Source of the DNA: a bacterium
GTDB taxonomy: Bacteria > Pseudomonadota > Alphaproteobacteria > Rs-D84 > CACZYB01
Direction of reading: 5' to 3'
DNA length: 64,000 nt
NCBI GenBank assembly: GCA_014803575.1
Contig: JAAVBO010000003.1
Location: 87,165-151,164 of the forward strand
Shown: positions 1-64,000 of the stretch, one piece after another
Numbering within the stretch: position 1 is the first letter of the stretch
Layout of the letters: every line of letters starts with the position of its first letter
Program-made: the position numbers and the translations under genes
The notes under the pieces: model-generated
Told to the model about the DNA's origin: nothing
The model's input: the letters and a program-made list of their open reading frames with translations, nothing else
Databases searched by the model: none

Positions 1-46
1 TGATTTTATACATAGAGATAACAATAATTTTGATAAGGAATATAGA

Positions 47-1147
47 TTGTTATCTGAAAAAATAGATGAAAAAAATCCTTCTGTGAATATTCGTGCTATT
101 GATTGTCTTCGCGGTTGTACTGGGTATGGAGCTTCTTTTTATGATGTAGATTATCGTATATATTATGATAATATTGCTAATAGTGATGAATGTATTATTT
201 ATAGAAGGAATAATGCAAAAATAAAAGTTAGGACTGGAGCTTTTGATTATAAAAAATTCTTGCCTGAAAATTCTAATGTGAAAACGGATGATGACTTTCT
301 TCTTTTAGTAAATAAATATAAAGAATATAACGAGGATAAAGATAAGGAATTGAAATCTTGTTATAAAATATATGAAGATAATTCTTTGACTTCTACAGAA
401 AAAGATGAAAAATATACTCAATGTGAAACAGATAACGAAAATACAAATAATAAGTTTGAAGGATTGTTAAAATCGTATATTTTTGAAGGAGGATTAGAAA
501 AGGATAAAAATAAGATACAATCAGTAATTGCAGATTGTAAACAAGCAGTTGAACAAGCATCAAAATATAAGGAAAATTATAATAAATGCAGTGAAAATAT
601 TAAAGGTAAAGTTGATAATTATAAGAAATCTATAGGATATAATAACTTAAAAGATTTAAGTTTAGGTTCATCATATAAAGTTGTAGATTTTGCAAAAGAT
701 GGTGTTATGATTAAAAGAGAATTTAATGCTCAAGAAATGCAGCTTTTTTCTTTTGTTGCAGCTATAGCAGGCAAAACTCCTTCTTCTGAGCAGTCATATT
801 TTGTTTACACAAAAGATACAAACTATGCAAATGGGGATTATTTCCGTAATAGAGGTTTGTATTATATAGAAGATGGGGTGTATAAATATACTACTGTAAC
901 CGGAGCAACTAATTCACTTCAGGCTTTAAAACCAACAAAATATAAAATAATAGATGTTAAAGAGAAAATAGCAGAAATAGAAAATAGTTGTGGTAAAAGT
1001 GATTATAAATATATAGATTTCTTAAAAGATGAAACAATTATACAGTGTGATATAACTGATTCTAACTATTGTTATAAGGATGGAAATAAGAAAAAGTGTT
1101 TTGAGGAAAAAGATGGAATAATAATACCTGATGATATTATGAGATGA
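47..1147 (+). CDS. Hypothetical Lys/Asp/Cys-rich protein, probably 5'-truncated by the window edge
   Basis: 366-aa ORF with a TTG start at 47. The same frame stays open back to nt 2, so the gene probably begins outside the window. No recognisable domain. Confidence 0.4.
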   Translation: MLSEKIDEKNPSVNIRAIDCLRGCTGYGASFYDVDYRIYYDNIANSDECIIYRRNNAKIKVRTGAFDYKKFLPENSNVKTDDDFLLLVNKYKEYNEDKDKELKSCYKIYEDNSLTSTEKDEKYTQCETDNENTNNKFEGLLKSYIFEGGLEKDKNKIQSVIADCKQAVEQASKYKENYNKCSENIKGKVDNYKKSIGYNNLKDLSLGSSYKVVDFAKDGVMIKREFNAQEMQLFSFVAAIAGKTPSSEQSYFVYTKDTNYANGDYFRNRGLYYIEDGVYKYTTVTGATNSLQALKPTKYKIIDVKEKIAEIENSCGKSDYKYIDFLKDETIIQCDITDSNYCYKDGNKKKCFEEKDGIIIPDDIMR

Positions 1148-1176
1148 TGAATATTAAATTTTTCCATATTAATCTA

Positions 1177-1210
1177 AAATCTCCTCATCATTCGGTGGGG
1201 AGGTTTTTAT
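1177..1210 (+). terminator. Rho-independent terminator after the first gene
   Basis: Hairpin ctcctcatcattcggtggggagg followed by a T-run. Confidence 0.5.
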
Positions 1211-1282
1211 TTATGGGTAAAACACATTATCTATAATTTATTTGTTAATGATTTTATGGTAACAAATGATAATAAAAAGTTT

Positions 1283-1305
1283 GTGTCCACGAGGGCACGA
1301 GGTTT
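1283..1305. repeat. 23-nt motif gtgtccacgagggcacgaggttt, left copy
   Basis: Matches 3764-3786 (gtgtccacgatggcacgaggttt) at 22 of 23 positions. Both copies are followed by a T-rich tract. Confidence 0.6.
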
Positions 1306-1453
1306 GTGTTTTTCTCAATAAAACTTCAAAATTTTCTTCAAAAACACCTAAAAACAGGCATTTTTCTTGCACTTTCTTGTGTTTTTTCGCTTACAAACCC
1401 AAAACAACACGACATAATTATATATATAAAACAAAAAACGAAAGGGTTTAAAA

Positions 1454-1705
1454 ATGTTACAAAAATTTCAAAACTGGCTTATCGCTAACAACTACAAACT
1501 TAATACTGCAAAAGATTATCAAGGTCGTATAACTCGCCTTTGTAAATATGAAAATATCAGCCTTGAAAATCTTATTGCAAACATTACTTCAATCTTACCT
1601 CAATACGAATTCGGTGAAAAATATTCTTATGGTAGTCGCTCTCATACAAGTGTTAAACAAGCTCTTCGTCACTTCAACAAATTTTTGAATCAGGAGGTAA
1701 GATAA
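1454..1705 (+). CDS. Small protein resembling a phage-integrase N-terminal SAM-like (core-binding) domain; possibly an integrase remnant
   Basis: 83 aa. The pattern FQNWLIANNYKLNTAKDYQGRITRL...KQALRHFNKFL fits the Y...L / ALR.FF.FL pattern of integrase N-domains, recalled from memory. Confidence 0.3.
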   Translation: MLQKFQNWLIANNYKLNTAKDYQGRITRLCKYENISLENLIANITSILPQYEFGEKYSYGSRSHTSVKQALRHFNKFLNQEVR

Positions 1706-1761
1706 TATTTCAAATCAAAGTAAATGTTATGTTGAAAAAGATAGAGGCTGTGAGGGTGTAA

Positions 1762-2076
1762 ATGGATATAAAGACTTTGAATGACGATTTTAGAAAAAGC
1801 CTTTTAGGAGGAAAAGTGATGCTGACCAGAGGTATTTCCAGTAAAGGTCAAAAGGCGATAAACGAGATTTTATATAGGGTAAAAACTTTTGATAATTTTA
1901 CCACGGATAACGACCCATATAATGAACACGATTACGGAAGTTTTTTATACGACGGTCAAAAGATTATGTGGAAGATAGACTATTACGATAAGGATTTAAG
2001 GTACTTTTCTGAAGATCCAGAAGATGTATCAAAAACTATTAGAGTTATGACTATTATGTTGGTGGAGGAATATTGA
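1762..2076 (+). CDS. DUF3768-like protein (plasmid/mobile-element associated)
   Basis: 104 aa with the motifs EHDYG and KIDYYD. I recall DUF3768 as carrying HDFG and IDYYD motifs; this is from memory. Confidence 0.4.
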   Translation: MDIKTLNDDFRKSLLGGKVMLTRGISSKGQKAINEILYRVKTFDNFTTDNDPYNEHDYGSFLYDGQKIMWKIDYYDKDLRYFSEDPEDVSKTIRVMTIMLVEEY

Positions 2077-2148
2077 AAAAATGTCTTGAAATTTGATTAT
2101 TTATTTACTAAATATATTTTATGTGAATAAACAAGAAAGGAGAATAAA

Positions 2149-2808
2149 ATGGCTGATAAATATGTAATACAAATAGCTAAAGAAGATGGAGCTCAAACTT
2201 GTGAAAAAGACGAAAATGGAGAGAATAAGAAAACAAGTGATGGTCGTTGTATAGTGGCATCAACGGATACAGAAAATCAAATAAATTTTGTATGTGATAA
2301 TGATAATATAAATTTAGAAGGTATTGATAAAAAAATAAAAAATAAATTACAAAATAATGAAAGCTTTACAAAAAAAAGAGAAGAGTATAATCAAGCAAAC
2401 TATAGAATAATTTTAAAAGATGTTGGAACACATAAAGAAAATGAATTATTTTTATTTTCCGCTAAATCAAATTGTATAGATTGTGAATCATTGTTTAGTA
2501 CTATTAAAAGTTATACTGGTGAAAAAAAATCCATAAATGAAGAAATAGAAAATCTTATAACGGAAATAAAAAATTTAAATGACAGTAATTTAATTTGTTG
2601 GGATGAATTTTGTCATATTGAAGAATTTTATGAAGATGATAATAAAAATAAGATCTTAAAAAAAATGAATAGATTATATATTACACCTAAAAATTTTGAT
2701 AAAGAAAAAGATATATTATGTTTTATAAATATAAATGATGAGGCCAAAAATGGAGAAGAGATATTTGACCCATTTAATTATGAAGAAATTCATGAATGTG
2801 AAAATTAA
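2149..2808 (+). CDS. Hypothetical acidic Cys-containing protein
   Basis: 219-aa ORF preceded by a strong RBS (aaaggagaataaaATG). No recognisable domain. Confidence 0.45.
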   Translation: MADKYVIQIAKEDGAQTCEKDENGENKKTSDGRCIVASTDTENQINFVCDNDNINLEGIDKKIKNKLQNNESFTKKREEYNQANYRIILKDVGTHKENELFLFSAKSNCIDCESLFSTIKSYTGEKKSINEEIENLITEIKNLNDSNLICWDEFCHIEEFYEDDNKNKILKKMNRLYITPKNFDKEKDILCFININDEAKNGEEIFDPFNYEEIHECEN

Positions 2809-2920
2809 ATTAAGTAATTATTAACTTATCCATAACATCACATAAACAAGCCAGAATTAAGCAAAACTAGTTCTGGCTTATGATTTACTACTAACATAAA
2901 TATGCTTATTCCTGCTTGAT

Positions 2921-3487
2921 TTAATTAAATATCTGATAGTCAAAAATCATATTGTCTGTACTGACAAGGCTCATACTTTCACTTTCAGACACTTCAAACT
3001 CTTTACTAATATATTCCGATATCCCACCTACATAATAAATAGGGGATACAACTATATTGTCTGGATACAGGCCGTTTAGTTTTACTTCTTCCCCATCTGT
3101 TTTTATATATACTTCAGCCTTTATTTTAGGTTGGATTTTTATGAATGCTTTTATCACATCGTCTACTGCGAACTTATCACTTTTTATTCCCAAAGCTACA
3201 TGAGCATGATAGTTTGTGTATGATTTACCTAGCTCTTTGACTACTACTAAATTAAAGTGTTTTTTGTATAGCTTAAACCAATGTGAGCCAAGCAATTCTT
3301 GAAACAGTTTATTAAATGTATTATGCAAACGACTGATAAGTTGAGTATCTGTAGTAGGAGTATTCACATACCAACGAAGGCTAGCAAATACTCCTTTGCT
3401 GTTGATAGTATTGGTAAGCCAATCCTCTATACTATTGATATTTTTGGTTTGTAAGATATTATGTCTTATGTGTTTTATCTGAGTCAT
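2921..3487 (-). CDS. Putative HUH-type rolling-circle replication initiator (Rep-like)
   Basis: 188 aa with an HUH-like motif (HYHAHVAL) and a downstream Y..K motif (EYISKE), consistent with HUH endonuclease motifs II and III. Assignment is tentative. Confidence 0.3.
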   Translation of the reverse strand: MTQIKHIRHNILQTKNINSIEDWLTNTINSKGVFASLRWYVNTPTTDTQLISRLHNTFNKLFQELLGSHWFKLYKKHFNLVVVKELGKSYTNYHAHVALGIKSDKFAVDDVIKAFIKIQPKIKAEVYIKTDGEEVKLNGLYPDNIVVSPIYYVGGISEYISKEFEVSESESMSLVSTDNMIFDYQIFN

Positions 3488-3755
3488 TATTTATATTAGT
3501 AATATATTGATTAGTATTATGTTATTAGTATATATTATTTTATATTAAAAGTATAAAAGAAATTTACTATAAGTTTATTTATATAGTATTTCAAAAGTCC
3601 GATTAGGTATCTACACCACCTCTTCTTTGACCAAAAAGGGCCTATAATATATAGAATTGAAATTTTTTTGAATTTTTACGGACTTTTTTAATAAAAATCG
3701 TAAGTTGTTGATTTTACAGAAAAGAAATTTTTAATTTTTTTATAGCGGTGCAAAT

Positions 3756-3787
3756 AAAACCTCGTGTCCACGATGGCACGAGGTTTT
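3756..3787. terminator. Bidirectional hairpin containing the right copy of the 23-nt motif
   Basis: aaaacctcgtg-tccacgatgg-cacgaggtttt: an 11-bp stem flanked by A and T runs. The motif copy lies at 3764-3786. Confidence 0.55.
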
Positions 3788-3975
3788 ATTTTCTAATTCC
3801 ACTAAAAATCACAAAAATAAAAAACAAATATTGTATATAAAGGGCATTTTTATACTATTTTTAGTGAAATTTATATAAAATTTTATATAATCTTGAAAAA
3901 TAATAAAATATCGCAATATACAAAATAAACACAAATAATATAAAAATCCTTTACAGGATATAATAAATAATTATA

Positions 3976-4533
3976 ATGAGAGATGTTGTTAAAATTATTT
4001 CAAGCCAGTATATAATTATGAAAAAAATATTTTTACTATTTTTGATTATAATTTCCACTCAAGTTTTTTCAAAAAGAAAAACTGTGGATAGGATTTATAC
4101 AAAGGAAGAGGAAGAGATAATCAAAAATTATCTTGGAACATTTTATTTTAAAGGTCTTAAACCGACAAAACATTTGGTAATAGTGCCAAGTGATCAATAT
4201 GGTAAAATAGCAGTGTTTGATTATGTAACCCCAAAAAGACATTTATGTACTCTGGAATTTGATGATTTTGATTTATATGAAGGTATGAATGCCTCAACTT
4301 GTATGTTTTTGGATTGTCTTGAACAAGGTGTAGAGGAAACTAGACCTGCACTTACAATATATATCATATATTGTAAAACAGAAGATGGAATTAAAGAAAT
4401 ACTTTTTGAAGAAAAGGAATATTTTGCAAGATATAAAGAATGTATTCGAAATAACTGTGATATTGACAGTTTATATCATCGAATCCCTCCACACAATTAT
4501 TATTATTACAGATTAGAGGAAAAGGGGGAATAG
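3976..4533 (+). CDS. Hypothetical secreted protein
   Basis: Signal peptide MKKIFLLFLIIISTQVFS, so the likely true start is ~4018. No recognisable domain. Confidence 0.4.
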   Translation: MRDVVKIISSQYIIMKKIFLLFLIIISTQVFSKRKTVDRIYTKEEEEIIKNYLGTFYFKGLKPTKHLVIVPSDQYGKIAVFDYVTPKRHLCTLEFDDFDLYEGMNASTCMFLDCLEQGVEETRPALTIYIIYCKTEDGIKEILFEEKEYFARYKECIRNNCDIDSLYHRIPPHNYYYYRLEEKGE

Positions 4534-4545
4534 TCCCCTTTTTTA
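4521..4545. terminator. Bidirectional terminator between convergent genes
   Basis: gggg-aatagt-cccc hairpin followed by a T-run. Confidence 0.5.
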
Positions 4546-5502
4546 TTTTGCAGTTTTAAGCATATTAACCCGCCATTTATTTCTGTCTTTACCTATTTGA
4601 TCTGATGTGCATTCTTCTGCTGCTTTTTTCCAATCTCTTGCTCTTATTGCCTTAAAAAATTCGGGCCAACCATCGCTTCCTGTTTCTTTTTTATCTTTAT
4701 CATTCCCGTCGTGAAATCTTTTACCCATATTATATTCCATATCCAATAGAACTTTTTTTACATTATATGGATAAGAGAGAAAATCTTTAAATTTTGCTTT
4801 AACTTGATCTAAATCTTTATATAGATGGTCTTTTACTTTTTCATTTATTTCTTCCTCTCTTATTATTAAATAATCATCACGTTTATATTTCTCTGCTTTA
4901 TAATTATATGGTTTATTCTTTGGACCATTTTTTCCCAGCTTGTTACGTGTTGTTATTATTTTATCATATTCTTCCATCTTTCTTTCATCTGTTACCTCTA
5001 TTTCGGTTTTCGGATCAACTAAATTTAATTTTACCATATCTTCTTTTTTTGCTATCATATTTCCTGCACCTATTGTTACATTTCCCTTTGTATCTGCATA
5101 CCCAAATGTTTTAATGTCTTCAAGTTTTTTTATTTCTTCTTCCATTTCTGGTAATAAATGGGTATATAGTTTCTTTTCAATTTCTCTTTCCCATTCTTTT
5201 ACTTCCATTGATTCCCTACTAAACATAGGGTGTTTTGGTGGATGAAGTTCTCTTTCACCGTTTGGTTTTTCATATATTAAATCTCCCCATATAGTTTTAT
5301 CAGCATCTTTACCAGACCAAGGTCGTTGAGTTAAATAGTCAGGTGCAAGACCTGAAACATCCTTTACTATACATCGACAATTAGGATGTGGTTTTTCCGG
5401 TACATCTTCAATGTTTGTATATTCAGTTAAATGTAAAGCTTTGCATGTATCACAAGATTTTCCTCCGTTGTCCGCAATCCAGATATAATTTACTTTTTTC
5501 AT
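4543..5502 (-). CDS. Fusion of a MuF-like Cys-motif module to a GH24 (T4-type) lysozyme; no signal peptide
   Basis: N-terminus SCDTCKALHL...HPNCRC resembles the conserved C-terminal motif of phage Mu F / SPP1 gp7 proteins. C-terminal half is lysozyme-like: E-x7-YADTKGNVTIGAG ... RDWKKAAEE...NKWRVNML. Start moved to MKKVNYIW at 5502, which has an aaggaaa RBS. Confidence 0.55.
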   Translation of the reverse strand: MKKVNYIWIADNGGKSCDTCKALHLTEYTNIEDVPEKPHPNCRCIVKDVSGLAPDYLTQRPWSGKDADKTIWGDLIYEKPNGERELHPPKHPMFSRESMEVKEWEREIEKKLYTHLLPEMEEEIKKLEDIKTFGYADTKGNVTIGAGNMIAKKEDMVKLNLVDPKTEIEVTDERKMEEYDKIITTRNKLGKNGPKNKPYNYKAEKYKRDDYLIIREEEINEKVKDHLYKDLDQVKAKFKDFLSYPYNVKKVLLDMEYNMGKRFHDGNDKDKKETGSDGWPEFFKAIRARDWKKAAEECTSDQIGKDRNKWRVNMLKTAK

Positions 5503-5534
5503 TTTATTTCCTTTTAAGTTATTAAATAAAAAAA

Positions 5535-5558
5535 GGACTAGTGTAGATACACTAGTCC
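5535..5558. promoter_or_regulatory. Perfect 24-bp palindrome (candidate operator) in a divergent intergenic region
   Basis: GGACTAGTGTA-GA-TACACTAGTCC lies between the divergent genes 4543..5502(-) and 5861..7309(+). Confidence 0.4.
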
Positions 5559-5860
5559 CATTGGTTAAAAAACACCATACCATAATTTAAAGAAGGATTT
5601 ATTAAAAGATAAGGACCTTGTACTATATATTGAAAAATAAGGTCAAAAATAAGGACCGTTTTTTTCTATCGGTCTATAAATCCTATTATATATTAAAATA
5701 GGAAATAATACAAATAAAAAAATATGTTATCATCTATTTGATAATACAGAAATATTTTAATTTGATTGTCTTTTTTATATAAATTTTCCATTTACAACAA
5801 AAACAGCAAATAAAAAACGGTCGTTTAAATTGAACAATTAATGAAATAAAAGGAGATAAA

Positions 5861-7309
5861 ATGAATAGAAAAGATATTCTTAATAATTTAGACCATGCGT
5901 TGGGTGAGTATAAATCTGCACAGTTGTTTGTAGATAATGAAGATAATGCTCAATATATAGTAAATATTGTTAAAAAAATTGATGCTCTTTATTACGGATT
6001 ATTTGATGGAATTGTGGCACCGAGTTATGCTTATGTTTCTAAAGATAAGGTAATGAAAGATAGACATGCCTATGATGCTGATTATGAAAGAGCTAAAAAA
6101 TATGCTGATGTTTTTAGGGGATTTGTTAATGATGTTGAGGTTAAAAAAACTTTTTCTTTGATAGAATCTTTGAAAAAAGAATTACAAAATACAAAAGACG
6201 GTATAAAAGGTGGTATAAATGGTATAACGGAAGGTTTTATTGATGCTTTTGTGAAATTGAAATATGCTTTGGGAGATTTGTTTGTTGATGTAGTTGGTGA
6301 GGGTGTAGAAATTGTAATGAATATAATGGAGCTTGTTGATACATTAGAAAATAAAATCTCTGAGGTTTTATATAATGCCTATAAAATGCCTTTGCACGAA
6401 TCTAAACTACCAGAAATTGAGACAAATAGTCATAATTATTATTATTATCCAGTTGATTCTTCATTAAGAAAAATAAGAATTGATTTTAGGGATAAACTTA
6501 ACGATTTTTATGCTCATAAATTAAACCATGCAACAAAGCCTGCTGACTTTTATTATGGAATTAAGGGGTGTCATTTTCATTTTATTAAACAACATAAAAT
6601 GGATCACAATGAGTGGTTTCATGCTTTTCAGATGGAGAGGGATGGATATTACGTACCTGATACTAATGAGTTCTATAATGAAGAAAATTTTTATTCAAGA
6701 CTCATTGAAAAAATTTTTGCCCTTATACCATATAAAGAAGAGCATATGAAATCAAAATTACCATTGAAAATTATGGAAAATATTTTTGAATATGCAGAAA
6801 TCTTGAAAAAAAACAGATTTAAAACAAATTATGATGGAAAGCAAGACTATGAAGGTCAAAAAAAAGTATATATTTGTTTATTGGCAAGTATTGTTGGAAC
6901 TTTCTTAACGCCTGCTATACTAAGATCACCTAGAGCAAATATGGAGTTTAGGACATCTTTGAGTGTTGAAGAATTGACGGATAATTTTGAAAAAAATCTT
7001 TCAAACCTTAAACAAATTGCTTCAAAACTATCTGAAAAAGAGAAATTGACTCCGGTTGAAAAGGATATTTGCAGTAAGTTAAGTGTGTTGGATAACAACT
7101 TATTTACTTATGACTGGGCTACTGAGATAAATAAAGATTATGATAAGGCAAAATTTAAGGAAGCAAAAAGACTTGCAAAAAATAATGACAGGTATAAAGA
7201 TGCCGAGTATATTCTTGCAGTAAGGAAGTTGCAAGCAAAGTATTTGGGTATGGAATACGATGAAAAGCTTGCTGATGGAATTGCAAAAAGAAAGTTATTA
7301 GAAAAGTAG
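5861..7309 (+). CDS. Hypothetical protein
   Basis: 482-aa ORF with RBS ggagataaaATG. No signal peptide and no recognisable domain. Confidence 0.45.
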   Translation: MNRKDILNNLDHALGEYKSAQLFVDNEDNAQYIVNIVKKIDALYYGLFDGIVAPSYAYVSKDKVMKDRHAYDADYERAKKYADVFRGFVNDVEVKKTFSLIESLKKELQNTKDGIKGGINGITEGFIDAFVKLKYALGDLFVDVVGEGVEIVMNIMELVDTLENKISEVLYNAYKMPLHESKLPEIETNSHNYYYYPVDSSLRKIRIDFRDKLNDFYAHKLNHATKPADFYYGIKGCHFHFIKQHKMDHNEWFHAFQMERDGYYVPDTNEFYNEENFYSRLIEKIFALIPYKEEHMKSKLPLKIMENIFEYAEILKKNRFKTNYDGKQDYEGQKKVYICLLASIVGTFLTPAILRSPRANMEFRTSLSVEELTDNFEKNLSNLKQIASKLSEKEKLTPVEKDICSKLSVLDNNLFTYDWATEINKDYDKAKFKEAKRLAKNNDRYKDAEYILAVRKLQAKYLGMEYDEKLADGIAKRKLLEK

Positions 7310-7381
7310 TGATTGATTTTTGTTGGCGTAAGGGATTGCCAGTTTTTAGACAATCCTTTTTTTGTATGATAAGAAATGATA

Positions 7382-8452
7382 TTAGTCTTCAGATTGAGGA
7401 TTTTGTTTTGGTAAACATCCACAGCAACTATCAAATACTTTAATTTGTTCTAGGAATTTCAATATCCTTTTTAAATCTTTGGAAGATAGTATATCTTTCT
7501 TATTATTGCTTAAATTAGATGCTAAATATTCAATAAGATTTTTAATAGCTATATCTTTATTATTGTAATTTTTTATTTGTTCAATAAATCCATCAATTCT
7601 AGCAAAATATAAATTTATAGTTCTTCTGTTTTTTTGTTTATATGCTTCATTCAAAAGAATGAATACTGGAGAAATACAAAAAACAAAAAAAGGTAACTTA
7701 TAAAAAAAACAAATTTTTAAAATATTTTTTAAAGAATTAATATCTTTATTTATAAATTGTGTAATATTATCGACTTTTGAAAGATATTGTATCAAATTAT
7801 AATTCATATAAATGAAAAATCCAATACCAATAAGTATCCATAAAATAGATATAAAAAACAATATTCCAAAAGCAGAATATGTGTTAGGTTTTAAAAGTGA
7901 AAATCTCTGTTCATTATTTATTATATTAGATTTATTATAATTGTTAGTATAGTTTTTAGCTGTTTCTGAATACATAAGTTTGAGTTGATTATATTTTTCT
8001 TCTGATTTTCTTCTAAGTTCTTCAATATTATCTAAATTTGTCAATTTATTATTAACTATGTTTTCCAATCTGTCTAATAAATTTTTTTGATTAAATTCTT
8101 TTAAATCTATCAATATCTGTTTCAATTTATCACTTTCTGTAAAAATTTTATCATAATAATTCTGACTCATATGAGCTATCTTAAAATTTCTAGATAATTC
8201 AGAAATTTTTTTTAATATTTTATCAATATTTAATAAATACTTTCTCATTGACATATGATCTTTTTCTTTATAAAGTTCAAGTGCACTGTAAGTTTTTTTT
8301 ATTCTTTCAATTTCAGAAGAAGTTTCTATTAAAATATTTTCTAATTCTTTCAATCCTTTTTTATTATCTTTAGATATCTTCTTTTTTAAATAATCTCTAA
8401 TATTATGTAAAAGGTCTTTTAACATAGTCTGCATAGTTTCAAAGGTATTCAT
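7382..8452 (-). CDS. Hypothetical coiled-coil membrane protein
   Basis: 356 aa with two hydrophobic segments (AFGILFFISILWILIGIGFFIY, FFVFCISPVFILL). N-terminal half looks coiled-coil. C-terminus CCGCLPKQ. Confidence 0.4.
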   Translation of the reverse strand: MNTFETMQTMLKDLLHNIRDYLKKKISKDNKKGLKELENILIETSSEIERIKKTYSALELYKEKDHMSMRKYLLNIDKILKKISELSRNFKIAHMSQNYYDKIFTESDKLKQILIDLKEFNQKNLLDRLENIVNNKLTNLDNIEELRRKSEEKYNQLKLMYSETAKNYTNNYNKSNIINNEQRFSLLKPNTYSAFGILFFISILWILIGIGFFIYMNYNLIQYLSKVDNITQFINKDINSLKNILKICFFYKLPFFVFCISPVFILLNEAYKQKNRRTINLYFARIDGFIEQIKNYNNKDIAIKNLIEYLASNLSNNKKDILSSKDLKRILKFLEQIKVFDSCCGCLPKQNPQSED

Positions 8453-8597
8453 TTTTATATTCCTTTTTTATTCTTATTTCACATATAGAATATAATTCCA
8501 TATCGAAATAAAAAGTCAAAATCAGAATATTGAGTATTTTTATTTAAGTATTTATATTTACAGATGAAATTAAGGAATTTTAGCGGGCAAAAAAAAC

Positions 8598-8611
8598 GTT
8601 CGTTATTTTTG
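8598..8611. repeat. Left arm of a 14-bp perfect inverted repeat (gttcgttatttttg)
   Basis: The partner is at 8751-8764 (caaaaataacgaac). The arms bracket a 139-bp segment containing the poly-C tract and a promoter. Confidence 0.5.
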
Positions 8612-8698
8612 CACGGTGCGATTCGTAAAGTTTTTAGCTATATTTTAATGTAAAAAATATCCTTAAATAGAATTTTATTTAGTAAAATCAATCATTTA

Positions 8699-8707
8699 CC
8701 CCCCCCC
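8699..8707. repeat. Homopolymeric C9 tract (candidate slipped-strand phase-variation site)
   Basis: Nine consecutive C in a roughly 28% GC genome. It directly abuts a TTGACT -35 hexamer upstream of the glycosyltransferase operon. Confidence 0.6.
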
Positions 8708-8736
8708 TTGACTTTTATTCCAAATTGGTATATTTT
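8708..8736 (+). promoter_or_regulatory. Sigma70-like promoter (TTGACT-N17-TATTTT) facing the glycan operon
   Basis: TTGACT at 8708-8713, a 17-nt spacer, then TATTTT at 8731-8736. Hexamers were read by eye in AT-rich DNA. Confidence 0.35.
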
Positions 8737-8750
8737 TTTATTGTTCATTA

Positions 8751-8764
8751 CAAAAATAACGAAC
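8751..8764. repeat. Right arm of the 14-bp inverted repeat
   Basis: Reverse complement of 8598-8611. Confidence 0.5.
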
Positions 8765-9000
8765 ATTAAAATTGAACAGTATTACTAATATGGGGAATAT
8801 ATTATCTGCAACAACAAAACATTATCAATTATATATTCCTCTCTTTAAATTAAAAGGTAAAAAATGGCAACAGAAAAGAGTAATAACGAATTAAAAGAAT
8901 TTTACATAGAAAACAATGTGTCTGATGAGGAATTAGCTGACTATTTATATTCACTACAAGATAATAACAAAGTTGTATCAATAAGATTGGAGAATAAGTA

Positions 9001-9969
9001 ATGGTAAGTGTTAGTGTTATAATGCCCGTATATAATACTAAAGAAAAATACTTTCGAAAAGCTATAGAAAGTATCTTAAAACAAACATTTAAAGATTTTG
9101 AGTTAATTATTGTTGATGATTGTTCCGATAAATATATAGAGGAAATAGTTTCTTCTTATAATGATATTCGTATTAAATATTACAGATTAAATAAAAATTT
9201 AGGAGCGGCAAGTGCAAGAAATTTTGCAATACAAAAATCAAATGGTAAATATTTGGCATTTATGGATTCAGATGATATTTCTTTACCAAACAGATTGCTT
9301 ATACAATATAATTTTTTAGAACAAAATAAAGAAATCGGTTGTATTGGAACTTGTTATAAAATTAAAGGAAAAAATATCAAAATTTTCGGGAAAAATATTT
9401 TTAAGCATGATGAAATTGTAAAATATCTTCTTTTTAAATGTTGTGCATTTTGCCAATCAACAGTGATGCTTTGTAAAGATATATTAATTAACAATAATAT
9501 ACTTTACAGATCAGAATATGTTCCATCAGAAGATTATGCTCTTTGGTTAGATTTAATTGGAAAAACCAGATTTGAAATTCTTAAAAATACATTAGTTATA
9601 TATAGAAATCATAAAGAAAGTATTTCTCATAAAATGAAAAGTATTCAAATAGAAACATCTTTAAAAGCTCAAATTGAAGCAATAAGAAAAAATTGTAACA
9701 TAGAAATATCTATATTAAATGAAATTTTTTCTATATGTAAAATAAAGGATCTTGAAATAAAAGATATTAAAAAATTTGAACAAATAATACTAAATACAGA
9801 TATAACAAATGATTCATTAAAACAATTCCTTAGAAATAAAACAAGAAGAATTTTCTATCATACACATGGCTTTAAAAAACAATATTATCTTTGTCATTCT
9901 AAATTAAATAAACTTTTTAAATTTCCTTTGTATTGGAGGATATTTATTTTTATAACAAGGATGTTTTAA
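9001..9969 (+). CDS. Family 2 glycosyltransferase
   Basis: VSVIMPVYNTKEKYFRKAIESILKQTFKDFELIIVDDCSDK and a DSDD motif; classic GT2 N-terminus. Confidence 0.8.
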   Translation: MVSVSVIMPVYNTKEKYFRKAIESILKQTFKDFELIIVDDCSDKYIEEIVSSYNDIRIKYYRLNKNLGAASARNFAIQKSNGKYLAFMDSDDISLPNRLLIQYNFLEQNKEIGCIGTCYKIKGKNIKIFGKNIFKHDEIVKYLLFKCCAFCQSTVMLCKDILINNNILYRSEYVPSEDYALWLDLIGKTRFEILKNTLVIYRNHKESISHKMKSIQIETSLKAQIEAIRKNCNIEISILNEIFSICKIKDLEIKDIKKFEQIILNTDITNDSLKQFLRNKTRRIFYHTHGFKKQYYLCHSKLNKLFKFPLYWRIFIFITRMF

Positions 9970-10124
9970 ATGATTTTAAATTTAGATTACACAAAGGAAA
10001 AAATATCAAATTTAAAGGATAAAAACACAATTTTATCATTAGTTAAAATTTTTGCTCAAAATAAAAATATTAATGAGGAATATAAAAATTTTTTAAATGA
10101 AATAATAACTTACATGGAGACAAA

Positions 10125-11084
10125 ATGAAGACAATTATTGTAACAGGTGGAACAGGATTTTTAGGTTCTAATTTATGTATTCGATTAATAAATGAGGGTA
10201 ATAAAGTTATTTGTATTGATAATAATTATACCGGACGTTTAGAAAATATAAAAGAAATAGAAACTAATGCTAATTTTAGATTTATTAAACACGATATTTG
10301 TGAACCATTAGAAATTACTGAGCATATAGACCAAATTTATAATCTTGCTTGTCCAGCATCTCCGCCTGCTTATCAAGGAAAACATTCTATTGATACAACG
10401 AAAACTTGTGTGTTTGGTGCGATTAATATGCTTGAACTTGCAAAAAAGCATAATGCGACAATACTTCAAACTTCAACATCTGAAATTTATGGTGAGCCTC
10501 TTGTCCATCCACAAGTGGAAACATACAGAGGTAATGTTAATCCTATTGGTATTAGAGCTTGTTATGACGAAGGAAAACGTTGTGCAGAATCTTTATTCTT
10601 TGATTATCACAGACATGAAGGCGTTGATATAAAGTTGGTTCGCATTTTCAATACATATGGTCCTAAAATGGATCCAAATGATGGTCGTGTTATTTCAAAC
10701 TTTATATGTCAAGCATTATCAGGACAAGATATTACTATTTATGGTGATGGACATCAAACTAGATCCTTTTGTTATGTTGATGATTTGATTGAAGTAATAA
10801 TTCGTATGATGAATTCATCATTTGGATTTATTGGTCCTGTAAATATTGGAAATCCAAATGAATTTACAATAAAGGAATTGGCCGAAATGGTCGTTGATAA
10901 AATAGGAAATGGTTCAAAAATTATTTATAAAGATTTACCTTCTGATGATCCAACACAAAGAAGACCGGATATTACTTTGGTACAAACTAAACTTAATTGG
11001 ACACCGATAGTTCAATTAAATGAGGGATTAGATAAGACTATTAAATATTTTAAGACTCAAATAAATCTATTTAAGAAAGGTTAA
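10125..11084 (+). CDS. UDP-glucuronate decarboxylase (UDP-xylose synthase-type NAD-dependent epimerase/dehydratase)
   Basis: GTGFLGSNL Rossmann motif, a YDEGKR catalytic Y-x3-K, and overall UXS/ArnA-decarboxylase-like sequence. Confidence 0.8.
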
Positions 11085-11087
11085 AAA

Positions 11088-12386
11088 ATGAAAGTAGGAA
11101 TAATAGGTACAGGATATGTAGGACTTCCAACCGGTGTCGGTTTGGCAGAACTTGGAAACGAAGTAATTTGTATAGATAGAGAACAATCAAAAATTGATGC
11201 TTTAAAAGCTGGTAAAATTACACTTTATGAAGATGGTTTGGAAGAGCTTTTTCATAAGAATATGAAAGAAGGACGTATAAAGTTTACAACTTCTATGAAA
11301 GAAGGAATTGAGCAATCTGACTTGGTTATTATTGCAGTTGGAACACCTCCTCATCCCGTAACAAAGGAAGCTGATATGAAGTATATTCATGCTGCGGCTA
11401 CAGAACTTGCTGAACATCTTCAGGGATATACTGTAATTGCAACTAAATCTACTGTTCCTGTTGGTACAGGTGATGATATAGAAGCATTAATAAGAAAGAA
11501 AAATCCAAATGCAGATTTTGATGTTATCTCTTTACCGGAATTTTTACGTGAAGGATTTGCAGTTCATGACTTTTTTAATCCCGATAGGATTGTAGTTGGT
11601 GCAAATTCACAGAAGTCTTGTAATGTCATAAAAGAACTTTATAAACCATTTGAAGAAAAAACAAATATATTATTTGTAAAACGTCGTTCAAGTGAAGTTA
11701 TAAAATATGCTTCCAATGCATTTTTAGCAATAAAAATTCATTATATTAATGAAATGGCTAATTTTTGTGAAAAAACTGGTGCTGATATTTATGAAGTTGC
11801 TAAAGGTATGGGGTTGGATAGCAGAATTGGTCCAAAGTTTTTAAATCCTGGTCCTGGATATGGTGGTTCTTGTTTTCCAAAGGATACTATGGCTATGTCC
11901 TATATGGCACGACAAAATGATGTTGATATGACTTTAATTAATGCTGCTATTAATGGAAATACAAAACGTAAAAAAGAAATGGCGGATAGAGTCTTAAATG
12001 CAATTAAAGGTATTGAAAATCCGAAAATTGCTGTTTTAGGGTTGGCATTCAAAGATGGAACTGATGATTGTCGTGAAAGTCCGGCAATAGAAATCATAGA
12101 AAATCTATTGGAAAATAATGCTAATATTATAGCATATGATCCAAAGGCAATGGAAACAGCAAAACTTTTACTTGGTGATAAAATCAAGTATGCAAATGAT
12201 ATGTATGAATGTTTAAAAGATGCTGATGTCCTTGCAATTTTAACAGAATGGGAAGATTTTAAAAATTTAGATTTGAACAAAGTCGCAAAGCTTATGCGTA
12301 ATAAAAATATTGTTGATTGTAGGAATCTGATTGATGCTAAAAATGTACTAACTAATGGATTCAACTATAAAGGTATTGGTAGGTAA
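11088..12386 (+). CDS. ugd: UDP-glucose 6-dehydrogenase
   Basis: GTGYVGLPTG NAD-binding motif and a GGSCFPKD catalytic-Cys motif. 432 aa. Confidence 0.9.
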   Translation: MKVGIIGTGYVGLPTGVGLAELGNEVICIDREQSKIDALKAGKITLYEDGLEELFHKNMKEGRIKFTTSMKEGIEQSDLVIIAVGTPPHPVTKEADMKYIHAAATELAEHLQGYTVIATKSTVPVGTGDDIEALIRKKNPNADFDVISLPEFLREGFAVHDFFNPDRIVVGANSQKSCNVIKELYKPFEEKTNILFVKRRSSEVIKYASNAFLAIKIHYINEMANFCEKTGADIYEVAKGMGLDSRIGPKFLNPGPGYGGSCFPKDTMAMSYMARQNDVDMTLINAAINGNTKRKKEMADRVLNAIKGIENPKIAVLGLAFKDGTDDCRESPAIEIIENLLENNANIIAYDPKAMETAKLLLGDKIKYANDMYECLKDADVLAILTEWEDFKNLDLNKVAKLMRNKNIVDCRNLIDAKNVLTNGFNYKGIGR

Positions 12387-12389
12387 AAT

Positions 12390-14498
12390 ATGGTAAATAA
12401 AACAATAAAAAATAAATTAGAAGAAAAAACATCACCTAAAATTTCAATTATTGTTCCTGTGTATAATGTAGAAAAATATCTACAAAGATGTTTAGATTCT
12501 TTGGTTAATCAGACATTAAAGGATATTGAAATAATATGTATTAATGATGGCTCCAAAGATAATTCATATAAAATTCTGAAGGACTATGCTAAAAGAGATA
12601 AAAGAATAAAAGTATTTACACAAGATAATTCAGGACCGGCCAAAGCCAGAAATGTAGGTTTAAAAAACGCAACAGGTGAATTTATAATGTTTTGTGATTC
12701 TGATGATGAATATACTGAAGATATGTGTAAAGATATGCTATCTTGTATAAAAAAACAGAATGTTGATCTTGTTATGTGTAATACTACGTTATTAAACAGA
12801 GAAGAGAAGGAGATAACAAGCAAATATTATTTCCCTTTTTCTCCTGGGAAATATACTGTTGATGATAGAATTAAAATTGGAATTAATGTATATTTATGGA
12901 ATAAAATTTTTAAAAAATCAATAATAGATTCTTATAATATTAAATTTCCAGAAGGACATAAATCTGATGATAATCTTTTTATTTACGAATATGTAATGGT
13001 TTCTGATAATATATATATTTTAGATGAAAAATTATATTATCATTATGATATAGAGAATTCTATTATGGATTTATATAATAGTAAGAAAATAAAGTTATGT
13101 GATGTATTAGATAAATTAGATATATTGATTAATTTATATAATTTTCTTCAAAAATATAATATATTTGTTCAAAATAAAAAAAGTTTTTCTTATATATTTT
13201 ATACCGAGTTATTTTATGCTTGGATACATGTTCCAGAAGAATTTAAAAAAGAATTTTTGACTAGAAGTTCTGAAGTAGTGCAAAATATCAAAATAAATAA
13301 TTTTTTATATAATCCTAGTGACTTGTATAAATTAAAAGTTATTGAAGTTATAAACAATAACAATTATTTAGCAGCAGAAAAATTATTAGATTTTTTATTA
13401 AGTACTCAAAATAAAGCTAGAAATAAATATTTATTTGCAGAAACAGTAAAACCGATTTTTAAAGAATATTGTATACCTATAGTTTTTAATTGTGATAATA
13501 ATTTTGTAATGTATTTATCAATTGCATTACAATCTATAATTGATAATTCTTCTGTTGAACATAATTATGATATTTGTATTTTAAATGAAGATATTTCTGA
13601 AAGAAATCAAGAAAAATTACATAGAATTTTTTATAAGCATAAAAATTTTTCTTTAAGATTTTTTAATATGAAAAATATTTCTTTACAATATAATTTATCA
13701 AAATATAAAACTATTAATCATGTAAAAACAGCTGCATATTATCGTTTGTTTGTTCCTGAAATATTTAAATATTATAAAAAAGTAGTCTATTTGGACAGTG
13801 ATATTATTGTTAATTGTGATATTTATAAATTAATAGAGAAAAATATAGAAAATTATTCTTGTGCTGCAGTACGTGATTTTTATATTTCTAATATTAAAGA
13901 AGGTAATGAATTTGTATTTCCTGGTATTATTGAGTATAGTAAAAATATACTTAATATTTCTAATTTTAATAAATATTTTAATTCTGGTGTAATGATTTTT
14001 AATATAAATAAAATGAATAAATTTAATTATTTTGATAAATTTATAAAAATTGCAGAAATTAATAATAAATATTTTAATGATCAAAATGTATTAAATTCAG
14101 TATTACAAGATGATGTTTATTTATTAGATTCTAGTTATAATATGCAACTTAATTCTGGAGCAATTCTTTTCATTTATTGTAATTTAATTCCTTTAAATAA
14201 AATAAAAATTTTGCATTTTTGTAGCAAATACAAACCGTGGAATAAATCATCTCTTGATCAATATGATACCATTTGGTGGGAATATGCAAGAAAAACTCCA
14301 TTCTATGAGGAAATATTAATGAATTTAATGAATGCAAAAAGTACACAAAATGTGAAAACTCAGCGTCCTAACAACAATAACTATCCTCAATTTCAATATC
14401 ATCATAAGTTAGAAAGAATATTTTCTGTAAAAGGGTTATATACACCAAACAAAAAATATAAAGTTCTTACAATTTTTGGTATAAAAATAAAATTTTAG
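12390..14498 (+). CDS. Bifunctional glycosyltransferase: N-terminal GT2 domain plus C-terminal GT8 (LgtC/RfaJ-like) domain
   Basis: N-terminus ISIIVPVYNVEKYLQRCLDSL...CDSDD. C-terminus YYRLFVPEIF...VVYLDSDIIV...NSGVMIFN, typical of GT8. Confidence 0.7.
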   Translation: MVNKTIKNKLEEKTSPKISIIVPVYNVEKYLQRCLDSLVNQTLKDIEIICINDGSKDNSYKILKDYAKRDKRIKVFTQDNSGPAKARNVGLKNATGEFIMFCDSDDEYTEDMCKDMLSCIKKQNVDLVMCNTTLLNREEKEITSKYYFPFSPGKYTVDDRIKIGINVYLWNKIFKKSIIDSYNIKFPEGHKSDDNLFIYEYVMVSDNIYILDEKLYYHYDIENSIMDLYNSKKIKLCDVLDKLDILINLYNFLQKYNIFVQNKKSFSYIFYTELFYAWIHVPEEFKKEFLTRSSEVVQNIKINNFLYNPSDLYKLKVIEVINNNNYLAAEKLLDFLLSTQNKARNKYLFAETVKPIFKEYCIPIVFNCDNNFVMYLSIALQSIIDNSSVEHNYDICILNEDISERNQEKLHRIFYKHKNFSLRFFNMKNISLQYNLSKYKTINHVKTAAYYRLFVPEIFKYYKKVVYLDSDIIVNCDIYKLIEKNIENYSCAAVRDFYISNIKEGNEFVFPGIIEYSKNILNISNFNKYFNSGVMIFNINKMNKFNYFDKFIKIAEINNKYFNDQNVLNSVLQDDVYLLDSSYNMQLNSGAILFIYCNLIPLNKIKILHFCSKYKPWNKSSLDQYDTIWWEYARKTPFYEEILMNLMNAKSTQNVKTQRPNNNNYPQFQYHHKLERIFSVKGLYTPNKKYKVLTIFGIKIKF

Positions 14499-14807
14499 GA
14501 AAGATATTAGGTTTATAGAATATATTCTATCGGTAAGAAATGAAAATCAATATAAGATACTAAGAATATTAGGGTTTAAAATTAAATTTAAAAGAAAAAA
14601 TAAATAATTATCAATTACTTATATGCTGAAAATCAAAGATTATATTTCTTTCGGTAAGATATTATTTTGGATTTTTAATTCAATTATTTCTTGATAATTA
14701 TAGAATTATACTTAAACTAATATTTAGTAAACAAGAAAAATATAATTGAGAAGAAAATTTTTTACAGTTTATTTTAAAACTGCAAAACATTTTTTGAAAG
14801 GTAGATT

Positions 14808-15899
14808 ATGTCTATATCTTATGTATTACAAACTCAACATAAGACTTTTAATGCAAATTTTCATACAGGGAAAATAGTATATGGTGAAAATAAAGAATTT
14901 AACTGGATTTATGATTGTGGAAAGAGTAATTTGGTTCGGCAATATTTAAAGGAAGTTGATAAAGTTGATTTGATTTTTATCTCTCATTTTGATAGAGATC
15001 ATATTAATGGACTTCCTATACTTTTAGCTGATCCTAAGGCAGAAAATGCACAAATAGTTGTGCCATATTTGACAGATGAAGATATTGCTATTTTATTCAG
15101 TGGAAATTTTTATTCATCAATAAAACAAAAGGAACGACAAGATGCTTTTTATAAATTTATGAATGAATTGTTAGAAATACAATCTCAGGAAAAGTTTGAG
15201 AAAGAGTTTGTTTATGATTTATCAAAAGATGATGAGAAGAGTGATAAAAATGATAAAGAGTGTAACGGACAAAAAATCATTCCTATTGTTGGAAATAATT
15301 GTGGTTTTGCAATGGAAGTAAAGTTTCCAAATGATGAAATATGGGCTTTTAAAACTCATGTTTTTGAAGATAGTAAATTAAGAAAATCAATGCAGAATTT
15401 GTTAAAAGGTTCAACACTGAAAAAAGAATTAAGGGATAATTTTAATGAGTTTAAGGAAAAATTCAAAAAAGAGTATAAGAAAGAGATACAAAAAATAAAG
15501 AAAGAATTGGGAGGAGAATCAAGAAATGTTATGACAATGTCCATGATTTCAATGCCTGAAAAAATAATATATTGTCATATCGATTGTGCTCCTCTTGCTT
15601 GGTTGCATACAGGAGATGCGTATCTATCTGACATTAATATTTGGAAACAATTTTTAGCTTTTTTGATTCCTTACAGATGGAGGATAAATGTTTGTGTGTT
15701 GCCTCATCACGCTTCAGTAAAAAGTGAAAATAAAAAATTGTATAGAATGCTAGATGAAATGTGTAATTATATTGTTACTCCGTCCTCAAGAGTTTCATTT
15801 TCTTATCCTTCGGTTAGAAACCTGTTTTTTGTTAATTGGTTAAGTTTTGAAACTATTTATAAACCGGATTATTTTATATATTCTCATTTTATATTTTAG
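14808..15899 (+). CDS. MBL-fold metallo-hydrolase with a ComEC-like HxDxDH motif
   Basis: LIFISHFDRDHINGLPIL, compared with the ComEC beta-lactamase-domain motif HADQDH. Confidence 0.45.
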   Translation: MSISYVLQTQHKTFNANFHTGKIVYGENKEFNWIYDCGKSNLVRQYLKEVDKVDLIFISHFDRDHINGLPILLADPKAENAQIVVPYLTDEDIAILFSGNFYSSIKQKERQDAFYKFMNELLEIQSQEKFEKEFVYDLSKDDEKSDKNDKECNGQKIIPIVGNNCGFAMEVKFPNDEIWAFKTHVFEDSKLRKSMQNLLKGSTLKKELRDNFNEFKEKFKKEYKKEIQKIKKELGGESRNVMTMSMISMPEKIIYCHIDCAPLAWLHTGDAYLSDINIWKQFLAFLIPYRWRINVCVLPHHASVKSENKKLYRMLDEMCNYIVTPSSRVSFSYPSVRNLFFVNWLSFETIYKPDYFIYSHFIF

Positions 15900-16192
15900 A
15901 AATTGTTGATTAAATATATATCTTGATTCCGGTAATTTTTATTGTTATTATTATATTAATTATGGAAAAGGGATTAGGAATATGAAAAAAATAAATGAGC
16001 TTTTGAAAATAAAACCTTCAATAGAAGAGTTTGAAAATTGTGTGAAAATTGGTAAGAATTTTTGGAAAAATTCTATGAAGGAACAATGTAAGTTGGTTGA
16101 AAAACAAAAGGAAGAGCATAGAAAATTAAAACCATCTCCTGAATTGTATAAGATAGAATTTACGTTATAAAATTGATTTAAAAAAAGGTAAA

Positions 16193-16642
16193 CTAAATAC
16201 GATTTAATTTATGATTTTTAAGAAAATTTTTGTTTGATAACATTAAGTTTTCAGGAAGATTATTTATATCAAACCATTTCCATTCGGCACATTTATTTCG
16301 TTCCATAACTTTTGGTTCTCCCTTATATTTTTTACAAAAAAGATGTAGTGTTATGTAATGTTTTTCTGTTTCTTTGAAAAAGTCATTAGTAACGCCTTCC
16401 AGCCACACATCGTTTGCGTTAATTGTAAGGTTTGTTTCTTCTTTTGCTTCACGAATTGCAGCTTCTTCGTTTGTTTCACCGAATTCCATATGACCACCAG
16501 GTGGACACCATGTATTAAATCCGTGTGGACTTTTCCTTAATCCCAATAATACTTGATTATGTTCATTGAAAATATATAATCCGACACCAACGCGAATACT
16601 TTTTTCCATAATTTTTCCCTTCTTATTCCTTCCTTTCCCCAC
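16193..16642 (-). CDS. NUDIX hydrolase
   Basis: Nudix box GGHMEFGETNEEAAIREAKEETNL. The true start is probably MEKSIRV at ~16609. Confidence 0.75.
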   Translation of the reverse strand: MGKGRNKKGKIMEKSIRVGVGLYIFNEHNQVLLGLRKSPHGFNTWCPPGGHMEFGETNEEAAIREAKEETNLTINANDVWLEGVTNDFFKETEKHYITLHLFCKKYKGEPKVMERNKCAEWKWFDINNLPENLMLSNKNFLKNHKLNRI

Positions 16643-16908
16643 AAATACCGAATATGAGTTTTAGGTTATATCGTTTTTTGTGGGTGAGGTGTATGCCTGT
16701 TGAGCTTATTACTATGACAGTTTTTAGAATCCAAATTCTTACGTAGTAGGATTTGTGTTTAAGTTTTATTTTTTCCTTTGTTCGATATTCAGAACCGTCC
16801 GGATTTTCGATTTCTGTGCTTTTCCCGAAACCGTATTTGTTGTTGTCAAAGTCCAAACCGTATTCAATATATATCATAAATTTATGATACTATAAATTAT
16901 AGGTTGTA

Positions 16909-17172
16909 TCAAGAATTATTTTCCAATTCTTTGTCTACCTCGCTCATATAACGACTGAAAGTTTCCCAGTCCATATTAGTGACTTTTAGAACTTTGCAAA
17001 TACTTTCACTTGATGGCCAACGACATTTTCCGCTTGGGTAGAAACGCTTGCTTTTGTTAAATGCAGTTGCATCTAAGCCCGCTTTTTTTGCCAGTGCGGA
17101 AACTGATAATCCGTTTATGTATGCTATTTTATCAATTACTTTCCATATTTTGGAATGTTCTTTGTTCATCAT
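16909..17172 (-). CDS. Small HTH DNA-binding protein (Ner/Nlp-like)
   Basis: LSVSALAKKAGLDATAF...WPS resembles the Ner/Nlp family pattern. Confidence 0.3.
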   Translation of the reverse strand: MMNKEHSKIWKVIDKIAYINGLSVSALAKKAGLDATAFNKSKRFYPSGKCRWPSSESICKVLKVTNMDWETFSRYMSEVDKELENNS

Positions 17173-17389
17173 TTTTTCTCTCCTTGTGTTACAATTTAAA
17201 GTAAAGTAAATTCAATATTTACAATCATAGAGAGAAAAATTTCCAATGCAATTAGAACATATTCCTACATAATATTAATTGTAATTGTTTTCCGGTTGTT
17301 TTTGTTATCCATAAATTTCCTTGACAGGATAGGGATTTGAAATTATTATAATTTTAATTTAATTCTTTTTATTAATTAGGGGAAATCAG

Positions 17390-18367
17390 TTGAAAAAATT
17401 ATTTATAATTGTGACATTTTGTTTTATGCAAATGATGTTTTCTGATTTGTTATTTGCTTCGTCATTTCAGGATTTTTTTGTGGTGAAGGGTATTAGTGTT
17501 TCGCAAAGTGCCTCTTCTTCCAGTGAAGCAAAAAAGTTAGCGTTAAGCAGTGCAAGAGATGAGGCTTTTAATACTGTTTTAAAAAGATTGCTTGTGTCCA
17601 GTGATATTTCGAATGTTGTTGTGCCTGATAATTATAATATGGAAAAGTTTATACAGACAGTCAAACTTAATAATGAAAAGACTACTTCAACATCATATAG
17701 TGCGGTTGTTGATGTGCAAATAAATAAGAATTTGATGTCGGATTATCTTAAAAATCAGGGATTTAAAGTTTTGGAAGATCTTCCTCCGTCTACTTTTTTA
17801 ATGTTTTCCGATGGTTATGATTATGGATTTTCGGATGCTAACTATGGAAATGGAAATGTAGTTCCGTTTGCAGGTGTTGGATATTCGGATTTGTATAGTT
17901 ATGATGTGGATAGTGCAAGTATTGATGTATTTAAAAGTATGCTTTCAAAATATAATGCAAATAATGTTATAGTTGTTAAAGTGCAAAGTGCAGGTGATGT
18001 TTATAATGTTTCGTTTAAGGATAAGCTTTTGGGTATAAATAGCAGTTTTAAAACCAACTATGAACATTTTGTGACTGACTTAGTTCTTGCAATAAATGAT
18101 GCTTATAAAATGGCAACAGATGAAGGTGATTTTGGAAAGTCAATTTCTATGTTGGTGCCTATATTCGGGCTTTCTGATTGGATAGATATTGAAAAAATTA
18201 TTTCTAAAGTTTCATCTATAAAATCCTATGAAGTGCAGGCTTTAAAGTATAATAAAGCTCAGTTGAAATTGAAATATAATTATGATTTAGATTCGGTCAT
18301 AAATGCTTTGCGTAAAGCCGGATTGGATGTGCAAAATAAGAATACTTACTTGATTGTGAAACGATAA
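17390..18367 (+). CDS. Hypothetical exported protein
   Basis: N-terminal signal peptide. Its stop codon overlaps the hda start (ATAATG). Confidence 0.45.
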   Translation: MKKLFIIVTFCFMQMMFSDLLFASSFQDFFVVKGISVSQSASSSSEAKKLALSSARDEAFNTVLKRLLVSSDISNVVVPDNYNMEKFIQTVKLNNEKTTSTSYSAVVDVQINKNLMSDYLKNQGFKVLEDLPPSTFLMFSDGYDYGFSDANYGNGNVVPFAGVGYSDLYSYDVDSASIDVFKSMLSKYNANNVIVVKVQSAGDVYNVSFKDKLLGINSSFKTNYEHFVTDLVLAINDAYKMATDEGDFGKSISMLVPIFGLSDWIDIEKIISKVSSIKSYEVQALKYNKAQLKLKYNYDLDSVINALRKAGLDVQNKNTYLIVKR

Positions 18368-19041
18368 TGCAACAATTACCTTTGATGTTGGAACATAGAA
18401 GACTTTTGGGTCGTGAAGATTTTCTTGTATCGCCTTGTAATATAGAGGCGGTAGAATGGATTGATGTGTATCCGGAATGGTATGGCAATAATGGTATTGT
18501 CGTTTTGGGTGATAAATCTTCCGGTAAAACGCATCTTTCTTGGCTTTTCAGTGAGAAGAGTGAAGCGAAAGTTTACAATATGTCAGAAATTAAAGATGAA
18601 ATTTTTTCTGATGTGGTGCCTATTAATTCTGCATTGGTGATAGATGATATTGATTTTGGAATAGGTGATTGGGAGTTGGAAGAAAATTTGTTTCATATAA
18701 TAAACTATGCGATTGAATGTAATACAAAGTTATTTTTTACAACAACTGTGTCTTTGAACAATTTAGAATTTCAAGTAATGGATTTGAAAACCAGATTACT
18801 TAGCTTTCCAGTGGCAAAAATTTATGCACCTGATGATGATTTATTAAAGGCTTTGCTTGTGAAACAATTTATGGAGAGGGGAATTGTTGTTGAGGCGGAA
18901 GTTATTGAGTATATTGTAAAGCATATTGAACGTAATGCTTCGTCTGTGAAATATCTTGTGGAAAGGGCTGATTTATTATCGGTTAGTGAAAAAAAGAAGA
19001 TTACCATACCTTTTATTAAAAAAATAATTGATGAAATGTAA
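18367..19041 (+). CDS. hda: DnaA-homolog Hda (DnaA regulatory inactivator) family protein
   Basis: GDKSSGKTHL Walker A, LVIDDIDFG Walker B, and a size and architecture like DnaA domain III with no DNA-binding domain. Confidence 0.65.
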   Translation: MQQLPLMLEHRRLLGREDFLVSPCNIEAVEWIDVYPEWYGNNGIVVLGDKSSGKTHLSWLFSEKSEAKVYNMSEIKDEIFSDVVPINSALVIDDIDFGIGDWELEENLFHIINYAIECNTKLFFTTTVSLNNLEFQVMDLKTRLLSFPVAKIYAPDDDLLKALLVKQFMERGIVVEAEVIEYIVKHIERNASSVKYLVERADLLSVSEKKKITIPFIKKIIDEM

Positions 19042-19042
19042 G

Positions 19043-19669
19043 TTATATTATATCTATATTTATTTTATGTTTGGTTAATATTTGTTGTAATGTTTCTTTT
19101 GAAAGAGAACCGTGTCTTAACATTTCAATTTTGTTATTTGAAATTTTTATTATGGTAGATGGTGTGCCCGACAATACCTCATTTGTTTGAAGTATTGGGA
19201 TTTGAGGAAAGATTTTTTCGGCATTATCTGCTATTAGGCAAGGAGAATTTCCTGATTTATTACAGCTTGTTGAAATAAGGGGTGTGCTTATCTTTGTAAG
19301 AATTTGTTGAAGGGTTTTATTGTTTGGAATGCGGATACCTATTTCATTATTTTTGATTGTAAGAGGGGAAAGTTTTGTATTTTCTTTTGCTCTTACAATT
19401 ATGGTTAAATCACCAAATGTTTTTAGTAAAAGTTTTTCTGTTTTTGTGAGGTTTGCAAAGTTTTCAATACTTTTTATATTTGGAAAATTCAGGAGTAGGG
19501 TTTTTGTTTTTTTTCTTCCTTTTAATTTATAAATTTTTTCTATTGCGGTTGTGTTTGTTGCATTACAACCTATGCCGAAAACTGTATCGGTTGGGAATAT
19601 GATTACTTCGTTATTTAAAATTTTTTGTATGAAAAGTTTAATGTTTTTCTTATTATTTTCAAATATCAT
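19043..19669 (-). CDS. tsaC: L-threonylcarbamoyladenylate synthase (YrdC/Sua5 family, t6A)
   Basis: IIFPTDTVFGIGCNATN...KGRKKTKTLLL: YrdC fold motifs. 208 aa. Confidence 0.75.
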   Translation of the reverse strand: MIFENNKKNIKLFIQKILNNEVIIFPTDTVFGIGCNATNTTAIEKIYKLKGRKKTKTLLLNFPNIKSIENFANLTKTEKLLLKTFGDLTIIVRAKENTKLSPLTIKNNEIGIRIPNNKTLQQILTKISTPLISTSCNKSGNSPCLIADNAEKIFPQIPILQTNEVLSGTPSTIIKISNNKIEMLRHGSLSKETLQQILTKHKINIDII

Positions 19670-19743
19670 AAATACAGCCTTGATTAGTTTTAATTTTTCA
19701 GTTATTATATATTATATACAAATTAAAAATAAATACAAATGGT

Positions 19744-20811
19744 TTGACTATGAAGATTTTACATTTTATTGATAGTTCTTATTTTTATCTTCACAGAAAG
19801 ACTATTTCTGAGCTTATTTTATCGCTTAGCAAGAATGGAGTGGAGCAGGAGGTAATTACTTCTAATGGAACTCAATTAGGTTTGATTTCTCAGGTAGTAT
19901 CTGTTAGATATTGGAAGGTTGCTAATGGTAGAAGTGCGAATACTTTTATGAATAAGTTCAGAATGTGGCTTTGGGCTTCTCAGTTTTCTCCTGATATTGT
20001 TATTAAGTGGGGAAAACAGGCACGACAGTTGGCTCCGTCTGGTGATTTTGTGCAAATTTCTTTTTTGAATGAGAAGGCTAATTTGAACAGTTTTGATAAG
20101 TCTGATTACATTATGACTAATTTGGAAAGTGTTCTTGAATATGTGAAGCAAAATGGATTTAGTGGTGCAAAGGCGTTTTATGTGCCTAGTTTTGTTTATG
20201 AATATAAGGATGTGAAACCTTTGGATAGGAGAGATTTTTATATGCCGGAAAAGGCAAAGATAATTTATATTGCTGGTAATTTTTTAAAGGGGATTGGGTT
20301 TGAAAATATGTTTGAAGTTGTGTCCTCTATTCAGAATACTTACTTTTTTATTGTCGGAAGTGGGCGAGATGATGAGTATATTAAGGATTATGCGTCAAGA
20401 GTTAATATGAAGGCCAGATCTCGTTTTATTGAAGAGATTGAAAAGTCGTTTGTTGCATTGCAACTTGCCGATTTTGCGATTTTGACTTTTGATGATTTGG
20501 AACTTCAAAAGAACATTTTGGAGGCGTGGTTAAGTAAAAAATTGGTTCTGACTCTTAAAAATGATATTTCTTCCGAGTTTGTGAAGGATGGTGTGAATGG
20601 TTTTGTTGTGCCGAAGAATGATACTTATTTTTTACGAAAGAAGTTGAAGGAAGTGATGGAACTTTCGGAGGAAGACAAAAATCGTATTGTTAATAATGCT
20701 TATGAAAATGCGAAGGATTTTGTGGATTCAAAAATAATCCTTAATTATATTAAGGTATTTGAAGATCTTATATCCAAATATAATTCCAGAAAAAATCTGT
20801 TTAATAATTAG
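19744..20811 (+). CDS. Glycosyltransferase group 1 (GT4)-like protein, degenerate
   Basis: MKILHFIDSS N-terminus and the overall length and pattern of GT-B enzymes. Weak. Confidence 0.35.
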   Translation: MTMKILHFIDSSYFYLHRKTISELILSLSKNGVEQEVITSNGTQLGLISQVVSVRYWKVANGRSANTFMNKFRMWLWASQFSPDIVIKWGKQARQLAPSGDFVQISFLNEKANLNSFDKSDYIMTNLESVLEYVKQNGFSGAKAFYVPSFVYEYKDVKPLDRRDFYMPEKAKIIYIAGNFLKGIGFENMFEVVSSIQNTYFFIVGSGRDDEYIKDYASRVNMKARSRFIEEIEKSFVALQLADFAILTFDDLELQKNILEAWLSKKLVLTLKNDISSEFVKDGVNGFVVPKNDTYFLRKKLKEVMELSEEDKNRIVNNAYENAKDFVDSKIILNYIKVFEDLISKYNSRKNLFNN

Positions 20812-20961
20812 AATGTTTATATTTCATATAATTCTATATTATGATATTATAATATCGTTATATGGAAATGTATAAAAAACTCAAATTTTTTAGATGAAAT
20901 AAAGAATACATAAAATAATATTTTTATAAAAAAAAGGGAGTTTTGTTTCCCCTTTTTTAAC

Positions 20962-21591
20962 TTATTTAGAACCTTTGCCCTTCATATATTTAAATGCGAT
21001 TGCCATATATTGTTTTCCGGTCCAAATTGTAAGAATGCTTGCGATTAAAAGTAAGCAACAACCTGTAACGTAAACATTAAATAAGAACAAATCCCATCCG
21101 GAATTGTAAAATCTGTTTTTGAAATTTGCACCGAATATTAAAAAGCAGATTGCGAAAAGTTGGGTTGCCGTTTTCCATTTTGCAAGTTTTGATACCGGCA
21201 TTTTTATATGGAAATTGCCGAGATATTCGCGAAGTCCGGATACAAAAATTTCACGACTTATTATCACGGTTGCAAGTATTGTTTCAAATATTGATACGAA
21301 CTTTGTTTGTGTAAGGACTATCAATACTGCTGTTACAAGAAGTTTGTCTGCAATAGGGTCTAAGAATCGTCCTATTTCAGAGGTAGTTTTGGTTTTTCGT
21401 GAAATGTATCCGTCAAGGTAGTCGGTAATGCTTGCAATGACGAATAGGGCGCAAGCAATGTAATTTGAATAGATTATATTTCTGCTGTAAAGCATACAAA
21501 ATATTATCGGGATTATAAGGATTCTTATATAAGTTAAAATATTTGGTAAAGTCCATATAAGGTTTATTTTTTTATTTGATTTTTTTCTCAT
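20962..21591 (-). CDS. pgsA: CDP-diacylglycerol--glycerol-3-phosphate 3-phosphatidyltransferase
   Basis: CDP-alcohol phosphatidyltransferase motif DYLDGYISRK...GRFLDPIADK. Multi-TM. Confidence 0.85.
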   Translation of the reverse strand: MRKKSNKKINLIWTLPNILTYIRILIIPIIFCMLYSRNIIYSNYIACALFVIASITDYLDGYISRKTKTTSEIGRFLDPIADKLLVTAVLIVLTQTKFVSIFETILATVIISREIFVSGLREYLGNFHIKMPVSKLAKWKTATQLFAICFLIFGANFKNRFYNSGWDLFLFNVYVTGCCLLLIASILTIWTGKQYMAIAFKYMKGKGSK

Positions 21592-21660
21592 TTTATTTCC
21601 CTTTTTTCCTAATAAATTTATCTTAGCAAATAAAAAAATAGTTGCAATAGTATTTTTTTA

Positions 21661-23475
21661 CTAATGAAAAAATTTGTGGATTTTTTCGGCTAAGTTCTTG
21701 TTTATACCGTCAACTTTTATTAATTCTTCTATGTTGGCATTTATAATATTTTTAACACTTCCAAAATAATTAAGCAGAGCTTTTTTCTTTGATGCACCAA
21801 TGCCCTCTATGTCATCAAGGGCAGAGCGGAATGTTGATTTTGCTCTTTTTTCTCGGTGTGTTGTGATTGCGAATCTGTGTGCTTCGTCACGAATCCTTTG
21901 TAAGAAGAATAAAACAGGGTCGTTTTTTGCAAGGTTTATTGGTTCCTTGCCCATTTGGTAAAGAGTTTCTTCGCCTGCGTTTCTGTTTTCACCCTTTGCA
22001 ATACCGACAAGTGGGGTTGTAAGTTCTAATCGTCTTAGAACGTGATGAGCAACGTCAAGTTGACCTTTACCACCATCAACTATTATTAAATCGGGAAGGG
22101 TGTTTTCTGCCTTTGCCCTTGTATAACGGCGGGTAAGGACTTCCTCCATCATTTTATAATCGTCGCCCAAAATATCGCTTTTGATGTTATATTTACGATA
22201 ATTTTCCTTTTGGAATCCTTTAGGACCTACGACAATCATAGCACCTATTTTATTTGTGCCGAATGTGTGGGAGTTATCAAAAACATCAATTCGTTTTGGT
22301 GAGTTTGGGAGGTGGAAAAGTTTTTGCATATCGTCCATATATTTTTTCTGATTTATTTCTGTTATAAATTTATGTTCAAGGTGGGCGTTGGCATTGGATA
22401 CAATGTTATCAACGATTTTTTTCTTTTCTCCCTTTTGCGGAGTGTCAATTTCAACCTTTGCTCCCTTTATTTCCGAAAGGGTTTCTTCTAACTCCTCCTT
22501 TATATTAGTAAGAGGTATGTTTGTAAGGATTAGTTTTGGAATGTCACGTTCCAAATAAAATTGTTCTATGAATTCATATAAGATTTCCTCTTCTGTTGCA
22601 TTTTGAGTTTTTGTTGGAAAGTAGGAAAAGTTTCCGCAAATTATGGATTTACGAGAGAAGAAAACTTCTATTTCATAGACATTATCACGGTTGACAAGAC
22701 AGATTATATCCGTATCGCTGTCAAGACTTGAAAAAGTGCTTTTTTTTAGGATTTGGTTCAGATAGCTTATTTTGTCGCGGTAAATTATTGCAGTTTCGTA
22801 GTCTCGGTTTTGACTGGCAATTTGCATTTTTTCAGAAAATTCATTGATTATAGCCTTGTTTTCACCCTTTAAAAACGAGATGGCTTTGTCTACCTGTGCT
22901 CTGTATTGTTCAGGGAGAATTTTAAGACAGCAAGGAGCAGAGCATTTCTTTATTTGGTAAAGAAGACAAGGAGATTGTCGATTTTTGAATAAAGTATCAC
23001 GGCAAGTGCGAAGTCCGAACATTGATTGAATTATCTTTATTCCTTCGTTTACGGCAAGACTTGATGGAAAGGGACCGAAGAAATGAAAAGCACTGCTTTT
23101 GTCACCACGAAATTTTCCCAGTTTTGGAAATTCGTCCTTTGATATAGTTAGGTAAGGGTAGCTTTTATCGTCTTTCAGTAAAATATTATACTTTGGGTTG
23201 AGCTTTTTTATCAAATCTTGTTCTACTATTAATGCCTCGTTTTCAGTATTTGTTTGAATTATTTCCATTTTTCGGGTTTCGTGAATCATTTTCTTGATTC
23301 TTTCGGAAAGTCCGTCAAGGTCTGTGTAGTTTTTTATTCTTTTGTGTAAATTTTTTGCTTTTCCAACATAAAGCACCTTTCCGTTTTCATCAAACATACG
23401 ATAAACCCCAGGGGAATTTGGGGTATTTTTGTGAAAATCTCTTATTATTTCAAGACCTGTCGCTTTTTGTATCAT
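21661..23475 (-). CDS. uvrC: Excinuclease ABC subunit C
   Basis: GIY-YIG N-terminus (PGVYRMFDENGKVLYVGKAKNL), a UvrBC domain, and a C-terminal RNaseH-like plus HhH region. 604 aa. Confidence 0.95.
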   Translation of the reverse strand: MIQKATGLEIIRDFHKNTPNSPGVYRMFDENGKVLYVGKAKNLHKRIKNYTDLDGLSERIKKMIHETRKMEIIQTNTENEALIVEQDLIKKLNPKYNILLKDDKSYPYLTISKDEFPKLGKFRGDKSSAFHFFGPFPSSLAVNEGIKIIQSMFGLRTCRDTLFKNRQSPCLLYQIKKCSAPCCLKILPEQYRAQVDKAISFLKGENKAIINEFSEKMQIASQNRDYETAIIYRDKISYLNQILKKSTFSSLDSDTDIICLVNRDNVYEIEVFFSRKSIICGNFSYFPTKTQNATEEEILYEFIEQFYLERDIPKLILTNIPLTNIKEELEETLSEIKGAKVEIDTPQKGEKKKIVDNIVSNANAHLEHKFITEINQKKYMDDMQKLFHLPNSPKRIDVFDNSHTFGTNKIGAMIVVGPKGFQKENYRKYNIKSDILGDDYKMMEEVLTRRYTRAKAENTLPDLIIVDGGKGQLDVAHHVLRRLELTTPLVGIAKGENRNAGEETLYQMGKEPINLAKNDPVLFFLQRIRDEAHRFAITTHREKRAKSTFRSALDDIEGIGASKKKALLNYFGSVKNIINANIEELIKVDGINKNLAEKIHKFFH

Positions 23476-23589
23476 TTTTTTTCACTTTTTGCTTTTCTTT
23501 GTTTGTATTTTATGATATACTGCTTTTTAGTTATATGATAAACTACAAAAGTTTAGAGTAAAGAATTTTTTTTAAATAAGGAGAAGAGA

Positions 23590-24072
23590 ATGTTAATAAG
23601 AAAAAATGATTCCGGACGTTCCATAGTTGAAATGCTTGGTGTCTTGGCTATTATGGGTGTTATCACTGTTATGGGTATTTCCGGTTATTCCCAAGCAATT
23701 GGAAAAATCAACAGAAATAAAGTTGTTGAAGATGTAACAAGAATCGTTCAAGAGGTTAGGGGACTTTATGCCGGTAAAACTGATGTTTATACAAAGGTTC
23801 CTGCTGGATCGGAAACTGATGATTTGTTACTTTCCATTGGATTTAGAAGATCATCTGATAAGCATCCGTTTGGTGGTGTTTATTACATATCTCCTGCGAC
23901 TGAGGAAGATAGCGGTGCAAAAAGATATTTCAATGTTAATATTACAGGTTTGGATAAACAGGATTGTTTCTATCTATGTACATCTAATTGGGAAGGAACA
24001 CACGAAGATTGTGATACTACTAAGGCTTGTGGTTCAGATAGTGACAATACTTTGGCTTTATCATTTGAATAA
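23590..24072 (+). CDS. Type IV pilin / pseudopilin-like protein
   Basis: Class III leader with a processing site G|RSIVE (Glu at +5), followed by the hydrophobic helix MLGVLAIMGVITVMGISGY. Strong RBS aaggagaagagaATG. Confidence 0.65.
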   Translation: MLIRKNDSGRSIVEMLGVLAIMGVITVMGISGYSQAIGKINRNKVVEDVTRIVQEVRGLYAGKTDVYTKVPAGSETDDLLLSIGFRRSSDKHPFGGVYYISPATEEDSGAKRYFNVNITGLDKQDCFYLCTSNWEGTHEDCDTTKACGSDSDNTLALSFE

Positions 24073-24094
24073 TTTTATTTTTATAAAAATTTTA

Positions 24095-24122
24095 ACCCGT
24101 CCTTTTTCAGGACGGTTTTTTT
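24095..24122. terminator. Bidirectional terminator between the pilin and Slam-like genes
   Basis: ccgtcc-tttttca-ggacgg followed by a T-run. Confidence 0.6.
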
Positions 24123-24135
24123 ATAATTAAGAGCT

Positions 24136-25503
24136 TCAGAATCGTTGGTTAAGTGTCATTTCTATGGCACTTTTTTCATATTCGTGTTGCCATACGTTGG
24201 AATTTTTATCTGTGTAGGTATAAGTAATGGTTGGCGAGAATCCCCAAAAACTTAATTTTCTGTTTGATAGAGATAATGAGTATTTTCTTGTAATATCTTT
24301 TTCTTTTATTTCTTCAAACTTTAAGTTTTTTACAAACCATCTTTCCTTATCATAATTTGTGTATAATATGGAAGGTTCAACATACATTGTGAATCCGTAT
24401 GGAAGTTCTATGCCAAAACCTATTGCATAGCTGTTTCTTGTATTGGAATAAATTCGTTCCTTTGTATTTTCAATTTCATATCCTGTTCTGAAAATTAAAT
24501 ATTTTGAGGCATCGAACATATATGATAATCTGGCATTAATTCCGCGAGTATCTCCATCCAAAATTTCGCCATAATCATCATATCTTGTTGGCATATAAGA
24601 AAGAGTTAAACCTCCGGATAGACTTCTTGTAAAATCATAACCGGTATTTATTTTTAATCCGACTGCGTAGCTGTAAGGTTGGTGGGCAAGCCATCTTCTG
24701 TATGCGGAAGGTCCAGCAAAAATTTCTCCATTTTTCCAAACATATTTTGGACCGAAATTATAACTTAAATAAAGATCGTCATATTCTTTTTTATTGTATG
24801 TATTTGAATAAAGCATAGCTTCATTTCTTAATCGCCATTTATCATTAATTAAAAATTCATAACTTCCGCCGAGGGAAACATTAAAACCTATGGCTTTTTC
24901 TTTATCTGATAATTGATTACAAAGTACGCCCCACATAGTCATAATACATTGTTCGCCACCGGTTGCGTTGTTGATATTATCATCCGGTGCGGCGCCGATA
25001 TTAAACCAGATATTCCAATTTTTGTTTTGTCGTGCGACATAAATATATTTTGCGATTTCTTGTTTTACAGGTGGAGGAAGAGTTTCGTCTGTTGCTGCTA
25101 ATCTTAAATGATAATCAGCTCTGTACCATGATTTTTGTAGCATATAAAGTTGTGCGAGTTTGAATCTTATTGATGATATATTTGGTTGGTAATCAAGGAT
25201 GAATCTTAAAATTTCAATTGCATCATCTATACGATTTTCAAGGGTTGCGATTTCAGAGAGAAGATATAGACGTTCTATTTCCAATTCCTTTACATTGAAA
25301 GGAGATTTTAGAAGTAGTGTTTTTGCACTGTCATATTCTTTATTTTTAATAAATTCTTTTGCTAAATTTATTATTTGTATGGGATTTAATTTGATAATTT
25401 TTTCAGAAGTTTCTGTATCGGGAATAGGAGTAATTTCCTCTGCCTTAATATCAAAAGATATTAAGGAAAAAATTACTCCTATGACTATAATAAATAACTT
25501 CAT
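24136..25503 (-). CDS. Outer-membrane TPR plus beta-barrel protein resembling Slam (surface lipoprotein assembly modulator, DUF560)
   Basis: Signal peptide, then an N-terminal TPR-like region, then a C-terminal region of alternating aromatic beta-strand patterns ending in a terminal Phe (LNQRF). The NWNIWFNIGAAPDDNINNA segment matches the DUF560 barrel start as I recall it. Confidence 0.55.
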   Translation of the reverse strand: MKLFIIVIGVIFSLISFDIKAEEITPIPDTETSEKIIKLNPIQIINLAKEFIKNKEYDSAKTLLLKSPFNVKELEIERLYLLSEIATLENRIDDAIEILRFILDYQPNISSIRFKLAQLYMLQKSWYRADYHLRLAATDETLPPPVKQEIAKYIYVARQNKNWNIWFNIGAAPDDNINNATGGEQCIMTMWGVLCNQLSDKEKAIGFNVSLGGSYEFLINDKWRLRNEAMLYSNTYNKKEYDDLYLSYNFGPKYVWKNGEIFAGPSAYRRWLAHQPYSYAVGLKINTGYDFTRSLSGGLTLSYMPTRYDDYGEILDGDTRGINARLSYMFDASKYLIFRTGYEIENTKERIYSNTRNSYAIGFGIELPYGFTMYVEPSILYTNYDKERWFVKNLKFEEIKEKDITRKYSLSLSNRKLSFWGFSPTITYTYTDKNSNVWQHEYEKSAIEMTLNQRF

Positions 25504-25625
25504 TTAATTATAATTAACGTTTTTTTGATACATATAATTTATATCTGAAATTTATGTATGTCAATAAAGTCTCAACATTTATTTCTCAATAAAATTAATC
25601 AAAAAAACGTCTCCCTTTTTTTTTG
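25504..25625 (-). promoter_or_regulatory. Intergenic module, copy 1 (inverted relative to copies 2 and 3), with TTGACA-N17-TAAATT oriented toward the Slam gene
   Basis: On the minus strand the -35 is at 25564-25559 and the -10 at 25541-25536; the Slam start codon is at 25503. The reverse complement of this region aligns with 27064-27184. Arm sequences are degenerate (aacgttttttt / aaaaaaacgtc). Confidence 0.5.
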
Positions 25626-27035
25626 TTACTTACGTTTTGCACCGAATATGATATCCCAGTAAGTTGCACCTTTCCATGTTTCTTTACCAGAATTATCGTA
25701 ATCAGTCCATCCCCAACCGCCAGAATATCTTCCAACTGCTTCAGAAGGATCCTTATCAGCACCATAATATGCAGTTAATAAAGTCTCTGAATCCGGATAC
25801 ATAGGATATATTGTACCGTCTTCATCTTCATGTATAAAATGTTCTTTTGTATAATAGTCGAACTTTTTACCATCAGCTGTATATTCTGATGAAATATCAT
25901 CACCTTCTTTTGTTACAGTAACATCATACCAGTTATTAAATTTGAAATTTGCTACTTCTTTCATTGTTGCACCCGGTGTGACAGTAAGAGATACAGTTCC
26001 ATCTAAATCCATATAAGCAAGATCTTGTTCGTTGCTTGTAAGATTATAGCTTTCATCCATAATGTTACCCAAAGCACGACCTTCAAATGTGAAATTATCA
26101 GTTATATTTTCAATTTTTCTTTTTTCATTTCCGCCAAAGAAAAATACGGTTGCACTTTCTTTATTTTTGTAATCATTTACAAAATTATCCTTCATCATAC
26201 CGAATTGAGCATAGGATAGTTCCATACTGTCACCGCCAAGGGTAAGTTCGTATGTGTGATTTCCTTTTTTCTTTTCTCCTTTAAGAAGACCGGTATTATC
26301 TTTTCTAAGGTCGGATAATTCAAATTCTAAATCCTTTACATTTATGCCGTTTGCATCTATTTTTATACCTTTCGCATTACCATTTTCATCAACAGTAAAT
26401 TGTATAACACTGTCTTCTTGTTCTATATTAGATGGGAATTTGAAATCTTTTGAAAGATCATATTTTACTGCTGTGAATTTATCTTTATTTTCTGTTATTG
26501 CAGTTTTTATATCTTCGGCTTTTTCAATAATAGAATCTATAATATTGTCAGCTTTTGCGATTTCGTTTGCAATTTCTTTACCAACAAAAATAGTTAATCC
26601 CTGTGTAATAGCTGTTTTGAAAATGGTTTCATCTTCTAACTTTTCTGTAATAGTGTTTAAGATTTCTTTATCTACATTTATCCAATTTGCATAAATTTGA
26701 ATAAGATTATATTTTTTTTCTGTTTCGCTTAGTCCTGTTGCTTTTGCGGATTTAGAAGTTGCATTTCTTGCATTTGAATAATTAGATGCAGAGGCAGTTA
26801 AAGATTCATTTACAGATACAATTTTATCATAATTTGATGTATCAATAGGAGCCCCAAGCTCTTTTTCTGCCATAGCAACAATTTCTTTTTTATTATCTGA
26901 TTGAACAGAGAATGAAGAAACTGTTGTAGTAGGCAAAGTTGTATTTGGAACGGAGTTTCCGCCACCGTTACCACCACCGCAAGCGGTAAGTATGGTTGAT
27001 AGAGCGATTAAGCTTATTTTTAAATTATTTTTCAT
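25626..27035 (-). CDS. Putative surface lipoprotein, paralog 1 (TbpB-like C-terminal barrel; candidate Slam substrate)
   Basis: Lipobox LTAC, a GGGNGGGNSVPNTTLP linker, and a C-terminal FKFNNWYDV motif. The protein ends in IIFGAKRK, matching the TbpB C-terminus (...VVFGAKRQ) as I recall it. Confidence 0.55.
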   Translation of the reverse strand: MKNNLKISLIALSTILTACGGGNGGGNSVPNTTLPTTTVSSFSVQSDNKKEIVAMAEKELGAPIDTSNYDKIVSVNESLTASASNYSNARNATSKSAKATGLSETEKKYNLIQIYANWINVDKEILNTITEKLEDETIFKTAITQGLTIFVGKEIANEIAKADNIIDSIIEKAEDIKTAITENKDKFTAVKYDLSKDFKFPSNIEQEDSVIQFTVDENGNAKGIKIDANGINVKDLEFELSDLRKDNTGLLKGEKKKGNHTYELTLGGDSMELSYAQFGMMKDNFVNDYKNKESATVFFFGGNEKRKIENITDNFTFEGRALGNIMDESYNLTSNEQDLAYMDLDGTVSLTVTPGATMKEVANFKFNNWYDVTVTKEGDDISSEYTADGKKFDYYTKEHFIHEDEDGTIYPMYPDSETLLTAYYGADKDPSEAVGRYSGGWGWTDYDNSGKETWKGATYWDIIFGAKRK

Positions 27036-27063
27036 ATTAATTTCCTTTCAGTTTTTTATATTA

Positions 27064-27184
27064 GTCAAAAAAAAGGTACGTTTAAATTGACCGATTTTAT
27101 TAAAAAATAAACATTAGGATTTTATTGACATACACGAAATTAGGATATAAATTATATATGTCAAAAAAAAACGTACCTTTTTTT
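27064..27184 (+). promoter_or_regulatory. Intergenic module, copy 2: 16-bp inverted-repeat arms flanking a TTGACA-N17-TAAATT promoter that currently points antisense
   Basis: The arms are aaaaaaaaggtacgttt (27067-27083) and aaaaaaaaacgtaccttttttt (27163-27184). The -35 is at 27125-27130 and the -10 at 27148-27153, both on the plus strand. Confidence 0.5.
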
Positions 27185-27226
27185 ATCACTTTATTACTGA
27201 ATGAAACTACTCCTTATTTGTTAAAG

Positions 27227-28738
27227 TTATTTACGTTTTGCTCCGAAGACTGATTCAAACATATATTCTGTTCCTTCAATCTCATCGCGGAGATGTAATC
27301 TTCCAACAACTTCTTCTAATTCATTCATATCACCATAATACTCATCTTCAATGAAGTGATCTCTCTGATTGAAATCTATTTCTTTAAATTTATTAAAATC
27401 TCCATATATGTCATCTCCCGTTAATGTAATTTGACCATTGTTATAGTTGACATCATAGAAATTATCAAATTTAAGATTTAAATTTTTATTTAGGGAATCA
27501 TCTTTGAATGAAACGGTTAAATCAGCATTTCCATTAAGTATGAGTGCATTTTTACCTTCGATACTAGCGGTACCAATAGCTTTTCCTGTAAATGATATTT
27601 CATTATTATCGTTTAATACATACACAAGCTCATCTTTGGATGCGATAAGTTTTTCTTTGTATCCGCCAAAGAAAACATCAGAAGTTTCTGTATGAGGTAA
27701 TTCAACATTATTATCAGGATTATTGGATAGTGGACGGTTTGCCGATAATATTGTTTTATATAATGATCCAAAGTCAGAGTATGATAGTCCAACGGATTTT
27801 CCCCCAAGGATTATTTTATATTGATAATTGATATCAACTCCATCATCTTTTATATCACTAGAATCATATTCATTATCATCACTAATTTTATTTGCAAAAT
27901 CAATTAATCCTGTGTCTTTATCATAAACATAATATTTATAAGATTCCGTTTGATTTTTTTCTCCTATAATAAAGCCGTTTTTATCTTCTTTGAAATCATT
28001 AATATCAAAATCTATTGTTAAGTCTGTATCAAATTCATCTGATGGATTATTACGTTCATTATGTTCATAATGCATTCCTGTGACTTTATTATCCTTCACT
28101 GTATACTTAAATATGTTACGAGTTGTTGCATATTGATCATCTTTATTATCGGATAATTCTACAGTTGCAAGAGAAAATGTTTCTAATGTAGCTTGTTTTT
28201 TAATATCCTCGACATCTCCTGATATATCACCAATAGTTTCAAAAGTTGATTTTATGTTGTCATCTGTTAACTTTTCTACTATATCGTTTTTGTTTATAAG
28301 TTTTAGGGCATCAATAAATTTTTGTTTGTTTTCCCTTAAAACTTCTTCTGATTGGTCAGCCAAATTTTCAAGGACATCTTTCAATTCGTCGACATAACTT
28401 AATTTTACTTGGGCTATGCGATATTTTTTTTCGGCATCAGTCAAATTTTGGGATGAAACTTTTGCATTTGAAGTTGCACTTCTGTTTGGATTGTTTTTAT
28501 GAATTGCTTCGTATTTAGAAGCTACTTCTTCTGTGTATTCGGCGACATCTATTTTACCAAGATGTCCTTCAACATAATCAATAATATCTGATTTATTATC
28601 TACACTTGTTTTCATAGCGGTTATAGTTTCTGCACGTGGTAAAGTTGTATTTGGAACGGAGTTTCCACTTCCACCACCACCGCAAGCAGTAAGTAAAGTT
28701 GATAGAGCAATTAAGCTTATTTTTAAATTGTTTTTCAT
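27227..28738 (-). CDS. Putative surface lipoprotein, paralog 2
   Basis: The true start is MKNNLKISLIALSTLLTAC at 28738; the ORF-track start at 28837 runs through the upstream module. The protein ends in SVFGAKRK and has a KFDNFYDV motif. Confidence 0.55.
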   Translation of the reverse strand: MKNNLKISLIALSTLLTACGGGGSGNSVPNTTLPRAETITAMKTSVDNKSDIIDYVEGHLGKIDVAEYTEEVASKYEAIHKNNPNRSATSNAKVSSQNLTDAEKKYRIAQVKLSYVDELKDVLENLADQSEEVLRENKQKFIDALKLINKNDIVEKLTDDNIKSTFETIGDISGDVEDIKKQATLETFSLATVELSDNKDDQYATTRNIFKYTVKDNKVTGMHYEHNERNNPSDEFDTDLTIDFDINDFKEDKNGFIIGEKNQTESYKYYVYDKDTGLIDFANKISDDNEYDSSDIKDDGVDINYQYKIILGGKSVGLSYSDFGSLYKTILSANRPLSNNPDNNVELPHTETSDVFFGGYKEKLIASKDELVYVLNDNNEISFTGKAIGTASIEGKNALILNGNADLTVSFKDDSLNKNLNLKFDNFYDVNYNNGQITLTGDDIYGDFNKFKEIDFNQRDHFIEDEYYGDMNELEEVVGRLHLRDEIEGTEYMFESVFGAKRK

Positions 28739-28766
28739 TTTGTTTCCTTTCAGTTTTTTTATATTA

Positions 28767-28886
28767 GTCAAAAAAAAGGAACGTTTAAATTGACCTATTG
28801 TATTGAAAATAAATATTAGGATTTTATTGACATACACGAATTTAGAATGTAAATTATATATGTCAAAAAAAAACGTTCCTTTTTTT
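28767..28886 (+). promoter_or_regulatory. Intergenic module, copy 3: arms with a compensatory T-to-A change and the same antisense-pointing promoter
   Basis: The arms are aaaaaaaaggaacgttt and aaaaaaaaacgttccttttttt (ggaacg/cgttcc, versus ggtacg/cgtacc in copy 2). The -35 is at 28827-28832 and the -10 at 28850-28855. About 90% identical to copy 2 over ~170 bp. Confidence 0.5.
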
Positions 28887-28900
28887 ATTACTGAATGAAA

Positions 28901-30001
28901 CTAGTCTCTTTTCAATCCAAATGCGGCGTTGAAGTCAATGATGGAAATTCCAGGTCTGTTTTCATCTTTGAAATCATTACCTGTATATTCTTCACCATCT
29001 CTCATAGCTTCTATGATTTCCATACCGCCACCGGCTTCAACAACTGTGTTTGTTAAATCATCATAATAGTAGTTAAGTGTAAAATTATTTAGTCCGCCGA
29101 GAGCATTTTTTTCTTCGCCGTTTTTAAATTTGAAAAGGTCATCTTCTCCTGTGAATTTTTCAAATTTTACATTAACATCAGATTCACCAAATTTGTCAGT
29201 AACAACTACATCATACCAATTATCAAAATTCATTGTTAAAGTAGATGTTGGGTTTGCTCCATTGTCAAAATGAAGTGTTGCTTTACCGTCAAGATTTATA
29301 TTACCTTCTTTGGAACCTTGATTTGCAATGTTTTCTTCGGCACTTACTCCTCCAATTGCTCTACCGGTAAAGTCAATAGATGCGATGTCTTTTTCAATTT
29401 TATCCGGAGAAATTTCTCTTTCTTTATATCCGCCGAACACACCTAATTGATATTCATCTAAGTCATCACTTTCTTCTTTTGGTATATACTTACCGTTTTC
29501 ATCAGTACCATATTCAATAGATTTACCATTTAGGCGGAAGAAGTCAAAATAACTTAAACCAAGTTCTTTTCCCATTGATTCAAAGGTTAGTTCTTGATAC
29601 ATCTCATGATCTCCTTCTGGACCATCATAGATAAATTTATTTTCATTATTTCTTTTAAATACTGTTTCTCCGTTTTCATCAGAAAAAGATACAATTTTTC
29701 CATTATCATCTACGTTGAATTTAAAACTCGAATTTTCACCTTCATCAAATACAGTAAATTTTATGTCGCTGATATCAGCATATTGTTTAGCACGTGATGT
29801 TGATGTAGCGGATCTTACGCTTTCGGGTTTTTCCTTTGTAAGGTCAATACGACTTTTCAAAGATGTTATTTGTCTGTTGGATGCTTCGACAGTAGTAGGC
29901 AAAGTTGTGTTTGGAACGGAGTTTCCGCCACCATTACCACCACCGCAAGCGGTAAGTAAAGTTGATAGAGCAATTAAGCTTATTTTCAAATTATTTTTCA
30001 T
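28901..30001 (-). CDS. Putative surface lipoprotein, paralog 3
   Basis: The same MKNNLKISLIALSTLLTACGGGNGGGNSVPNTTLP N-terminus, a C-terminal MNFDNWYDV motif, and an ending AAFGLKRD. Confidence 0.5.
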   Translation of the reverse strand: MKNNLKISLIALSTLLTACGGGNGGGNSVPNTTLPTTVEASNRQITSLKSRIDLTKEKPESVRSATSTSRAKQYADISDIKFTVFDEGENSSFKFNVDDNGKIVSFSDENGETVFKRNNENKFIYDGPEGDHEMYQELTFESMGKELGLSYFDFFRLNGKSIEYGTDENGKYIPKEESDDLDEYQLGVFGGYKEREISPDKIEKDIASIDFTGRAIGGVSAEENIANQGSKEGNINLDGKATLHFDNGANPTSTLTMNFDNWYDVVVTDKFGESDVNVKFEKFTGEDDLFKFKNGEEKNALGGLNNFTLNYYYDDLTNTVVEAGGGMEIIEAMRDGEEYTGNDFKDENRPGISIIDFNAAFGLKRD

Positions 30002-30047
30002 AGTAATTTCCTTTCATTAGTTTATTATTATTTACTTTGTGTTAAAT

Positions 30048-31607
30048 TTATTGACGTTTCGCACCGAAGACATATTCTAAACTTGTGTTTATTTTACCTT
30101 CCTTATCTTTATATTCTATAATTCCACCACCAACTGCTTCTGTTGGAGAGTGTGCATTTTCACCATAAAGATTTACAAAACTTGATTGATTTGTTGAATT
30201 ATTAAGCATATCAATAATCATTTGATTTTCTAAACTTCCTATATTATCGTAAAATTTAGAATCTTCTATTTTGTTATATCTTATATCATATCCTCCACTT
30301 ATAAAATGTCCATCTGGGGCAATTGTAGTATTTGGTGAATATACTACTTCTTCTTCATATTTTGGAGTAATATTCATACTAATTCCGTTGTCCCAATTAA
30401 CATTTAAAGATGTTGTTGTGTTCATATTTGAAAAATGAACATTTAAAGATGTATCTCCTTGTAAAAATTTATCTATTCCAGATACATTTAAATTACCGTA
30501 TGCTTTACCTTTAAATGTTACATCTCCTAATTCATAAGATTTACTTATATCATAGAATGGAAATAATAAAGCACTTTGATTTTTTTCATTAAATCTGTTT
30601 TGATTTGTATTATATCCAAGTGTTGCCAGATAATGGTTTGACGATTTATTATTATCAACTTGGATATAAGTAAAATCAGCGTATGATAATCCTACGGATG
30701 TTCCTCCTAAAATAATTTTGTAATTATTTTTATCATCAGATGTTTTTATTATTTTATTCCCATCTTCATCTATTATATCATCTTTGTTAAAAGTTATGGT
30801 TTTATTTGTTATATCAGAGTTAAATGACAAACTATATATATCTCCATTACTGTCAGTATTATATTTTAAAGTAAAACTTTCATCATCTCTTAATGGAGTA
30901 AACTGTAATTGATCTATACTTATGTCTTTATAATTATTTTCAATAAAATCAAGTCGTTTTGTATAGTATGAGGGATCAAATGCGTAAATAGTTGCATTTT
31001 TATTTAAATTTATAGTATCTACTATCATTTCAACACTATTTGAATACTTTATGAAATTATTCATGTCATCTTCTGTTATTATTTTTCCATATTTAGTTTC
31101 ATATAAATATTTAGTAACCCTATTTTGAAAATCAACCATTCCAAGAAAAGCTTCACTATAAATTGTATTAAAATAAACATAATTATAAAGAAATTCGTTG
31201 ATAAAATTTTCATCATTTTTTGATATTTCTTCTAATTGTTCTAATCCATTATCTTCTAATGCTATTTCGACATGTTTTCTAATATAGTTTATATTATCTA
31301 TTAATTTTTTAGTTATTGTATCTATTATTTCATCTTCTGATAATGAATTGTACTTATCATCTTTAATTAAAATATCATAAGTATTTTTATCCAAGAGTTC
31401 ATCGTGAACATTTTGGAACCATGTAGAATTTTTTACAGTTTGAAAAGCATTAGAATTTGATTTTATTGAAATCTTTGCTGAATTTGTATCAGAAATTGTC
31501 GGTAAATTTGTATTTGGAATAGAACTTCCGTCACCACTTCCACCACCACCGCAAGCAGTAAGTAGGGTTGATAGAGCAATTAGGCTTATTTTAAAATTGA
31601 TTCTCAT
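30048..31607 (-). CDS. Putative surface lipoprotein, paralog 4 (first gene of the array)
   Basis: MRINFKISLIALSTLLTACGGGGSGDGSSIPNTNLP N-terminus and an ending YVFGAKRQ. It lies 46 bp upstream of paralog 3. Confidence 0.5.
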   Translation of the reverse strand: MRINFKISLIALSTLLTACGGGGSGDGSSIPNTNLPTISDTNSAKISIKSNSNAFQTVKNSTWFQNVHDELLDKNTYDILIKDDKYNSLSEDEIIDTITKKLIDNINYIRKHVEIALEDNGLEQLEEISKNDENFINEFLYNYVYFNTIYSEAFLGMVDFQNRVTKYLYETKYGKIITEDDMNNFIKYSNSVEMIVDTINLNKNATIYAFDPSYYTKRLDFIENNYKDISIDQLQFTPLRDDESFTLKYNTDSNGDIYSLSFNSDITNKTITFNKDDIIDEDGNKIIKTSDDKNNYKIILGGTSVGLSYADFTYIQVDNNKSSNHYLATLGYNTNQNRFNEKNQSALLFPFYDISKSYELGDVTFKGKAYGNLNVSGIDKFLQGDTSLNVHFSNMNTTTSLNVNWDNGISMNITPKYEEEVVYSPNTTIAPDGHFISGGYDIRYNKIEDSKFYDNIGSLENQMIIDMLNNSTNQSSFVNLYGENAHSPTEAVGGGIIEYKDKEGKINTSLEYVFGAKRQ

Positions 31608-31640
31608 TTTTTTTACCTTTCATTAGTTTTTATTTGTTCA

Positions 31641-31660
31641 AAAATAATGATCGTTATTTT
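31641..31660. repeat. Near-palindromic A-tract/CG-core element (aaaataatgatcgttatttt)
   Basis: 17 of 20 positions match 31817-31836 (aaaataacgatcgttttttt), which has a perfect AACGATCGTT core. Confidence 0.4.
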
Positions 31661-31816
31661 AGGTATATACTTTTTTTTAGAAAATTAATTTTATTTTTTA
31701 GAGAGTTTTAAAATTTAAACGACGAAATTATATTGAATAATCAAATAGATAAATAATCAGTAAAAATATTGCTTGAAAATATTCTTATCCAAATATAAAA
31801 TATTTTTGATTGTTCC

Positions 31817-31838
31817 AAAATAACGATCGTTTTTTTTT
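31817..31838. repeat. Palindromic A-tract / AACGATCGTT / T-tract element
   Basis: Partner of 31641-31660. Together they bracket ~155 bp upstream of lipoprotein paralog 4. Confidence 0.4.
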
Positions 31839-31856
31839 ACCGATATTTTTTTTATT

Positions 31857-33116
31857 TTATTGATATCTTAATGCTTCGATTGGGTCCAGTTTGGTTGCCT
31901 TTATTGCAGGGAAAAGTCCGGAGGATATGCCTACAATAATTGCGACAGAAAAACTTATGATTACGGTTATTAATGATATAGGTACATTTTTATCTAAGAC
32001 TGCGCCTGCGATTTGTGACAGGGCTATACCTATAATCATACCTATCATACTTCCTATGAAAGATATAAGTATGGATTCCGTTAAAAATTGTCCCATAATG
32101 GAGCTGTTTTTTGCACCTATTGCCTTTCTAATACCTATTTCCCTTGTTCGTTCGGTGACGGAAACAAGCATCATATTCATAATACCTATACTTCCAACGA
32201 TAAGAGAAATTGAGGCTATGGAGGCAAGAAGGATTGAAAGGTAAGTTCCGACGGAGCGCATAGTTTCTTGGATTTCGGTCATATTATCAATACGAAAATC
32301 ATTTTCAGCGGTTGGTTTTAATCGTCTTGATTCACGAAGAGCATTTTCAATTAGTTTTGTTGCGCGTTCCATATTATTTTCGTTATCTACCTGTGCCATT
32401 ATGTAGTTTACTCGGTTAGGAATGTTTGTTCCCTGAACACGGCGACGATAGGTTGTTATCGGCATAAGGACTATATCATCTTGGTCCATACCGCCCATAC
32501 CTTGACCTTTGGATTTAAGGATACCCTTTACAATGAATGGAACATTTTTTATTCGCATAGTTTTTCCAAGTGGATTTTCGTCGTGGAAAAGTTCATCTGC
32601 GATAGTTTTTCCTATTACTATGTAAGAAGATGCTGCCTTTACATCGCGGTCGGTGAACATAGCCCCTTTTTCAATTTCCCAGTTGCCGGTGTACAGGTAG
32701 TCTGGGGTAGTTGCGACTATGGAGCCGGCGTAGTTTTCATTTCCGTAGACTAGCTGTCCTGCACCATTTACCATAGGAGAGACAGCTGATATGTGCTTTA
32801 TGTTTTTTATAACGTCGGCGTCATTGGTTTTTATTATAGTCATACCGGAACCCTTTACACCGGAAGTTGCGACAAATTCCGGACGAATGATTAGTAGGTT
32901 ACTTCCCATTCCGGCAAGACTTTCATTTATCATATTTGACACGGTTTGACCTGCGGCAACCATTATAACTACGGCACAAACTCCTATAATAATACCTAGG
33001 GTTGTAAGAAATGAGCGGAGTTTGTTTGCCTTTATTGAAATCCATGATTCACGGAATACTGCCTCTGCCATATGTGTTTTTTTGTTATCGGTTGCTATTT
33101 TTGTGTTGCAAGTCAT
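31857..33116 (-). CDS. ABC transporter permease, MacB/FtsX-type (large periplasmic domain plus a C-terminal FtsX 4-TM bundle)
   Basis: One N-terminal TM, a ~220-aa periplasmic region, then three C-terminal TMs ending ...KATKLDPIEALRYQ. Typical MacB/LolCE topology. Confidence 0.8.
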   Translation of the reverse strand: MTCNTKIATDNKKTHMAEAVFRESWISIKANKLRSFLTTLGIIIGVCAVVIMVAAGQTVSNMINESLAGMGSNLLIIRPEFVATSGVKGSGMTIIKTNDADVIKNIKHISAVSPMVNGAGQLVYGNENYAGSIVATTPDYLYTGNWEIEKGAMFTDRDVKAASSYIVIGKTIADELFHDENPLGKTMRIKNVPFIVKGILKSKGQGMGGMDQDDIVLMPITTYRRRVQGTNIPNRVNYIMAQVDNENNMERATKLIENALRESRRLKPTAENDFRIDNMTEIQETMRSVGTYLSILLASIASISLIVGSIGIMNMMLVSVTERTREIGIRKAIGAKNSSIMGQFLTESILISFIGSMIGMIIGIALSQIAGAVLDKNVPISLITVIISFSVAIIVGISSGLFPAIKATKLDPIEALRYQ

Positions 33117-33826
33117 TATCTTTTCCCCTTAAATTCAGAAACTTTACCATCGTAGTGAAGAACGCCGTCAAGTATGTAGATAAGGCGGTCGGCATAATTT
33201 GCAATATCCGGTTCGTGGGTGACAAGGACAATGGTTTTTCCTTCTTTATTTAAAGAAGTAAACAAGTCCATTATTTCAATGGAAGTTTTTGTATCCAAAT
33301 TTCCGGTTGGTTCGTCGGCAAGAATTAAAGTAGGTTCGTTGATTAGTGCTCTTGCAATTGCAACACGTTGTTGCATACCACCGGATATTTGATTTGGAAA
33401 TCGGTCGGTAAATTTTCCAAGTCCTACATGTTCCAGCATATTTTTTGCCTTTTCATGTTGGCAAGTAAGGTTGTATCCCGAATAAATCAGTGGAATACAA
33501 ACGTTATCAAGCAGAGTTCTTTTCATAAGAAGATTGAACCCTTGAAATACAAAGCCGATTTTTTTATTTCTTATTTCAGCAAGTTGGTCATCGTTCATAG
33601 ATGATACAATTTGCTCATCAATTTCATATATACCTGATGTTGGTTTATCAAGACAGCCTAGTGTATTCATAAGTGTGGATTTACCACTTCCCGATGGACC
33701 CATAATAGCAACGAATTCACCTTCGTTGATTGTGAAATTGATATCCTTTAATACCGGATATGAATTACCTCCATCCATAAAGTAGGTTTTATATAGATTT
33801 TTTACTTCTATGACTTTTTTTGCCAT
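33116..33826 (-). CDS. ABC transporter ATP-binding protein (MacB/LolD-type)
   Basis: Walker A GPSGSGKST, signature ISGGMQQRVAIARAL, Walker B LILADEPTGNLD, and H-loop VTHE. The start is probably MAKKVIEV at 33826. Confidence 0.9.
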   Translation of the reverse strand: MAKKVIEVKNLYKTYFMDGGNSYPVLKDINFTINEGEFVAIMGPSGSGKSTLMNTLGCLDKPTSGIYEIDEQIVSSMNDDQLAEIRNKKIGFVFQGFNLLMKRTLLDNVCIPLIYSGYNLTCQHEKAKNMLEHVGLGKFTDRFPNQISGGMQQRVAIARALINEPTLILADEPTGNLDTKTSIEIMDLFTSLNKEGKTIVLVTHEPDIANYADRLIYILDGVLHYDGKVSEFKGKR

Positions 33827-33836
33827 ATTGGTTTTC

Positions 33837-35066
33837 CTATCTGCGTCTTCCGCCACCAGGTCCGCCAACTCTTATTGCAGGAGTTGCTTTGGAGCTTTTT
33901 GCGGTTCCATTGTAGTTAAACTCCGAAATTACAAAGTCATTTTCGTTTAGTTCGTCGGAAATTATTTCTGTTATGCTTCCGTTTGTGATACCTTTTTTTA
34001 TTTTGATTGCATTTAGTGTTTTTGATTCATCATCGTAGGTATAAACGAAACCTTCACCGGCACCTAATCTTGAATTTTCCGGATAGATAACTTTATCTCG
34101 CAAAACGTCTTCCGGTTTGAATTGAAGGGTTATGTTATCAAGGATTTTTACATCGTTTTTTTCTTGTGTATTAATTTCAACGAATGCAGTCATTCCAGGG
34201 AGAAGTTTGTTATCCTTGTTATCAATTTTTATTATAACTGTGTAGATAACGACATTTTGTTCTGTTGTTGGGTTAAGGCGGATTTGGTCAACGTAACCTT
34301 TGAATGTTTCAAGTGGGAATGCGTCGACAGTAAAATCAACAGATTGTCCTTTTTTGATTGTTCCTATGTCGGCCTCGGAAATGCTTGCTTCTATTTGCAT
34401 TTTCTTTAAATCTTCGGCAATTGTAAATAATGTTGGAGCGGAGAATGATGAGGCTATGGTTTGACCTTCCTCGACATCTCTTGAAATAATGACACCTGAT
34501 ACAGGAGAGGTTATTCTTGTATAATCCATATTTCGCTTACTTCTTTCCAAATCGGAAGTTGCAGAGGTGTAGTCGGCTTTGGCAGTAGTGAGTTCTGTTT
34601 CTGCCTGATCAAGTTCAACCTTTGCTATGTAGCCGGCATTGTAGAGTTGTTCAATTCTTTCCTTATTCAATTTTGCGAGTTCGTATTTTGCCTTTGCTTG
34701 AGTTTGTCTTGCTTGAGAAGCGTTTACATCTTCTACGAACAAAGATTTATCAACCTCAGCAAGTAATTGACCGATTTTTACATTGTCATTATAGTCTGCG
34801 TAGATTTTATCGATAATGCCAGATACTTGGGCACCGACACTTACAACATTGACTGGATTGACTATGCCTGTTGCACTTACCTTTGATTTTACATCACCTT
34901 TTGTAATTTTAGAAAATTCAAAATTGTTTGGTTTTAATTTTAATTCAGAGGGAGTTGAAAACAAAATTTTTTTACCAATTAACAATATTACGCATATTAA
35001 AATTATGTAAAAAATTCTTTTTTTCCAGTTGGCTTTTTTTCCAGCTGTGTTATTTGTTGTTTCCAC
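33837..35066 (-). CDS. Periplasmic adaptor (membrane fusion protein, HlyD/MacA family)
   Basis: An N-terminal TM, coiled-coil hairpin regions and a beta-barrel/lipoyl pattern typical of MFPs. Confidence 0.75.
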   Translation of the reverse strand: METTNNTAGKKANWKKRIFYIILICVILLIGKKILFSTPSELKLKPNNFEFSKITKGDVKSKVSATGIVNPVNVVSVGAQVSGIIDKIYADYNDNVKIGQLLAEVDKSLFVEDVNASQARQTQAKAKYELAKLNKERIEQLYNAGYIAKVELDQAETELTTAKADYTSATSDLERSKRNMDYTRITSPVSGVIISRDVEEGQTIASSFSAPTLFTIAEDLKKMQIEASISEADIGTIKKGQSVDFTVDAFPLETFKGYVDQIRLNPTTEQNVVIYTVIIKIDNKDNKLLPGMTAFVEINTQEKNDVKILDNITLQFKPEDVLRDKVIYPENSRLGAGEGFVYTYDDESKTLNAIKIKKGITNGSITEIISDELNENDFVISEFNYNGTAKSSKATPAIRVGGPGGGRRR

Positions 35067-35083
35067 TTTTATCCCTCCTTTTG

Positions 35084-36460
35084 TTATTGTAATGAACCTA
35101 AGTTTTTAAGGTTTAAATCACCTGCGGCTTTAAGTAGTGCAATTTTTGCAGTATATAAATCATATTGTGCAGAAATTGATTGTTTTCTTGCTGAAACAAG
35201 TTTTGATTGTGCTTCCATAAGGCTGATGATGTCGCCTTTACCTGCTTGGTATGAACCGAGAGCAACCTGTTCATTTTCGTTTGCACTTTCAAGCATTTTT
35301 GTTGCAAGTTCAACGCTCTTTATACTTGTTTTGTAATCGTTGTATGCGTTGACTATGTTTAATTCTATGTCTTGTTTTAATTGTTGTAGAGCTTCTTTTT
35401 CGGCAGCATATGAATATTTTGCATTTCTAAGAGAGTAAGTGTGTTCGAATCCCGTGAATATAGGAAGAGAAACTCTTACACCTATTGCATCGCTTTCTCT
35501 ATCTCTTTTTATGCCACCAAAGTCAATGTCTTCGTCATACCAGTTTTTGTTTGCGAAACCGGAAATTGTTGGAAAGTATGCTGCGCTTGCCTGTCTTACC
35601 TTTGCATAAGAGGCCTTTACATCAGCAATTTTTGCCATTAAATCAGGACGTTTTTCCATTGCAATGTCTATTATTTCATCAACAGATTTTGAGATGAGTT
35701 CGTTGGTTGTATTTGCATAAGAAGTAACAAGTTTTATATCCATACTTGGTGGAAGACCAAGAAGTTTTGCAAGGTTTGCCTTTGCAAGACGAACGGCTTG
35801 CTCCTGTTTAACGGTATCAAGTTGACGTTGAATGTAGGTTGTTTCTGTTTGAAGAGTATCTGCCTTTGATGACATACCTAGTTCAAATTTTTTGAATGCA
35901 AGTTCAAATGATTTTTTACTTGCTTCCTCATCGGCCTTAACTGCAGCGAGTTCTTCAATAGAAGAAAGAGCGTTATAGTATGCAGAAATTACGTTATATG
36001 CAACGGTTTGCAATGTATTGTTGTATTGGAAATTCATAGAGTTCATAGTTTGGAAAGTTTGTTCAACCTGTGCTTCACGATTTCCGAAATCATATAATAA
36101 CCAATTTAAAGATAGACCGGCACTTAAATCCTTACCGTTTGTTTCAACCGGTGGTATACCTGTGTAATCTTCATTATTACTGTCTTGATATGTTGCGGTT
36201 GCATCGATTTGAGGATAGTATGATGCGTATGAACGTTTGTATGCGGTTGAGCCGACCTTTGTATTTAACCATGCTTGTCTTGTTTCAGGGTTATTGCACA
36301 TTGAAAGTTCAATAACATCTGCAAGATTAAGTTCATCGGTTTCAACATTTTTTGAAATGTTGCAAGATTTACTTATTTCAAATGTTGATTTTTCCAATGT
36401 TTCGGCATTTGCTATTGTTGATATAAATAAAGTTGATAGTAATAATATAATTTTTTTCAT
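35084..36460 (-). CDS. TolC-family outer-membrane efflux protein
   Basis: Signal peptide and the two repeated halves of the TolC/OEP fold with long helical segments. 458 aa. Confidence 0.8.
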   Translation of the reverse strand: MKKIILLLSTLFISTIANAETLEKSTFEISKSCNISKNVETDELNLADVIELSMCNNPETRQAWLNTKVGSTAYKRSYASYYPQIDATATYQDSNNEDYTGIPPVETNGKDLSAGLSLNWLLYDFGNREAQVEQTFQTMNSMNFQYNNTLQTVAYNVISAYYNALSSIEELAAVKADEEASKKSFELAFKKFELGMSSKADTLQTETTYIQRQLDTVKQEQAVRLAKANLAKLLGLPPSMDIKLVTSYANTTNELISKSVDEIIDIAMEKRPDLMAKIADVKASYAKVRQASAAYFPTISGFANKNWYDEDIDFGGIKRDRESDAIGVRVSLPIFTGFEHTYSLRNAKYSYAAEKEALQQLKQDIELNIVNAYNDYKTSIKSVELATKMLESANENEQVALGSYQAGKGDIISLMEAQSKLVSARKQSISAQYDLYTAKIALLKAAGDLNLKNLGSLQ

Positions 36461-36581
36461 TGTAGTACTCCTTAAAATATTGTTTCAGTATATCAATAAA
36501 TATTAAGAGAGTCAATTTATTTATGATATATTTCTGCTGTCTAAACATATACAAATGTATAATTGTTTTTAAGAAGGTTAT

Positions 36582-36610
36582 AAAAAAAACTCCTCGTAAA
36601 GAGGAGTTTT
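36582..36610. terminator. Terminator downstream of the LysM gene, upstream of the TolC operon
   Basis: ctcctc-gtaaa-gaggag hairpin with flanking A and T runs. Confidence 0.55.
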
Positions 36611-36626
36611 CAGAGGTATTATATTA

Positions 36627-37841
36627 TTATTTTTTCTTTACTGATTTTTTCTTTTCAATGATTGCTTTTTCTTTTAGTTCAGTAAATTTTTCACTGTTCT
36701 TTTTTACCATTGTGAATACTTGACCAACATAGATTTTGTTTGGATCTTTGATTTGTGATTTGTTTGCTTCAAAGATAACAACATAGTTTGTTCCTTTGCC
36801 GTATTCTTTTAGGGCTAAGTTCCATAGGCAGTCGCCTTTTTTAACAACAACCATAGAATTTTCGCCGTCGATAAGAACAGGTGTGAATTTGTATTCAACG
36901 CGTTTTGCAACTTTGCCTTTTGAATTTAACATATCGGCACGAACTGTTTGTTTTTCATCGGATAGTTCGTAAGTTGTGTCAACAGACCAGTTTCCATTTT
37001 TATCCGATGTTGTTGTAGCGATAAGTTTGTTGTTCATATAAAGGTTGATTTTTGTATTCTTTTTAGCTTTACCTTCTGTGTAGAAGTTGCCTTTTTCATT
37101 ATAATCAATCTTTTCAATACGAAGAGCACCTATGTTTTGTCCCTTTGGAGCTTTTAAAACTTTGGAGTTTTTATTGTCGCCCATAAGGACAGCAACATCT
37201 TCGTTTGATTTTTTAGATACGTGAAGAACTGCGGATTGTTTGCTTTTAATTTTTTCACCGTTGTCATTTAAAACATAAAGTGAAAGTTTTCTGTTTCCGA
37301 CAGGAAGAGCTTTCTTTGGTATAAATACCCATTGTCCGTTTTCATCGGCAGTTTCTGTTCCGATTTCGTGATCGTTGTCAAGGATGTGGACTATGTCACC
37401 GGCTTTTGCTTGACCTGCGATAACGGCTTCACCTTTTTCCATGCGGACTATGTCAAATGAAGGATAGATGATTTCATTTTTCTTTTCTTCTGATTTAGAG
37501 AAAAGTTTTGACCACCAGCTTTGTTTTGTTTCTTTTTTGGTTACTTGTTTTTCAACCTTTGCAGGTTCAAGTGTTGCAACATTTGCTTTGTCTTTGTTGA
37601 AAATAGATATAACCCATATCATAATTGCAATTATTATAACAAAGATTACAAGTGCGACTATGAATTTTTTCTGTTTATCAGACATTTTTGTTTCTTTTAC
37701 TTTTTTATATTTTGCTTTTACTTTTTCCTTAAAAGAAGTTTTTTGTTTTTGAGACTTTGTTGCAACTTCTTTTTTTTCTTCTGTTTTTGGTGCAGAAGTT
37801 TGTGTGTCAGTTGTGTTTAAAATAGGTTCTTTTTTTTCCAT
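36627..37841 (-). CDS. LysM-domain membrane protein with Ig-like repeats
   Basis: Lys/Glu-rich N-terminus, one TM helix, the repeated motifs DENGQWVF / DKNGNWSV, and a C-terminal LysM (VVKKGDCLWNLALKEYG...IYVGQVF). Confidence 0.55.
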   Translation of the reverse strand: MEKKEPILNTTDTQTSAPKTEEKKEVATKSQKQKTSFKEKVKAKYKKVKETKMSDKQKKFIVALVIFVIIIAIMIWVISIFNKDKANVATLEPAKVEKQVTKKETKQSWWSKLFSKSEEKKNEIIYPSFDIVRMEKGEAVIAGQAKAGDIVHILDNDHEIGTETADENGQWVFIPKKALPVGNRKLSLYVLNDNGEKIKSKQSAVLHVSKKSNEDVAVLMGDNKNSKVLKAPKGQNIGALRIEKIDYNEKGNFYTEGKAKKNTKINLYMNNKLIATTTSDKNGNWSVDTTYELSDEKQTVRADMLNSKGKVAKRVEYKFTPVLIDGENSMVVVKKGDCLWNLALKEYGKGTNYVVIFEANKSQIKDPNKIYVGQVFTMVKKNSEKFTELKEKAIIEKKKSVKKK

Positions 37842-37947
37842 TTGTTAGACTCCTATACTTGTTTAAATTTGTCTTTGTTGTCAAAATTAAACCTTTTTTG
37901 CATAAATGTCAAGAATAATATGTATTTTGTCAAAGATGTTGTTTTTA

Positions 37948-38814
37948 CTATCTAAAAAGGACCGGTAATGCAAATAAAAGGGCAAGTATACCAAATAAAA
38001 ATTGTTCCTTTGGTGTTCGTTCTTTATAAATATAAGCGGATAGAATCATTATTATTGGGGTTGCAATCCTCATAAATAAAAAAGTTATGCTTACGGAAAG
38101 GAAGTGTTGCATAGAATAAAGAATTGCAAATTCACCCATTGTAAAAACTACACCTATTGCCATAAGGGCAGGTTGTTTTAGTTGTTTGAAACAATTGTAT
38201 TGTTTTTCCCTTAAAAGGAAGAATGTTGAAATTAAAAAACATACAGTGGAGCTTATCATACTGTATATATACCAGTTAAATCCACCAATTCCGATTTTAT
38301 CAGTAGTCATATTTATTATAATAAGAATTGTTAGTAATATGAATAGTTTTTTTACATATTTACTTAAATCACATGCTGGACCTTTTAAAAAGAAAATTAC
38401 ACCTAATATGCTTAATGCTATACAAGAAAATAGTTGTGGGTATGTTAAGCTTTCGGATAGAATAAAACTGTTTATGATTGCGCCGATACCCAAAGATATA
38501 AAGCCTGCAAAGAATGATGATGAATTGCTTTCCTTTGCAATTTCTGCGGTGTATTTTAGGGAAAGGTATAAAAGTATTCCCTTTATTATACAGGCAAGAA
38601 GAGGGACACATTTATTTGTATTTATTTCTTTTAATGGAAGTAATAAATCATACATAAATGGTATTGTCATAATTAAAAATATAACTATGTATGCTCCGTT
38701 TGCGAAAGTGATTTGTTTAGAGGAGAAATTTTTTGTTCCGATTTTTACTGTGAATGATCTTAATACTATAACTGTAGTAATTAATATTCCGGCAATGAAA
38801 GATGTTAATGTCAT
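37948..38814 (-). CDS. Integral membrane protein (possibly EamA/DMT-like)
   Basis: 288 aa with ~9-10 predicted TM segments. No diagnostic motif. Confidence 0.35.
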   Translation of the reverse strand: MTLTSFIAGILITTVIVLRSFTVKIGTKNFSSKQITFANGAYIVIFLIMTIPFMYDLLLPLKEINTNKCVPLLACIIKGILLYLSLKYTAEIAKESNSSSFFAGFISLGIGAIINSFILSESLTYPQLFSCIALSILGVIFFLKGPACDLSKYVKKLFILLTILIIINMTTDKIGIGGFNWYIYSMISSTVCFLISTFFLLREKQYNCFKQLKQPALMAIGVVFTMGEFAILYSMQHFLSVSITFLFMRIATPIIMILSAYIYKERTPKEQFLFGILALLFALPVLFR

Positions 38815-38953
38815 TTTTAATTCCTTTATTTTTTTATGATTATATTCTTATTGGTGATTTTTTTCAATATTTTTTATGATTTTTATTTTTGACTTGAAAA
38901 AATATTGTATTCTATTTATACTTTAAACACTTTAATATTATAGGAGTTAAAAT

Positions 38954-39520
38954 ATGAAACAACAAGCTAATCAAATAAGACCAGGTTGGGTTATTCTTAA
39001 CAATGGTAAACAATATACTGTTATCGGTATTCAAATTTTGCAACCTGGAAAGGGTGGCGCATTTATCCAAGTTGAAATGCGTGATGTTGAAACCGGACTT
39101 AAAACACAAGAAAGATGGAGAACTGTTGATTCAGTTGAAAAGCTTCTTGCGGAAGATAAAAACTATCAATTCCTTTACAAGGAAGGTGATGACCTTGTGT
39201 TTATGGAAGAAGAAACTTATGAACAAATCACTATCTCACCTGATTTATTGGGGGACAGACTTCCACTTCTTCAAGACGGTATGAAAGTGATTATTTCTTC
39301 TATTGAAGGAAAGCCTGTATCAATACAACTTCCAAAAACAGTTGTTGCGAAAATTTCTGAAACTGAACCTGTTGTAAAGGGACAAACCGCAACAAGTTCA
39401 TTTAAGCCTGCGATACTTGATAACGGTATTCGTGTTATGGTTCCACAGTTTTTAGATGCGGGTGATGATATAGTTATTTTGACTGATGATTTAACTTATA
39501 TCGAACGTGCGAAAAAATAA
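38954..39520 (+). CDS. efp: Elongation factor P
   Basis: 188 aa with an EF-P KOW-like N-terminal domain (GKGGAFIQVEMRDVETG) and two OB domains. Confidence 0.95.
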   Translation: MKQQANQIRPGWVILNNGKQYTVIGIQILQPGKGGAFIQVEMRDVETGLKTQERWRTVDSVEKLLAEDKNYQFLYKEGDDLVFMEEETYEQITISPDLLGDRLPLLQDGMKVIISSIEGKPVSIQLPKTVVAKISETEPVVKGQTATSSFKPAILDNGIRVMVPQFLDAGDDIVILTDDLTYIERAKK

Positions 39521-39523
39521 TTT

Positions 39524-39551
39524 CACAGCCTCTTTTAAGAGGCTTTTTTAT
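39524..39551 (+). terminator. Terminator after efp
   Basis: agcctctt-ttaa-gaggct followed by a T-run. Confidence 0.55.
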
Positions 39552-39561
39552 TGGAGGGAGT

Positions 39562-40152
39562 ATGATTGTTAAGCGATTTATCAAAGGTCCGCTTCAAAAT
39601 AACAATTATGTGATTATTGATGAAGAATCTCGTGAAGCGGTACTTATTGATTGCAGTGAGCCATCTGATGATATTATGGATTATATAAAGGAGCAGGGGG
39701 CAACATTGAAATATATACTTCTTACCCATACACACCCTGATCATATACAAGGGGTTAATTATTATAGAAAGAAGTATGGGGTTTCGGTTTTTCTTCATAA
39801 GGATGACTTTCCTCTATTGAGTCAGCTTGGTCAATATTTTGCAGGGGCGGAGTCCGTTTCGGTGGATAAATTGTTTGATGATGATGCAGAGTTTAGTATA
39901 GGTAATAAAAAGATAAAAGTTATACATACCGCTGGGCATACTGAGGGTAGTGTATGCTTTTTGATTGATAATATGCTTTTTTCAGGGGATACTTTGTTTT
40001 ACGGAACTTATGGTCGGACGGACTTGCCGTTTGGTGATGAAAGGAAGATGTTTGAAAGTTTGAAAAGACTTTTTAAACTTGATAATGATATTGTTGTTTA
40101 TCCGGGACATGGAAGAGATACCGGAATAGGGGCGGAGAAAGTTAGATATTAA
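39562..40152 (+). CDS. MBL-fold hydrolase (GloB/hydroxyacylglutathione hydrolase-like)
   Basis: THTHPDHIQG, the classical HxHxDH motif. 196 aa. Confidence 0.7.
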   Translation: MIVKRFIKGPLQNNNYVIIDEESREAVLIDCSEPSDDIMDYIKEQGATLKYILLTHTHPDHIQGVNYYRKKYGVSVFLHKDDFPLLSQLGQYFAGAESVSVDKLFDDDAEFSIGNKKIKVIHTAGHTEGSVCFLIDNMLFSGDTLFYGTYGRTDLPFGDERKMFESLKRLFKLDNDIVVYPGHGRDTGIGAEKVRY

Positions 40153-40222
40153 AATTTGAAATATCATCTAAACTTATTTAATTTTTTTACTCTGTAAACT
40201 TAACAAACAAAAGGAGTAAAAA

Positions 40223-40834
40223 ATGACAATATATACATATTTAAGGGTATCAACAGACAAGCAGGATTATTATAATCAGCGGGTTGGAATTATTGATTTT
40301 TGTAATAAAAACGGATGGAAGATTGATAAAGAAATTATTGATGACGGTGTTAGTGGTGTAAAGGAACCTATTAACAGAAAACTTGGTAAATTATTAAAAG
40401 AAATAAAATGTGGTGATATTTTGGTGGTGTCGGAAATTTCACGGTTGGGAAGAAAGCTTTTTATGCTTTTTCGCATACTTGAAAATCTGCTTAATAATGG
40501 GGTTAATGTTTATTCCGTGAAGGATGGATATTCTCTTGATAATTCTATACAAAGTAAGGTGTTGGCGTTTGCTTTTGGAATGGCGGCTGAAATAGAGCGT
40601 GATATGATTTCGCTTAGGACGAAGGAGGCTTTGGCTAAAAAAAGGAAAGATGGAGTTGTCCTCGGACGACCAAAAGGTAGAAAAAATAAAAGGTTGAAGC
40701 TTTGTGATAAGGTTGAGGATATAAGGTATTTGTTGGATTTACAGATTCCGAAAATAAGAATTGCAAAAAAATTGAAAGTTTCAAAAAATACTTTGAATAG
40801 GTTTATTAAATTATATGATATAAAAAAATGTTAA
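40223..40834 (+). CDS. Small serine recombinase (Hin/Gin invertase / resolvase family)
   Basis: YLRVSTDKQ catalytic-Ser motif, GDILVVSEISRLGR and GRPKG motifs, and a C-terminal HTH (IAKKLKVSKNTLNRFIK). 203 aa. Confidence 0.85.
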   Translation: MTIYTYLRVSTDKQDYYNQRVGIIDFCNKNGWKIDKEIIDDGVSGVKEPINRKLGKLLKEIKCGDILVVSEISRLGRKLFMLFRILENLLNNGVNVYSVKDGYSLDNSIQSKVLAFAFGMAAEIERDMISLRTKEALAKKRKDGVVLGRPKGRKNKRLKLCDKVEDIRYLLDLQIPKIRIAKKLKVSKNTLNRFIKLYDIKKC

Positions 40835-40846
40835 AATTATATAAAA

Positions 40847-40868
40847 AATCCCCCGTACGGAGGATTTT
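40847..40868. terminator. Hairpin trailer shared with tRNA-Lys(TTT); bidirectional terminator
   Basis: aatcccccgtacggaggatt is the reverse-complement copy of the aatcctccgtatgggggatt element at 43325-43344 and 48985-49004. Confidence 0.55.
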
Positions 40869-40875
40869 CAAACTT

Positions 40876-40951
40876 TGGTGGGTGATTGGGGATTCGAACC
40901 CCAGACCCACTGATTAAGAGTCAGTTGCTCTACCAACTGAGCTAATCACCC
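40876..40951 (-). tRNA. tRNA-Lys (anticodon CTT)
   Basis: 76-nt cloverleaf read by hand: GGGTGAT acceptor, anticodon loop CTCTTAA, T-loop GGTTCGAATCC, and an encoded CCA. Confidence 0.85.
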
Positions 40952-41069
40952 AAAAATATTTTTTAAGTATAAATGCTTTTATTCATAAATTCAAGTATTT
41001 TTTATAAATAAAAATTTTTATTTGAAAGGGAAGTAAACAAAATATATTTCTTTACTTCCCATATTACCC

Positions 41070-41654
41070 TTACTTTTCAGACATTACTTCCTTTACCCAA
41101 GAGGAAAGATTTTTACCAGTTCTTCCATAGGTTACATAGGAATTTTGTTCTACATCACATCCTTTGCAAAGAGAAGTCAAATCTGTGACTGTTTTATCTT
41201 TTCCGCCACCGCCATGAGTTATAAAAGGAATAACTTTTTTTCCTGTCAAATCATTTTCAGATACAAAAGTTCTTACCGGTGTTGATGCGGTTCCCCACCA
41301 TACAGGAGTTCCGATGAATACTATATCATAATCGGCTATATTTTCTACCTTGGATTTAAGCGGTGGAAGAGTTCCATTACTTAATTCCTCTTTTGCTTTC
41401 TTTGTCTGTTCGTCATAATCACTTGGATAGGGTGTTTTCAGTTCTATACTAAACAAATCGCCATTAGTTTCCTTTTGTATTTGTTGGGCAATTTCCTTTG
41501 TATTTCCGCTTAACGAATAATAAGCAATCAATATTTTTGATTTATCAATATTTTGTGCACTGACTTGGGTTGATAAAAGCATACTTGCTAAACCTATTAC
41601 AAATTTTTTATTCATATTTTTCTCCTTTGTTTTGTTGATATAAGAAATCCGCAA
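41070..41654 (-). CDS. Flavodoxin-family protein with an N-terminal signal peptide
   Basis: ILIAYYSLSGNTKEIA flavodoxin FMN-binding N-motif and IPFITHGGGG. The likely start is MNKKFVIGLASMLL. Confidence 0.6.
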   Translation of the reverse strand: MRISYINKTKEKNMNKKFVIGLASMLLSTQVSAQNIDKSKILIAYYSLSGNTKEIAQQIQKETNGDLFSIELKTPYPSDYDEQTKKAKEELSNGTLPPLKSKVENIADYDIVFIGTPVWWGTASTPVRTFVSENDLTGKKVIPFITHGGGGKDKTVTDLTSLCKGCDVEQNSYVTYGRTGKNLSSWVKEVMSEK

Positions 41655-41754
41655 ATTTATTTTACAAGTTAAAGTTAACTCTAAGTCAAGTGTTTTTTAT
41701 TTTCTATTGACTTAGAGCCAACTTTAAGGCAATATATTAATCACAAAAAAGGAG

Positions 41755-42192
41755 ATGAAAATGACTTATACAATAGGACAAGTTGCGAAAAAAACAGGAC
41801 TTACAACTCATACTTTACGCTTTTATGATAAAGAAGGGCTTTTGCCGAATGTTAAGAAAAATCTGTCCGGAATAAGATATTTTTCTGATAATGACTTAAA
41901 TTGGATTGTTATATTAGAATGTCTAAAATCAACCGGACTTTCATTAAAAGATATAAAACATTACATAGATTTATATAAACTAGGTAACAAATCGTTAAAT
42001 GAAAGATTAGAAATTTTTAAAATACAAAAAAAGCGTGTAAAAGAACAAATTTCATTACTTAAAGAAAATATGAAAAAAATAGATTTTAAGATTAAATATT
42101 ATGAAGAGGCAATTAAAAATGGTGAAGAAAATATTTACGAAAAAAATACTTATTTAGCAAAAGAAAGAAATAGAGTTTTAAAATTAAAATAG
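41755..42192 (+). CDS. MerR-family transcriptional regulator
   Basis: YTIGQVAKKTGLTTHTLRFYDKEGLL: a MerR HTH. Confidence 0.8.
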   Translation: MKMTYTIGQVAKKTGLTTHTLRFYDKEGLLPNVKKNLSGIRYFSDNDLNWIVILECLKSTGLSLKDIKHYIDLYKLGNKSLNERLEIFKIQKKRVKEQISLLKENMKKIDFKIKYYEEAIKNGEENIYEKNTYLAKERNRVLKLK

Positions 42193-42208
42193 TTTATCAG
42201 AGGTTATT

Positions 42209-43171
42209 ATGAAAAAAAATTTTTTCAAAATTAGCACGTCATTATTCATACTTTTTGCCATATGTTTTTTTATATATGTATTTTTTATACCTGTCAGTAA
42301 AGATGAAAAAACAATAATTGAAATAAATCAGGGGGACAGATTGTCTGTTGTTGCGGATAAACTTTACAATAAAAAAATCATAAACTCAAAATTTTTATTT
42401 AAGCTTTGGATGTATCTTACATGGAACCAAAACAAAATAAAAATCGGGGAATATGAAATTTTGCCATCATCCACACTTAATCAGATAAAATCTGTTGTTA
42501 CAAGCGGACGAATGTATAATAAATATATCACTATTCCGGAGGGATTAACCGTAAAACAAATATATGAAATTTTAGATAGTCGCGACGATTTGGTTGGCAA
42601 AATTACAGAGGTCACAGAGGAGGGATTTCTACTTCCGCAAACATATGCATACAATAAAAATATTTCCAAAAATGACTTAATTATTAAAATGAAAAAGGCA
42701 ATGGAGGAAACTATTGATAAAGAATGGGAAAAACGAGATGATGGACTTCCGCTTAAAAATAAAAAAGAAGCTATAATACTTGCTTCCATAGTGGAAAAAG
42801 AAACCGGTATTCCGGAGGAAAGAGGTTTGGTTGCATCCGTTTTCATAAATCGTCTTAACAATAATTGGCGTATTCAAAGTGATCCTACCGTAATTTATAC
42901 TCTTACAAATAAGTATGGAAATATGATGGGTCGAAAACTTTATAAAAAGGATTTAGAGGCGGATACTCCTTACAATACTTATAAAATAAAGGGGCTTCCG
43001 GTTGGTGCAATTGCCAATCCCGGACTTGAAAGTATAAAAGCAGTCCTTCATCCTGTAAAATCAGATTATTTTTATTTTGTTGCTGATGGAAGTGGCGGAC
43101 ATAAATTCGCAACTACCCTTGAAGAACACGAAAAAAACAGGGCAAAATGGAAAGAAATAAGAGATAAATAA
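42209..43171 (+). CDS. mltG: Endolytic murein transglycosylase MltG (YceG family)
   Basis: N-terminal TM, a YceG-like domain, and conserved IPEG...ASIVEKET...PTVIYT motifs. Confidence 0.8.
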   Translation: MKKNFFKISTSLFILFAICFFIYVFFIPVSKDEKTIIEINQGDRLSVVADKLYNKKIINSKFLFKLWMYLTWNQNKIKIGEYEILPSSTLNQIKSVVTSGRMYNKYITIPEGLTVKQIYEILDSRDDLVGKITEVTEEGFLLPQTYAYNKNISKNDLIIKMKKAMEETIDKEWEKRDDGLPLKNKKEAIILASIVEKETGIPEERGLVASVFINRLNNNWRIQSDPTVIYTLTNKYGNMMGRKLYKKDLEADTPYNTYKIKGLPVGAIANPGLESIKAVLHPVKSDYFYFVADGSGGHKFATTLEEHEKNRAKWKEIRDK

Positions 43172-43241
43172 TATTTTTATAAAAAATGCTTGACTATATA
43201 CTTTTTTGTAGTATTATTTATTGCTATAAAGCATTAGCTTT

Positions 43242-43317
43242 GGGTGTTTAGCTCAGCTGGTAGAGCAACTGACTTTTAATCAGTGGGTCACAGGTTCAAG
43301 TCCTGTAACACCCACCA
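43242..43317 (+). tRNA. tRNA-Lys (anticodon TTT)
   Basis: 76 nt: GGGTGTT acceptor, anticodon loop CTTTTAA, T-arm GGTTCAAGTCC, and an encoded CCA. Confidence 0.85.
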
Positions 43318-43352
43318 AAGTTTGAAAATCCTCCGTATGGGGGATTTTTTTT
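43309..43352 (+). repeat. Left 44-bp direct repeat (tRNA-Lys 3' end plus trailer hairpin); attL-like
   Basis: 43 of 44 positions match 48969-49012. Confidence 0.7.
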
Positions 43353-43384
43353 CTGAGAAAAATAAATATATAGGAGGAGTTAAA

Positions 43385-44100
43385 ATGGCAGATAATAAAA
43401 AATCGTTTTTGAAATATCTAAAACAAGAAAAATTACAAGGAAAAATCAGAAGTTATGAATTATATTTTAAAAGAAAACTTACTGAATTGGAACAAACTAT
43501 TTTTGGTATTACAGGAAAACAGCTTTTTGAAATTGATAATGTTGCCGATTTAGAAAAATTATTAGAAGAATTAAGTGAAGAAAAAAATGGCGTGATTATT
43601 CCTCTAAATATGGCCATGGTATTCCCAATGCCATAGTTGCTACACATTATAGAAATTTTTTAAAATCAAAAAAAATTATTAAAGATATTGAAGATGATAC
43701 AATCAAAATAAGTAAAAAAACTGAAAGAAAAGCCTTTATTAAATTAAGGTTAGGACAATCAACGCTTCGTAAAAAAATTCTTAAAAAAAGAAAAGAATGT
43801 GAAATTTGTAAAATTAAAAATAAAAAACTATTAATTATTAGTCATATAAAACCTTGGGCTAAATCTAACGATTTAGAAAAACTTAGTGAAGACAATATTT
43901 TATTATTATGTCCTATGCATGATGCATTATTTGATAAAGGTTTAATTTCTTTTGATGAAAATGGTAAAATCTTAATTTCATCTAAACTTGATAAGAATGA
44001 ATTGAAATTGATGAATATTGATAAAGGAAGTAATATAAAAATAAATTCAGAAGAGCAAATTGAATTTTTAAAATATCATAGAAAAAAATATTTTCCTTAA
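43385..44100 (+). pseudogene. HNH nuclease (HNH_2-like), frameshifted
   Basis: The N-terminal part (MADNKKSF...) ends in frame at 43636. The HNH core (CEICKIKNKKLLIISHIKPWAKS...LLCPMHDALFDKG) continues in another frame with no ATG until 43915. A shift of one base at ~43600-43625 explains this. Confidence 0.5.
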
Positions 44101-44255
44101 ATAACTTCAATATCTTTCAATATCTATAAATACCTCACTAAAACCTACCATTAATTTAAATTGTAAAGTAGGTTTCTGGGGGGCTTTCATACCATTTTCT
44201 TTTTTCAATGAATGGGCGTAGGTTGTGGAAAGATTAAGGATTTTGTATTTGTAAT

Positions 44256-44916
44256 TTACTTTGCACCCATACTTGAAAGCTCTGATTTCTCATCATTATT
44301 ATTGGCTTTCACAAAGCCGTAATCAAAGAAAATGCTTGGGCTGAAATCACGCAAAAGTATATTCTGACTTTTAAAAATATCGCTCATGCTAAACTTCAAA
44401 TCGTTCCTTATGTAAAAACCGCTGTCCCCCGGTAATACCATCATTGCTAAATCCACGAACGGAGGCCTCACTTCCAATATAAAATCCGTCGGAGGAGAAA
44501 AGTTCATCACGGCTGTATTGCCCGTCAAATGTAGTTGCCAAATTTACAAAACCGAAATTAAATTCCTTGTCAATATAGGCGTTTGTGATAGTGTTAAGAA
44601 GTTTGTTTATCTCATCTACGGTCAAGCATTTATTAAGAAAAGGTTTTGCAAGTTTGTTGATTTCGCCAGAGGAAAGTTTTGTATTCCCATCAAATTCAAT
44701 GCTGTTGATTTGAACGCAGTGTGATGATTTTTGAGGGGCAGTTTCCTCCTGTTGTTGAGGTTGTTGTGTTACGGGTTTTGTGATTGCTCGTTCAAGCTCC
44801 TGCCTTCTAAATCCCGCATCAATTAATTGTTGTTGTGAACGTTGAATTTGTTCAGGAGTTTGCGAAAACACTACCCTCGCACAGAATACAAAAATAACTA
44901 AAAATACCTTTTTCAT
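44256..44916 (-). pseudogene. Remnant of a TpsB (ShlB/FhaC-type) two-partner-secretion transporter, truncated and frameshifted
   Basis: Signal peptide plus a POTRA-like region (VQINSIEFDGNTKLSSGEINKLAKPFLNKCLTVDEINKL). Only ~260 aa span two frames. No TpsA gene is nearby. Confidence 0.45.
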
Positions 44917-45297
44917 AATGGGAAAATTATACTATTTGCGATTTTTAATGCAAGGGGAAAATTGAAAGTAAATCGGTATTTATATTTTGTTCTTGACTTT
45001 TTGGAGAAAATGTAGTATTTATATATAAATCGTGAATAATAAATGAAAATAAAGCTTCGTAATGTGTGTATTGAATTTTATTGATATTAAAACTTTTGTT
45101 AATATCTCAACTCCACTTGTAATAAATTGTTTACAAGAAATGAAAGGAGAAATTATGGGAATATTAATGAGAAGTGTAGAGTTGTACCTATTGCTGTGGA
45201 GTATATGATATTTACATATATTTTAATATCTTTTTCTTTATATACATAGAAGAGTCAATAGGAGATAATTTTATATTATCTGACTCCACACCATTTT

Positions 45298-45966
45298 TTA
45301 ATCAGGAAAGTTCTCAATAAAATCTTTAAGTTCTTCGAGTATAATAAAAGCATTTGTTGTTGGATTATTTAAGTCTATTTCTTTATTATCAATAATACAG
45401 TGTTCTTTCCTAATTTTTTTAGCGTTTTCAATTGCTATTGATATATTATTTTGCATTTTAGAAAAATCTAATTCTTTTTCATAATTTAGTAAATATTTTT
45501 TTAATTTACAAGGACAGTCATCTTTAGATATTTCAGTTGGACAATATACAAAATGTAATAATGCCCAAAATTCTATATTAGGAATACTATATATAAAATG
45601 TATACCATGTTCTTTTGCTTTCTTTATAGCGTTTTGTAATTTAGTTTTATGAGCATTAGTTGTTCTATCATCTTCATCAATTACAACAAAAACTTTATCA
45701 TGTTCATTTTTATCTTTAGTTTCTTCAATTGCTCTATCAGTTAATTTTTCACAATCTTGATCACTTCCTGGTCTTGGAATATCTATTTGTCCCAAAATAG
45801 TTCTTCGTTTATTTTCGTTATCAGGATAAATTTCTCTTACAAGAAAATTTTTTAAATCAGTTAAATATTTTGATTCTGTAACTTTCCCTTCAACAAAAAA
45901 ATCAACACGGGGTCTTTGAATTTTGAGTTTGTTAAAATATTGATCTCTTTTATTTTTTTTAGGCAT
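45298..45966 (-). CDS. RloB-like (TOPRIM-like) protein, partner of the AAA_21 ATPase (AbiLii-like)
   Basis: N-terminal motif RVDFFVEGKVTESKYL (an EGxxTE-type motif) and an IEFWALLHF motif, both recalled as typical of the RloB family. Confidence 0.6.
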   Translation of the reverse strand: MPKKNKRDQYFNKLKIQRPRVDFFVEGKVTESKYLTDLKNFLVREIYPDNENKRRTILGQIDIPRPGSDQDCEKLTDRAIEETKDKNEHDKVFVVIDEDDRTTNAHKTKLQNAIKKAKEHGIHFIYSIPNIEFWALLHFVYCPTEISKDDCPCKLKKYLLNYEKELDFSKMQNNISIAIENAKKIRKEHCIIDNKEIDLNNPTTNAFIILEELKDFIENFPD

Positions 45967-45968
45967 TA

Positions 45969-47330
45969 TTATTCATCCATTAATTTTTCTAATTCTCTAA
46001 TATCTCCTAGAAAGGGAATTGCTCCAAATCTACCTTTTAAATAACCGGATTCATAATCATAATTATTTCTTATATCTTTGAATGATGATAATGGATAAAC
46101 TGTTGATACTCCAGAAATATCTTTTTCTATAAACCAAATTTCATCCCGTCTTAATATATCACTTTTTAATAAATTAACATCATGGGTTGTACATATAAGT
46201 TGAGCTCCACCTTTGTTTATCTTTGGATTATTAAAAGCTTGAACCAATCTTTTAACAAGAATAGGATGTAGAGATCTTTCTATTTCATCACAAATAAATA
46301 TTCCACCATTTATAAAAGCAGGATAGAACATAATTATTTTACTTAAAAAAGCTAATGTACCGTCACTTTCTTGATTATTACTTAAAGGATATTCATTACC
46401 ATCTTTACCAATATGATAGTATTTTAACTGATAATCATATTTTGGAGGTTCAAAATTTTCTATTTGCACACTTTTAAATTTTGCAGTTATTTTTTTATTA
46501 AATATATCAAATAATTCCTTATTAAGAGATTGTGTTTCTTCATCAATTTTAATTTGTTCTATTTCAAATCTAGAAATACCTAAATCAATAGAATTAAGCC
46601 ATTGACTAATTTTATTAATTTCTCGCTTATTATTATATAATTCTACTAATCTATTATCAGGAATTTGAAATTCATTACAGAAGATAAAACATTTATTAAA
46701 AAACTTATGTATTCTTGTATAAGGAATTATATTTCTTTTTGTTAATAGTTCTAAGACTAAAACATCTTGTCTTTTAGATATAGTATCCTTAATATAATCT
46801 TTATCATAATTAGAGATATCACTGTCCTCATAAACTATATTTCCATTTTCTCTATTGTATAGTATTTTATTATTAGATGTTAAAGTTTCTGTTTTTATAA
46901 TTTGTTTGTTAAATATTAATTTATATATTATAATTTTCTTATCTAAGAAAAACTCAAATTCGAGAAGAGAATCTTTAGATTTACTTTCTTCATCAAGGAT
47001 GAAAGGAACATATGCAGATAATTTTGATAAATTTTTTTCTGAATTATTTAAAAATTGTTTCATTTTTAAAAATAATGATAATAATTTAGATTTACCAGAA
47101 GCATTTGCTCCATAAAAAATAGAAACAGGTAATACTTTATCTTCATCTTCTTTTGTTTCTATTAAATTCCAAAATTCTTTTTGTGAAGAGAAACGAGTTT
47201 CTTCAGAAAATAAAATATGATTTTCATCTTTGAAAGAAAAATGGTTAGAAAAAGATATTCTAATTATATTAGATCTTTCTTTTTTCATAGTATATCTCCG
47301 AATTTTAGTTAACTGATATTTATAATACAT
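45969..47330 (-). CDS. AAA_21-type ATPase (AbiLi / RloC-like abortive-infection ATPase)
   Basis: Walker A GANASGKSK, ICDEIERSLHP (Walker B / D-loop) and LICTTHDVNLL (H-loop). 453 aa. It lies 2 bp upstream of the RloB-like gene. Confidence 0.65.
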   Translation of the reverse strand: MYYKYQLTKIRRYTMKKERSNIIRISFSNHFSFKDENHILFSEETRFSSQKEFWNLIETKEDEDKVLPVSIFYGANASGKSKLLSLFLKMKQFLNNSEKNLSKLSAYVPFILDEESKSKDSLLEFEFFLDKKIIIYKLIFNKQIIKTETLTSNNKILYNRENGNIVYEDSDISNYDKDYIKDTISKRQDVLVLELLTKRNIIPYTRIHKFFNKCFIFCNEFQIPDNRLVELYNNKREINKISQWLNSIDLGISRFEIEQIKIDEETQSLNKELFDIFNKKITAKFKSVQIENFEPPKYDYQLKYYHIGKDGNEYPLSNNQESDGTLAFLSKIIMFYPAFINGGIFICDEIERSLHPILVKRLVQAFNNPKINKGGAQLICTTHDVNLLKSDILRRDEIWFIEKDISGVSTVYPLSSFKDIRNNYDYESGYLKGRFGAIPFLGDIRELEKLMDE

Positions 47331-47496
47331 ATATTTTTAACGAAATCAATAAAATTTGCATTTTTTTTGCAAACATTGTCATAAAAAATTCTTATATAAA
47401 AAATTTTATTTACATTTGTATATATTTGTATTGACAATGCAAATAAAATAAGATATACATAAAATTATGTATATAAAATTATATAAGGATACAAAA

Positions 47497-47673
47497 ATGA
47501 TTAACATAAATATAAGAATTGATGAGCAATTAAAAAAGGATACTGAGGTTATATTGGATAGTTTAGGATTGACTATATCTGATGCAGTAAGGATTTATTT
47601 TTCGCAGATTCGAAATACAAGGAGTATTCCTTTTATGTTGAAAAGTAATGAAGAGCCTCAAGATAAGGAGTAA
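47497..47673 (+). CDS. RelB/DinJ-family antitoxin (orphan)
   Basis: MININIRIDEQLKKDTEVILDSLGLTISDAVRIYFSQIRNTRSIPF aligns with the DinJ N-terminus. No intact toxin gene follows. Confidence 0.55.
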   Translation: MININIRIDEQLKKDTEVILDSLGLTISDAVRIYFSQIRNTRSIPFMLKSNEEPQDKE

Positions 47674-47950
47674 AATATGAAAAGACAAGAAAAATGTCCA
47701 AAGTGTAAATAAGTTCATGAAATAACAAATATATGGAAAGATTTATGTCCGCATTGTAAATTAAACATTTCTAAATTTGTATTGGTAGTCTTGTCTTTTT
47801 GGATATTTCTTATTCTAGGAGCTATTAAAAACAAATAAAACACCAGCTCCTGTATGGGCATTATGGAGTTTTATAATAAGTCTTATTATTATGATTTACG
47901 ACTTGAATTATATTTCAAAGATGAAGAAGAAATAATATATAAGGTATAAT

Positions 47951-48836
47951 ATGGAAAATTTACATAAATATCTGGAAAACAATAAAGTATTTCTTGCAAA
48001 GGTAATTCATTTTATTGATTATGCAGATACTGCACTTGATAAAAAATGTCTGGAAGATTTAAAAAATAGTAAATATAAAGGGCATTATGAAATAAATAAC
48101 TTTAAGAAAAGATGGAAAAGTTTATGGTTTTGTAGCTAAGGCTAAGCATAAATTATTAATAGAAAAATTTGGTGCAAATAAAAAAGATAGTCTTGTTAAA
48201 AATTGTCTAGTAATTTTTATCTCTGATGCAGCTCAAGTTGTTGGATATTATAAAGATGCAACAATATATAGAAATTCTCAATCAAATGAATTTTCTGATT
48301 ATTATTTTTTTGAGGCGGATGTAGAAAATACTTTCATTATATCTCCTTATAACAGATGGGATATAAAATTTTCGGATTTAAATTTTGGACAAGCTCAAAG
48401 AAAATATGTAGATGAGAAAAATAGAAAGGCAGTATCTGATATTTTAAAAAAATTAGAAAATAATGGTAAAGAAAATAATTTATATCAGGAAACATCAGAA
48501 TTAACAACTAAGGAAAAAAAGTTTTAGTTCCTCACCTAAAATGTGAAGGTAGAATATCTCAAAACATAGTTAATAAAATAAAAAAAGAAAAAGGATATAC
48601 TTGTGAAGTGTGTGGTTTTAATTTTTCTGTCCATTATAAACATTTTGAAATCTAATTTTATAGAATTGCATCATTTAAATATGTATAAAAATCTAAGAGA
48701 AAATGAAACTAGAAAATTAAATAAAAATGATTTTGCTGTATTATGTTCCAATTGTCATAGAATGATACATAAATTAAAATCAATTGAAGGAAATAAGAAG
48801 GATATAGAAAAATTAAAAAAACTTTATAAAAAATAA
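47951..48836 (+). pseudogene. Decayed HNH endonuclease gene (possibly a former type IV / McrA-like restriction enzyme) with multiple frameshifts
   Basis: The HNH core is split across frames: CEVCGFNF...HYKHFEI (stop), then ELHHL...NDFAVLCSNCHRMIH. The N-terminal ~190 aa are also split across at least two frames. Confidence 0.45.
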
Positions 48837-48968
48837 GAATTAAGAAATTTAATATATATCTTCTTTCCTATACCAGTCAGCACTAAACGAAAATTCTGAA
48901 AATGGAATAATGGGAGAAAAACAATAGGTTTGTGGATAATATAGAAAAGTTAGAGAATGGTTCACAAT

Positions 48969-49012
48969 CACCCACCAAAGTTTGAAAATCCTCCGAATGG
49001 GGGATTTTTTTT
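48969..49012 (+). repeat. Right 44-bp direct repeat (orphan tRNA-Lys 3' end plus trailer hairpin); attR-like
   Basis: A copy of 43309-43352 with one mismatch (a at 48996 versus t at 43336). No tRNA body lies upstream. Confidence 0.7.
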
Positions 49013-49192
49013 GAAAGACTATGTTTGAAATGTTTTAAAAATTAATGATTGTTCTAATTTTGTTCTTGACTTTTTTACAAAAATAGTGTATAGTATTTTC
49101 TGACTAATGGGATAAGTCTCTCTCCACTATTAGTTATTGATTTTTTAATTTTAATACTCACATCTCTGTGGGTATTTTTTCTATTTAAAGGA

Positions 49193-49384
49193 GTGATAAT
49201 GAAAAAAATATTTGAATTTTTATTAACTGCACTTAAAAAGTGTTTTGTGAAACCTGATGGTCAAATAGGACTTAAACGAATATTGGGAACTTTGTTGGTT
49301 TTAAGTTATATCGGTGTTTCCATATATACAAATTCGTTTGAAAATCCGGTTGCAATATTAACCTTATTATTTTCAGGAGTGTAA
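49193..49384 (+). CDS. Small membrane protein, holin-like
   Basis: 63 aa with two hydrophobic segments, lying immediately upstream of the spanin-like and endolysin genes. Confidence 0.3.
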   Translation: MIMKKIFEFLLTALKKCFVKPDGQIGLKRILGTLLVLSYIGVSIYTNSFENPVAILTLLFSGV

Positions 49385-49386
49385 AT

Positions 49387-49578
49387 ATGAAGAAAGTTTA
49401 TTGTATTATGGCTGGGATTTTGGGAACCCTGCTTGTTTATTTTAAAGGAGAAGAAAATGGCGTGTCGAAACAAAAAGCAAAGCAAACTAAAAAAATTCTT
49501 AAAAAAGTTAATGCGAAAACTAAAATTAAAACTCGTGTTAATAATGTTGGTGTTGACAAGTTGCACTACCGAGATTGA
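49387..49578 (+). CDS. i-spanin-like protein (N-terminal TM plus a Lys-rich periplasmic segment)
   Basis: MKKVYCIMAGILGTLLVYF TM helix followed by a charged segment. The putative lipoprotein gene overlaps its 3' end in the +1 frame. Confidence 0.25.
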   Translation: MKKVYCIMAGILGTLLVYFKGEENGVSKQKAKQTKKILKKVNAKTKIKTRVNNVGVDKLHYRD

Positions 49579-49687
49579 TAGTTTTTGTTCCATATATGAA
49601 CCTATACTTCCAAGCAGACAGGATACTTTGGAAACTTCGCGTCATCTTAATCTTTATTATGAAATTTATGTGAGTGAATGCAAATGA
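49511..49687 (+). CDS. o-spanin-like small lipoprotein overlapping the i-spanin-like gene
   Basis: MRKLKLKLVLIMLVLTSC has lipobox LTSC. The ORF overlaps the 49387 gene out of frame (Rz/Rz1-like arrangement), and its stop overlaps the endolysin start (ATGCAAATGA). Confidence 0.3.
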   Translation: MRKLKLKLVLIMLVLTSCTTEIDSFCSIYEPILPSRQDTLETSRHLNLYYEIYVSECK

Positions 49688-50094
49688 ATTCTTTGATAAA
49701 AAAGTATGAGGGATGTTTCCTTGTTGCCTATAAATGTCCGGCCGGTGTTTGGACTATTGGTTATGGAAATACAAATGTTGATGGAGTGCCTGTTTATGAA
49801 GGAATGAGTATTACACAGGATAGAGCGGAGGTACTTCTTTCTGAATGGATAGAAAATGAAGTTAAGCCATACATTTCCGACCTTAATTTAAAAGGAAAAC
49901 AGCTTGAAGCTATAATTTCCCTTGTTTATAATGTTGGAGGTCCGGCATTTAAAAAATCCAAACTTAGACAGGCAATACTTAACAAAGATTATGAGTCCGT
50001 GTGTCGCGAATGGGATTTTGGTTTTAAATCCAATCTTAAAGGTATATATAAAAGAAGGGTTGAAGAACTTTTTCTTTTCATAAGTGAAATATAA
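49678..50094 (+). CDS. Phage-type lysozyme (GH24 endolysin)
   Basis: YEGCFLVAYKCPAGVWTIGYGNT ... LVYNVGGPAFKKSKLRQAILNKDYESVCREW. A Cys occupies the position of the conserved second catalytic Asp (YKC versus YKD). Confidence 0.75.
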   Translation: MQMNSLIKKYEGCFLVAYKCPAGVWTIGYGNTNVDGVPVYEGMSITQDRAEVLLSEWIENEVKPYISDLNLKGKQLEAIISLVYNVGGPAFKKSKLRQAILNKDYESVCREWDFGFKSNLKGIYKRRVEELFLFISEI

Positions 50095-50095
50095 T

Positions 50096-50128
50096 CTCTC
50101 CCCATCATCATAGGTGGGGAGTTTTTTT
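50096..50128 (+). terminator. Terminator after the endolysin gene
   Basis: ctcccca-tcatcatagg-tggggag followed by a T7 run. Confidence 0.6.
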
Positions 50129-50150
50129 ATATTTAATATAGGAGGAAAAT

Positions 50151-50987
50151 ATGACAAAGATATTAAAAAGGATAGAAGATTTAATGCTATCCGATGCTTA
50201 TACAAACTTATCAAATCCTAAACATAAAGAAGTAACGGATGAGGTAAGCAAGTATTTCAAAGAGAATTTTAAAGATGGTCCAAATAGCAAAAAGAAATAT
50301 AAGTGGGTATGTGGTCCAAAAGATAATTGTGGATATTGTGCATTATTAAACGGGAAGATGTTGGATAATATGGAAGATTTTGAGGTATGTCCTCCAGTTC
50401 ATCCTAATTGTAAATGTGAGATTATAGAGGTATGGGTTGAGGAAGAGGATGATGAGGAAATAAAAATTAGTGATAAAGGTATAGAATTTTTGAAAGAACA
50501 AGAAGGCAGTATAACTTATCAAAAGAAAATAGGATCGTATAAAGATGGGATGTTTCGTGTATATAAAGATAATGCTGGATATGATACTATTGGATACGGA
50601 CATAAATTAAAAGAAAATGAAAAAAATAGAGGAGTTTTCAAGAATGGTATTACAGAAGAAGAAGCAGAAAAACTGTTACTTAAAGATTACCAAGTTGCTA
50701 TTGATGATTATAATAAATATATAAAAAGAAAAGACTATACTCAAAATCAAGTTGACGCAATTTTATCTTTCTTGTATAATGCAGGAGGTGGTGTCAATGT
50801 TGGAAAATCCAATACTGTATACTTATTAAAAAATAAATTAGATAAACATCCTGTCAGTAAGAAGATATTGGAAAAAGAATTTAAGGAATGGAATACATCA
50901 GATGGAGAATATAATGATGTTTTAAACAAAAGGAGAAATGCAGAATGGGAATTATTTACAAAGGGAAAATACAAAGTAAAAAAATAA
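50151..50987 (+). CDS. Fusion of a MuF-like Cys-motif module to a GH24 lysozyme (paralog of 4543..5502); no signal peptide
   Basis: CGYCALLNGKML...VCPPVHPNCKCEI, then FLKEQEG...VYKDNAGYDTIGYGHKL and ILSFLYNAGGG lysozyme motifs. Confidence 0.55.
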   Translation: MTKILKRIEDLMLSDAYTNLSNPKHKEVTDEVSKYFKENFKDGPNSKKKYKWVCGPKDNCGYCALLNGKMLDNMEDFEVCPPVHPNCKCEIIEVWVEEEDDEEIKISDKGIEFLKEQEGSITYQKKIGSYKDGMFRVYKDNAGYDTIGYGHKLKENEKNRGVFKNGITEEEAEKLLLKDYQVAIDDYNKYIKRKDYTQNQVDAILSFLYNAGGGVNVGKSNTVYLLKNKLDKHPVSKKILEKEFKEWNTSDGEYNDVLNKRRNAEWELFTKGKYKVKK

Positions 50988-51469
50988 TAATTTTTGTATT
51001 ACTACTTATAATTTCTTCTGTCTCAGTAAAAGCTGAAGACTGTAAAGAAGAGGATTATGATAGATTTTTTAATTTTATAGAAAAAAAAGTCTATTGCGAT
51101 TTGGAAGGTGATGGTAACGGTTGGGATAAATTATGTAATGATCAAATAAATTGTTATGGCTTAGGAGCGGGGGCAATAGATTGTATTGGAACAGAATTAA
51201 AAGCTTGTGATAAACTATTGAATGAAGAATATCAGAAAGCAATGGAACGAGCAAAAGAGTATGATGATTGTGAAAGAGATAAACCTTATGGTAAAAAATG
51301 CCATTGGGAACGTTTAAAACAAGCAGAACTTAGTTGGATAAAATTTAGAGATGAAGATTGTGAAGTTGATGTTAATTTTTACGCAAGTGTTAGTAGTCTT
51401 GATATTGTTGTTTGTCGTAGAGAAAAAACAAAAGAAAGAATAAAACAATTAAGACAGTTTTTTAAATAA
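50945..51469 (+). CDS. Periplasmic DUF1311 / LprI-like (lysozyme-inhibitor family) protein
   Basis: Signal peptide, then CDKLLNEEYQKAMERAK ... LKQAELSWIKFRDEDCE, matching the DUF1311 pattern L..aQraW..yRD..C as I recall it. The start overlaps the preceding gene by 43 nt. Confidence 0.5.
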   Translation: MGIIYKGKIQSKKIIIFVLLLIISSVSVKAEDCKEEDYDRFFNFIEKKVYCDLEGDGNGWDKLCNDQINCYGLGAGAIDCIGTELKACDKLLNEEYQKAMERAKEYDDCERDKPYGKKCHWERLKQAELSWIKFRDEDCEVDVNFYASVSSLDIVVCRREKTKERIKQLRQFFK

Positions 51470-51546
51470 AATTTTCATCAAATCAAATAGGCAATGACAG
51501 AAATAATTGGCGACAAGATAAACTATTATCAATTATAGAATAAAAA

Positions 51547-51566
51547 AAAGGGAGATTACTCTCCTT
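51547..51566. terminator. Bidirectional terminator (ggaga-ttac-tctcc)
   Basis: A hairpin flanked by an A8 run and T-rich sequence, between convergent genes. Confidence 0.5.
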
Positions 51567-52077
51567 TATATCTGTTTGCTGTAACATTAGTCACTTTACA
51601 AAAAGCAGAAAAGGTTTCATGTGTGTAGCAATCATTTTTTATATATTGTTTTTTACCGGGATAATAAATTGCCATTATTATATCATACATATATTTTTCA
51701 GGAGCATTATATAATTTTAGATAAGGTCTGGATGGAGGATATGATGATATATCCCTATTTGCAGAATAATCACATTCAAGGTAAATATATTCATCAGTTA
51801 TGTCATCTATATCACATGTAAAATGTTCAATATGGGAATAATCAAGAAATGTATCAATATTTATTATTTTTATTTTATCATCCATTTTAGTTATTGCTAA
51901 ACTCATTGATTCAGGATCATCTGAAGTATAAACTCCAAAAAAATCATCAATGGATAAAACTTTCTCCTCTTCCGCCCAAACAGGAACAGAAAGAAGCAAA
52001 AATAATATAGCAAAAATCTTTTTCATAAAAATCTCCTTATTATGAATAATGATACCAGAGCAGGGTATTAAATGCAA
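51556..52077 (-). CDS. Hypothetical secreted protein
   Basis: Signal peptide MKKIFAILFLLLSVPVWA; the true start is likely at ~52026. No recognisable domain. Confidence 0.4.
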   Translation of the reverse strand: MHLIPCSGIIIHNKEIFMKKIFAILFLLLSVPVWAEEEKVLSIDDFFGVYTSDDPESMSLAITKMDDKIKIINIDTFLDYSHIEHFTCDIDDITDEYIYLECDYSANRDISSYPPSRPYLKLYNAPEKYMYDIIMAIYYPGKKQYIKNDCYTHETFSAFCKVTNVTANRYKGE

Positions 52078-52135
52078 TGAAATAGTTGACTGGAGGATTG
52101 GACAGTTATATTATTTTTATGAAAGGTGAATTCAA

Positions 52136-52606
52136 ATGATAAAAGTTTTATTTGTATGTTTGGGAAATATTTGTCGTTCTCCCATGGCTCAGTTCGTGTT
52201 TCAACAAATGGTTGATAATGCTGGATTGTGTGATAAGTTTGAGATAGATTCTGCCGGAACTGAGGGTTATAATGAAATGGCTCACGAAGGTATTCATTAT
52301 GGAACTAGGGAAATACTTACCCAAATGAAAGTTCCTTTTTCTGAGCATTATTCAAGGCGGATAAGAAAGGAAGATTACAACAAATTTAATTATATTATCG
52401 CGATGGATGAAAGCAATGTGGAGGATATTCAAGCTCTTATCGGCAAAGATAAAGATGGAAAAATAAGTATGCTTTTGGATTATACAAAGACCCCTCGTAA
52501 AATAAAGGACCCGTGGTATACTGGCAACTTTGATGAAACTTATTGGGATGTTGTTGACGGTTGTCAATCTTTCCTTGAGTTTTTAAAGAAACAAGGGAAA
52601 GTGTAA
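52136..52606 (+). CDS. Low-molecular-weight protein-tyrosine phosphatase
   Basis: VLFVCLGNICRSPMAQ, the CX5R(S/T) P-loop motif. 156 aa. Confidence 0.85.
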   Translation: MIKVLFVCLGNICRSPMAQFVFQQMVDNAGLCDKFEIDSAGTEGYNEMAHEGIHYGTREILTQMKVPFSEHYSRRIRKEDYNKFNYIIAMDESNVEDIQALIGKDKDGKISMLLDYTKTPRKIKDPWYTGNFDETYWDVVDGCQSFLEFLKKQGKV

Positions 52607-52608
52607 AG

Positions 52609-52685
52609 TGGTGCGCCATAGAGGAGTCGAACCTCTAACCTTCTGATCCGTAGTCAGATACTCTATCCAATTGAGCTAATGGCGC
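52609..52685 (-). tRNA. tRNA-Arg (anticodon ACG)
   Basis: 77 nt: GCGCCAT acceptor, anticodon loop CTACGGA, T-arm GGTTCGACTCC, and an encoded CCA. Confidence 0.8.
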
Positions 52686-53223
52686 AAAGATGCAAATATT
52701 ATATTATATTTTTCTTTAAATGCAAGTAAATTTTAAGAAAACATACCGAAGGGGTTATCTTTGCCAATTATCCATTGCGGTTATCATTTCCTTGGACACT
52801 GATTTTATAATTTGATTATCAGAAAGGTCGCGTTTTTTAACACTTGCTTTTAATTCATTATCAACTTTTTCTTTACGTGAAAGTATTTCTTTTTCAATAG
52901 AGTTAAAGTCAAATTTATTTAAGTCAATAGTTCTTTTATATCCGAATGTCTTCATAATAACCTACCTTTTTTTATTATAATAAAACAATGAAGGAAGATT
53001 TTCAAGTTTAAATTAGTTGACTTTCTCATCAAATCATAAGACAATATAAAAAGGAGAAAGTTATGTTTAAAGTGATATATCTTTTTGTATTTATAGTTTT
53101 TATAAGTGCTACTGCCTTTGCTCTTCGTGAATACGAAAGGTGCGAAGACAAAATGTTTCAATGTCTTGGCGAATACACAATAACTATAAAGGATAATATC
53201 AAATACCTTTATAAAAAATTTAA

Positions 53224-53772
53224 TTAATCAATAAATTTTACATAAGTATTCATATCAACAATCTTATCCTCATATTTGCAATATATATGTCTTTTTAACA
53301 CAGCTTCTAGTTCATATCCTGATTTAAGTGCGACATTTTGCGATTTTGTATTTTTATGATGAGTCATAATTACGAATTTTTGAATGCCAAGTATTTTTGA
53401 AAGTTCTTTTTCCATAAGGGAGACTGCTTCCATCATATATCCGTGGCCTGTATATTTATCGGAAATCCAATAACCAAATTCAGCATATTTGTCTTCTGCT
53501 CTATAATTATGTAAATCAATAAATCCCATAAAATTATTATCTTTGTCATAAATTATATAACCGAAATGATTGTCCGAATTTTCAAATGATGATAAGTAGT
53601 TATAATATGATTCCGGTGAAAAATCAAAAATCCAATTAAGGTATCTTGAAATAGTATCATAGCTTTCCATAGCTACTTTATAGCCAGTATTTGCAAGTTC
53701 AAACGATGGTTTTGGTTTTTGAAGATATATTCTTTCTCCTTCAATTCTTTCTGGTGTAATGATTTTTTCCAT
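53224..53772 (-). CDS. GNAT-family N-acetyltransferase (RimJ/RimL-like)
   Basis: Size and motif pattern of the GNAT fold (…GYIIYDKDNNFMGFIDL… and a motif A region HGYMMEAV). Confidence 0.7.
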   Translation of the reverse strand: MEKIITPERIEGERIYLQKPKPSFELANTGYKVAMESYDTISRYLNWIFDFSPESYYNYLSSFENSDNHFGYIIYDKDNNFMGFIDLHNYRAEDKYAEFGYWISDKYTGHGYMMEAVSLMEKELSKILGIQKFVIMTHHKNTKSQNVALKSGYELEAVLKRHIYCKYEDKIVDMNTYVKFID

Positions 53773-53782
53773 AATAACCTCC

Positions 53783-56581
53783 TTAATGTGCGTCTTTCCA
53801 GTTTTGGGCGATACCGATTTCTACAACCAATGGAACAGACAGTTTTACAATATTTTCCATGGTATCTTTTATAAGTTTGGATGCATATTCGATTTTATCA
53901 TCTCGCACTTCAAAAACAAGTTCGTCGTGGACTTGAAGAAGCATACGAATGTCATCAGTTAAGTTTTGCTCCCTTAAAGTATTTTGAATTTTTATCATAG
54001 CCATTTTCAAAATATCCGCTGCAGTTCCTTGTATAGGGGCATTGATTGCAGCCCGTTCCGCATAGGCTTTAAGGCGAGGATTGTTGATATTTGCGATAAA
54101 AGATTTACGCCCCATCGCGGTTTTGATATAGCCGTTTTGATGTGCGAAATCCTTTGTTTCTTCCATATACTTTTGTATTTCAGGGAAGTTTTTGAAATAG
54201 TTATCAATGTATGCCTTTGCCTCGGTTTGCGAAATGTTTAGTTGGTTTGCAAGCCCGAATGAAGAAATACCGTAAATAATACCAAAGTTTATTGCTTTTG
54301 CCTTACGTCTTGTATCCGAATCAAGTTCTGTTTCCGGTATACCGAAAACTTGTGAAGCTGTGCGAGTATGAATATCCACATTATCAAGGAATGCTTGCTT
54401 TAAATTTTTAACATCGGCAAAATCTGCCATTACTCTAAGTTCAATTTGAGAGTAGTCGGCGGAAAGGAGTTTAAACCCGTTTGAGGCGATAAAAGTTTTC
54501 CTTATATCCTTTCCCAAATCGGTCCTTATCGGTATGTTTTGAAGGTTCGGATTGTTGGAAGAAAGACGTCCGGTAGATGTTCCGCATTCAAAATAGTTTG
54601 TATGAACTCGCCCATCGCGTGGCAAAATTTGTTTTGGAAGAGTATCTGTATAAGTTCCCTTTAATTTCGCAATCTCACGATACTTTAAAACTTTATCCGC
54701 GATTTCGTATCCTTGATATGAAAGTTGTTTTAAAACATCAATGTCAGTTGAATATCCGTCAGTGGATTTTTTCTTTGCTGGATATGGAAGTCCCATTGTA
54801 TCAAACAACATTTCGCCAAGTTGTTTTGGTGAAAGTATATTAAATGAAACTCCTGTTATTGCGAAAATTTCACCCTCCAAACCGGAAAGAATTTTTTCAA
54901 ACTCTATACTTAAATCGGAAAGTGTCTGACTGTCAATTTTAATTCCCCATTCTTCCATAGAAAACAGAATATAGACAAGTGGCAAATCCATATCGTAATA
55001 GATTTTTGAAAGTTCCTTATCTGCATCCAGTCTTTCCTTAAATATATTATAAAGGCGAAGTGTGATGTCTGCATCTTCCGCCGCATAGTCAAGTGCCTTT
55101 TCAAGTGGAGCTTCTGCAAATGTGATTTGAGCCTTCCCGCTTCCGCAAACATCGGCAAAATGTATTGTGGAATAGTTAAGGTGATTTAATGCCAAATCGT
55201 CCATATTATGAAGGTTTTTTGTGCTGTCTAAATCATAACTCATCACCATAGTATCTTCAACAGGATACACATCTATACCAAGCTGTTTGAAAATGTGCAT
55301 ATCGTATTTTATGTTGTGCCCTATTTTTACAACTTCCGGATTTTCAAGTAAAGGTTTAATGTAGCTTGTCAGCTCATTAACAGGGATTTGATTTTCTACA
55401 AGTGTATCTTGTCCGTCATTAAATAAATCGGTGCCGTCAAAAACTTTTTTAATGTGATGTATGGGAATGTAGCAGGCTTCTCCTTCATCTGTTGCAATGG
55501 ACATTCCTACGATAGAGGCGGAAAGGCTGTCAAGTCCCGTGGTTTCCGTATCAACTGCAAAGCGTTTTGCTTCCTCACATTTCTTTATCCACTTTTGAAG
55601 TGTTTCAATATCACGAACAAGTTCATAATGCTTTTCAACATTGTTGATTACTGGTTTGTTTATTATAGTCGGTTCATTAGTTGTATCAGTGGTCGGAACT
55701 GGAGTTTTTGAAACTTCCTCAATAAACTTATTTGCCTTTGAAATAAGGGATTTGAATTCCATTTCATTTATAAATGAAAGAAGTTTTTCCGCATCAACCG
55801 GTGTTTTTTTAAGTGTATCCAAAGGGGTTGCAAGTGGTACATCTTTTTTAAGTGTTGCAAGCTGTTTTGAAATTTTTGCAAGCTCTGTATTGGTTTCAAT
55901 GGTTTCACGGCGTTTGTCCTGTTTTATGTTTCTTGCATTTTCAAGAAGTGATTCAAGTGAACCATATTTGTTGATAAGTTCTGCCGCGGTCTTTGGTCCG
56001 ATACCCTTTACCCCGGGGATATTATCGGTTGAATCACCAATTAACGCCTGCACATCAACAACTTTGTTTGGTTCAACACCGAATTTATCAAGGACTGTTT
56101 GTTTATTAACTTCCTTTTGCTTTAATGGGTCGAATATAGAAACTTTGTCTGTTAAAAGTTGCATCAAGTCCTTATCTGATGAATAAATAACAGCAGTGTC
56201 GCCATTTTCCTCTATTTGATGAGCATAGGTTGCAATTAAATCATCCGCTTCAAATCCAAGTTGTTCGATTGATGGAAGATTGAATGCCTCCACCGCCTTT
56301 CGGATATAGGCGAATTGCGGGATAAGTTCCTCTGGCGTTTCACTCCTGTTTGCCTTATATTCCGGATAAATATCGTTTCTGAAATTTTTTCTGGCGGCAT
56401 CAAAAATCACAGCAACTATTTCATCCTTTCCATCCCTTTCAATAAGGAGTTTCAAAAGCATATTGCAAAAGCCATATACTGCACCAACCGGTAAATTATC
56501 GCTTCTTGAAATAGGTGGGAGAGCATAAAATGCACGAAAGATAAATCCTGAGCCATCAACCAAAATATATTTTTTATTCAT
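53783..56581 (-). CDS. polA: DNA polymerase I
   Basis: 932 aa with a 5'-3' exonuclease domain (ILVDGSGFIFRAFYA), a 3'-5' exonuclease domain, and polymerase motifs RRKAKAINFGIIYG and LLQVHDELVFE. Confidence 0.95.
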   Translation of the reverse strand: MNKKYILVDGSGFIFRAFYALPPISRSDNLPVGAVYGFCNMLLKLLIERDGKDEIVAVIFDAARKNFRNDIYPEYKANRSETPEELIPQFAYIRKAVEAFNLPSIEQLGFEADDLIATYAHQIEENGDTAVIYSSDKDLMQLLTDKVSIFDPLKQKEVNKQTVLDKFGVEPNKVVDVQALIGDSTDNIPGVKGIGPKTAAELINKYGSLESLLENARNIKQDKRRETIETNTELAKISKQLATLKKDVPLATPLDTLKKTPVDAEKLLSFINEMEFKSLISKANKFIEEVSKTPVPTTDTTNEPTIINKPVINNVEKHYELVRDIETLQKWIKKCEEAKRFAVDTETTGLDSLSASIVGMSIATDEGEACYIPIHHIKKVFDGTDLFNDGQDTLVENQIPVNELTSYIKPLLENPEVVKIGHNIKYDMHIFKQLGIDVYPVEDTMVMSYDLDSTKNLHNMDDLALNHLNYSTIHFADVCGSGKAQITFAEAPLEKALDYAAEDADITLRLYNIFKERLDADKELSKIYYDMDLPLVYILFSMEEWGIKIDSQTLSDLSIEFEKILSGLEGEIFAITGVSFNILSPKQLGEMLFDTMGLPYPAKKKSTDGYSTDIDVLKQLSYQGYEIADKVLKYREIAKLKGTYTDTLPKQILPRDGRVHTNYFECGTSTGRLSSNNPNLQNIPIRTDLGKDIRKTFIASNGFKLLSADYSQIELRVMADFADVKNLKQAFLDNVDIHTRTASQVFGIPETELDSDTRRKAKAINFGIIYGISSFGLANQLNISQTEAKAYIDNYFKNFPEIQKYMEETKDFAHQNGYIKTAMGRKSFIANINNPRLKAYAERAAINAPIQGTAADILKMAMIKIQNTLREQNLTDDIRMLLQVHDELVFEVRDDKIEYASKLIKDTMENIVKLSVPLVVEIGIAQNWKDAH

Positions 56582-56691
56582 ATCAAACCTTTTCCTTAAA
56601 ATTCCTTATATGAATGATTATATAGGTAAAATGTGAAAATACAATAAAATAAATGTTGCATTTTTTCCTTTGTCTTGGTAATTTTTTATAA

Positions 56692-57819
<1,128 letters not shown>

Positions 57820-57822
57820 TTG

Positions 57823-58554
57823 TTACCCTTTGAAATTTTCGTATTGTTGGAGTAGTTTTTGTGGTATTTTTACCTCGTAAATACCACTTTTTTCTAAATT
57901 TCTTAATTCAAAACCTGCATAGCTTATACGGATAAGTTTGTTTACTTCGTAGCCGAGTGAAGATAGAGTTTTTCTTATTTCTCTGTTTTTTCCTTCTATT
58001 AATTTTACGGTTAGCCAAGAATTTGATGATAATACTTTATCGACCTTTACATCAATTTTTTTATATTTTATGCCGTCGACTGTTATTCCGTTTTTAAGTT
58101 TCAGTATGTCATCTTTTGATGGTGTGCCGTGGACACGGACTTTGTAAATGCGTTCAAATTCGTTTTTTGGACTTTCCATAAATCGTTGAAATTCACCGTC
58201 ATTTGTAAGAAGAAGTAAGCCTTCGGAATTTAAATCTAATCTTCCGATTGAAAGAAGTTTGCCGTATTTATTTCCTATATCATCAAAGATAGTTTTGCGA
58301 CCGTTTTCGTCATTGTGGCTTGTGATAAGTCCGGCTGGTTTATGATAGATGTAAAGTTTTGTATCTTCGCGTTTTGAAAGAGGTTGACCGTTTACTGAAA
58401 TTATATCATCGTATGAAACATTAAGTGCAGGGGAATCTATAATATGTCCGTTTACAGATACCTCGCCATTAAAAATTTTTTGTTCTGCAACGCGTCTTGA
58501 ACAAAGACCGCTTTCAGATATGATTTTGGCTACTCTGTTTTTTTCTTTTCGCAT
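57823..58554 (-). CDS. rRNA pseudouridine synthase (RsuA/RluB family)
   Basis: S4 domain N-terminus (GLCSRRVAEQKIFNGEVSVNG) and the catalytic motif SIGRLDLNSEGLLLLTNDG. Confidence 0.85.
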   Translation of the reverse strand: MRKEKNRVAKIISESGLCSRRVAEQKIFNGEVSVNGHIIDSPALNVSYDDIISVNGQPLSKREDTKLYIYHKPAGLITSHNDENGRKTIFDDIGNKYGKLLSIGRLDLNSEGLLLLTNDGEFQRFMESPKNEFERIYKVRVHGTPSKDDILKLKNGITVDGIKYKKIDVKVDKVLSSNSWLTVKLIEGKNREIRKTLSSLGYEVNKLIRISYAGFELRNLEKSGIYEVKIPQKLLQQYENFKG

Positions 58555-59869
58555 TTTTTTCTATTGTCAAAAATTCTTTTAAAAAAATTCTATCATTGTT
58601 TTTATTTATTTTAAAGGATTTTTTTATTTCTTTTATATAATGTTTTTTAAGTTTGACAACTGATAGGGTCCAAAGTATGGCAAATATCAATCCAAATAAA
58701 GGTATATGGTAGTTTATAAATTCTGATTGCGGTAGGGTTTTTTGTATGATTAAAATTGAAATGCCTGCTAAAACTCCACCAAGTGGGTTTATAACTCCTT
58801 CTAAAAGTGTGCGGATTTTTGCCCTTACTTTTGATGAAATTATATTGAATGACATATTAATGGAGTTTGCTTGTATTGACATACCTATGAAGTCCTGTAA
58901 AAATTCGGTAAGTATTATTGCCCAAAATTGCGGATATATTATTATCAAACTTAGTCCTATTACCTGAGAAACAGGGAGATAAAATAGTCCGTTTATTATT
59001 CCTATTTTCTTTATTACGATAGGGGAAATTACAAATTGCATTGCGAGTGCGGAAAATTGTATAATCATAGTAAATAATCCTATGAATGAGGCGATTTTTT
59101 CGGGGTTGTCGTATCTTATTACCAAAAATTGTGAGTAATAAAAATAGGTTAGGGTGTTTACCAGCCAGAATGAAATGAAAACTATGCTTAAATATTTTAA
59201 AAATGAAGAGGCAAAGTAGTGTTTTGCACCGTCCTTAAAATTATTTATTAAAGTTTTAAGTTGTTTTTTGCCCACTTCGTCATCGTAATTATTTTTTATT
59301 AGGGAAATTAGGATATATGAAATTACAATTGTGATTATCCATATTGCGATTAGGTAAATGTTGGAAAAGTATTTTGGGATTATGTTGGCTATCATTCCTC
59401 CGCTTATGGAAGCTATGATGTTTGCACTACATAAAACAGGATATATTTTTGATGCCTTTGATGGTTCGACATTTTCATTTATCAATGCCCAAAGTTGTAT
59501 TGAAAATATTGATGGGATTGATACTATTATTATACTTAATATAAGAAGTGTTGAAAAAAGTGTGGTTTTATTAAACATATTATGATTTTCTATTACAAGT
59601 ATTTCTATTATCAAAAAAATAATAAATATTATTTGTGAAAATTTTATAATGGTTTGTTTTTTGAATATATCGGAAAAGAAAGCAGATATTATATTTATAA
59701 AGAAAGAGCCAAGGGCAGAAAATATAAAGTAATATGGAAGTGTGTTTGCATCGGATTTTGCAATTAAAAAAGAATATACCCCAGCCCAACCTGCGGTATA
59801 TCCCAATTGAAGCAATAACAAAATTGCAAAGAATATAATGTTTTTTGTATCTTTTATGAAACTATACAT
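58514..59869 (-). CDS. Multi-TM membrane transporter (MFS-like)
   Basis: About 12 hydrophobic segments. The likely start is MYSFIKD at 59869, overlapping the upstream gene's stop by 1 nt (TAATG). Confidence 0.4.
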   Translation of the reverse strand: MYSFIKDTKNIIFFAILLLLQLGYTAGWAGVYSFLIAKSDANTLPYYFIFSALGSFFINIISAFFSDIFKKQTIIKFSQIIFIIFLIIEILVIENHNMFNKTTLFSTLLILSIIIVSIPSIFSIQLWALINENVEPSKASKIYPVLCSANIIASISGGMIANIIPKYFSNIYLIAIWIITIVISYILISLIKNNYDDEVGKKQLKTLINNFKDGAKHYFASSFLKYLSIVFISFWLVNTLTYFYYSQFLVIRYDNPEKIASFIGLFTMIIQFSALAMQFVISPIVIKKIGIINGLFYLPVSQVIGLSLIIIYPQFWAIILTEFLQDFIGMSIQANSINMSFNIISSKVRAKIRTLLEGVINPLGGVLAGISILIIQKTLPQSEFINYHIPLFGLIFAILWTLSVVKLKKHYIKEIKKSFKINKNNDRIFLKEFLTIEKNAKRKKQSSQNHI

Positions 59870-62514
59870 TATTTTACCTGTATATATTTTGTTATTTTGT
59901 TCAGGGTGGCTTTTGTATCCATTGGTAATCTTTCCACAATAGGGAATTTGCCTTCCGGTGGAAGGTCGCCCCATTTACCGCCGGCAGACCAGACTATTGA
60001 TGCAACATTATAGTTTTCCCCAGGAACTAGTGTTTTTGGAACTACTATGTAAATATAGTTATTATCAACAAATTTTATTAATGATAAAGAGTTATCTATT
60101 CCCAAAGGTCTTTCCGGTGTGATATTATTGACTAAGTAGAAAGAATTTACATGTCGTTCGTAATTAATCATAGTGCTTATTGGTTTTTCGGAAAGTATTT
60201 GCGGAAGTTTCCAAACCGAAAGTTCGTTTATTCCGTTTGCATATTCGTTGTTATTAAAAAGAATTGAAAAGTCAATGCCTGAATTTTTATCCATAATATA
60301 ATTATCATTTTTAATTCTTATGTAGATAAGGTTTTCATCTTGACCTATACCCAATTCTTTTAATTGTTTGTTGGAAGATGACTTTGTTGTGGAAGTTATC
60401 TTCTTGTTTATGTATTTGGATATAGATTTTTCCGTTAATAGTTTAAATTTTATGTTTGATTGTTTTAAGTGCAGATGTGTTATATCTTTTTGTATAGGTA
60501 AAATTAAATCATCTTTTAATCTGTTAGTGTTTATTTTACCTGTATATAATAGATGATATAAGATATTTTCCGGAATGTCAAAACTCATTTCATCGTTTGT
60601 GATTTTGCTGTATCCGTTTATTGTTATTTGACCTTGGTTTTTAGGAATATAAAGTAGAGAATTTTCTTTGTAAATATTTATAACATTATTTTCATCAGAA
60701 ATATTTTCCACTGTATCAAATATATCTTTGCTGTAATTATATTTTATACTTCTTTCTTTGAAATTAGGAAGTTGATTAAATAATTTGCTGAATTTGGAAA
60801 AATCGTTATCTTTGAAATAAAATACGGTCGTTGCAAATGAAGGTAATTTTTCAAAGTTCAAAACTCCGTTTTCAATTTTTACTTTTATATCTTTATCGCT
60901 TGTAAATATTTGTTTTATATTATCATTTTCTATGTATTGTTTTAAATTTAGTTTGAAATATTTGTATTCATCGGAAAGATTGGATACAACTATTGCATAT
61001 TCGTTTCCATTATTTAATAAGTAAGTATATATTTTGTTATCAAAGAATGGTATTTGAGCCATTTCGCCCTTGAAAAATAATTGAGCATAATCATTTTTAA
61101 GTTTGATAAGTTTTTTGTAATAGGAAAGAACAGAATTTTTATCATTTTGTTGTTGTGCCACATTATGCAAATCGTAATCTTCTGATATTGGCATTAATGT
61201 TTTATCGGCAGAGGAAAAGCCACCATTTTTCTTGTTATTCCATGCCATGGTATGTGAAGGTGAATGTAACCAGAAGTCAGGTCTGTTTGCATTTAAAATT
61301 CCAGCAAGTCCTATTTCATCACCGAAATAGATTTTTGGCTGAACCGGAGTAAGTAAAAGTATTGATGCGATTAATTTTAATTCCGCAGGAGTTGGATTTA
61401 TAAATCGTGAAGAAATTCTTGCTCCGTCGTGGTCGCTGTTGTAAAAGACTCTGTCTTGTAATTTATTTACTTGATATTTTATAGGATTTATGAATGTAGA
61501 GGCAATGAAGTCACTTGTTAAATAGTCCTTTAAATATACTCTTTGGTATGGCCAAAATTCATCTGTCATAGTGTTTCCCAACATAACATCAAAACTTTGT
61601 CTGTCTTGTTCCTTATATGGTATATTATAAGGTATAGGAATACTTTCCGCAATAAGGGCTTTGTTGGGTCCGTATTTTTCCATCATATGAGCTTTCATTT
61701 TTCTCCAAAACTCAAAGTTTTGCGGTTGGTGGAATTGTAATTCTTCACCCGGTCCGTTTATGAATAAATGTTTTGTCGCGTCAACGCGAAAACCGTCAAC
61801 GCCAATGTCTAACCAAAAGTCCATAACACTTAGAATGTATTCTTGAACTTCCGGATTATAAAATTGTAAGAAAGGAGATTCTCCCCATAAAGAATAGTAA
61901 TATATTCCATTAGGTAGTTTATTCCATGCTTTTGATGTGAATTGTCCGGGGTAATCGTTAAAGTTCATCCATGGACCTTCAATAGGGGTTTCGTTTACTA
62001 TAATCCAATCTTTATATTTACTTGTATCAGGATTTGCAAGAATGTCCTTGAATATAAAGTTTTCAACGGAAATTACTGTGGTTACGAAATCTATTACTAT
62101 ATGAATATTGCGTTTGTGTGCTTCTTTTAACAGGCGTTTGAAATCGTCAAATGTTCCTAAATCTGGATTGATGGATTTCAAATCCTTTACTTCATATCCA
62201 TAGTTGGATCTAAGTCTGTTCGGATCAGAAAGAGAATCTGCAATTGGCATTAAATATATTGTGTTTACACCCAAATCTTTTATATAATCAAGTTTTTCTG
62301 TGATACCGTTAAAATCGCCTATACCGTCGCCGTCACTATCCTTGAATGCCTTTGGAAGGATATGATATATTACCATTTTATCATACCATTCGTAGTTATG
62401 TTCGTTATTATCTGTTGTATTTGTTATTTTGTGTGTAGGAATGAATGTCAGTAATGAAAGTGTGATTAAAATTAAAATAATTATTAGCCAGATGTATAGT
62501 TTTTTATTTTTCAT
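59869..62514 (-). CDS. GH13 alpha-amylase-family glycoside hydrolase with C-terminal extension domains
   Basis: DGDGIGDFNGI and GVDGFRVDATKH (catalytic Asp region), FGDEIG, and an N-terminal TM/signal sequence. The start is taken as MKNKKLYIW. Confidence 0.8.
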   Translation of the reverse strand: MKNKKLYIWLIIILILITLSLLTFIPTHKITNTTDNNEHNYEWYDKMVIYHILPKAFKDSDGDGIGDFNGITEKLDYIKDLGVNTIYLMPIADSLSDPNRLRSNYGYEVKDLKSINPDLGTFDDFKRLLKEAHKRNIHIVIDFVTTVISVENFIFKDILANPDTSKYKDWIIVNETPIEGPWMNFNDYPGQFTSKAWNKLPNGIYYYSLWGESPFLQFYNPEVQEYILSVMDFWLDIGVDGFRVDATKHLFINGPGEELQFHQPQNFEFWRKMKAHMMEKYGPNKALIAESIPIPYNIPYKEQDRQSFDVMLGNTMTDEFWPYQRVYLKDYLTSDFIASTFINPIKYQVNKLQDRVFYNSDHDGARISSRFINPTPAELKLIASILLLTPVQPKIYFGDEIGLAGILNANRPDFWLHSPSHTMAWNNKKNGGFSSADKTLMPISEDYDLHNVAQQQNDKNSVLSYYKKLIKLKNDYAQLFFKGEMAQIPFFDNKIYTYLLNNGNEYAIVVSNLSDEYKYFKLNLKQYIENDNIKQIFTSDKDIKVKIENGVLNFEKLPSFATTVFYFKDNDFSKFSKLFNQLPNFKERSIKYNYSKDIFDTVENISDENNVINIYKENSLLYIPKNQGQITINGYSKITNDEMSFDIPENILYHLLYTGKINTNRLKDDLILPIQKDITHLHLKQSNIKFKLLTEKSISKYINKKITSTTKSSSNKQLKELGIGQDENLIYIRIKNDNYIMDKNSGIDFSILFNNNEYANGINELSVWKLPQILSEKPISTMINYERHVNSFYLVNNITPERPLGIDNSLSLIKFVDNNYIYIVVPKTLVPGENYNVASIVWSAGGKWGDLPPEGKFPIVERLPMDTKATLNKITKYIQVK

Positions 62515-62572
62515 AATGTCCTCTCCTTTAATTTTTACTATAATAACTACTTTAAGAATATTTTCAATAAAA

Positions 62573-63607
62573 TTATGTTTTTTTGTTTGCAAATGCGCAA
62601 ATGTTAAAAAGTATTTGTGAAAGAATTATTTCTGCCGGAGAATTTGTTGTTTTGCACATAATTTCTGCTTCGTTAAGTTTGGAAATAATTTTTATGATTT
62701 TATCCGTATTCCAAAACTTTAATTGTCTTTCGTAACTGGGTTTAAGTTTGAAAAATATTGGTGGTTTTGAATTTTCAATTACGGTAGAAATGGTTTGACC
62801 CTTTTCAACTTCACCAGCCATAAAGTAAAGATTTTTGAAGTGATATAAAACTGTTCGTAAAAGTTGTATGGGGTAAATTCCTTCGTTTAAAAGTCGGTTT
62901 AAAACAGATGAAAGTTTTTTATTGTTGCCTTCTGCAACTGACATGGGAAGGTCTGACATATTAAGGACGGAGGAGTCCATAATGCAGTTTATTGCATCAT
63001 CCAAGGTGATAAAATCTTTGCCATATAAGTATAGGCAGAGTTTTTCAAGCTCCATCCTTGTGGTTGCTCTGTTTTCACCAAAATTTTCACGAAGATACAG
63101 TAAAACTTCATCGGGAATTTTTTTTATACCATTTTTTACCAAAGTTTGACGGATAAGGTTTGAAAGATTTTCACCGTCGTCAGTATAGCTTGGAAGTGAA
63201 GCAAGTTTTGGATTGGTTTCAAAAAGTATGCGAAGTTTTGAAGATGGAGGAAGTTCGTCTGCGGACATTATTATGAATGCTTCCAGTTTATCGGTGGATT
63301 TAAGTAAATCCTTTAATGTATCGGCAATATCGTTTGTAGCATCTTTTATTTTTATAACTTTGCGAGATGAAAGGAAGGAAATTGTTGTTGCTTCGTCAAC
63401 AAGTTTTGACGGGTCGTCTTTTATTTCTTCTGCTTTGAATTCAAAAACAGAAAATCCGTCCTCGCTGTCGGGTGCGATTGCGTCAGATGTGGTATTAAAA
63501 TTTTCCAATACTTGTCCTCTGTCCGGTCCGTAAAAAAGAATACCGGATAAATTGGAAAATTTATTTTTCAGTGCGGTGTTAAAATCGTTTTGTTTAAATT
63601 TTGCCAT
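62573..63607 (-). CDS. holA: DNA polymerase III delta subunit
   Basis: About 340 aa with LFYGPDRGQVLE N-terminus and the overall HolA pattern. It sits downstream of an lptE-like ORF, as in proteobacterial synteny. Confidence 0.7.
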   Translation of the reverse strand: MAKFKQNDFNTALKNKFSNLSGILFYGPDRGQVLENFNTTSDAIAPDSEDGFSVFEFKAEEIKDDPSKLVDEATTISFLSSRKVIKIKDATNDIADTLKDLLKSTDKLEAFIIMSADELPPSSKLRILFETNPKLASLPSYTDDGENLSNLIRQTLVKNGIKKIPDEVLLYLRENFGENRATTRMELEKLCLYLYGKDFITLDDAINCIMDSSVLNMSDLPMSVAEGNNKKLSSVLNRLLNEGIYPIQLLRTVLYHFKNLYFMAGEVEKGQTISTVIENSKPPIFFKLKPSYERQLKFWNTDKIIKIISKLNEAEIMCKTTNSPAEIILSQILFNICAFANKKT

Positions 63608-64000
63608 TTGCTTTTTCTGTAAAATAAATGATTATTGAAAAATAAATTTGTTCTGCAATGTCGTTTATTGCCAATTTTATTGCATTATTTTTTAACATTT
63701 CCGTTGAAAATTGATCTTTCAAAATGTTATATGAAATTTGCGAATTTGCATTTTTTGAAAGGACGGCATTATGGTTTTTATTTGTAAGTGTGTAAGTTGC
63801 ATTCATTGTAATTAAGTAAGATGATGCAATACCATCGTTTTTAATTGTATAATCTGTAATTTTTGGTTGAGAAAGAGTTATGTTTAGATAGTATTTTGGG
63901 TTTTCCGGTTTACCGTCCGGGGTAAGTTTGTTTAAAAGGGTATTTCTTAAATCAATTCCTCTTGCACCATCGAAATCTTTTACAGGAGCTATTGCAATTT
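63594..64000 (-). CDS. Probable LptE-like lipoprotein gene, 5' end beyond the window
   Basis: The minus-strand frame stays open from 63594 to the window edge with no stop. The position upstream of holA suggests lptE. Sequence similarity itself is weak. Confidence 0.3.
   Translation of the reverse strand, partial: IAIAPVKDFDGARGIDLRNTLLNKLTPDGKPENPKYYLNITLSQPKITDYTIKNDGIASSYLITMNATYTLTNKNHNAVLSKNANSQISYNILKDQFSTEMLKNNAIKLAINDIAEQIYFSIIIYFTEKANGKI

Follow-up and report, generated by a model that had tools for sequence, protein, structure and literature searches.

What kind of element, if any, do the two matching 23-nt repeats near the left end of this DNA enclose? The window, by which we mean the whole stretch of 64,000 nt that was analyzed, comes from an uncultured gut lineage with low GC, probably one of the Alphaproteobacteria. 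The four open reading frames reported between the repeats were all found in place (1454-1705, 1762-2076 and 2149-2808 on the plus strand, 2921-3487 on the minus strand). An earlier note, made from the sequence alone, had interpreted them as the content of an integrated rolling-circle replicon or satellite of about 2.5 kb, possibly a remnant, with the repeats as its ends. Our comparison with related loci (designated L001, L002 and so on) leads to a different answer: it appears somewhat likely that the segment from ~1205 to ~3743 represents a backbone shared by a family of small integrative islands and conserved among them, working by the mechanism proposed below.

The repeat pair itself is real. 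GTGTCCACGAGGGCACGAGGTTT (1283-1305) and GTGTCCACGATGGCACGAGGTTT (3764-3786) are identical at 22 of 23 positions, no third match with up to three mismatches occurs in the 64-kb window, and 100 shuffled sequences yielded no match at all. A chance match is also contradicted by L001, a syntenic locus in which both copies, although diverged, are found at the same two positions. As described before, the right copy is part of a strong hairpin; its DNA folds at -16.9 kcal/mol (z = -7.6), a value equaled by none of 200 shuffles. The features of the region are as follows.

1176-1207, plus strand: terminator-like hairpin with T-run, downstream of the left-flanking gene (2-1147) and just left of the module
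1205-3743: conserved backbone module, the same block with differing flanks in relatives, borders good to ~10 nt
1240-1267: 28-bp inverted repeat, ATTTGTTAATG-ATTTTA-TGGTAACAAAT, layout 11-6-11
1275-1305, plus strand: left hairpin, which includes the left 23-nt repeat and has GTTTGTGTTTTT after it; a probable intrinsic terminator for plus-strand transcripts
1390-1418, plus strand: promoter-like site CTTACA-17-CATAAT before the 83-aa gene (promoter scan, consensus match only)
1454-1705, plus strand: 83-aa protein, a stand-alone core-binding (SAM-like) domain without a catalytic domain
1762-2076, plus strand: DUF3768 protein of 104 aa (PF12599) with the motifs HDYG and IDYYD
2149-2808, plus strand: cysteine-rich orphan protein of 219 aa, occupant of a variable cargo slot
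2820-2887: conserved 68-nt junction segment directly after the stop codon of the last gene of the cargo slot
2921-3487, minus strand: HUH endonuclease gene (188 aa, single domain, Rep-class motif order, one catalytic tyrosine)
3566-3594, minus strand: promoter-like site TTGAAA-17-TATAGT before the HUH gene (promoter scan, 10/12, consensus match only)
3602-3654, minus strand: conserved non-coding block upstream of the HUH gene
3756-3787: right hairpin, which includes the right repeat (3764-3786) and has a T-run on either strand; a probable terminator

The module is conserved over about six genomic contexts. On the left, homology begins at around GGATA(A/G)AAAC (window ~1213) in L004, L007, L016, L018, L025, and L029; on the right, it stops at TTTTTTTAT (window 3742/3743) in L002 and L032. 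The module therefore extends ~80 nt to the left of the left repeat, which lies inside it, and ends 13 nt before the right hairpin, which lies outside. This does not support the repeats as the boundaries of an element. The same gene order with different cargo is present in L002, L004, L032, and L001. Just left of the module, the terminator scan detected the hairpin at 1176-1207 (14 pairs, then a T-run), which is conserved in L001, L002, and L016.

The left hairpin was likewise picked up by the terminator scan. In the window, L001, L025, and L027, its plus-strand RNA folds at -11 to -18 kcal/mol and its minus-strand RNA at -5 to -7 kcal/mol; this strand bias is less marked in L002 (-17.8 versus -13.1 kcal/mol). 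The stem is preserved through compensatory and G.U changes. The right hairpin folds about equally well as DNA on the two strands (-16.9 and -17.2 kcal/mol); in L001 it has decayed, and its RNA folds on the plus strand only (-12.5 versus -4.4). Both hairpins combine a G+C-rich stem, a T-run, and structure on the transcribed strand, as judged from sequence and folding. Because of the folding on the plus strand only and the T-runs that follow, the 23-nt repeats resemble terminators of transcription more than element ends. A second proposal of the earlier note, that the right hairpin could serve as nick site or origin of the Rep protein, is argued against by its distribution. Among the loci compared, the left hairpin is missing in L004, L007, L016, L018, and L029 and the right one in L002, L032, and L007; relatives retaining the HUH gene are among them. 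Two further interpretations of the repeats were rejected: they are not attachment sites of the island, since the real att repeats in relatives are tRNA-derived and 7-8 kb apart, and they are not a dispersed REP-like family, since in the window and the loci they occur at these two positions only. An exact-match scan of the JGI metagenomes with the 23-mer gave no match; this collection appears not to contain the lineage. The two hairpins are 96% identical to each other in the window and only ~65% in L001, an observation that the terminator reading leaves unexplained.

The 188-aa protein carries the HUH and Y..K (EYISKE) motifs ascribed to it before, except that the first reads NYHAHVAL and not HYHAHVAL. 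Residues E85, H94, H96, Y159, and K162 are invariant, and E163 nearly so, in 27 family sequences down to 19% identity. In the structure model, the HUH motif lies on a β-strand and Y159/K162 in helix 154-163; the invariant Glu nine residues before the first His is presumably comparable to that of AAV Rep. The HUH motif comes first and the single Tyr (YxxK) downstream, which is the order of Rep proteins and not that of classical relaxases. PF23343 (REP_ORF2-G2P) matched 21 of the 27 family members in the same region of the profile, but below threshold (best E 4.6e-7): all ten members scanned singly scored 14-22 bits, with a gathering cut-off of 27.8 bits, and the window protein itself gave no Pfam hit at E up to 1. 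The only named fold matches were viral Rep proteins, and one family member weakly matched the MobA/VirD2 relaxase nuclease domain. Taken together, invariant motifs, profile matches, and named fold matches support a Rep-class HUH endonuclease, as had been suggested, with the reservation that the Pfam matches are sub-threshold.

This HUH family is rare and unclassified, with 30 clusters among 1.8 billion representatives. Neither tblastn of the protein against plasmids and phages nor an alignment scan of IMG/VR recovered a member, PDB sequences gave nothing significant with the protein or the family profile, and a full-text literature search on REP_ORF2-G2P returned no paper. With PF23343-type Rep proteins of filamentous and Spiroplasma phages, CRESS-virus Rep, AAV Rep, and SIRV1 ORF119 the family shares the HUH β-strand, the single downstream YxxK tyrosine, and a similar size of the nuclease domain. 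Unlike these, it has no helicase or other domain and is encoded in integrase-bearing chromosomal islands instead of phage or plasmid genomes. There is also a resemblance to IS200/IS605 and IS91/rolling-circle transposons, in the small HUH enzyme and in hairpins that are alike, directly oriented, and located close to the two ends of a short segment. However, no Y1 or Y2 transposase family matched in the window, and the hairpins are neither co-conserved with the HUH gene nor located at the module borders.

A different motif does track with the HUH gene. The block at 3602-3654 consists of a mini-hairpin or dyad, GGTGTAGATACC (plus strand 3606-3617), and a palindrome, CTATA-N3-TATAG (3642-3654), and is better conserved than coding sequence. 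GTRGYGTRGATRCYTAAT is present in exactly one copy in each of six HUH loci, including L011 with a protein of 39% identity, and the arms of the mini-hairpin covary (GGT/ACC, GGC/GCC, AGT/ACT, AGC/GCT). As a candidate cis site of the HUH protein, either origin or nick site, this block ranks first. A search of window positions 1-9000 against Rfam at E up to 1 returned eukaryotic families at chance level only.

At the other end of the module, the 83-aa protein adopts the fold of the core-binding domain of tyrosine recombinases, in agreement with the earlier description as an integrase N-domain. It is not a stub, though: all homologues are stand-alone proteins of 82-89 aa, none has a catalytic domain with the active-site Tyr, and dN/dS of the gene is 0.12-0.23, so that we rejected a pseudogene. 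In contrast to SPbeta MrpR and phi3T SroF, which are regulators derived from recombinases, it retains no remnant of a catalytic domain. It is probably a DNA-binding factor. The sequence around the promoter-like site preceding its gene is nearly invariant in the window, L001, L002, and L004. Further upstream lies the 28-bp inverted repeat, whose layout of 11-6-11 is like that of tyrosine-recombinase core sites (Xer/dif-type). This repeat is unique in the window and was matched in only two of 100 shuffles. Of 29 loci, 18 carry exactly one copy of it, which in every case precedes the 83-aa gene. L024-L028 contain a 2.55-kb insert between 17-nt direct repeats that correspond to the center plus right arm of the inverted repeat. 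The inverted repeat is a candidate binding site for the 83-aa protein or, alternatively, a candidate recombination site.

The identification of the second gene as DUF3768 was correct (PF12599, 112.6 bits against a cut-off of 25, E 8.9e-33, profile positions 1-83 of 83), and so was the statement that this family is plasmid-borne, with 494 plasmid records that are mostly alphaproteobacterial. The protein is 77-80% identical in L002, L004, and L032 and 46-52% identical to copies on alphaproteobacterial plasmids. A small serine recombinase gene is located nearby, and the same holds for both plasmids inspected. Unlike the plasmid copies, that of the window is chromosomal and has the 83-aa gene on one side and a variable toxin-like gene on the other. 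It can be lost: in L001 and L007, the 83-aa and HUH genes persist in its absence. In the literature library searched, full text on DUF3768 and PF12599 yielded no paper and no published function.

The content of the cargo slot, located between DUF3768 and the HUH gene, varies: L002 has Fic and Hachiman (HamA/helicase), L004 AbiJ, L032 a homologue of the 219-aa protein, and L001 no cargo. The 219-aa protein has no match in Pfam, PHROGs, NCBIfam, or PADLOC and only five homologue clusters, one homologue (47% identical) occupying the same slot of L032-L034; its gene shows a dN/dS of 0.87. PHROGs, NCBIfam, and PADLOC returned nothing for the module proteins. On its right side, the slot ends at the 68-nt junction segment, which holds a hairpin, AAGCCAGAA ... 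TTCTGGCTT (2848-2879), between the convergent genes. The segment is 87% identical to L002 5417-5484, there between Fic and HamA, and is also found in L001 and L004.

How the complete versions look is evident from several relatives, which are not replicons of 2.5 kb but islands of 7.0-7.8 kb with a tyrosine integrase and 46-50-nt repeats at tRNA 3' ends, carrying this backbone or a more distant HUH homologue. The island of L007 measures 7.0 kb and lies at the 3' end of tRNA-Gly between direct repeats of 50 nt that are 84% identical; it contains an integrase of 507 aa, HNH, two methyltransferases, the inverted repeat, an 82-aa gene, and the HUH gene. That of L010, with 7.76 kb, lies at tRNA-Asn between perfect direct repeats of 46 nt and contains an integrase, the HUH gene, T5orf172, and a KAP NTPase. 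L014 contains HTH_17, HUH, T5orf172, SIR2 and HerA, and an integrase, and a 19-nt direct repeat at tRNA-Val surrounds a decayed 7.75-kb island in L025. L007 and L025 do not agree in how the module is oriented with respect to the integrase, and the islands are therefore mosaics without a single fixed design. Partial modules also occur: L016 and L024-L028 have the 83-aa gene but no HUH gene, and the HUH gene is truncated in L018.

P4-like satellites and PICI are small tRNA-integrating islands with defense hotspots. The relatives' islands resemble them in size (7-8 kb), in the tyrosine integrase at a tRNA 3' end, in defense cargo (restriction-modification, Hachiman, SIR2-HerA, AbiJ, Fic, KAP NTPase), and, in L014, in a small gene of HTH_17/AlpA-like type that immediately precedes the replication gene. 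A 70-aa open reading frame at the equivalent position of L010 has no family match. They differ in that their replication gene encodes a small HUH nuclease and not a primase-helicase and that no capsid-redirecting or packaging genes were recognized in them. We know of no P4-like or PICI element with a protein consisting only of a core-binding domain or with DUF3768. The family looks like a little-known one of small islands with insertion at tRNA genes and with anti-phage cargo.

The copy in the window occupies the same chromosomal place as in L001, which is syntenic on both sides and encodes an HUH protein 94% identical to that of the window. No empty site was found. L001 was considered as one but rejected: it lacks only DUF3768 and the 219-aa gene, and it is a deletion derivative, since it still has the ribosome-binding site of DUF3768 with the ATG as well as the final three codons of that gene. 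Window positions 1-9000 contain no integrase, tRNA, or att repeat, the window ending on the left; membership in the island family is consequently based on homology of the backbone. From 9 kb on, the window is ordinary chromosome. Purifying selection acts on the HUH and 83-aa genes (dN/dS 0.06-0.23), blastn of 1200-3900 against plasmids found nothing, and no contig among the loci compared was circular. The genes do stem from a mobile-element lineage, as had been proposed, though probably not from a self-contained 2.5-kb replicon. With neither integrase nor att repeat in view and the same site occupied in a relative, the window copy would be either an immobilized remnant or part of a larger island reaching beyond the left end of the window.

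In the model that we favor, the backbone is made up of the core-site-like 28-bp repeat, the 83-aa protein, DUF3768, a cargo slot that varies between strains, and the convergent HUH gene with its upstream block. The integrase would excise the island as a circle, and the HUH protein would nick the covarying mini-hairpin upstream of its own gene, which could start rolling-circle replication or single-strand transfer. The 83-aa protein may bind the 28-bp repeat as a regulator or accessory factor, and the two 23-nt repeats, as copies of a hairpin terminator, would insulate the module on the plus strand.

Among the alternatives, two are unlikely to about the same degree. One is that ~1205-3743 is a discrete mobile unit, either a small rolling-circle plasmid or an HUH-driven rolling-circle transposon, that enters islands, possibly at T-rich sites. 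Identical borders in at least four left and three right contexts would agree with this, as would TTTTTAT or TTTTTTATC at both borders in the window, L001, and L002, since TTTTT(T)AT fits T-rich insertion sites; a circle would also unite the HUH control block, the 28-bp repeat, and the strand-specific hairpin, as in small rolling-circle plasmids. But at 27% GC a T-rich 7-mer carries little weight, modules are often only partial, neither an empty site nor a circular contig was found, and all contexts represent one island family, in which cargo turnover beside a fixed backbone explains the sharp borders equally well. The other is that the HUH protein is a relaxase nicking an origin of transfer, with the island mobilized by a helper conjugative element (an integrative mobilizable element). 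Single-domain HUH nucleases act as relaxases in some mobilizable elements (Rep_trans/MobT-type), and both the MobA/VirD2 match and the occurrence of DUF3768 mostly on conjugative or mobilizable plasmids point in this direction. The Rep order of the motifs and the consistent profile and fold matches to replication proteins speak against it, and a coupling protein or other transfer genes are absent nearby.

We regard the remaining three readings as improbable. The self-contained 2.5-kb rolling-circle replicon or satellite, ending at the 23-nt repeats and with its nick-site hairpin duplicated by Rep-mediated integration, would account for a direct repeat unique in the window, for the strong right hairpin, for a Rep-class gene between the copies, and for both copies in L001. 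It conflicts with the module borders, with HUH genes kept without the right hairpin (L002, L032) or the left one (L004, L007), with hairpins that tolerate G.U pairs and fold on one strand, with the decay of the right hairpin in L001 next to an almost unchanged HUH protein, and with the upstream block as the motif that accompanies the HUH gene. Slightly less credible still is that the module is no longer mobile here and that the 83-aa and HUH genes are domesticated, or mere neighbors of a toxin or defense pair of DUF3768 and a variable partner (Fic, AbiJ, 219-aa protein). The shared chromosomal site with L001, the integrase not being in view, a different toxin-like gene always next after DUF3768, and purifying selection on the backbone genes fit this idea; the retention of the 83-aa and HUH genes without DUF3768 in L001 and L007, the intact HUH-linked motif in the window, and an HUH family that is overall embedded in att-repeat-bounded islands do not. 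We give just as little credence to a cassette-exchange platform, in which the 28-bp repeat, the core-binding-domain protein, and the HUH nuclease would capture defense or toxin cassettes site-specifically, integron-like but without a canonical integrase. This last reading has three fixed junctions, one at the repeat, one behind the 83-aa gene, and one in front of the 68-nt segment; if it were true, the 219-aa orphan beside DUF3768 would be a new anti-phage or toxin gene.

A clean direct repeat around a Rep-like gene may thus be a pair of terminators and not the ends of an element. Small integrative islands are a main source of new anti-phage systems, and replication and movement are known for few types of them. 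Through the backbone described here, tRNA-integrating defense islands of uncultured gut bacteria become connected with an HUH family that is rare and unclassified and with a probable DNA-binding protein of recombinase origin. Such islands can be searched for by a signature composed of the 28-bp repeat, the 83-aa gene, and the HUH gene together with the motif upstream of it, and the 219-aa orphan and DUF3768, both uncharacterized, are candidates for new defense or toxin functions.

The earlier note had described four small genes between two near-identical 23-nt repeats, and we found ORFs of 83, 104, 219 and 188 aa in this interval. No further match to the repeats with up to three mismatches was found in the 64-kb window or in 100 shuffles. 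The features are:

1240-1267, 28-bp inverted repeat (11-6-11 layout), resembling a Xer/integrase core site
1283-1305, left 23-nt repeat, differing from the right copy at one base
1454-1705, plus strand, gene for the 83-aa core-binding-domain (SAM-like) protein
1762-2076, plus strand, DUF3768 gene (104 aa)
2149-2808, plus strand, gene for the Cys-rich 219-aa orphan
2921-3487, minus strand, HUH gene (188 aa)
3764-3786, right 23-nt repeat, in a strong hairpin

The 188-aa protein had been described as HUH/Rep-like. Its HUH and YxxK motifs are indeed invariant, but the HUH string reads NYHAHVAL and not HYHAHVAL; EYISKE follows 60 residues downstream. The family is very small, with 7 clusters in a collection of 5.8 billion clusters and 30 when a profile was searched against 1.84 billion representatives. 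Among 27 aligned members, down to 19% identity, E85, H94, H96, Y159 and K162 are invariant. This set is the HUH motif and the YxxK tyrosine together with E85, which may provide a third metal ligand from the adjacent strand. The HUH motif precedes the tyrosine, which is the Rep order within the superfamily and not the classical relaxase order. A Rep profile, PF23343 (Rep ORF2/G2P), matched 21 of the 27 family members, with a best E of 4.6e-7 and in one common region, but the 188-aa protein itself had no match in Pfam, nor in PHROGs, NCBIfam, PADLOC or PDB sequences; ten members scanned singly scored 14-22 bits with PF23343, all below the cut-off of 27.8 bits. The AlphaFold model (pLDDT 73) places the HUH motif on a strand and the tyrosine on a helix. 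When compared with viral models, all named fold matches were replication proteins (microvirus, parvovirus, CRESS-virus, ORF2/G2P and Vibrio filamentous phage; E 1e-4 to 7e-3). We regard the protein as a HUH nuclease of the Rep class, in a so far unclassified family.

The 23-nt repeats had been taken as the ends of the element, a reading that the relatives do not support. Homology to the window starts at ~1205-1213 in loci with unrelated left neighbours (type I restriction-modification genes, methyltransferases, an LlaMI-type nuclease, a Slam-type gene, a 581-aa gene). In two loci whose right neighbours are unrelated, it stops at 3742/3743. Since these limits are shared across unrelated neighbours, the conserved unit is ~1205-3743, with the left repeat inside and the right repeat 13 nt outside. 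The related MAG contig L001 (~85-92% nucleotide identity) is collinear with window 1153-7367, so a relative carries the module at the same chromosomal site. Window 1752-2818 is missing from L001, but of DUF3768 the ribosome-binding site, the start codon ATG and the final three codons (MEEY*) are left. It is therefore a deletion derivative and not the empty site that had been sought. At L001 6670-6700 (minus strand), where DUF3768 and the 219-aa gene are missing, ATGGAGGAGTATTAA (MEEY*) represents the fused start and end codons of DUF3768 and lies in a perfect 9-bp palindrome, TGGAGGAGT-ATTA-ACTCCTCCA.

The gene left of the module (window 2-1147; L001 7289-8809; L002 7502-8683) diverges fast and has no assigned function; local stretches of its product share 31-41% identity between loci, and the L001 gene is a distant homologue of that in the window. 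L025 carries a Slam-type (SlipAM) gene and a gene for an 810-aa protein at this position. The left-flank products may be variable surface proteins.

The right repeat does form part of a stable hairpin (-16.9 kcal/mol as DNA, z = -7.6), which the earlier note considered a possible Rep site. This hairpin is perfect in the window, but the L001 copy has decayed and folds on the plus strand only, and none was found in L002, L032 or L007. The left hairpin was not found in L004, L007, L016, L018 or L029. It was picked up by a terminator scan; as RNA, it folds with -11 to -18 kcal/mol on the plus strand, compared to -5 to -7 on the minus strand in the window, L001, L025 and L027 (-13 in L002), and its stem is maintained via G.U pairs and compensatory changes. 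T-runs follow both copies. This distribution and folding fit putative terminators insulating the module, and not a site required by the HUH protein. Identity between the left and right copies is 96% in the window versus ~65% in L001, for which gene conversion is a possible explanation. By eye, we spotted an outward-facing TTGATT-17-TTAATT at the module's right end (window 3706-3743), which is kept in L001, L002 and L032 and was not among the promoter-scan results. It may be an outward promoter terminated by the right hairpin.

A better candidate for the origin or nick region is a block upstream of the HUH gene that is more conserved than the coding sequence. It contains the motif GTRGYGTRGATRCYTAAT, of which six HUH loci, the 39%-identical L011 among them, have exactly one copy each. 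The short arms of the motif covary (GGT/ACC, GGC/GCC, AGT/ACT, AGC/GCT), and an invariant palindrome, CTATA-N3-TATAG, adjoins it. A dyad-symmetric operator would look the same. Of 29 loci, 18 have a single copy of the 28-bp repeat, which in every case lies upstream of the 83-aa gene. In L024-L028, a 2.55-kb insert with the 810-aa gene lies beside it, flanked by a 17-nt direct repeat, TTTTTGTGGTAACAAAT, that equals the centre and right arm of the 28-bp repeat (L025 3694-3723 and 6245-6274). This suggests site-specific insertion of a cassette, but on the basis of a single event. We consider it very improbable that the element is an integron-like cassette platform.

The 104-aa protein is, as proposed, a full-length DUF3768 (PF12599, 112.6 bits; cut-off 25). 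This family is frequent on alphaproteobacterial plasmids (494 records), adjoins a small serine recombinase in both plasmids inspected, and is not mentioned in the literature searched. The order 83-aa gene, DUF3768, cargo, HUH gene is retained in other contigs, and the cargo varies (spans cover DUF3768 plus the toxin-like gene):

Window, 219-aa orphan (1762-2808)
L002, Fic, then HamA plus helicase (Hachiman) (5480-6968)
L004, AbiJ-type protein (718-1905)
L032-L034, 47%-identical homologue of the 219-aa orphan (L032 422-1462)
L007, none
L018, GIY-YIG gene and truncated HUH gene

A differing toxin-like gene (Fic, AbiJ_NTD4 or the Cys-rich orphan) always lies 3' of DUF3768. A 68-nt hairpin-bearing segment (window 2820-2887) always starts directly after the stop codon of the last first-slot gene. 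The 219-aa protein is fast-evolving (dN/dS 0.87), unlike the HUH gene (0.06-0.15). In a putative addiction or defence pair, DUF3768 may be the invariable member and the exchangeable effectors its partners.

Several relatives lie in islands. L007, whose HUH protein is 54% identical to that of the window (BLASTP), carries an 82-aa gene and the HUH gene within a 7.0-kb segment with a 50-nt direct repeat (84% identical) at both ends, which overlaps the tRNA-Gly 3' end. Next to the tRNA is a gene for a 507-aa integrase, and after it come an HNH gene and two methyltransferase genes. In L010, a distant HUH relative lies in a 7.76-kb segment flanked by identical 46-nt repeats at tRNA-Asn. Besides an integrase, T5orf172 and a KAP NTPase, this segment has a 70-aa ORF without family immediately ahead of the HUH gene. 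L014 has the order HTH_17, HUH, T5orf172, SIR2 plus HerA, integrase. L025 contains a decayed 7.75-kb island at tRNA-Val (integrase fragment, broken DUF3768, 83-aa gene, serine recombinase). Small serine recombinases (resolvase/invertase type, 195-223 aa) lie 1-6 kb from the 83-aa gene in five loci (L001 11043-11714; L002 9653-9954; L016 3794-4381; L018 8656-9255; L025 244-831); a window copy, if existing, would be left of position 1. One homologue of the 83-aa protein carries the label Alphaproteobacteria.

The first 9 kb of the window show neither an integrase nor a tRNA or att repeat. Beyond lies ordinary chromosome (glycosyltransferases, UDP-glucose dehydrogenase, NUDIX, Hda). Since the sequence left of position 1 lies outside the window, a larger island may extend in that direction, and the window copy of the module is either immobilised or part of such an island. 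GC content is ~20-33% in the first 12 kb. The gene at 4543-5583 (minus strand), conserved in L001, encodes a 346-aa protein with weak matches to the phage Mu F/SPP1 gp7 C-terminus and to lysozyme/endolysin profiles.

The initial observation thus stands, and its interpretation as an element is partly supported. We propose that the HUH protein would nick the covarying mini-hairpin upstream of its own gene, leading to rolling-circle replication or single-strand transfer of an excised circle, and that the 83-aa protein would bind the 28-bp repeat. The relatives show that such islands integrate at the 3' ends of tRNA genes and exchange their defence cargo at fixed junctions. Taken together, the element probably belongs to the small tRNA-integrating defence islands, here with a HUH Rep of an unclassified family and a protein that consists of a core-binding domain alone.

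Follow-up and report, generated by a model that had tools for sequence, protein, structure and literature searches.

A probable Mpi-type invertible promoter upstream of a strain-variable glycan operon in an uncultured low-GC gut bacterium

We report a short, repeat-bracketed segment upstream of a glycan operon that is, with a probability of roughly 85%, an invertible promoter (inverton) of the kind switched by Mpi-like serine recombinases. The segment lies in a 64-kb stretch of DNA with a GC content of 29.9% (hereafter, the window), whose sequence is identical to that of the ENA metagenome contig ERZ27267564 k119_64096; the locus is also carried by the Logan run SRR11425449. NCBI labels the host itself a "bacterium" and assigns its more distant relatives, MAGs from animal guts, to the Alphaproteobacteria. 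In the mechanism that we propose, a small serine invertase, probably encoded at 40223-40834, would cut both recombination sites at their cores, and the cut segment of 161 bp with its promoter would rotate. The assembled orientation would be ON, with the promoter directed into a 45-aa ORF and the GT2-UXS-Ugd-GT2/GT8 operon; in the inverted, OFF orientation, the promoter would face a divergent 356-aa gene, leaving the glycan operon without a promoter. Judging from the recombination sites, the window probably holds at least six such switches, the others lying ahead of Slam-associated lipoprotein genes and genes without known function.

The sequence GTTCGTTATTTTTG occupies 8598-8611, and its perfect reverse complement stands at 8751-8764, with 139 bp between the two arms. 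The original prediction of 14-bp perfect inverted repeats around a 139-bp segment is therefore exact in its coordinates, base for base, and the repeat lengthens to 17 nt with 16 of 17 positions matching (8595-8611 and 8751-8767). The window contains seven perfect inverted repeats of 14 bp or more, counted within 600 bp, compared to a mean of 0.84 in block shuffles. The 14-bp arms constitute the core and inner halves of two ~26-bp sites of the serine-invertase type, which are built from an A-tract half-site, S-G, a 2-bp core, C-S, and a T-tract half-site. The left site (8587-8612; GCAAAAAAAACG-TT-CGTTATTTTTGC, with its TT core at 8599-8600) contains the arm at 8598-8611 and is a near-palindrome, matching at 11 of 12 positions around the core. 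The right site (8750-8775; ACAAAAATAACG-AA-CATTAAAATTGA, with its AA core at 8762-8763) contains the arm at 8751-8764. Inversion by a serine recombinase requires complementary cores, and the left TT complements the right AA. We place the putative cleavage positions at the 2-bp cores, which would delimit an invertible segment of 161 bp (8601-8761) whose interior between the perfect arms spans 8612-8750.

These sites belong to a larger family. We trained a site matrix on four site pairs of the window, those of this element (element F) and of elements B, C, and E. The left site of element F, itself a training site, was the top match at 34.5 bits, compared to a shuffle maximum of 18; the right site, also used in training, scored 22.7 bits. 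The matrix additionally recovered an untrained pair in the window (element G) and the sites of loci L002, L006, and L160-L166, and it returned no match of at least 13 bits over ~0.9 Mb of unrelated loci. Sites homologous to the left site are present in L006 and L160. Six intergenic site pairs of one architecture thus occur in the window, five besides this element and mostly ahead of surface-protein genes. The window segments are short (96-176 bp), and the paired cores are complementary in five of the six window pairs (TT/AA, TA/TA, AA/TT, AT/AT, and AC/GT) as well as in L006 (TT/AA).

Element G (5643-5833) comprises sites at 5643-5668 (core AC, 19.6 bits) and 5808-5833 (core GT, 13.1 bits). 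It separates the divergent genes 4543-5583 (-) and 5861-7309 (+), neither of which has a family match, and no clear promoter was recognized in its interior. The promoters of elements B (27065-27187, cores TA/TA) and C (28768-28889, cores AA/TT) point away from lipoprotein genes at 25626-27035 (-) and 27227-28738 (-), respectively, and element E (31638-31839, cores AT/AT) is found upstream of a third lipoprotein gene at 30048-31607 (-). Element A (25504-25624) has an interior paralogous to those of B and C in the opposite orientation, with 73/95 positions identical to B when reverse-complemented versus 56/96 in the forward direction, and it faces the Slam gene at 24136-25503 (-). Its sites score near zero and its cores are mismatched (AA versus GA), so that it is probably decayed and locked, and it may be a former switch locked ON. 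Element A is absent from L162, L163, L167, and L168, where the Slam gene starts 4 nt after the lipoprotein gene.

Slam proteins are surface lipoprotein assembly modifiers. Adjoining the Slam gene of the window (PF04575) are four paralogous lipoprotein genes (25626-31607, -) whose products share the N-terminus MKNNLKISLIALSTLLTACGGG. Three of the four are preceded by invertons (B, C, and E), with the promoters now directed away from them (OFF). The cluster looks to encode a family of Slam-dependent surface lipoproteins under phase variation.

A candidate recombinase is encoded elsewhere in the window. A tblastn search with the resolvase of L003, which is found beside a GT2 homologue, retrieved one window gene, at 40223-40834 (+), with 46% identity. 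Its product is a stand-alone small serine recombinase (Pfam Resolvase, E 6e-34), and among NCBIfam models it best matches NF009949, "master DNA invertase Mpi family", over the full length (E 4.5e-73), with a score of 245.3 bits that falls below the curated equivalog cut-off of 272. The closest solved structures are those of the Gin invertase, and the YxRVST and DRLGR catalytic motifs are intact. The gene is flanked by a metallo-beta-lactamase-fold gene and a tRNA-Lys gene. It is the only resolvase homologue in the window and lies 31 kb from the element, on which its product probably acts in trans as an invertase.

More distant GT2 loci show a closer association. In six of them (L003, L004, L007, L009, L076, and L077), an Mpi-like gene adjoins the GT2 gene, and the short contig L005 has a 21-codon fragment at the position of this gene. 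Upstream of GT2, all seven loci contain a segment of 97-130 bp bracketed by repeats, which form a second site class centered on ACCACCGT. In uncultured Akkermansia MAGs (L011-L025), perfect inverted repeats of 13-24 nt, ~142-163 bp apart, are found at many paralogous GT2-led loci, about 90-280 bp upstream of the GT2 homologues. The arms of these repeats share ATCTCTTT..., pointing to a large family of invertons there.

Both orientations of the element itself are seen between species only, from a comparison of the window with L006, a related species' MAG in which GT2 shares 75% identity with that of the window. The region upstream of the L006 gene carries the same promoter module reversed (...AAAAGTCAA-G9-TAAATCATTGATT...). 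Its flanks match the window in the forward direction on both sides, whereas the interior matches solely as the reverse complement. Flipping L006 3751-3901 in silico renders the whole intergenic region collinear with the window, with identities of 90/126 in the left flank and 21/27 in each of the left and right sites. The promoter module is then identical at 54/63 positions, including a perfect 33-nt match, ATTTA-C9-TTGACTTTTATTC.

Within the species, inversion is visible at sister element E. In L151, which derives from another sample, positions 1420-1615 correspond to window positions 31837-31640 in reverse at 94% identity, and the flanks are collinear (94% identical on the left and 98.9% on the right); L161 and L152 hold element E in the window's orientation. 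This inverted interior also ruled out an interpretation of the palindromes at 31.6-31.8 kb as regulator operators. The flips of L006 and of element E, together with the site family and the Mpi-family gene, support the promoter inversion that had been proposed from the window alone.

A homologous switch, F', is carried by eight other assemblies of the same species, with the same 14-nt arms and the promoter TTGACT-N17-TATATT, and is oriented ON in all eight. The Logan contig L167 (ERR5005177_47) starts exactly at the first base of the F' arm CAAAAATAACGAAC, as expected for an assembly-graph branch point if both orientations coexist in a sample. This start is suggestive only, and the sample may hold F' in both orientations. 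The end of L002 inside the segment was rejected as a sign of mixed orientation, since this contig continues 22 nt beyond the repeat. F' heads a different glycan operon (44-aa ORF, NTP-transferase, epimerases, DUF4422, and GT8) in the same variable island. This strain-variable glycan island extends over ~7310-16200, from a 482-aa gene to a DUF3977 gene, as judged against L170/L171 (~520-8240). In other strains, the island operon is different and runs in the opposite direction, the switch adjoins DUF3977, and the 356-aa gene is missing.

On the divergent side of the window's element, the 356-aa ORF (7382-8452, -) encodes a coiled-coil region and two hydrophobic stretches and has no family match. 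The flipped promoter of L006 faces an unrelated gene that occupies the position of this ORF. The two divergent products accordingly differ, the one being 356 aa with coiled-coil and membrane-spanning character and the other 569 aa; the latter is presumably DUF262-like, and family scans of it matched nothing. The ~130 bp between the left site and the divergent gene (8453-8586 in the window and 3609-3736 in L006) are 71% identical between the species. Because this stretch is conserved despite the unrelated divergent genes, the flipped promoter may have a conserved leader on that side too.

The promoter that would be switched is a sigma-70-type sequence, TTGACT-N17-TATTTT (8708-8736, +), with TTGACT at 8708-8713 and TATTTT at 8731-8736, and it faces the glycan operon in the ON orientation. 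A promoter scan gave 8 sigma-70-like sites in 8300-9100 compared to 6.2 expected, and the motif alone is not significant in this AT-rich DNA. TTGACTTTT and the position of the -10 element are invariant in three homologous elements (window, L160, and L006), and the consensus across homologous elements is TTGACT-N17-TATWTT, with L006 and F' reading TATATT. We infer that the sequence is an active promoter, with transcription expected to start near 8743.

The glycan operon (9001-14498, +) consists of the genes that had been predicted downstream of the promoter, all recognized by Pfam: GT2 (9001-9969), a UXS-like SDR (10125-11084), Ugd (11088-12386), and a GT2-GT8 fusion (12390-14498). A 52-aa ORF (9970-10128, +) lies between the GT2 and UXS-like genes, and the first gene of the operon is the 45-aa ORF (8864-9001, +) that precedes GT2 and is also called as a gene in L001. 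ORFs of 44-45 aa of this type (MATEKSNNELKEFYIENNVSDEEL...) open two otherwise different glycan operons, in the window and in L160 (2547-2681, -), and have no family match. Exact-protein look-ups with the GT2, UXS, 45-aa, and 356-aa ORFs returned only the window's own contig, with other copies grouped as "similar places". The UXS homologues P0244 and P0248 were discarded as module carriers, as they come from unrelated organisms with 38-40% GC and lack the module.

Just 5' of the first ribosome-binding site, a leader hairpin is followed by a U-rich run (8792-8841, +; stems 8792-8802 and 8831-8841). The hairpin is kept in three homologous loci with differing stem sequences (window, L006 3928-3984, and L160 ~2700-2760), and its predicted folding energy is -11.4 kcal/mol (z -1.7) in the window and -18.1 kcal/mol (z -2.8) in L006. 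No RNA family was found at the locus by Rfam, with permissive settings on 8300-9100 or with gathering thresholds on the whole window, and a terminator scan found none. The hairpin may be an attenuator or a processing signal.

The most distinctive feature of the promoter is a C9 homopolymer (8699-8707, +) at about -36 to -44. As originally claimed, it directly abuts the -35 element, with the coordinates confirmed, and it is exceptional: it is the sole run of C or G longer than 6 in the 64 kb, compared to ~0.0009 C9 runs expected from base composition. The tract of L006 also comprises 9 residues, read as G9 on the other strand, and TCTTTTCATA occupies the corresponding position in F'. The tract was found only with the GT2-UXS-Ugd operon type (window and L006). 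The variation in tract length between strains that slippage would predict was not seen, both of these two loci having 9, and a scan of JGI metagenomes for the promoter module with 7-21 C's gave 0 matches.

We considered three other explanations for these features. The segment could be a small non-autonomous mobile element, or "promoter cassette", inserted in either orientation without programmed flipping. Several paralogous copies in intergenic DNA and an orientation that varies between loci would fit such an element, but homologous loci have the element at one and the same position, with collinear flanks and outer half-sites and a reversal confined to the DNA between the cores. Moreover, no target-site duplications were seen, the paired cores are complementary, and a dedicated serine invertase family accompanies such loci; we therefore regard insertion as very improbable. 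It is at least as hard to sustain the view that the 26-bp near-palindromes are operators at which a dimeric transcription factor loops or represses the promoter without DNA rearrangement. The 11/12 palindrome of the left site around its 2-bp center and the recurrence of similar palindromes upstream of other genes are what operators would predict, yet homologous loci differ by a physical inversion of the interior, whose breakpoints fall inside the sites, and no adjacent regulator gene was found at the locus. We consider this the least probable of the explanations.

The C9 tract raises the separate question of a slipped-strand contingency tract, acting alone or together with inversion. Gain or loss of C's would alter the placement of the upstream A/T-rich DNA with respect to the -35 element, thereby grading or switching RNA polymerase binding and expression. 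The tract has the length needed for slippage (about 8 or more G/C); it has no counterpart in the window, is very improbable by chance in 30% GC DNA, and belongs to some alleles of the promoter module while others lack it, as is common for contingency tracts. Its position against the -35 element has a precedent in H. pylori sabA, where a homopolymer tract adjoining the -35 element acts as a rheostat (PMC4081817), and by analogy the C9 tract may tune promoter strength. Against this stands the constant length of 9 in both carriers, although 9/63 bases of the module differ (two observations only). The tract also lies outside any ORF and upstream of the -35 element, outside the -35/-10 spacer, so that a change in length would leave the spacing unaltered, and it appears dispensable because the same promoter has TCTTTTCATA at this position in eight assemblies. 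The slipped-strand reading is thus weakly motivated and not supported by the data available to test it, and we hold it to be doubtful. Somewhat less likely still is a two-layer switch, in which a hypermutable C tract within an Mpi-type inverton would grade promoter strength, and in which switch, tract, leader hairpin, and small ORF would pass between species as one module together with the glycan operon.

Returning to inversion as the preferred explanation, the closest known counterpart is Mpi of Bacteroides fragilis, a serine invertase that acts globally, inverting promoters at capsular polysaccharide loci and other surface loci. Both systems involve a small stand-alone serine recombinase (here a candidate, with Mpi as the best family match but a score below the equivalog cut-off), several short (about 100-180 bp), dispersed segments that bear promoters (putative ones here) and have a common repeat core, and glycan operons and surface proteins as targets. 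The Mpi repeat core, which we take to be ARACGTWCGT, would be matched by AAACGTTCGT of the left site. In contrast to B. fragilis, the host is an uncultured low-GC (30%) Gram-negative outside Bacteroidota, and its promoter is of the TTGACA/TATAAT type rather than the Bacteroides -33/-7 type. No genes of the UpxY/UpxZ type were seen here; instead, the conserved 45-aa ORF and the leader hairpin head the operon, and the switch contains a C9 tract.

The Hin/Gin/Cin/Pin systems with their hix and gix sites offer a second comparison. The catalytic domain is most similar to the solved Gin structures, and the sites, inverted relative to each other, likewise read as a 2-bp core between two ~12-bp half-sites; in L006 and in all but one of the window pairs, the paired cores are complementary. 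The hix half-site, presumably TTATCAAAAACC, resembles TCAAAAATAACC of the present sites. Unlike in Hin and Gin, the recombinase gene is neither inside nor beside the segment, although it is adjacent in the more distant relatives. The segments are also far shorter than the ~1-kb Hin and 3-kb Gin segments, and there are many target loci rather than one. As in the sabA rheostat, a homopolymer lies directly upstream of the -35 element with A/T-rich DNA beyond it, but here the tract is of C rather than T or A, is located inside an invertible segment, and shows no length variation between the two loci.

Invertons have been reported across many phyla, including Proteobacteria (PMC11602134). Like those catalogued in the PhaseFinder and DeepInverton surveys, the element described here is an intergenic promoter flanked by inverted repeats upstream of surface-structure genes; unlike them, it is supported by comparative orientation and a shared site family rather than by read mapping. 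As an inversion it is well supported, although the 31-kb distance of the candidate recombinase gene, its score below the Mpi cut-off, the non-significance of the promoter motif by itself, and the uniform ON orientation of F' count against it. We propose it as an additional member of the known Mpi-type inverton class.

Overall, the regulon design of Bacteroides, with one recombinase for many switches at surface loci, would be extended by these findings to a gut lineage of uncultured, low-GC, Gram-negative bacteria, where the targets appear to be glycan operons that vary among strains and a surface lipoprotein family associated with Slam. Searches with the site family could locate all the switches of these genomes, and metagenomic reads could be scored for ON and OFF states in the same way. 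Whether one promoter can combine inversion with slipped-strand tuning could be tested simply on the C9 tract; if the two-layer switch were true, one 161-bp module would yield ON, OFF, and intermediate glycan expression.

Follow-up and report, generated by a model that had tools for sequence, protein, structure and literature searches.

Five ORFs on the minus strand of the DNA window analysed here (the whole stretch of 64,000 nucleotides) probably make up a Slam locus, that of a type 11 secretion system, in which four genes encode cargo. All five were confirmed at the positions given by the sequence-only reading (24136-31607), and the four lipoprotein genes lie directly upstream of the Slam gene on the same strand (Table 1). 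Support for this assignment comes from the family membership of the Slam protein, the predicted fold of the cargo, the conserved linkage of the genes, hypervariability between strains and a breakpoint. The locus belongs to an uncultured gut alphaproteobacterium of low GC content, probably from a lineage with a reduced genome; the GC content of the window was 29.9%, not the ~28% proposed earlier for the genome. The locus is a new, unannotated, strain-variable example of a known surface-display system. It had been described as a previously undescribed repertoire, which is true of the lipoprotein family and its lineage but not of the type of system, since Slam clusters with several lipoprotein genes, as well as Slams outside Neisseria and Pasteurellaceae, have already been published (PMC5449769, PMC12282271).

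Table 1 Features of the Slam locus (positions in the window; domain boundaries in residues, domains as predicted)
Feature	Position	Strand	Description
Slam / type 11 secretion outer-membrane protein, 455 aa	24136..25503	-	signal peptide, TPR-like N-domain, DUF560 barrel, C-terminal Phe
Lipoprotein A, 469 aa	25626..27035	-	lipobox, Gly tether, 8-helix N-domain ~49-197, handle ~210-266, beta-barrel ~276-468, end IFGAKRK
Lipoprotein B, 503 aa	27227..28738	-	architecture as A; end VFGAKRK
Lipoprotein C, 366 aa	28901..30001	-	tether, handle and barrel only, without helical N-domain; end AFGLKRD
Lipoprotein D, 519 aa	30048..31607	-	most divergent; largest helical N-domain; end VFGAKRQ; missing in L002
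Shared 5' cassette, copy at A	26926..27059	.	RBS, signal peptide, lipobox, tether; direct-repeat family D1
Shared 5' cassette, copy at B	28629-28762
Shared 5' cassette, copy at C	29892-30025
Shared 5' cassette, copy at D	31498-31631
Nested-hairpin element upstream of A	27064..27188	-	intergenic, ~117-125 nt
Second hairpin copy upstream of B	28767-28890
Degenerate hairpin variant upstream of Slam	25513-25614

The 455-residue protein matched the Pfam family PF04575 (SlipAM/DUF560) over the entire model (residues 163-455 on model positions 1-288 of 288) with 125.6 bits and an E-value of 3.7e-36, the gathering threshold being 22 bits, and its proposed identity as a Slam was thereby supported. It begins with the signal-peptide-like MKLFIIVIGVIFSLISFDIKAEE, the signal peptide being read from the sequence as MKLFIIVIGVIFSLISFDIKA/EE, and ends in ...TLNQRF; both the signal peptide and the aromatic end residue are as in outer-membrane barrel proteins. 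The TPR region placed at its N-terminus by the earlier reading was matched below the cut-offs only, with 21.8 bits for PF24575 TPR_Slam (cut-off 35.2) and 18.9 bits for TPR_19 (cut-off 25), both at residues ~85-125, and NCBIfam TPR families gave weak matches; the domain is thus weakly predicted. A sequence search found no solved structure of a Slam relative.

All four upstream genes encode the lipobox LTAC/GGG followed by a Gly-rich stretch, as had been claimed. The lipobox cysteine, Cys19, is invariant in alignments A1 (the paralogs) and A8, and at least 90% conserved in alignments A2 and A6. For lipoprotein B, the ATG at 28738 was chosen as the start because its paralogs and public gene calls start there, whereas the mechanical ORF list runs on to a GTG at 28837; the gene call in public contig L001 is also 503 aa long. 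Near-identity at the N-terminus extends over ~35 residues rather than the ~45 first stated, and D is less similar than A, B and C. Likewise, the motif described as (L/M)xFDNWYDV was found in A (FKFNNWYDV), B (LKFDNFYDV) and C (MNFDNWYDV), but is degenerate in D (VNWDNGISM), and the proposed ending (V/A)FG(A/L)KR(K/Q/D) describes B, C and D, whereas A begins it with Ile. The C-terminal domains are indeed conserved: BLASTP comparisons of the beta-domains were significant for all six paralog pairs (E-values of 1e-14 to 1e-3; 1.4e-14 for B and 1.4e-9 for C against A), and at the sequence level this similarity is far beyond chance. The missing helical N-domain of C appears as a deletion over columns ~60-236 of the paralog alignment. 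Genes C and D are only 46 nt apart and are therefore probably co-transcribed.

Structure prediction and, for B, alignments A1 and A3 indicated that each lipoprotein except C consists of a Gly-rich tether, a variable and mostly alpha-helical N-domain, a handle and a barrel, the C-terminal handle and 8-stranded beta-barrel being of the TbpB C-lobe type. The closest structural matches of the models were TbpB, hemophilins and HpuA, with NHBA, fHbp, PmSLP-1 and LbpB among the further ones; independently, Foldseek gave its top ranks to TbpB, PmSLP, fHbp and LbpB. The expected fold was thus predicted, although not as a bilobed TbpB: a single beta lobe follows a helical domain in the models of A and D (the N-domain of D being of low confidence) and nothing in C, where TbpB and LbpB have two lobes. 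According to these models, the lipoproteins are single-lobe proteins and not bilobed TbpB orthologues. Deposited TbpB chains end in ...ATVVFGAKRQQPVQ, preceded by GGFYGPKAEELGG, and match the terminal motif of the lipoproteins. The resemblance to the last TbpB strand proposed in the sequence-only reading was therefore correct, and at the motif level it is confined to the last two strands.

The TbpB_B_D search suggested as a check on the lipoproteins failed. None of the four paralogs matched Pfam TbpB_B_D (PF01298) or the fHbp-type Lipoprotein C domain at E-values up to 1, no bridging TbpB_B_D match was found among 106 relatives at E-values up to 0.01, and Pfam and NCBIfam scans of the four lipoproteins returned noise only. 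Family HMM profiles (full-length A2, beta-domain A3 and 106-sequence A6) gave no TbpB-type match against all PDB sequences. An hhalign comparison of the beta-domain profile with meningococcal fHbp, for which the template was a single sequence, was uninformative (probability 0.1). The likeness of these lipoproteins to known cargo is detectable by structure and short motifs only.

With the Slam as query, 22 related loci were found. A family lipoprotein gene ends just upstream of the Slam gene in 14 of the 22, and two more have one within 2.5 kb; together with the arrangement in the window, this genetic linkage is as expected for a Slam and its cargo. A reverse search from the distant lipoprotein P0007 found a SlipAM gene 0.9 kb away in three contigs. 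Related gut MAGs (Rs-D84/Enterousia-like) also have the pairing, mostly with a single lipoprotein, as do three MAGs of Elusimicrobia. In the Elusimicrobia locus L022, the pair is flanked by a Cu/Zn efflux transporter on one side and a CDF transporter on the other. A 160-aa type IV pilin-like ORF beside the Slam gene was rejected as a conserved third component, as it is found only in close relatives (L001-L006) and the ~170-aa ORFs adjoining other Slams are not homologous to it.

Comparison of the window with the sister strain L002 revealed that variation is concentrated in the lipoproteins. Flanking genes and Slam are 99-100% identical (Slam 100%), whereas lipoproteins B and C are ~89% identical; dN was 0-0.003 for the flanking genes, 0.070 for C, 0.050 for B and 0.011 for A. 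Changes are concentrated in the N-terminal and handle parts. In the lipoprotein genes dS is elevated, so that recombination without positive selection could explain this divergence; their dN/dS (0.24-0.54) is below 1. Four lipoprotein genes are present in the window strain and three in L002; the missing one is D, and the deletion junction lies inside the shared 5' cassette, at the RBS-proximal repeat. Phase variation through homopolymer tracts was not supported, the 1-nt differences between strains (A9 vs A8, A7 vs A8) lying within normal strain or assembly variation.

This cassette is a 134-nt repeat common to all four lipoprotein genes, of which the first 105 nt are near-identical among copies, synonymous sites included; the copy at C is 93% identical to that at A, and those at B and D are 65% and 64% identical to it in an ungapped register. 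The intergenic hairpin copies contain an 87-nt repeat (93% identical), and an outer 16-bp perfect inverted repeat with a compensatory difference between two copies. Their RNA folds had z-scores of -5.1, -6.6 and -3.75. The inner palindrome TTGACATA..TATGTCAA is confined to these sites within the window, in which no further hairpin copies were found, and a dispersed MITE was rejected because, within the window, the arms are restricted to the array.

Could the lipoproteins instead be co-receptors for nutrient capture or hemophore-like proteins, passing a metal, haem or a host-protein ligand to a TonB-dependent receptor? The nature of the closest structural matches (TbpB, hemophilins and HpuA) and the metal transporters flanking the L022 pair would fit such a role, which we nevertheless consider unlikely. 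The array has neither a TonB-dependent receptor gene nor a TonB gene beside it. A receptor of the TbpA/LbpA type was absent from the locus gene tables, from the ten large ORFs scanned in the window (all those of at least 450 aa not otherwise identified) and from beside the pair in ten related loci, whose large flanking genes are housekeeping ones (flanks ParC, NrdD, PNPase, MetRS, DnaK and LicD); a receptor partner was therefore rejected and a role as host-iron receptors is not indicated. In addition, a single lobe with a helical N-domain is unlike the ligand-binding N-lobe of TbpB, and four divergent paralogs with strain hypervariability are more in keeping with an antigen or adhesin than with a ligand site that is conserved. 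The most likely role would be to adhere to factors of a host or partner, or to evade them, ahead of TonB-coupled nutrient capture.

That the adjacency is incidental is very improbable; the lipoproteins would then be ordinary ones of the outer membrane that face the periplasm, or 8-strand barrels inserted in the membrane, and would work without Slam. The pairing is conserved in at least 14 species-level genomes whose flanks otherwise differ and is also recovered from the lipoprotein side, matches to soluble cargo cover handle and barrel (171-197 residues) where membrane barrels match over the barrel only (~105-130), and the terminal strands are TbpB-like. We give equally little credence to the idea of a single functional cargo accompanied by redundant or decaying duplicates without a distinct role. 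Copy number does differ between the window strain and L002, and most related species have one copy; however, each of the four ORFs is intact and retains a lipobox, an RBS and the conserved barrel motifs, the orthologues of A, B and C are kept in L002 with dN/dS below 1, and a D-like representative (P0024, 518 aa) forms a separate cluster in public data. A Slam locus with four cargo genes remains the preferred reading.

As in the Slam1-Slam2 systems of Neisseria and Moraxella (PMC5449769, PMC9090332), a DUF560 outer-membrane protein is encoded beside lipoprotein cargo that shows antigenic diversity between strains. The lipobox, flexible tether and predicted C-terminal handle and 8-strand barrel resemble those of TbpB, LbpB, fHbp and HpuA, and the last strands those of TbpB (FYG..AEE.GG ... 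VFGAKRQ). The window lipoproteins, however, are not bilobed but are predicted to have a single lobe and an alpha-helical N-domain; the array also differs in lacking a TonB-dependent receptor partner, in a barrel missed by Pfam TbpB_B_D, in its four tandem paralogs with a homogenised 5' cassette and in its host, an uncultured low-GC gut alphaproteobacterium. In Pasteurella multocida, the PM1515 Slam is accompanied by PmSLP (PM1514) and neighbouring lipoproteins (PMC5449769; PDB 9b3e, 9b3h). PmSLP is small (~215 aa) and without a helical effector domain, unlike A, B and D, and has complement factor I as its ligand. Cargo built from an effector, which can be alpha-helical, a pedestal and an 8-strand barrel has been described (Grossman et al. 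2025, PMC12282271). Pls-like cargo of this kind and the window family share a three-part layout that starts with a variable helical effector, continues with a beta 'pedestal' (handle) and closes at the C-terminus with an 8-strand barrel, the putative targeting domain. Pls-like cargo was found by BLAST or Pfam likeness to known barrels, whereas the window family is Pfam-invisible with no detectable HMM similarity, and no EEARKA-type repeats were seen in the latter. Hemophilin/HrpC-type cargo (PDB 6om5, 7re4, 8gm3) is mostly soluble, haem-binding and linked to TonB-dependent receptors; the window lipoproteins are lipidated, judging by the lipobox, have a helical domain in addition and lack a receptor in their vicinity.

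A Sec/Lol/Skp/Slam model with a C-terminal specificity motif in the cargo has been published (PMC9090332). For the present locus, we infer Slam-dependent surface display, in which each lipoprotein would be exported by Sec, lipidated at Cys19 and taken to the outer membrane by Lol. The adjoining Slam barrel would recognise the C-terminal handle-plus-barrel module, the signal probably being the last strands YYGDxxxPxEAVG ... FGAKR, and would bring the lipoprotein to the cell surface with its lipid anchor retained through the Gly/Pro/Thr-rich tether of ~15-20 residues. The membrane-distal N-domain, which C lacks and which is helical in A, B and D, would then be a variable exposed 'effector'. The four genes probably arose by duplication and keep a homogenised 5' cassette at which recombination would add and remove genes, and probably exchange mosaic segments as well, so that the surface proteins of this gut bacterium vary from strain to strain. 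The comparison with L002 supplies an actual example of a gene gained or lost through recombination inside this cassette.

Censuses of Slam/T11SS cargo find it through Pfam TbpB_B_D or through BLAST similarity to cargo already known (PMC8406197, PMC12282271). The lipoprotein family escapes both, which implies that the cargo repertoire and taxonomic reach of T11SS are underestimated; the system has been described as proteobacterial, but the pair is present in three Elusimicrobia MAGs. Tentatively, the Pfam-invisible cargo family and its Slam may form a two-gene module of gut bacteria that crosses phyla, represented here by a recombination-driven array of variable antigens or adhesins; so read, the cargo family spans 544 or more clusters at 50% identity, nearly all made up of metagenomic proteins without a name. 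If so, the module would move between Rs-D84/Enterousia-like Alphaproteobacteria and Elusimicrobiaceae and would have grown into a cassette-like array in the window lineage, its hosts would probably be minimal-genome bacteria, likely dependent on a partner or host, and a homogenised 5' module with clustered mosaic changes in the exposed domain would produce strain-specific surface coats. Genomes of the order Rs-D84, the likely host lineage, are smaller than 1 Mb and lack respiration or standard transporters (PMC12306168), so that a hypervariable surface-lipoprotein locus of 7.5 kb is a large investment for such a genome. The locus is a natural candidate for attachment to, or hiding from, the host or partners in these uncultured gut bacteria.

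The array consists of five intact consecutive ORFs on the minus strand, with the Slam gene lying downstream of four lipoprotein genes, LP-A to LP-D. This layout and the four lipoboxes of the sequence-only reading were real: every lipoprotein starts with MKNNLKISLIALSTLLTAC followed by GGG, or a close variant (4/4), corresponding to a lipobox and a Gly-rich tether. Some details were revised. The near-identical N-termini are present but span ~35 residues rather than 45, the FDNWYDV motif described as conserved is degenerate in LP-D, the terminal pattern proposed for LP-A was corrected to the ending in the table, and the GC content of the window, put at ~28%, was measured at 29.9%. The mechanically called LP-B ORF reached a GTG at 28837; the ATG start was preferred because it gives the same RBS and N-terminus as the paralogs and is used in public contigs. 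Genes D and C, 46 nt apart, are probably co-transcribed.

Features of the array, its surroundings and related loci (L-numbers; positions on the respective contig)
Feature	Position	Strand	Remarks
Slam	24136-25503	-	455 aa; most downstream ORF; signal-peptide-like start, C-terminal Phe
LP-A	25626-27035	-	469 aa; C-terminus IFGAKRK
LP-B	27227-28738	-	503 aa; start taken at ATG 28738
LP-C	28901-30001	-	366 aa; without helical domain
LP-D	30048-31607	-	519 aa; most divergent paralog; C-terminus EYVFGAKRQ
Nested hairpin, ~117 nt	27064-27188	-	upstream of LP-A
Nested hairpin, ~117 nt	28767-28890	-	upstream of LP-B
Degenerate hairpin copy	25513-25614	-	upstream of Slam; RNA fold z -3.75
Type IV pilin-like ORF	23590-24072	+	160 aa; convergent with Slam
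MacAB-TolC-type tripartite efflux operon	31857-36460	-	directly upstream of array, same strand
Big_13, Big_6 (bacterial Ig-like) and LysM protein	36627-37841	-	404 aa; just upstream of efflux operon
AAA_21 (AbiEii-like ATPase) protein	45969-47330	-	453 aa; E 7e-24
L010 second Slam in same MAG as L006	8337-11329		neighbour: 408-aa secreted protein ending ..GFGCK
L012 Slam	6813-11302		neighbour: 994-aa Cys-rich protein
L009 Slam	4599-11362		neighbour: 1496-aa protein ending ..MLKFRFNF, opposite strand

The 455-aa protein, predicted to be a Slam with a signal peptide and a terminal Phe, has a signal-peptide-like start and this Phe, and belongs to the SlipAM/DUF560 family (Pfam PF04575, 125.6 bits, cut-off 22, E 3.7e-36); the alignment spans residues 163-455 and covers all 288 model positions. 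Its N-terminal TPR domain was weakly supported (TPR_Slam, 21.8 bits, under the cut-off of 35.2), and sequence searches found no solved structure of a Slam sequence relative.

None of the four lipoproteins had a meaningful match in Pfam or NCBIfam, and TbpB_B_D, the model expected to recognise them, matched 0/106 sampled members of the family defined by their C-terminal beta-domain; searching all PDB sequences with family profiles found no TbpB-type chain. A template-free AlphaFold2 prediction of LP-A from a 27-sequence alignment was confident (pLDDT 83.1, pTM 0.76), with a disordered tether (1-36), eight helices (49-197) and an all-beta region (210-468). In agreement with the TbpB-like fold proposed earlier, the top Foldseek hits of this model in the PDB were TbpB, the Slam-dependent PmSLP, fHbp and LbpB, at marginal E values of 1e-3 to 3e-2. 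The integral 8-strand barrels OmpW, PagL and NspA were also returned, aligning over ~105-130 residues and hence over the barrel but not the handle. The LP-D model was poorer (overall pLDDT 57.9), with a beta region at 70-92 and a poor helical domain. LP-B and LP-C are tied to LP-A and LP-D by the similarity of their beta-domains, found in all six pairs (BLASTP E 1e-14 to 1e-3, 24-33% identity); in their middle regions the paralogs are essentially unrelated. Structure prediction connects LP-A to LP-D to known Slam cargo where sequence methods fail. The proposed likeness to the last strand of TbpB was checked against deposited TbpB chains, which end in GGFYGPKAEELGGWF…ATVVFGAKRQQPVQ. With a family consensus of YYGDxxxPxEAVG…FGAKR, the last two strands match those of TbpB although global models do not.

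Exact-protein look-ups found the array proteins on metagenome contigs, and named relatives are recorded as 'MAG: Alphaproteobacteria bacterium'. Scanning species-representative genomes with the Slam query gave 22 loci, all from gut MAGs, several named Candidatus Enterousia. One (L011, JBKSMR01) is described as Enterousia of order Rs-D84, a lineage with genomes <1 Mb and without TCA cycle, respiration or standard transporters (PMC12306168). According to the beta-domain HMM, 14/22 loci have a family lipoprotein ending directly upstream of Slam, and in 2 others one lies within 2.5 kb. Related loci usually carry one copy; the array of three to four genes is specific to this lineage. Starting in reverse from P0007, a distant family lipoprotein found by sequence alone, a SlipAM gene lay 0.9 kb off in three contigs. 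When 1.84 billion representatives were searched in full with HMMER, 544 clusters fell into the family at E ≤ 1e-3 and 354 did so at the stricter E ≤ 1e-10. The beta-domain was at or near the C-terminus in 150/150 clusters listed, and almost all sampled members are unnamed metagenomic proteins.

Three MAGs independent of one another and labelled Elusimicrobia, Ca. Avelusimicrobium and Elusimicrobiales (L018 5653-8402, L022 8552-11278 and L024 8552-11263) encode Slams 45-47% identical to that of the window, with a family lipoprotein ending in ..AAYGMKKQ or ..AAYGMQKQ directly upstream. L022 is genuinely Elusimicrobiaceae, since its KdsD gene, 8 kb from the pair, shares 80-91% identity with many proteins of Avelusimicrobium/Elusimicrobiaceae whose contigs reach 1.09 Mb. 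As published work on T11SS treats the system as proteobacterial, these pairs suggest that Slam and lipoprotein crossed phyla in the gut. Two contigs with the P0007 locus (L028 and L029) share a block of lipoprotein, 170-aa ORF and Slam with wholly different flanks upstream of 6001 (rpsD/rnc/lepB in one, thyX/OmpA/pgk in the other); a boundary of rearrangement apparently lies at the lipoprotein. Related MAGs also contain further Slam paralogs or orthologues without a family lipoprotein, beside different unannotated proteins; those in L010, L012 and L009 may represent cargo of other types.

The locus gene tables, the scanned window ORFs and the flanks of related loci contained neither a TonB-dependent receptor nor a TonB gene. 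The gene tables place the pump upstream of the array, and the pilin-like ORF, UvrC and PgsA downstream. Eight of the ten largest otherwise unidentified window ORFs matched families (PolA, an α-amylase-family protein, Tgt and HolA among them) and two matched none; the large ORFs flanking the pair in related loci were ParC, NrdD, PNPase, MetRS, DnaK and LicD. Slam and lipoprotein behave as a self-contained module of two genes whose chromosomal setting varies, and this argues against a TbpB-style nutrient-receptor role. The efflux operon (OEP outer-membrane factor, membrane-fusion protein, ABC ATPase, MacB/FtsX permease) is a positional neighbour of the array. The 404-aa Ig-like/LysM protein is likely another envelope or surface protein, and the AAA_21 protein may be defence-related. 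The pilin-like ORF (N-terminal GRSIVEMLGVLAIMGVI; weak N_methyl and PilS matches) is 100% conserved in close strains; it was rejected as a conserved Slam neighbour because it is not beside Slam in other species.

Compared with the sister strain L002, flanking genes and Slam were 99-100% identical as proteins (dN 0-0.003, dS 0.018-0.039), LP-A 97.7% (dN 0.011, dS 0.046), LP-B 89.5% (dN 0.050, dS 0.093) and LP-C 88.6% (dN 0.070, dS 0.154). Substitutions clustered at residues ~89-121 of LP-C and ~127-190 of LP-B, in the N-terminal and handle parts and not the barrel. The joint rise of dN and dS and this clustering are consistent with the import of mosaic segments, together with selection that is relaxed or diversifying; dN/dS was <1. 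Homopolymer tracts in the intergenic regions of the array (25545-25625, 27036-27226, 28739-28900) gave no support for phase variation: strains differed there by a single nt (A9 vs A8 ahead of Slam, A7 vs A8 close to the LP-B RBS), too little for such a call. A 134-nt 5' cassette common to all four genes encodes RBS, signal peptide, lipobox and tether. Its conservation even at synonymous sites (A and C copies 93% identical), set against ~25-30% identity in the rest of the proteins, indicates concerted evolution. Gene D is wholly missing from L002, which matches the D-upstream sequence up to a point ~25 nt ahead of the ATG, from where it runs on as gene C, placing the breakpoint inside the cassette.

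The hairpin element has an inner palindrome, TTGACATA…TATGTCAA, within a perfect 16-bp outer inverted repeat. The LP-A and LP-B copies differ by a compensatory pair (GGTACG/CGTACC vs GGAACG/CGTTCC) and gave RNA fold z-scores of -5.1 and -6.6. No further copies occur elsewhere in the window. The element could act as a promoter/operator or a terminator, or it could serve to process or stabilise mRNA.

In the published model, Sec export and Lgt/Lsp/Lnt lipidation are followed by Lol and Skp delivery; Slam then recognises a C-terminal specificity motif, the cargo passes the Slam channel and the lipid anchor flips (PMC9090332). Combining this model with the array anatomy, it is most likely that one Slam would serve four single-lobe cargo proteins, each with a different N-terminal domain displayed at the tip of its flexible tether; from this we infer surface display, a recognition signal and ligands for LP-A to LP-D. 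The analysis established Slam family membership, a predicted cargo fold, linkage and variability, and the Slam/TbpB-like reading is supported. The locus is new, unannotated and unusually variable, but its description as a previously undescribed repertoire does not extend to the kind of system: Slam clusters that contain more than one lipoprotein gene (PMC5449769) and the effector-pedestal-barrel layout of T11SS cargo, helical effectors included (PMC12282271), are already known. The added interest lies in a cargo family invisible to standard models and in its size, in its occurrence in reduced-genome gut Alphaproteobacteria and Elusimicrobiaceae, and in gene gain or loss bounded by the 5' cassette.

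Follow-up and report, generated by a model that had tools for sequence, protein, structure and literature searches.

Surface lipoprotein genes in an uncultured gut alphaproteobacterium (~30% GC) are probably switched on and off by DNA inversion, because two modules between these genes, c2 and c3, each with a promoter-like element, are built from target sites like those of a neighbouring segment, S0, that is flipped between strains. We think it rather probable that c2 and c3 are switches built from recombinase sites (invertons), active or recently active. All coordinates refer to the window, the whole 64-kb stretch of DNA that was analysed.

The Slam-linked lipoprotein operon

The genes concerned are four paralogues that lie next to a gene for the surface lipoprotein assembly modulator, Slam.

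24136..25503, minus strand: Slam gene (PF04575, E 3.7e-36)
25626..31607, minus strand: four paralogous lipoprotein genes, SLP1 (25626-27035), SLP2 (27227-28738), SLP3 (28901-30001) and SLP4 (30048-31607)

SLP1 to SLP4 have in common a signal peptide, a lipobox (LTAC-GGG) and a C-terminal FGAKR motif. None of the four matched an entry in Pfam or the PDB, and their status as Slam substrates, which we infer, therefore rests on the lipobox and on position. SLP4 is the first lipoprotein gene of the operon, and S0 sits upstream of it.

A segment with a promoter-like element upstream of SLP4 is found in both orientations

31635-31842: S0 site pair, upstream of SLP4; the region of the demonstrable switch is 31608-31856
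31635..31666: S0 arm adjoining the SLP4 start, TGTTCAAAAATAATG-AT-CGTTATTTTAGGTAT, core 31650-31651
31811..31842: S0 arm adjoining the MacB stop, TGTTCCAAAATAACG-AT-CGTTTTTTTTTACCG, core 31826-31827
31661..31816: S0 invertible segment, about 155 bp; L021/L027 and L031 have it the other way round between unchanged flanks
31773..31801, plus strand: S0 promoter-like TTGAAA-17-TAAAAT, directed away from SLP4 in the window (OFF) and into SLP4 in L027 and L031 (ON)

Between assemblies, the S0 segment aligned at 95% as its reverse complement versus 56% in direct orientation, and the flanks were identical; the segment of L027, inverted relative to that of L028, agreed with it at 153 of 154 positions. 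S0 was ON in two assemblies and OFF in five. These data show that both orientations of S0 exist; the difference is one between strain types, and the frequency of switching in a single clone is not given by it. Logan contigs are assembled with k = 31 (PMC12424806), and two of them terminate with the 31-mer that starts at the sole base by which the left arm of S0 and the reverse-complemented right arm differ. A contig end at that 31-mer is expected when the reads hold both S0 junctions, and points to both orientations within single samples. S0 falls outside the coordinates flagged in the first-pass annotation of this DNA.

Modules c2 and c3 carry promoter-like elements between inverted arms

27036-27226: c2 module, SLP1/SLP2 intergenic region
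27062..27093: c2 arm adjoining the SLP1 start, 32-bp dyad TAGTCAAAAAAAAGG-TA-CGTTTAAATTGACCG, core 27077-27078, 6th in matrix rank
27159..27190: c2 arm adjoining the SLP2 stop, TGTCAAAAAAAAACG-TA-CCTTTTTTTATCACT, core TA 27174-27175, matrix rank 5
27125..27153, plus strand: c2 promoter-like TTGACA-17-TAAATT, with the alternative reading TTGACA-N15-TATAAATT
28739-28900: c3 module, SLP2/SLP3 intergenic region
28765..28796: c3 arm adjoining the SLP2 start, TAGTCAAAAAAAAGG-AA-CGTTTAAATTGACCT, core AA 28780-28781, matrix rank 9
28861..28892: c3 arm adjoining the SLP3 stop, TGTCAAAAAAAAACG-TT-CCTTTTTTTATTACT, core TT 28876-28877, matrix rank 7
28827..28855, plus strand: c3 promoter-like TTGACA-17-TAAATT

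The first-pass annotation had described one module in three intergenic regions, Slam/SLP1 (c1), SLP1/SLP2 (c2) and SLP2/SLP3 (c3), and repeat comparison of the three copies bore this out. Within the 64-kb window the module core was limited to these three places, which belong to a single operon, and the arm motif with the module core had no further occurrences above chance there. c2 and c3 are direct repeats of one another (87% identity over 137 nt, 93% over 87 nt), and each has, as had been described, a TTGACA-N17-TAAATT element between perfect 16-bp inverted arms (27068-27083 and 27169-27184 in c2; 28771-28786 and 28871-28886 in c3). The sole difference between the 16-bp arms of the two modules is GGTACG/CGTACC in c2 versus GGAACG/CGTTCC in c3; the compensatory change reported at first pass is therefore real, and it equals the core dinucleotide of the site. 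Across the inner 30 bp of the arms, the core bases and one base of an outer half differ, and nothing else.

The c2 promoter-like element reads outward, through the arm at 27174 and into the 3' end of SLP2, and is thus OFF for SLP1; likewise, the c3 element, also outward-reading, runs into the 3' end of SLP3 and is thus OFF for SLP2. The antisense direction originally assigned to both elements holds at 27125-27153 and 28827-28855, but it is not the whole account, as c3 has a second match, TTGACA-16-TAAATT, on the gene-sense strand (28866-28839, partly recombinase half-site). A gene-sense match is present in c2 of other strains too, and the ON/OFF logic is consequently not clean. TTGACA-17-TAAATT agrees with the promoter consensus at 10 of 12 positions and is a consensus match only; a promoter scan returned 48 matches versus 42.9 in shuffled sequence. 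The pattern TTGAhh-N15-TATAwwwT, reading outward near one arm, is found in S0, S2 (see below), c1 and c2, and four of its five matches in the window (about 1 expected) lie within switch segments or c1.

The arms belong to a family of sites with matched cores

Each arm is a dyad, as had been noted at first pass: 32 bp in length, it consists of two ~15-bp A/T-rich half-sites (consensus TGTTCAAAAAAAACG) around a 2-bp core. Five pairs of such sites, S1, S2, c2, c3 and S0, are found in the 64-kb window and share one half-site consensus.

5640..5836: S1, further candidate switch, cores AC (5655) and GT (5820), 165 bp apart
8584..8778: S2, further candidate switch, cores TT (8599) and AA (8762), 163 bp apart

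S1 lies between divergent genes (4543-5583, minus strand; 5861-7309, plus strand). S2 contains a promoter-like TTGACT-17-TATTTT (8708-8736), with TTGACT-15-TATATT inside it, which reads into a glycosyltransferase operon starting at 9001. A regular expression run over the window found 9 sites versus 2.6 expected, 8 of the 9 being arms of the five pairs, while matrix scoring gave ten sites at 22-39 bits, with the next best in the window at 10 bits. A matrix trained without c2 and c3 placed the arms of these two modules between ranks 5 and 9 among the roughly 64,000 positions. In c2 as in c3, all four half-sites are intact, with scores on par with those of the S0 arms. Paired cores are reverse-complementary in 5/5 pairs (AC/GT, TT/AA, TA/TA, AA/TT and AT/AT, in the order given above), and the five pairs have five different cores; a single pair would have matching cores by chance with a probability of 0.084, and four independent pairs with one of about 5e-5. 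Two of the cores, TA in c2 and AT in S0, are palindromic and so would be unable to set site polarity in those pairs. On sequence grounds, the arms belong to a hix-like family of serine-recombinase sites.

A candidate master invertase and a crossover at a c3 arm

40223..40834, plus strand: small serine recombinase, 203 aa, candidate master invertase from profile and structure matches

This gene, rightly called a serine recombinase in the first-pass annotation, encodes the sole recombinase among window ORFs of at least 120 aa. Its best match, by a wide margin, is NF009949, 'master DNA invertase Mpi family' (E 4.5e-73; 245.3 bits, which is below the curated cut-off of 272), with residues 3-198 aligned to profile positions 2-196 of 203, and the best solved structure is that of the Gin invertase. 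Its position is conserved in all strains; S0 lies ~8.4 kb away, and c2 and c3 at a distance of 11-15 kb. We infer that its product would act on the five site pairs.

One c3 arm bears at its centre a crossover made by a recombinase related to that of the window. In L029 and L040, an 8.4-kb element is integrated at the centre of the arm at 28861..28892 (attB), and the junction was seen in two samples. Its attL (AAAAAAAGGAAC/ATTATTTTTGACC) and attR (...AATCCAAC/GTTTTTTTTTGAC) have the common core AAC at the dyad centre, and the crossover in the L029 integration falls within this AAC. The recombinase of this element (202 aa) shares 46% identity with the window recombinase and matches phrog_125 'DNA invertase'. 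The mechanism of hix/gix kind suggested at first pass is upheld by the site family, by the presence of S0 in both orientations, by the crossover at the c3 arm and by the best match to the Mpi family.

c1 is a flipped copy with decayed arms

25504..25625: c1 module copy, with flipped interior and decayed arms, in some strains only
25536..25564, minus strand: c1 promoter-like TTGACA-17-TAAATT, directed into the Slam gene

The c1 interior aligns to c2 and c3 in reverse complement (75% over 103 nt, 82% over 65 nt), and its promoter-like element, read from 25564 to 25536, points into the Slam gene, both as previously described. When c2 and c3 are flipped exactly at their cores they match the c1 interior: identity to c1 is 64-66% after flipping in silico versus 53-55% for the unflipped modules. 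The arms had been thought to flank all three copies, which is correct for c2 and c3 but not for c1, whose arms are not equivalent and score 5-6 bits versus 22-39 bits for real sites. c1 has an inverted repeat of its own (ACGTTTTTTTGAT/ATCAAAAAAACGT). The outer half of its arm at 25516 is no site, and its arm at 25611 has a core region, CG-TCTC-CC, made 2 bp too long by an insertion. Strains of the window type and the L028 type have c1; it is absent from L021/L027, L022-L024 and L006/L007, which represent a sister strain and four loci of more distant relatives. No target-site duplication was found at its ends. c1 looks locked ON. A role for c1 as a working third switch, as originally proposed, was rejected on account of the missing outer half-site, the 2-bp core insertion in the other arm and the absence of the module from relatives.

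c2 and c3 are found in a single orientation

No flipped c2 was found in the four independent samples covering c2, nor a flipped c3 in the four covering c3; each module was in a single orientation. The Logan contig L003 (k = 31) passes through c2 unbroken, where a mixed population would cause a break. In addition, the cores of c2 and c3 are spaced 96-97 bp apart, versus 163-176 bp for S0, S1 and S2, and a loop of this length may be too short for the sites to pair. The proposal that flipping of c2 and c3 turns on SLP1 and SLP2 finds no direct support in these results. Comparison of related loci, suggested at first pass as a way of finding flipped modules, did reveal an inversion in L021/L027 and L031, but of S0 and never of c2 or c3. 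We lean slightly against the view that c2 and c3 are still flipping at present; an example of the sequence to expect at a flipped junction is GTGATAAAAAAAGGTACGTTTAAATTGACC.

The single orientation, the unbroken contig and the short spacing would also be accounted for if c2 and c3 were relics of an S0-type switch that became fixed in one orientation, for example by an internal deletion that left the sites too close. The arms would then now be at most a landing site for a mobile element, and the modules ordinary intergenic spacers; c1 provides an example of a module copy decaying and becoming fixed. This account deserves serious attention, but we regard it as unlikely. The intact half-sites of both modules, with scores equal to those of the S0 arms, argue against it, as does the matched fashion in which the c2 and c3 cores diverged after duplication, as would follow from continuing recombination between partner arms or from selection for it. 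Three strain types have identical arms too, but these types differ little overall.

A role at the RNA level is improbable. The arms and their internal palindrome could form an intercistronic stem-loop that leads to differential stability, processing or partial termination, and gene-sense transcripts do fold better than shuffles (z -6.0, -4.6 and -3.3); the matched cores are, moreover, equally readable as base-pair covariation in a stem. Such a fold is, however, an automatic consequence of the DNA repeats, and an arm-to-arm stem has no need of the dyad within each arm. Sites of the same kind also occur at S0, S1 and S2, which precede first genes or separate divergent ones and so have no intercistronic RNA. 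Neither the physical inversion of S0 between strains nor the recombinase crossover at the c3 arm centre fits an RNA element, an Rfam search gave no match, and no terminator-like site was found within the modules.

A mobile-repeat origin, by which a small non-autonomous element of MITE or Correia type, its promoter lying between terminal inverted repeats, landed both ways round, is very improbable: c1 is indeed an insertion polymorphism among strains, and at 75-82% identity to c2 and c3 may have had another copy as its donor, but the module core is confined to its three places in the window, 185,579 scanned species genomes yielded chance matches only, c1 lacks a target-site duplication, tandem duplication with the genes accounts for c2 and c3, and other members of the arm site family flank unrelated interiors.

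Proposed mechanism

If c2 and c3 are invertons, as we favour, the Mpi-like recombinase (40223-40834) would bind each arm as a dimer and pair the two arms, then cut at the core and rotate by 180 degrees, flipping the segment. When ON, the promoter abutting one arm would read through that arm into the downstream gene; when OFF, it would read antisense into the upstream gene. S0, c3 and c2 would all be OFF in the window. c1 would be a copy fixed in the flipped state with its arms ruined, giving a constitutive Slam promoter independent of the phase state of the operon. Distinct cores would prevent cross-recombination among the switches, an event that would delete or invert whole genes. The full scheme is put forward tentatively: one Mpi-like invertase would serve at least five core-addressed switches, three of them in the Slam-dependent operon (at its head and before two internal genes), with a locked copy at the exporter gene and with a switch arm as the attachment site of a small prophage-like element whose recombinase is related to the invertase. 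Such a scheme, if true, would allow combinatorial display of antigens with the exporter gene kept on by the locked copy. Further switches in these genomes could be sought by a simple sequence criterion, a 32-bp dyad whose partner site has a matched core, and counts of S0 orientation in gut metagenomes would give a direct readout of surface-antigen state.

Comparison with known systems

The best-known invertible promoters under a master invertase are those of Bacteroides capsules, where ARACGTWCGT is the consensus of the Mpi repeats. AAACGTTCGT is contained in the S2 arm, and the arms other than this one are 1-2 bases off the consensus, those of c2 and c3 having AAACGTWCC. In Bacteroides fragilis, Mpi, a single master serine invertase, flips 13 promoter regions, with seven capsular polysaccharide promoters among them (PMC4747536, PMC12632263). 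The system described here is similar in that the full-length best family match of the recombinase is the Mpi family, its gene stands alone, away from its targets, and short segments with promoter-like elements between sites are dispersed upstream of surface-structure genes, including a glycosyltransferase operon. It differs in that the host is an alphaproteobacterium and not a member of the Bacteroidales, the recombinase scores below the family cut-off (245 vs 272 bits) and its action on the sites is a prediction, a Slam-linked lipoprotein operon is among the targets, with some switches sitting between its genes, and two of the segments measure only about 96 bp core to core. If true, our reading would extend Mpi-type systems to another phylum of gut bacteria, in an organism never cultured.

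The Hin, Gin, Cin and Pin systems, in which the recombinase gene is inside or beside the invertible segment and an enhancer and Fis take part, also employ small serine recombinases, Gin being the best solved-structure match, and their hix, gix and cix sites, 26 bp in length, are likewise dyads of A-tract half-sites around a 2-bp core. Partner cores must match in those systems, and do so here in every pair. In contrast, the sites here are about 32 bp, the recombinase gene is neither in nor beside an invertible segment, and the segments are 96-176 bp versus about 1-3 kb.

Slam-dependent lipoproteins of Neisseria (e.g. hpuA) phase-vary by slippage of repeat tracts. Stochastic on/off switching of Slam-dependent surface lipoproteins is the likeness; the mechanism proposed here is promoter inversion rather than a homopolymer frameshift and, if true, would be the first case of such lipoproteins under DNA inversion found in the searches made. 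In the related genome L008, a G10 tract splits a lipoprotein gene beside Slam, so slippage and inversion may both exist in the clade.

Finally, the orthogonality of central dinucleotides in serine integrase att sites is exploited in synthetic biology. As in those sites, partners here share a core and pairs differ, which should prevent cross-recombination under one enzyme; the difference is that the five switches, as read from sequence, would be a natural, chromosomal arrangement. If true, they would show in nature how several switches served by a single enzyme can be kept independent by crossover cores specific to each pair.

Organization of the lipoprotein locus

The locus was recovered from an uncultured alphaproteobacterium (~30% GC) that turned up only in ENA and Logan data and is represented by metagenome assemblies only, one of them from human (Hadza) stool. 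Its genes all lie on the minus strand, in the following order.

Genes of the locus (window coordinates)
to 31857, minus strand: efflux genes OEP, HlyD-type adaptor, ABC ATPase and MacB
30048-31607, minus strand: SLP4
28901-30001, minus strand: SLP3
27227-28738, minus strand: SLP2
25626-27035, minus strand: SLP1
24136-25503, minus strand: Slam, surface lipoprotein assembly modulator (PF04575, E 3.7e-36)

The four SLPs are paralogous lipoproteins with a common signal peptide, lipobox and C-terminal FGAKR motif, and none has a Pfam or PDB match. The lipoproteins are hypervariable, since SLP1 is just 87% identical between strains whose MacB proteins are identical. SLP4 is missing entirely in some strains (L002/L028 1239-1486, compared with window 30002-31856), where the intergenic region S0 directly precedes SLP3; the junction falls in the common ACTAATGAAAGG leader, which suggests deletion through recombination between similar 5' regions. 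In a related genome whose Slam is 65% identical (L008, 9596-10595), a lipoprotein gene downstream of Slam is broken into two ORFs at a G10 tract, and this may reflect slipped-strand phase variation of a Slam substrate.

Divergent from Slam, and kept in all strains, is a gene for a 160-aa protein (23590-24072, plus strand) whose N-terminus (GRSIVEMLGVLAIMGVI) resembles that of type IV pilins and for which Pfam gave no match. Elsewhere in the window, a 175-aa ORF (within 44389-47330) matching only POTRA and partial ShlB/FhaC, possibly a remnant, adjoins RloB-like and AAA_21 ATPase genes that look like a defence gene pair, and two phage-lysozyme-domain genes are followed by an LprI-type lysozyme inhibitor gene (49678-51469). 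A scan of the window for known RNA families returned three tRNAs and nothing else.

The segment ahead of the first lipoprotein gene occurs in both orientations

The demonstrable switch of the locus is S0 (31635-31842), which lies in the intergenic region that separates MacB from the first SLP gene (31608-31856), outside the region considered in the first-pass annotation. In the syntenic contigs of a sister strain (L021/L027, ENA ERZ27276792; L021 1172-1418), the ~155 bp between the arms run opposite to the window's sequence (95% identity as reverse complement versus 56% direct), while both flanks are identical. The inverted segment matches a third strain type (L028) at 153 of 154 positions, so the inversion is recent. 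The flipped state was also present in a second, independently assembled sample (L031, ERZ23499746), and the window's state in five samples. A consensus match to a promoter, TTGAAA-17-TAAAAT (31773-31801, plus strand of the window), points away from the SLP genes in the window (OFF) and into SLP4 in L027 and L031 (ON).

Two Logan contigs, L034 and L035, both stop 18 nt into the S0 segment. Logan graphs are built at k=31 (PMC12424806), and the last 31-mer of each contig starts at the sole base separating the left arm (AAC/GATCG) from the reverse complement of the right arm (AAT/GATCG). The graph breaks at that base only if both junctions occur in the reads; both orientations of S0 were therefore present in the sample behind each contig, which is compatible with within-clone switching or with a mixture of strains. 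Another contig (L033, SRR11425449_1880) stops 8 nt into the segment, its last 31-mer beginning just before the A9 run of the arm. This end fits heterogeneity in A-run length (A9 versus a longer run, or AAAAAATAA in other strains), not inversion.

The arms have the form of serine-recombinase sites with pair-specific cores

Read whole, each arm is a ~32-bp dyad in which two ~15-bp A/T-rich half-sites, each with [C/G]G at its end, flank a central dinucleotide. Nine sites in the window fitted a regular expression of this form (2.6 expected), eight of them arms of the pairs below; two diverged partner arms were added by inspection, giving five pairs in total.

Site pairs in the window, with core positions, core dinucleotides and core spacing
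S1: 5655 and 5820; AC and GT; 165 bp
S2: 8599 and 8762; TT and AA; 163 bp
c2: 27077 and 27174; TA and TA; 97 bp
c3: 28780 and 28876; AA and TT; 96 bp
S0: 31650 and 31826; AT and AT; 176 bp

With a half-site weight matrix the ten sites scored 22-39 bits, the next best in 64 kb reaching 10 bits. This result is not circular, because under leave-group-out training the omitted arms still ranked in the top ten of ~64,000 positions. Partner cores are reverse-complementary in all five pairs, with five different cores among them (chance of a match 0.084 per pair, or ~5e-5 for four independent pairs). In serine recombination, strands are exchanged through a 2-nt overhang in the middle of the site; partner sites must have the same core, which need not be conserved across different pairs. 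The arrangement of cores read from the window fits this requirement.

Direct evidence that an arm is a recombinase substrate comes from a ~8.4-kb element lying between SLP3 and SLP2 in L029 (ERZ27277212, 12635-21050) and also present in L039. Its junctions (marked by a slash) are AAAAAAAGGAAC/ATTATTTTTGACC and ...TTTAATCCAAC/GTTTTTTTTTGAC, and the empty site is AAAAAAAGG-AA-CGTTTTTTTTTGAC, which places the exchange within a shared AAC in the middle of the dyad that makes up the c3 arm adjoining SLP3. The same left junction occurs in L030 and L040, the latter from another sample and ending at that junction. The element is prophage-like, encoding a replication-initiator-like HTH protein, an endolysin, a 202-aa serine recombinase matching phrog_125 ('DNA invertase') and many small ORFs. 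In the attP reconstructed for it, one half-site is good and the core is the same. Searches of viral contigs with the attP pattern and at the protein level turned up no free form of the element.

A candidate invertase is encoded in the window

A small serine recombinase of 203 aa, with an RVSTDKQ active-site motif, is encoded at 40223-40834, and the recombinase of the integrated element is 46% identical to it over its full length. By a wide margin the best NCBIfam match is NF009949, 'master DNA invertase Mpi family serine-type recombinase' (full length, E 4.5e-73, 245 bits, below the curated cut-off of 272 bits), and the best match among solved structures is the Gin invertase; the protein is likely a member of the Mpi family. 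Its gene has housekeeping genes for neighbours and keeps its position in all strains recovered. A search of the window's ORFs of 120 aa or longer found no other recombinase, and none of the tyrosine type. We infer that this enzyme acts on the five site pairs.

c2 and c3 are probable members of the switch family

The first-pass annotation had described three intergenic modules, c1 (25504-25625), c2 (27036-27226) and c3 (28739-28900), as promoter-bearing segments with inverted-repeat arms, and every feature it described is present in the sequence. c2 and c3 are direct repeats of one module (87-93% identical); the similarity extends into the signal-peptide codons, indicating that they arose with a tandem gene duplication. 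Both carry perfect 16-bp inverted repeats, which differ between the two modules by T/A at mirrored positions. The compensatory change noted there is real and corresponds to the crossover core dinucleotide of the arms. In c1 the interior runs as the reverse complement of that in c2 and c3, and the TTGACA-17-TAAATT elements are oriented as proposed, into Slam in c1 and away from SLP1 and SLP2 in c2 and c3. On its gene-sense strand c3 carries a further promoter-like match, of which the half-site TGTCAA forms part. An internal palindrome, TTGACATA...TATGTCAA, was considered as a Fur, Irr or other operator and dropped; one half is a recombinase half-site.

For c2 and c3 the proposal finds support in the kind of mechanism. 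Their sites are intact and their cores matched, but a single orientation was found in the four independent samples covering each (L026 and L037, identical to the window, were left out of the count), one k=31 contig runs across c2 without a break, and the core spacing of 96-97 bp, about half that of the three other pairs, may hinder pairing of the sites. We therefore treat them as probable switches of the family whose present activity is, in our estimate, somewhat doubtful; the strongest rival reading is that both are fixed relics. Junctions of the flipped state would read, for example, GTGATAAAAAAAGGTACGTTTAAATTGACC for c2 and CAGTRATAAAAAAAGGAACGTTTAAATTGACC for c3. It is possible in principle that the modules act as RNA structures, given folds with z of -6.0 to -3.3, but this leaves unexplained why each arm is itself a dyad, why such sites also occur at non-intercistronic positions, how S0 came to be physically inverted and how an element integrated at an arm centre. 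A MITE, for which the insertion polymorphism of c1 is the sole support, is opposed by the lack of a target-site duplication and by copy number, as the module core and arm motif occur at three places only in the 64-kb window, and elsewhere the module pattern TTTATTGACATACAYRAAWTT gave 8 chance matches in unrelated phyla (in a contig collection of other species' genomes). The arm pattern had 0 matches in JGI metagenomes.

c1 is probably an insertion, which would fix a promoter toward Slam

As an active third switch c1 fails, both arms scoring only ~5-6 bits. The sister strain L021/L027, with SLP1 and Slam 4 nt apart, lacks c1, as do more distant relatives (L022-L024, with a stop/start overlap, and L006/L007); most simply, the module was inserted in the window's lineage. 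When flipped exactly at their cores, c2 and c3 match the interior of c1. On the Slam side the similarity stops at the core (..ATCAAAAAAACG-TT-AATTATAATTAAATG), and the other arm has two extra bases there (CG-TCTC-CC); with a breakpoint at a core, c1 may have arisen through action of the recombinase on a pseudo-site. The effect would be a promoter fixed toward Slam, which would keep the exporter expressed while the switch at the operon head is OFF, as in the window. S0 is ON in the strain that lacks c1, a correlation that, across two strain types, is only a hint.

Two further candidate switches

S1 (5640-5836) separates a divergent gene pair of unknown function (4543-5583, minus strand, and 5861-7309, plus strand) and contains only weak promoter matches; its flipping could toggle between the two genes. 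S2 (8584-8778) is a candidate invertible promoter upstream of a glycosyltransferase/epimerase/UDP-glucose dehydrogenase operon, into which it now points. A C9 tract (~8699-8707) directly 5' of its -35 element could add repeat-slippage control. Orientation at S1 and S2 could be read in the window's own strain only, where alone the neighbouring proteins were found. A promoter-like geometry, TTGAhh-N15-TATAwwwT, is common to S0, S2, c1 and c2, a few bases inside one arm and reading outward through it (five matches in the window against about one expected, four of them within these segments).

Comparison with known systems

Invertons are widely catalogued, Proteobacteria included (PMC11602134). 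In the literature searched, phase variation of Slam substrates was found discussed for Neisseria only, and none by inversion. At the level of sites the system resembles Hin/Gin, but it departs from the classic layout, in which the invertible segment contains the recombinase gene. It also resembles the Mpi system of Bacteroides fragilis, in which a lone master serine invertase serves many short promoter switches upstream of surface-structure genes, and the position of S2 echoes Bacteroides capsule switches (PMC4747536, PMC12632263). New here are the phylum, the targeting of a Slam-linked lipoprotein operon, the siting of switches between genes of one operon, the use of cores specific to each pair in a set of five switches, and a mobile element whose attachment site is a switch arm.
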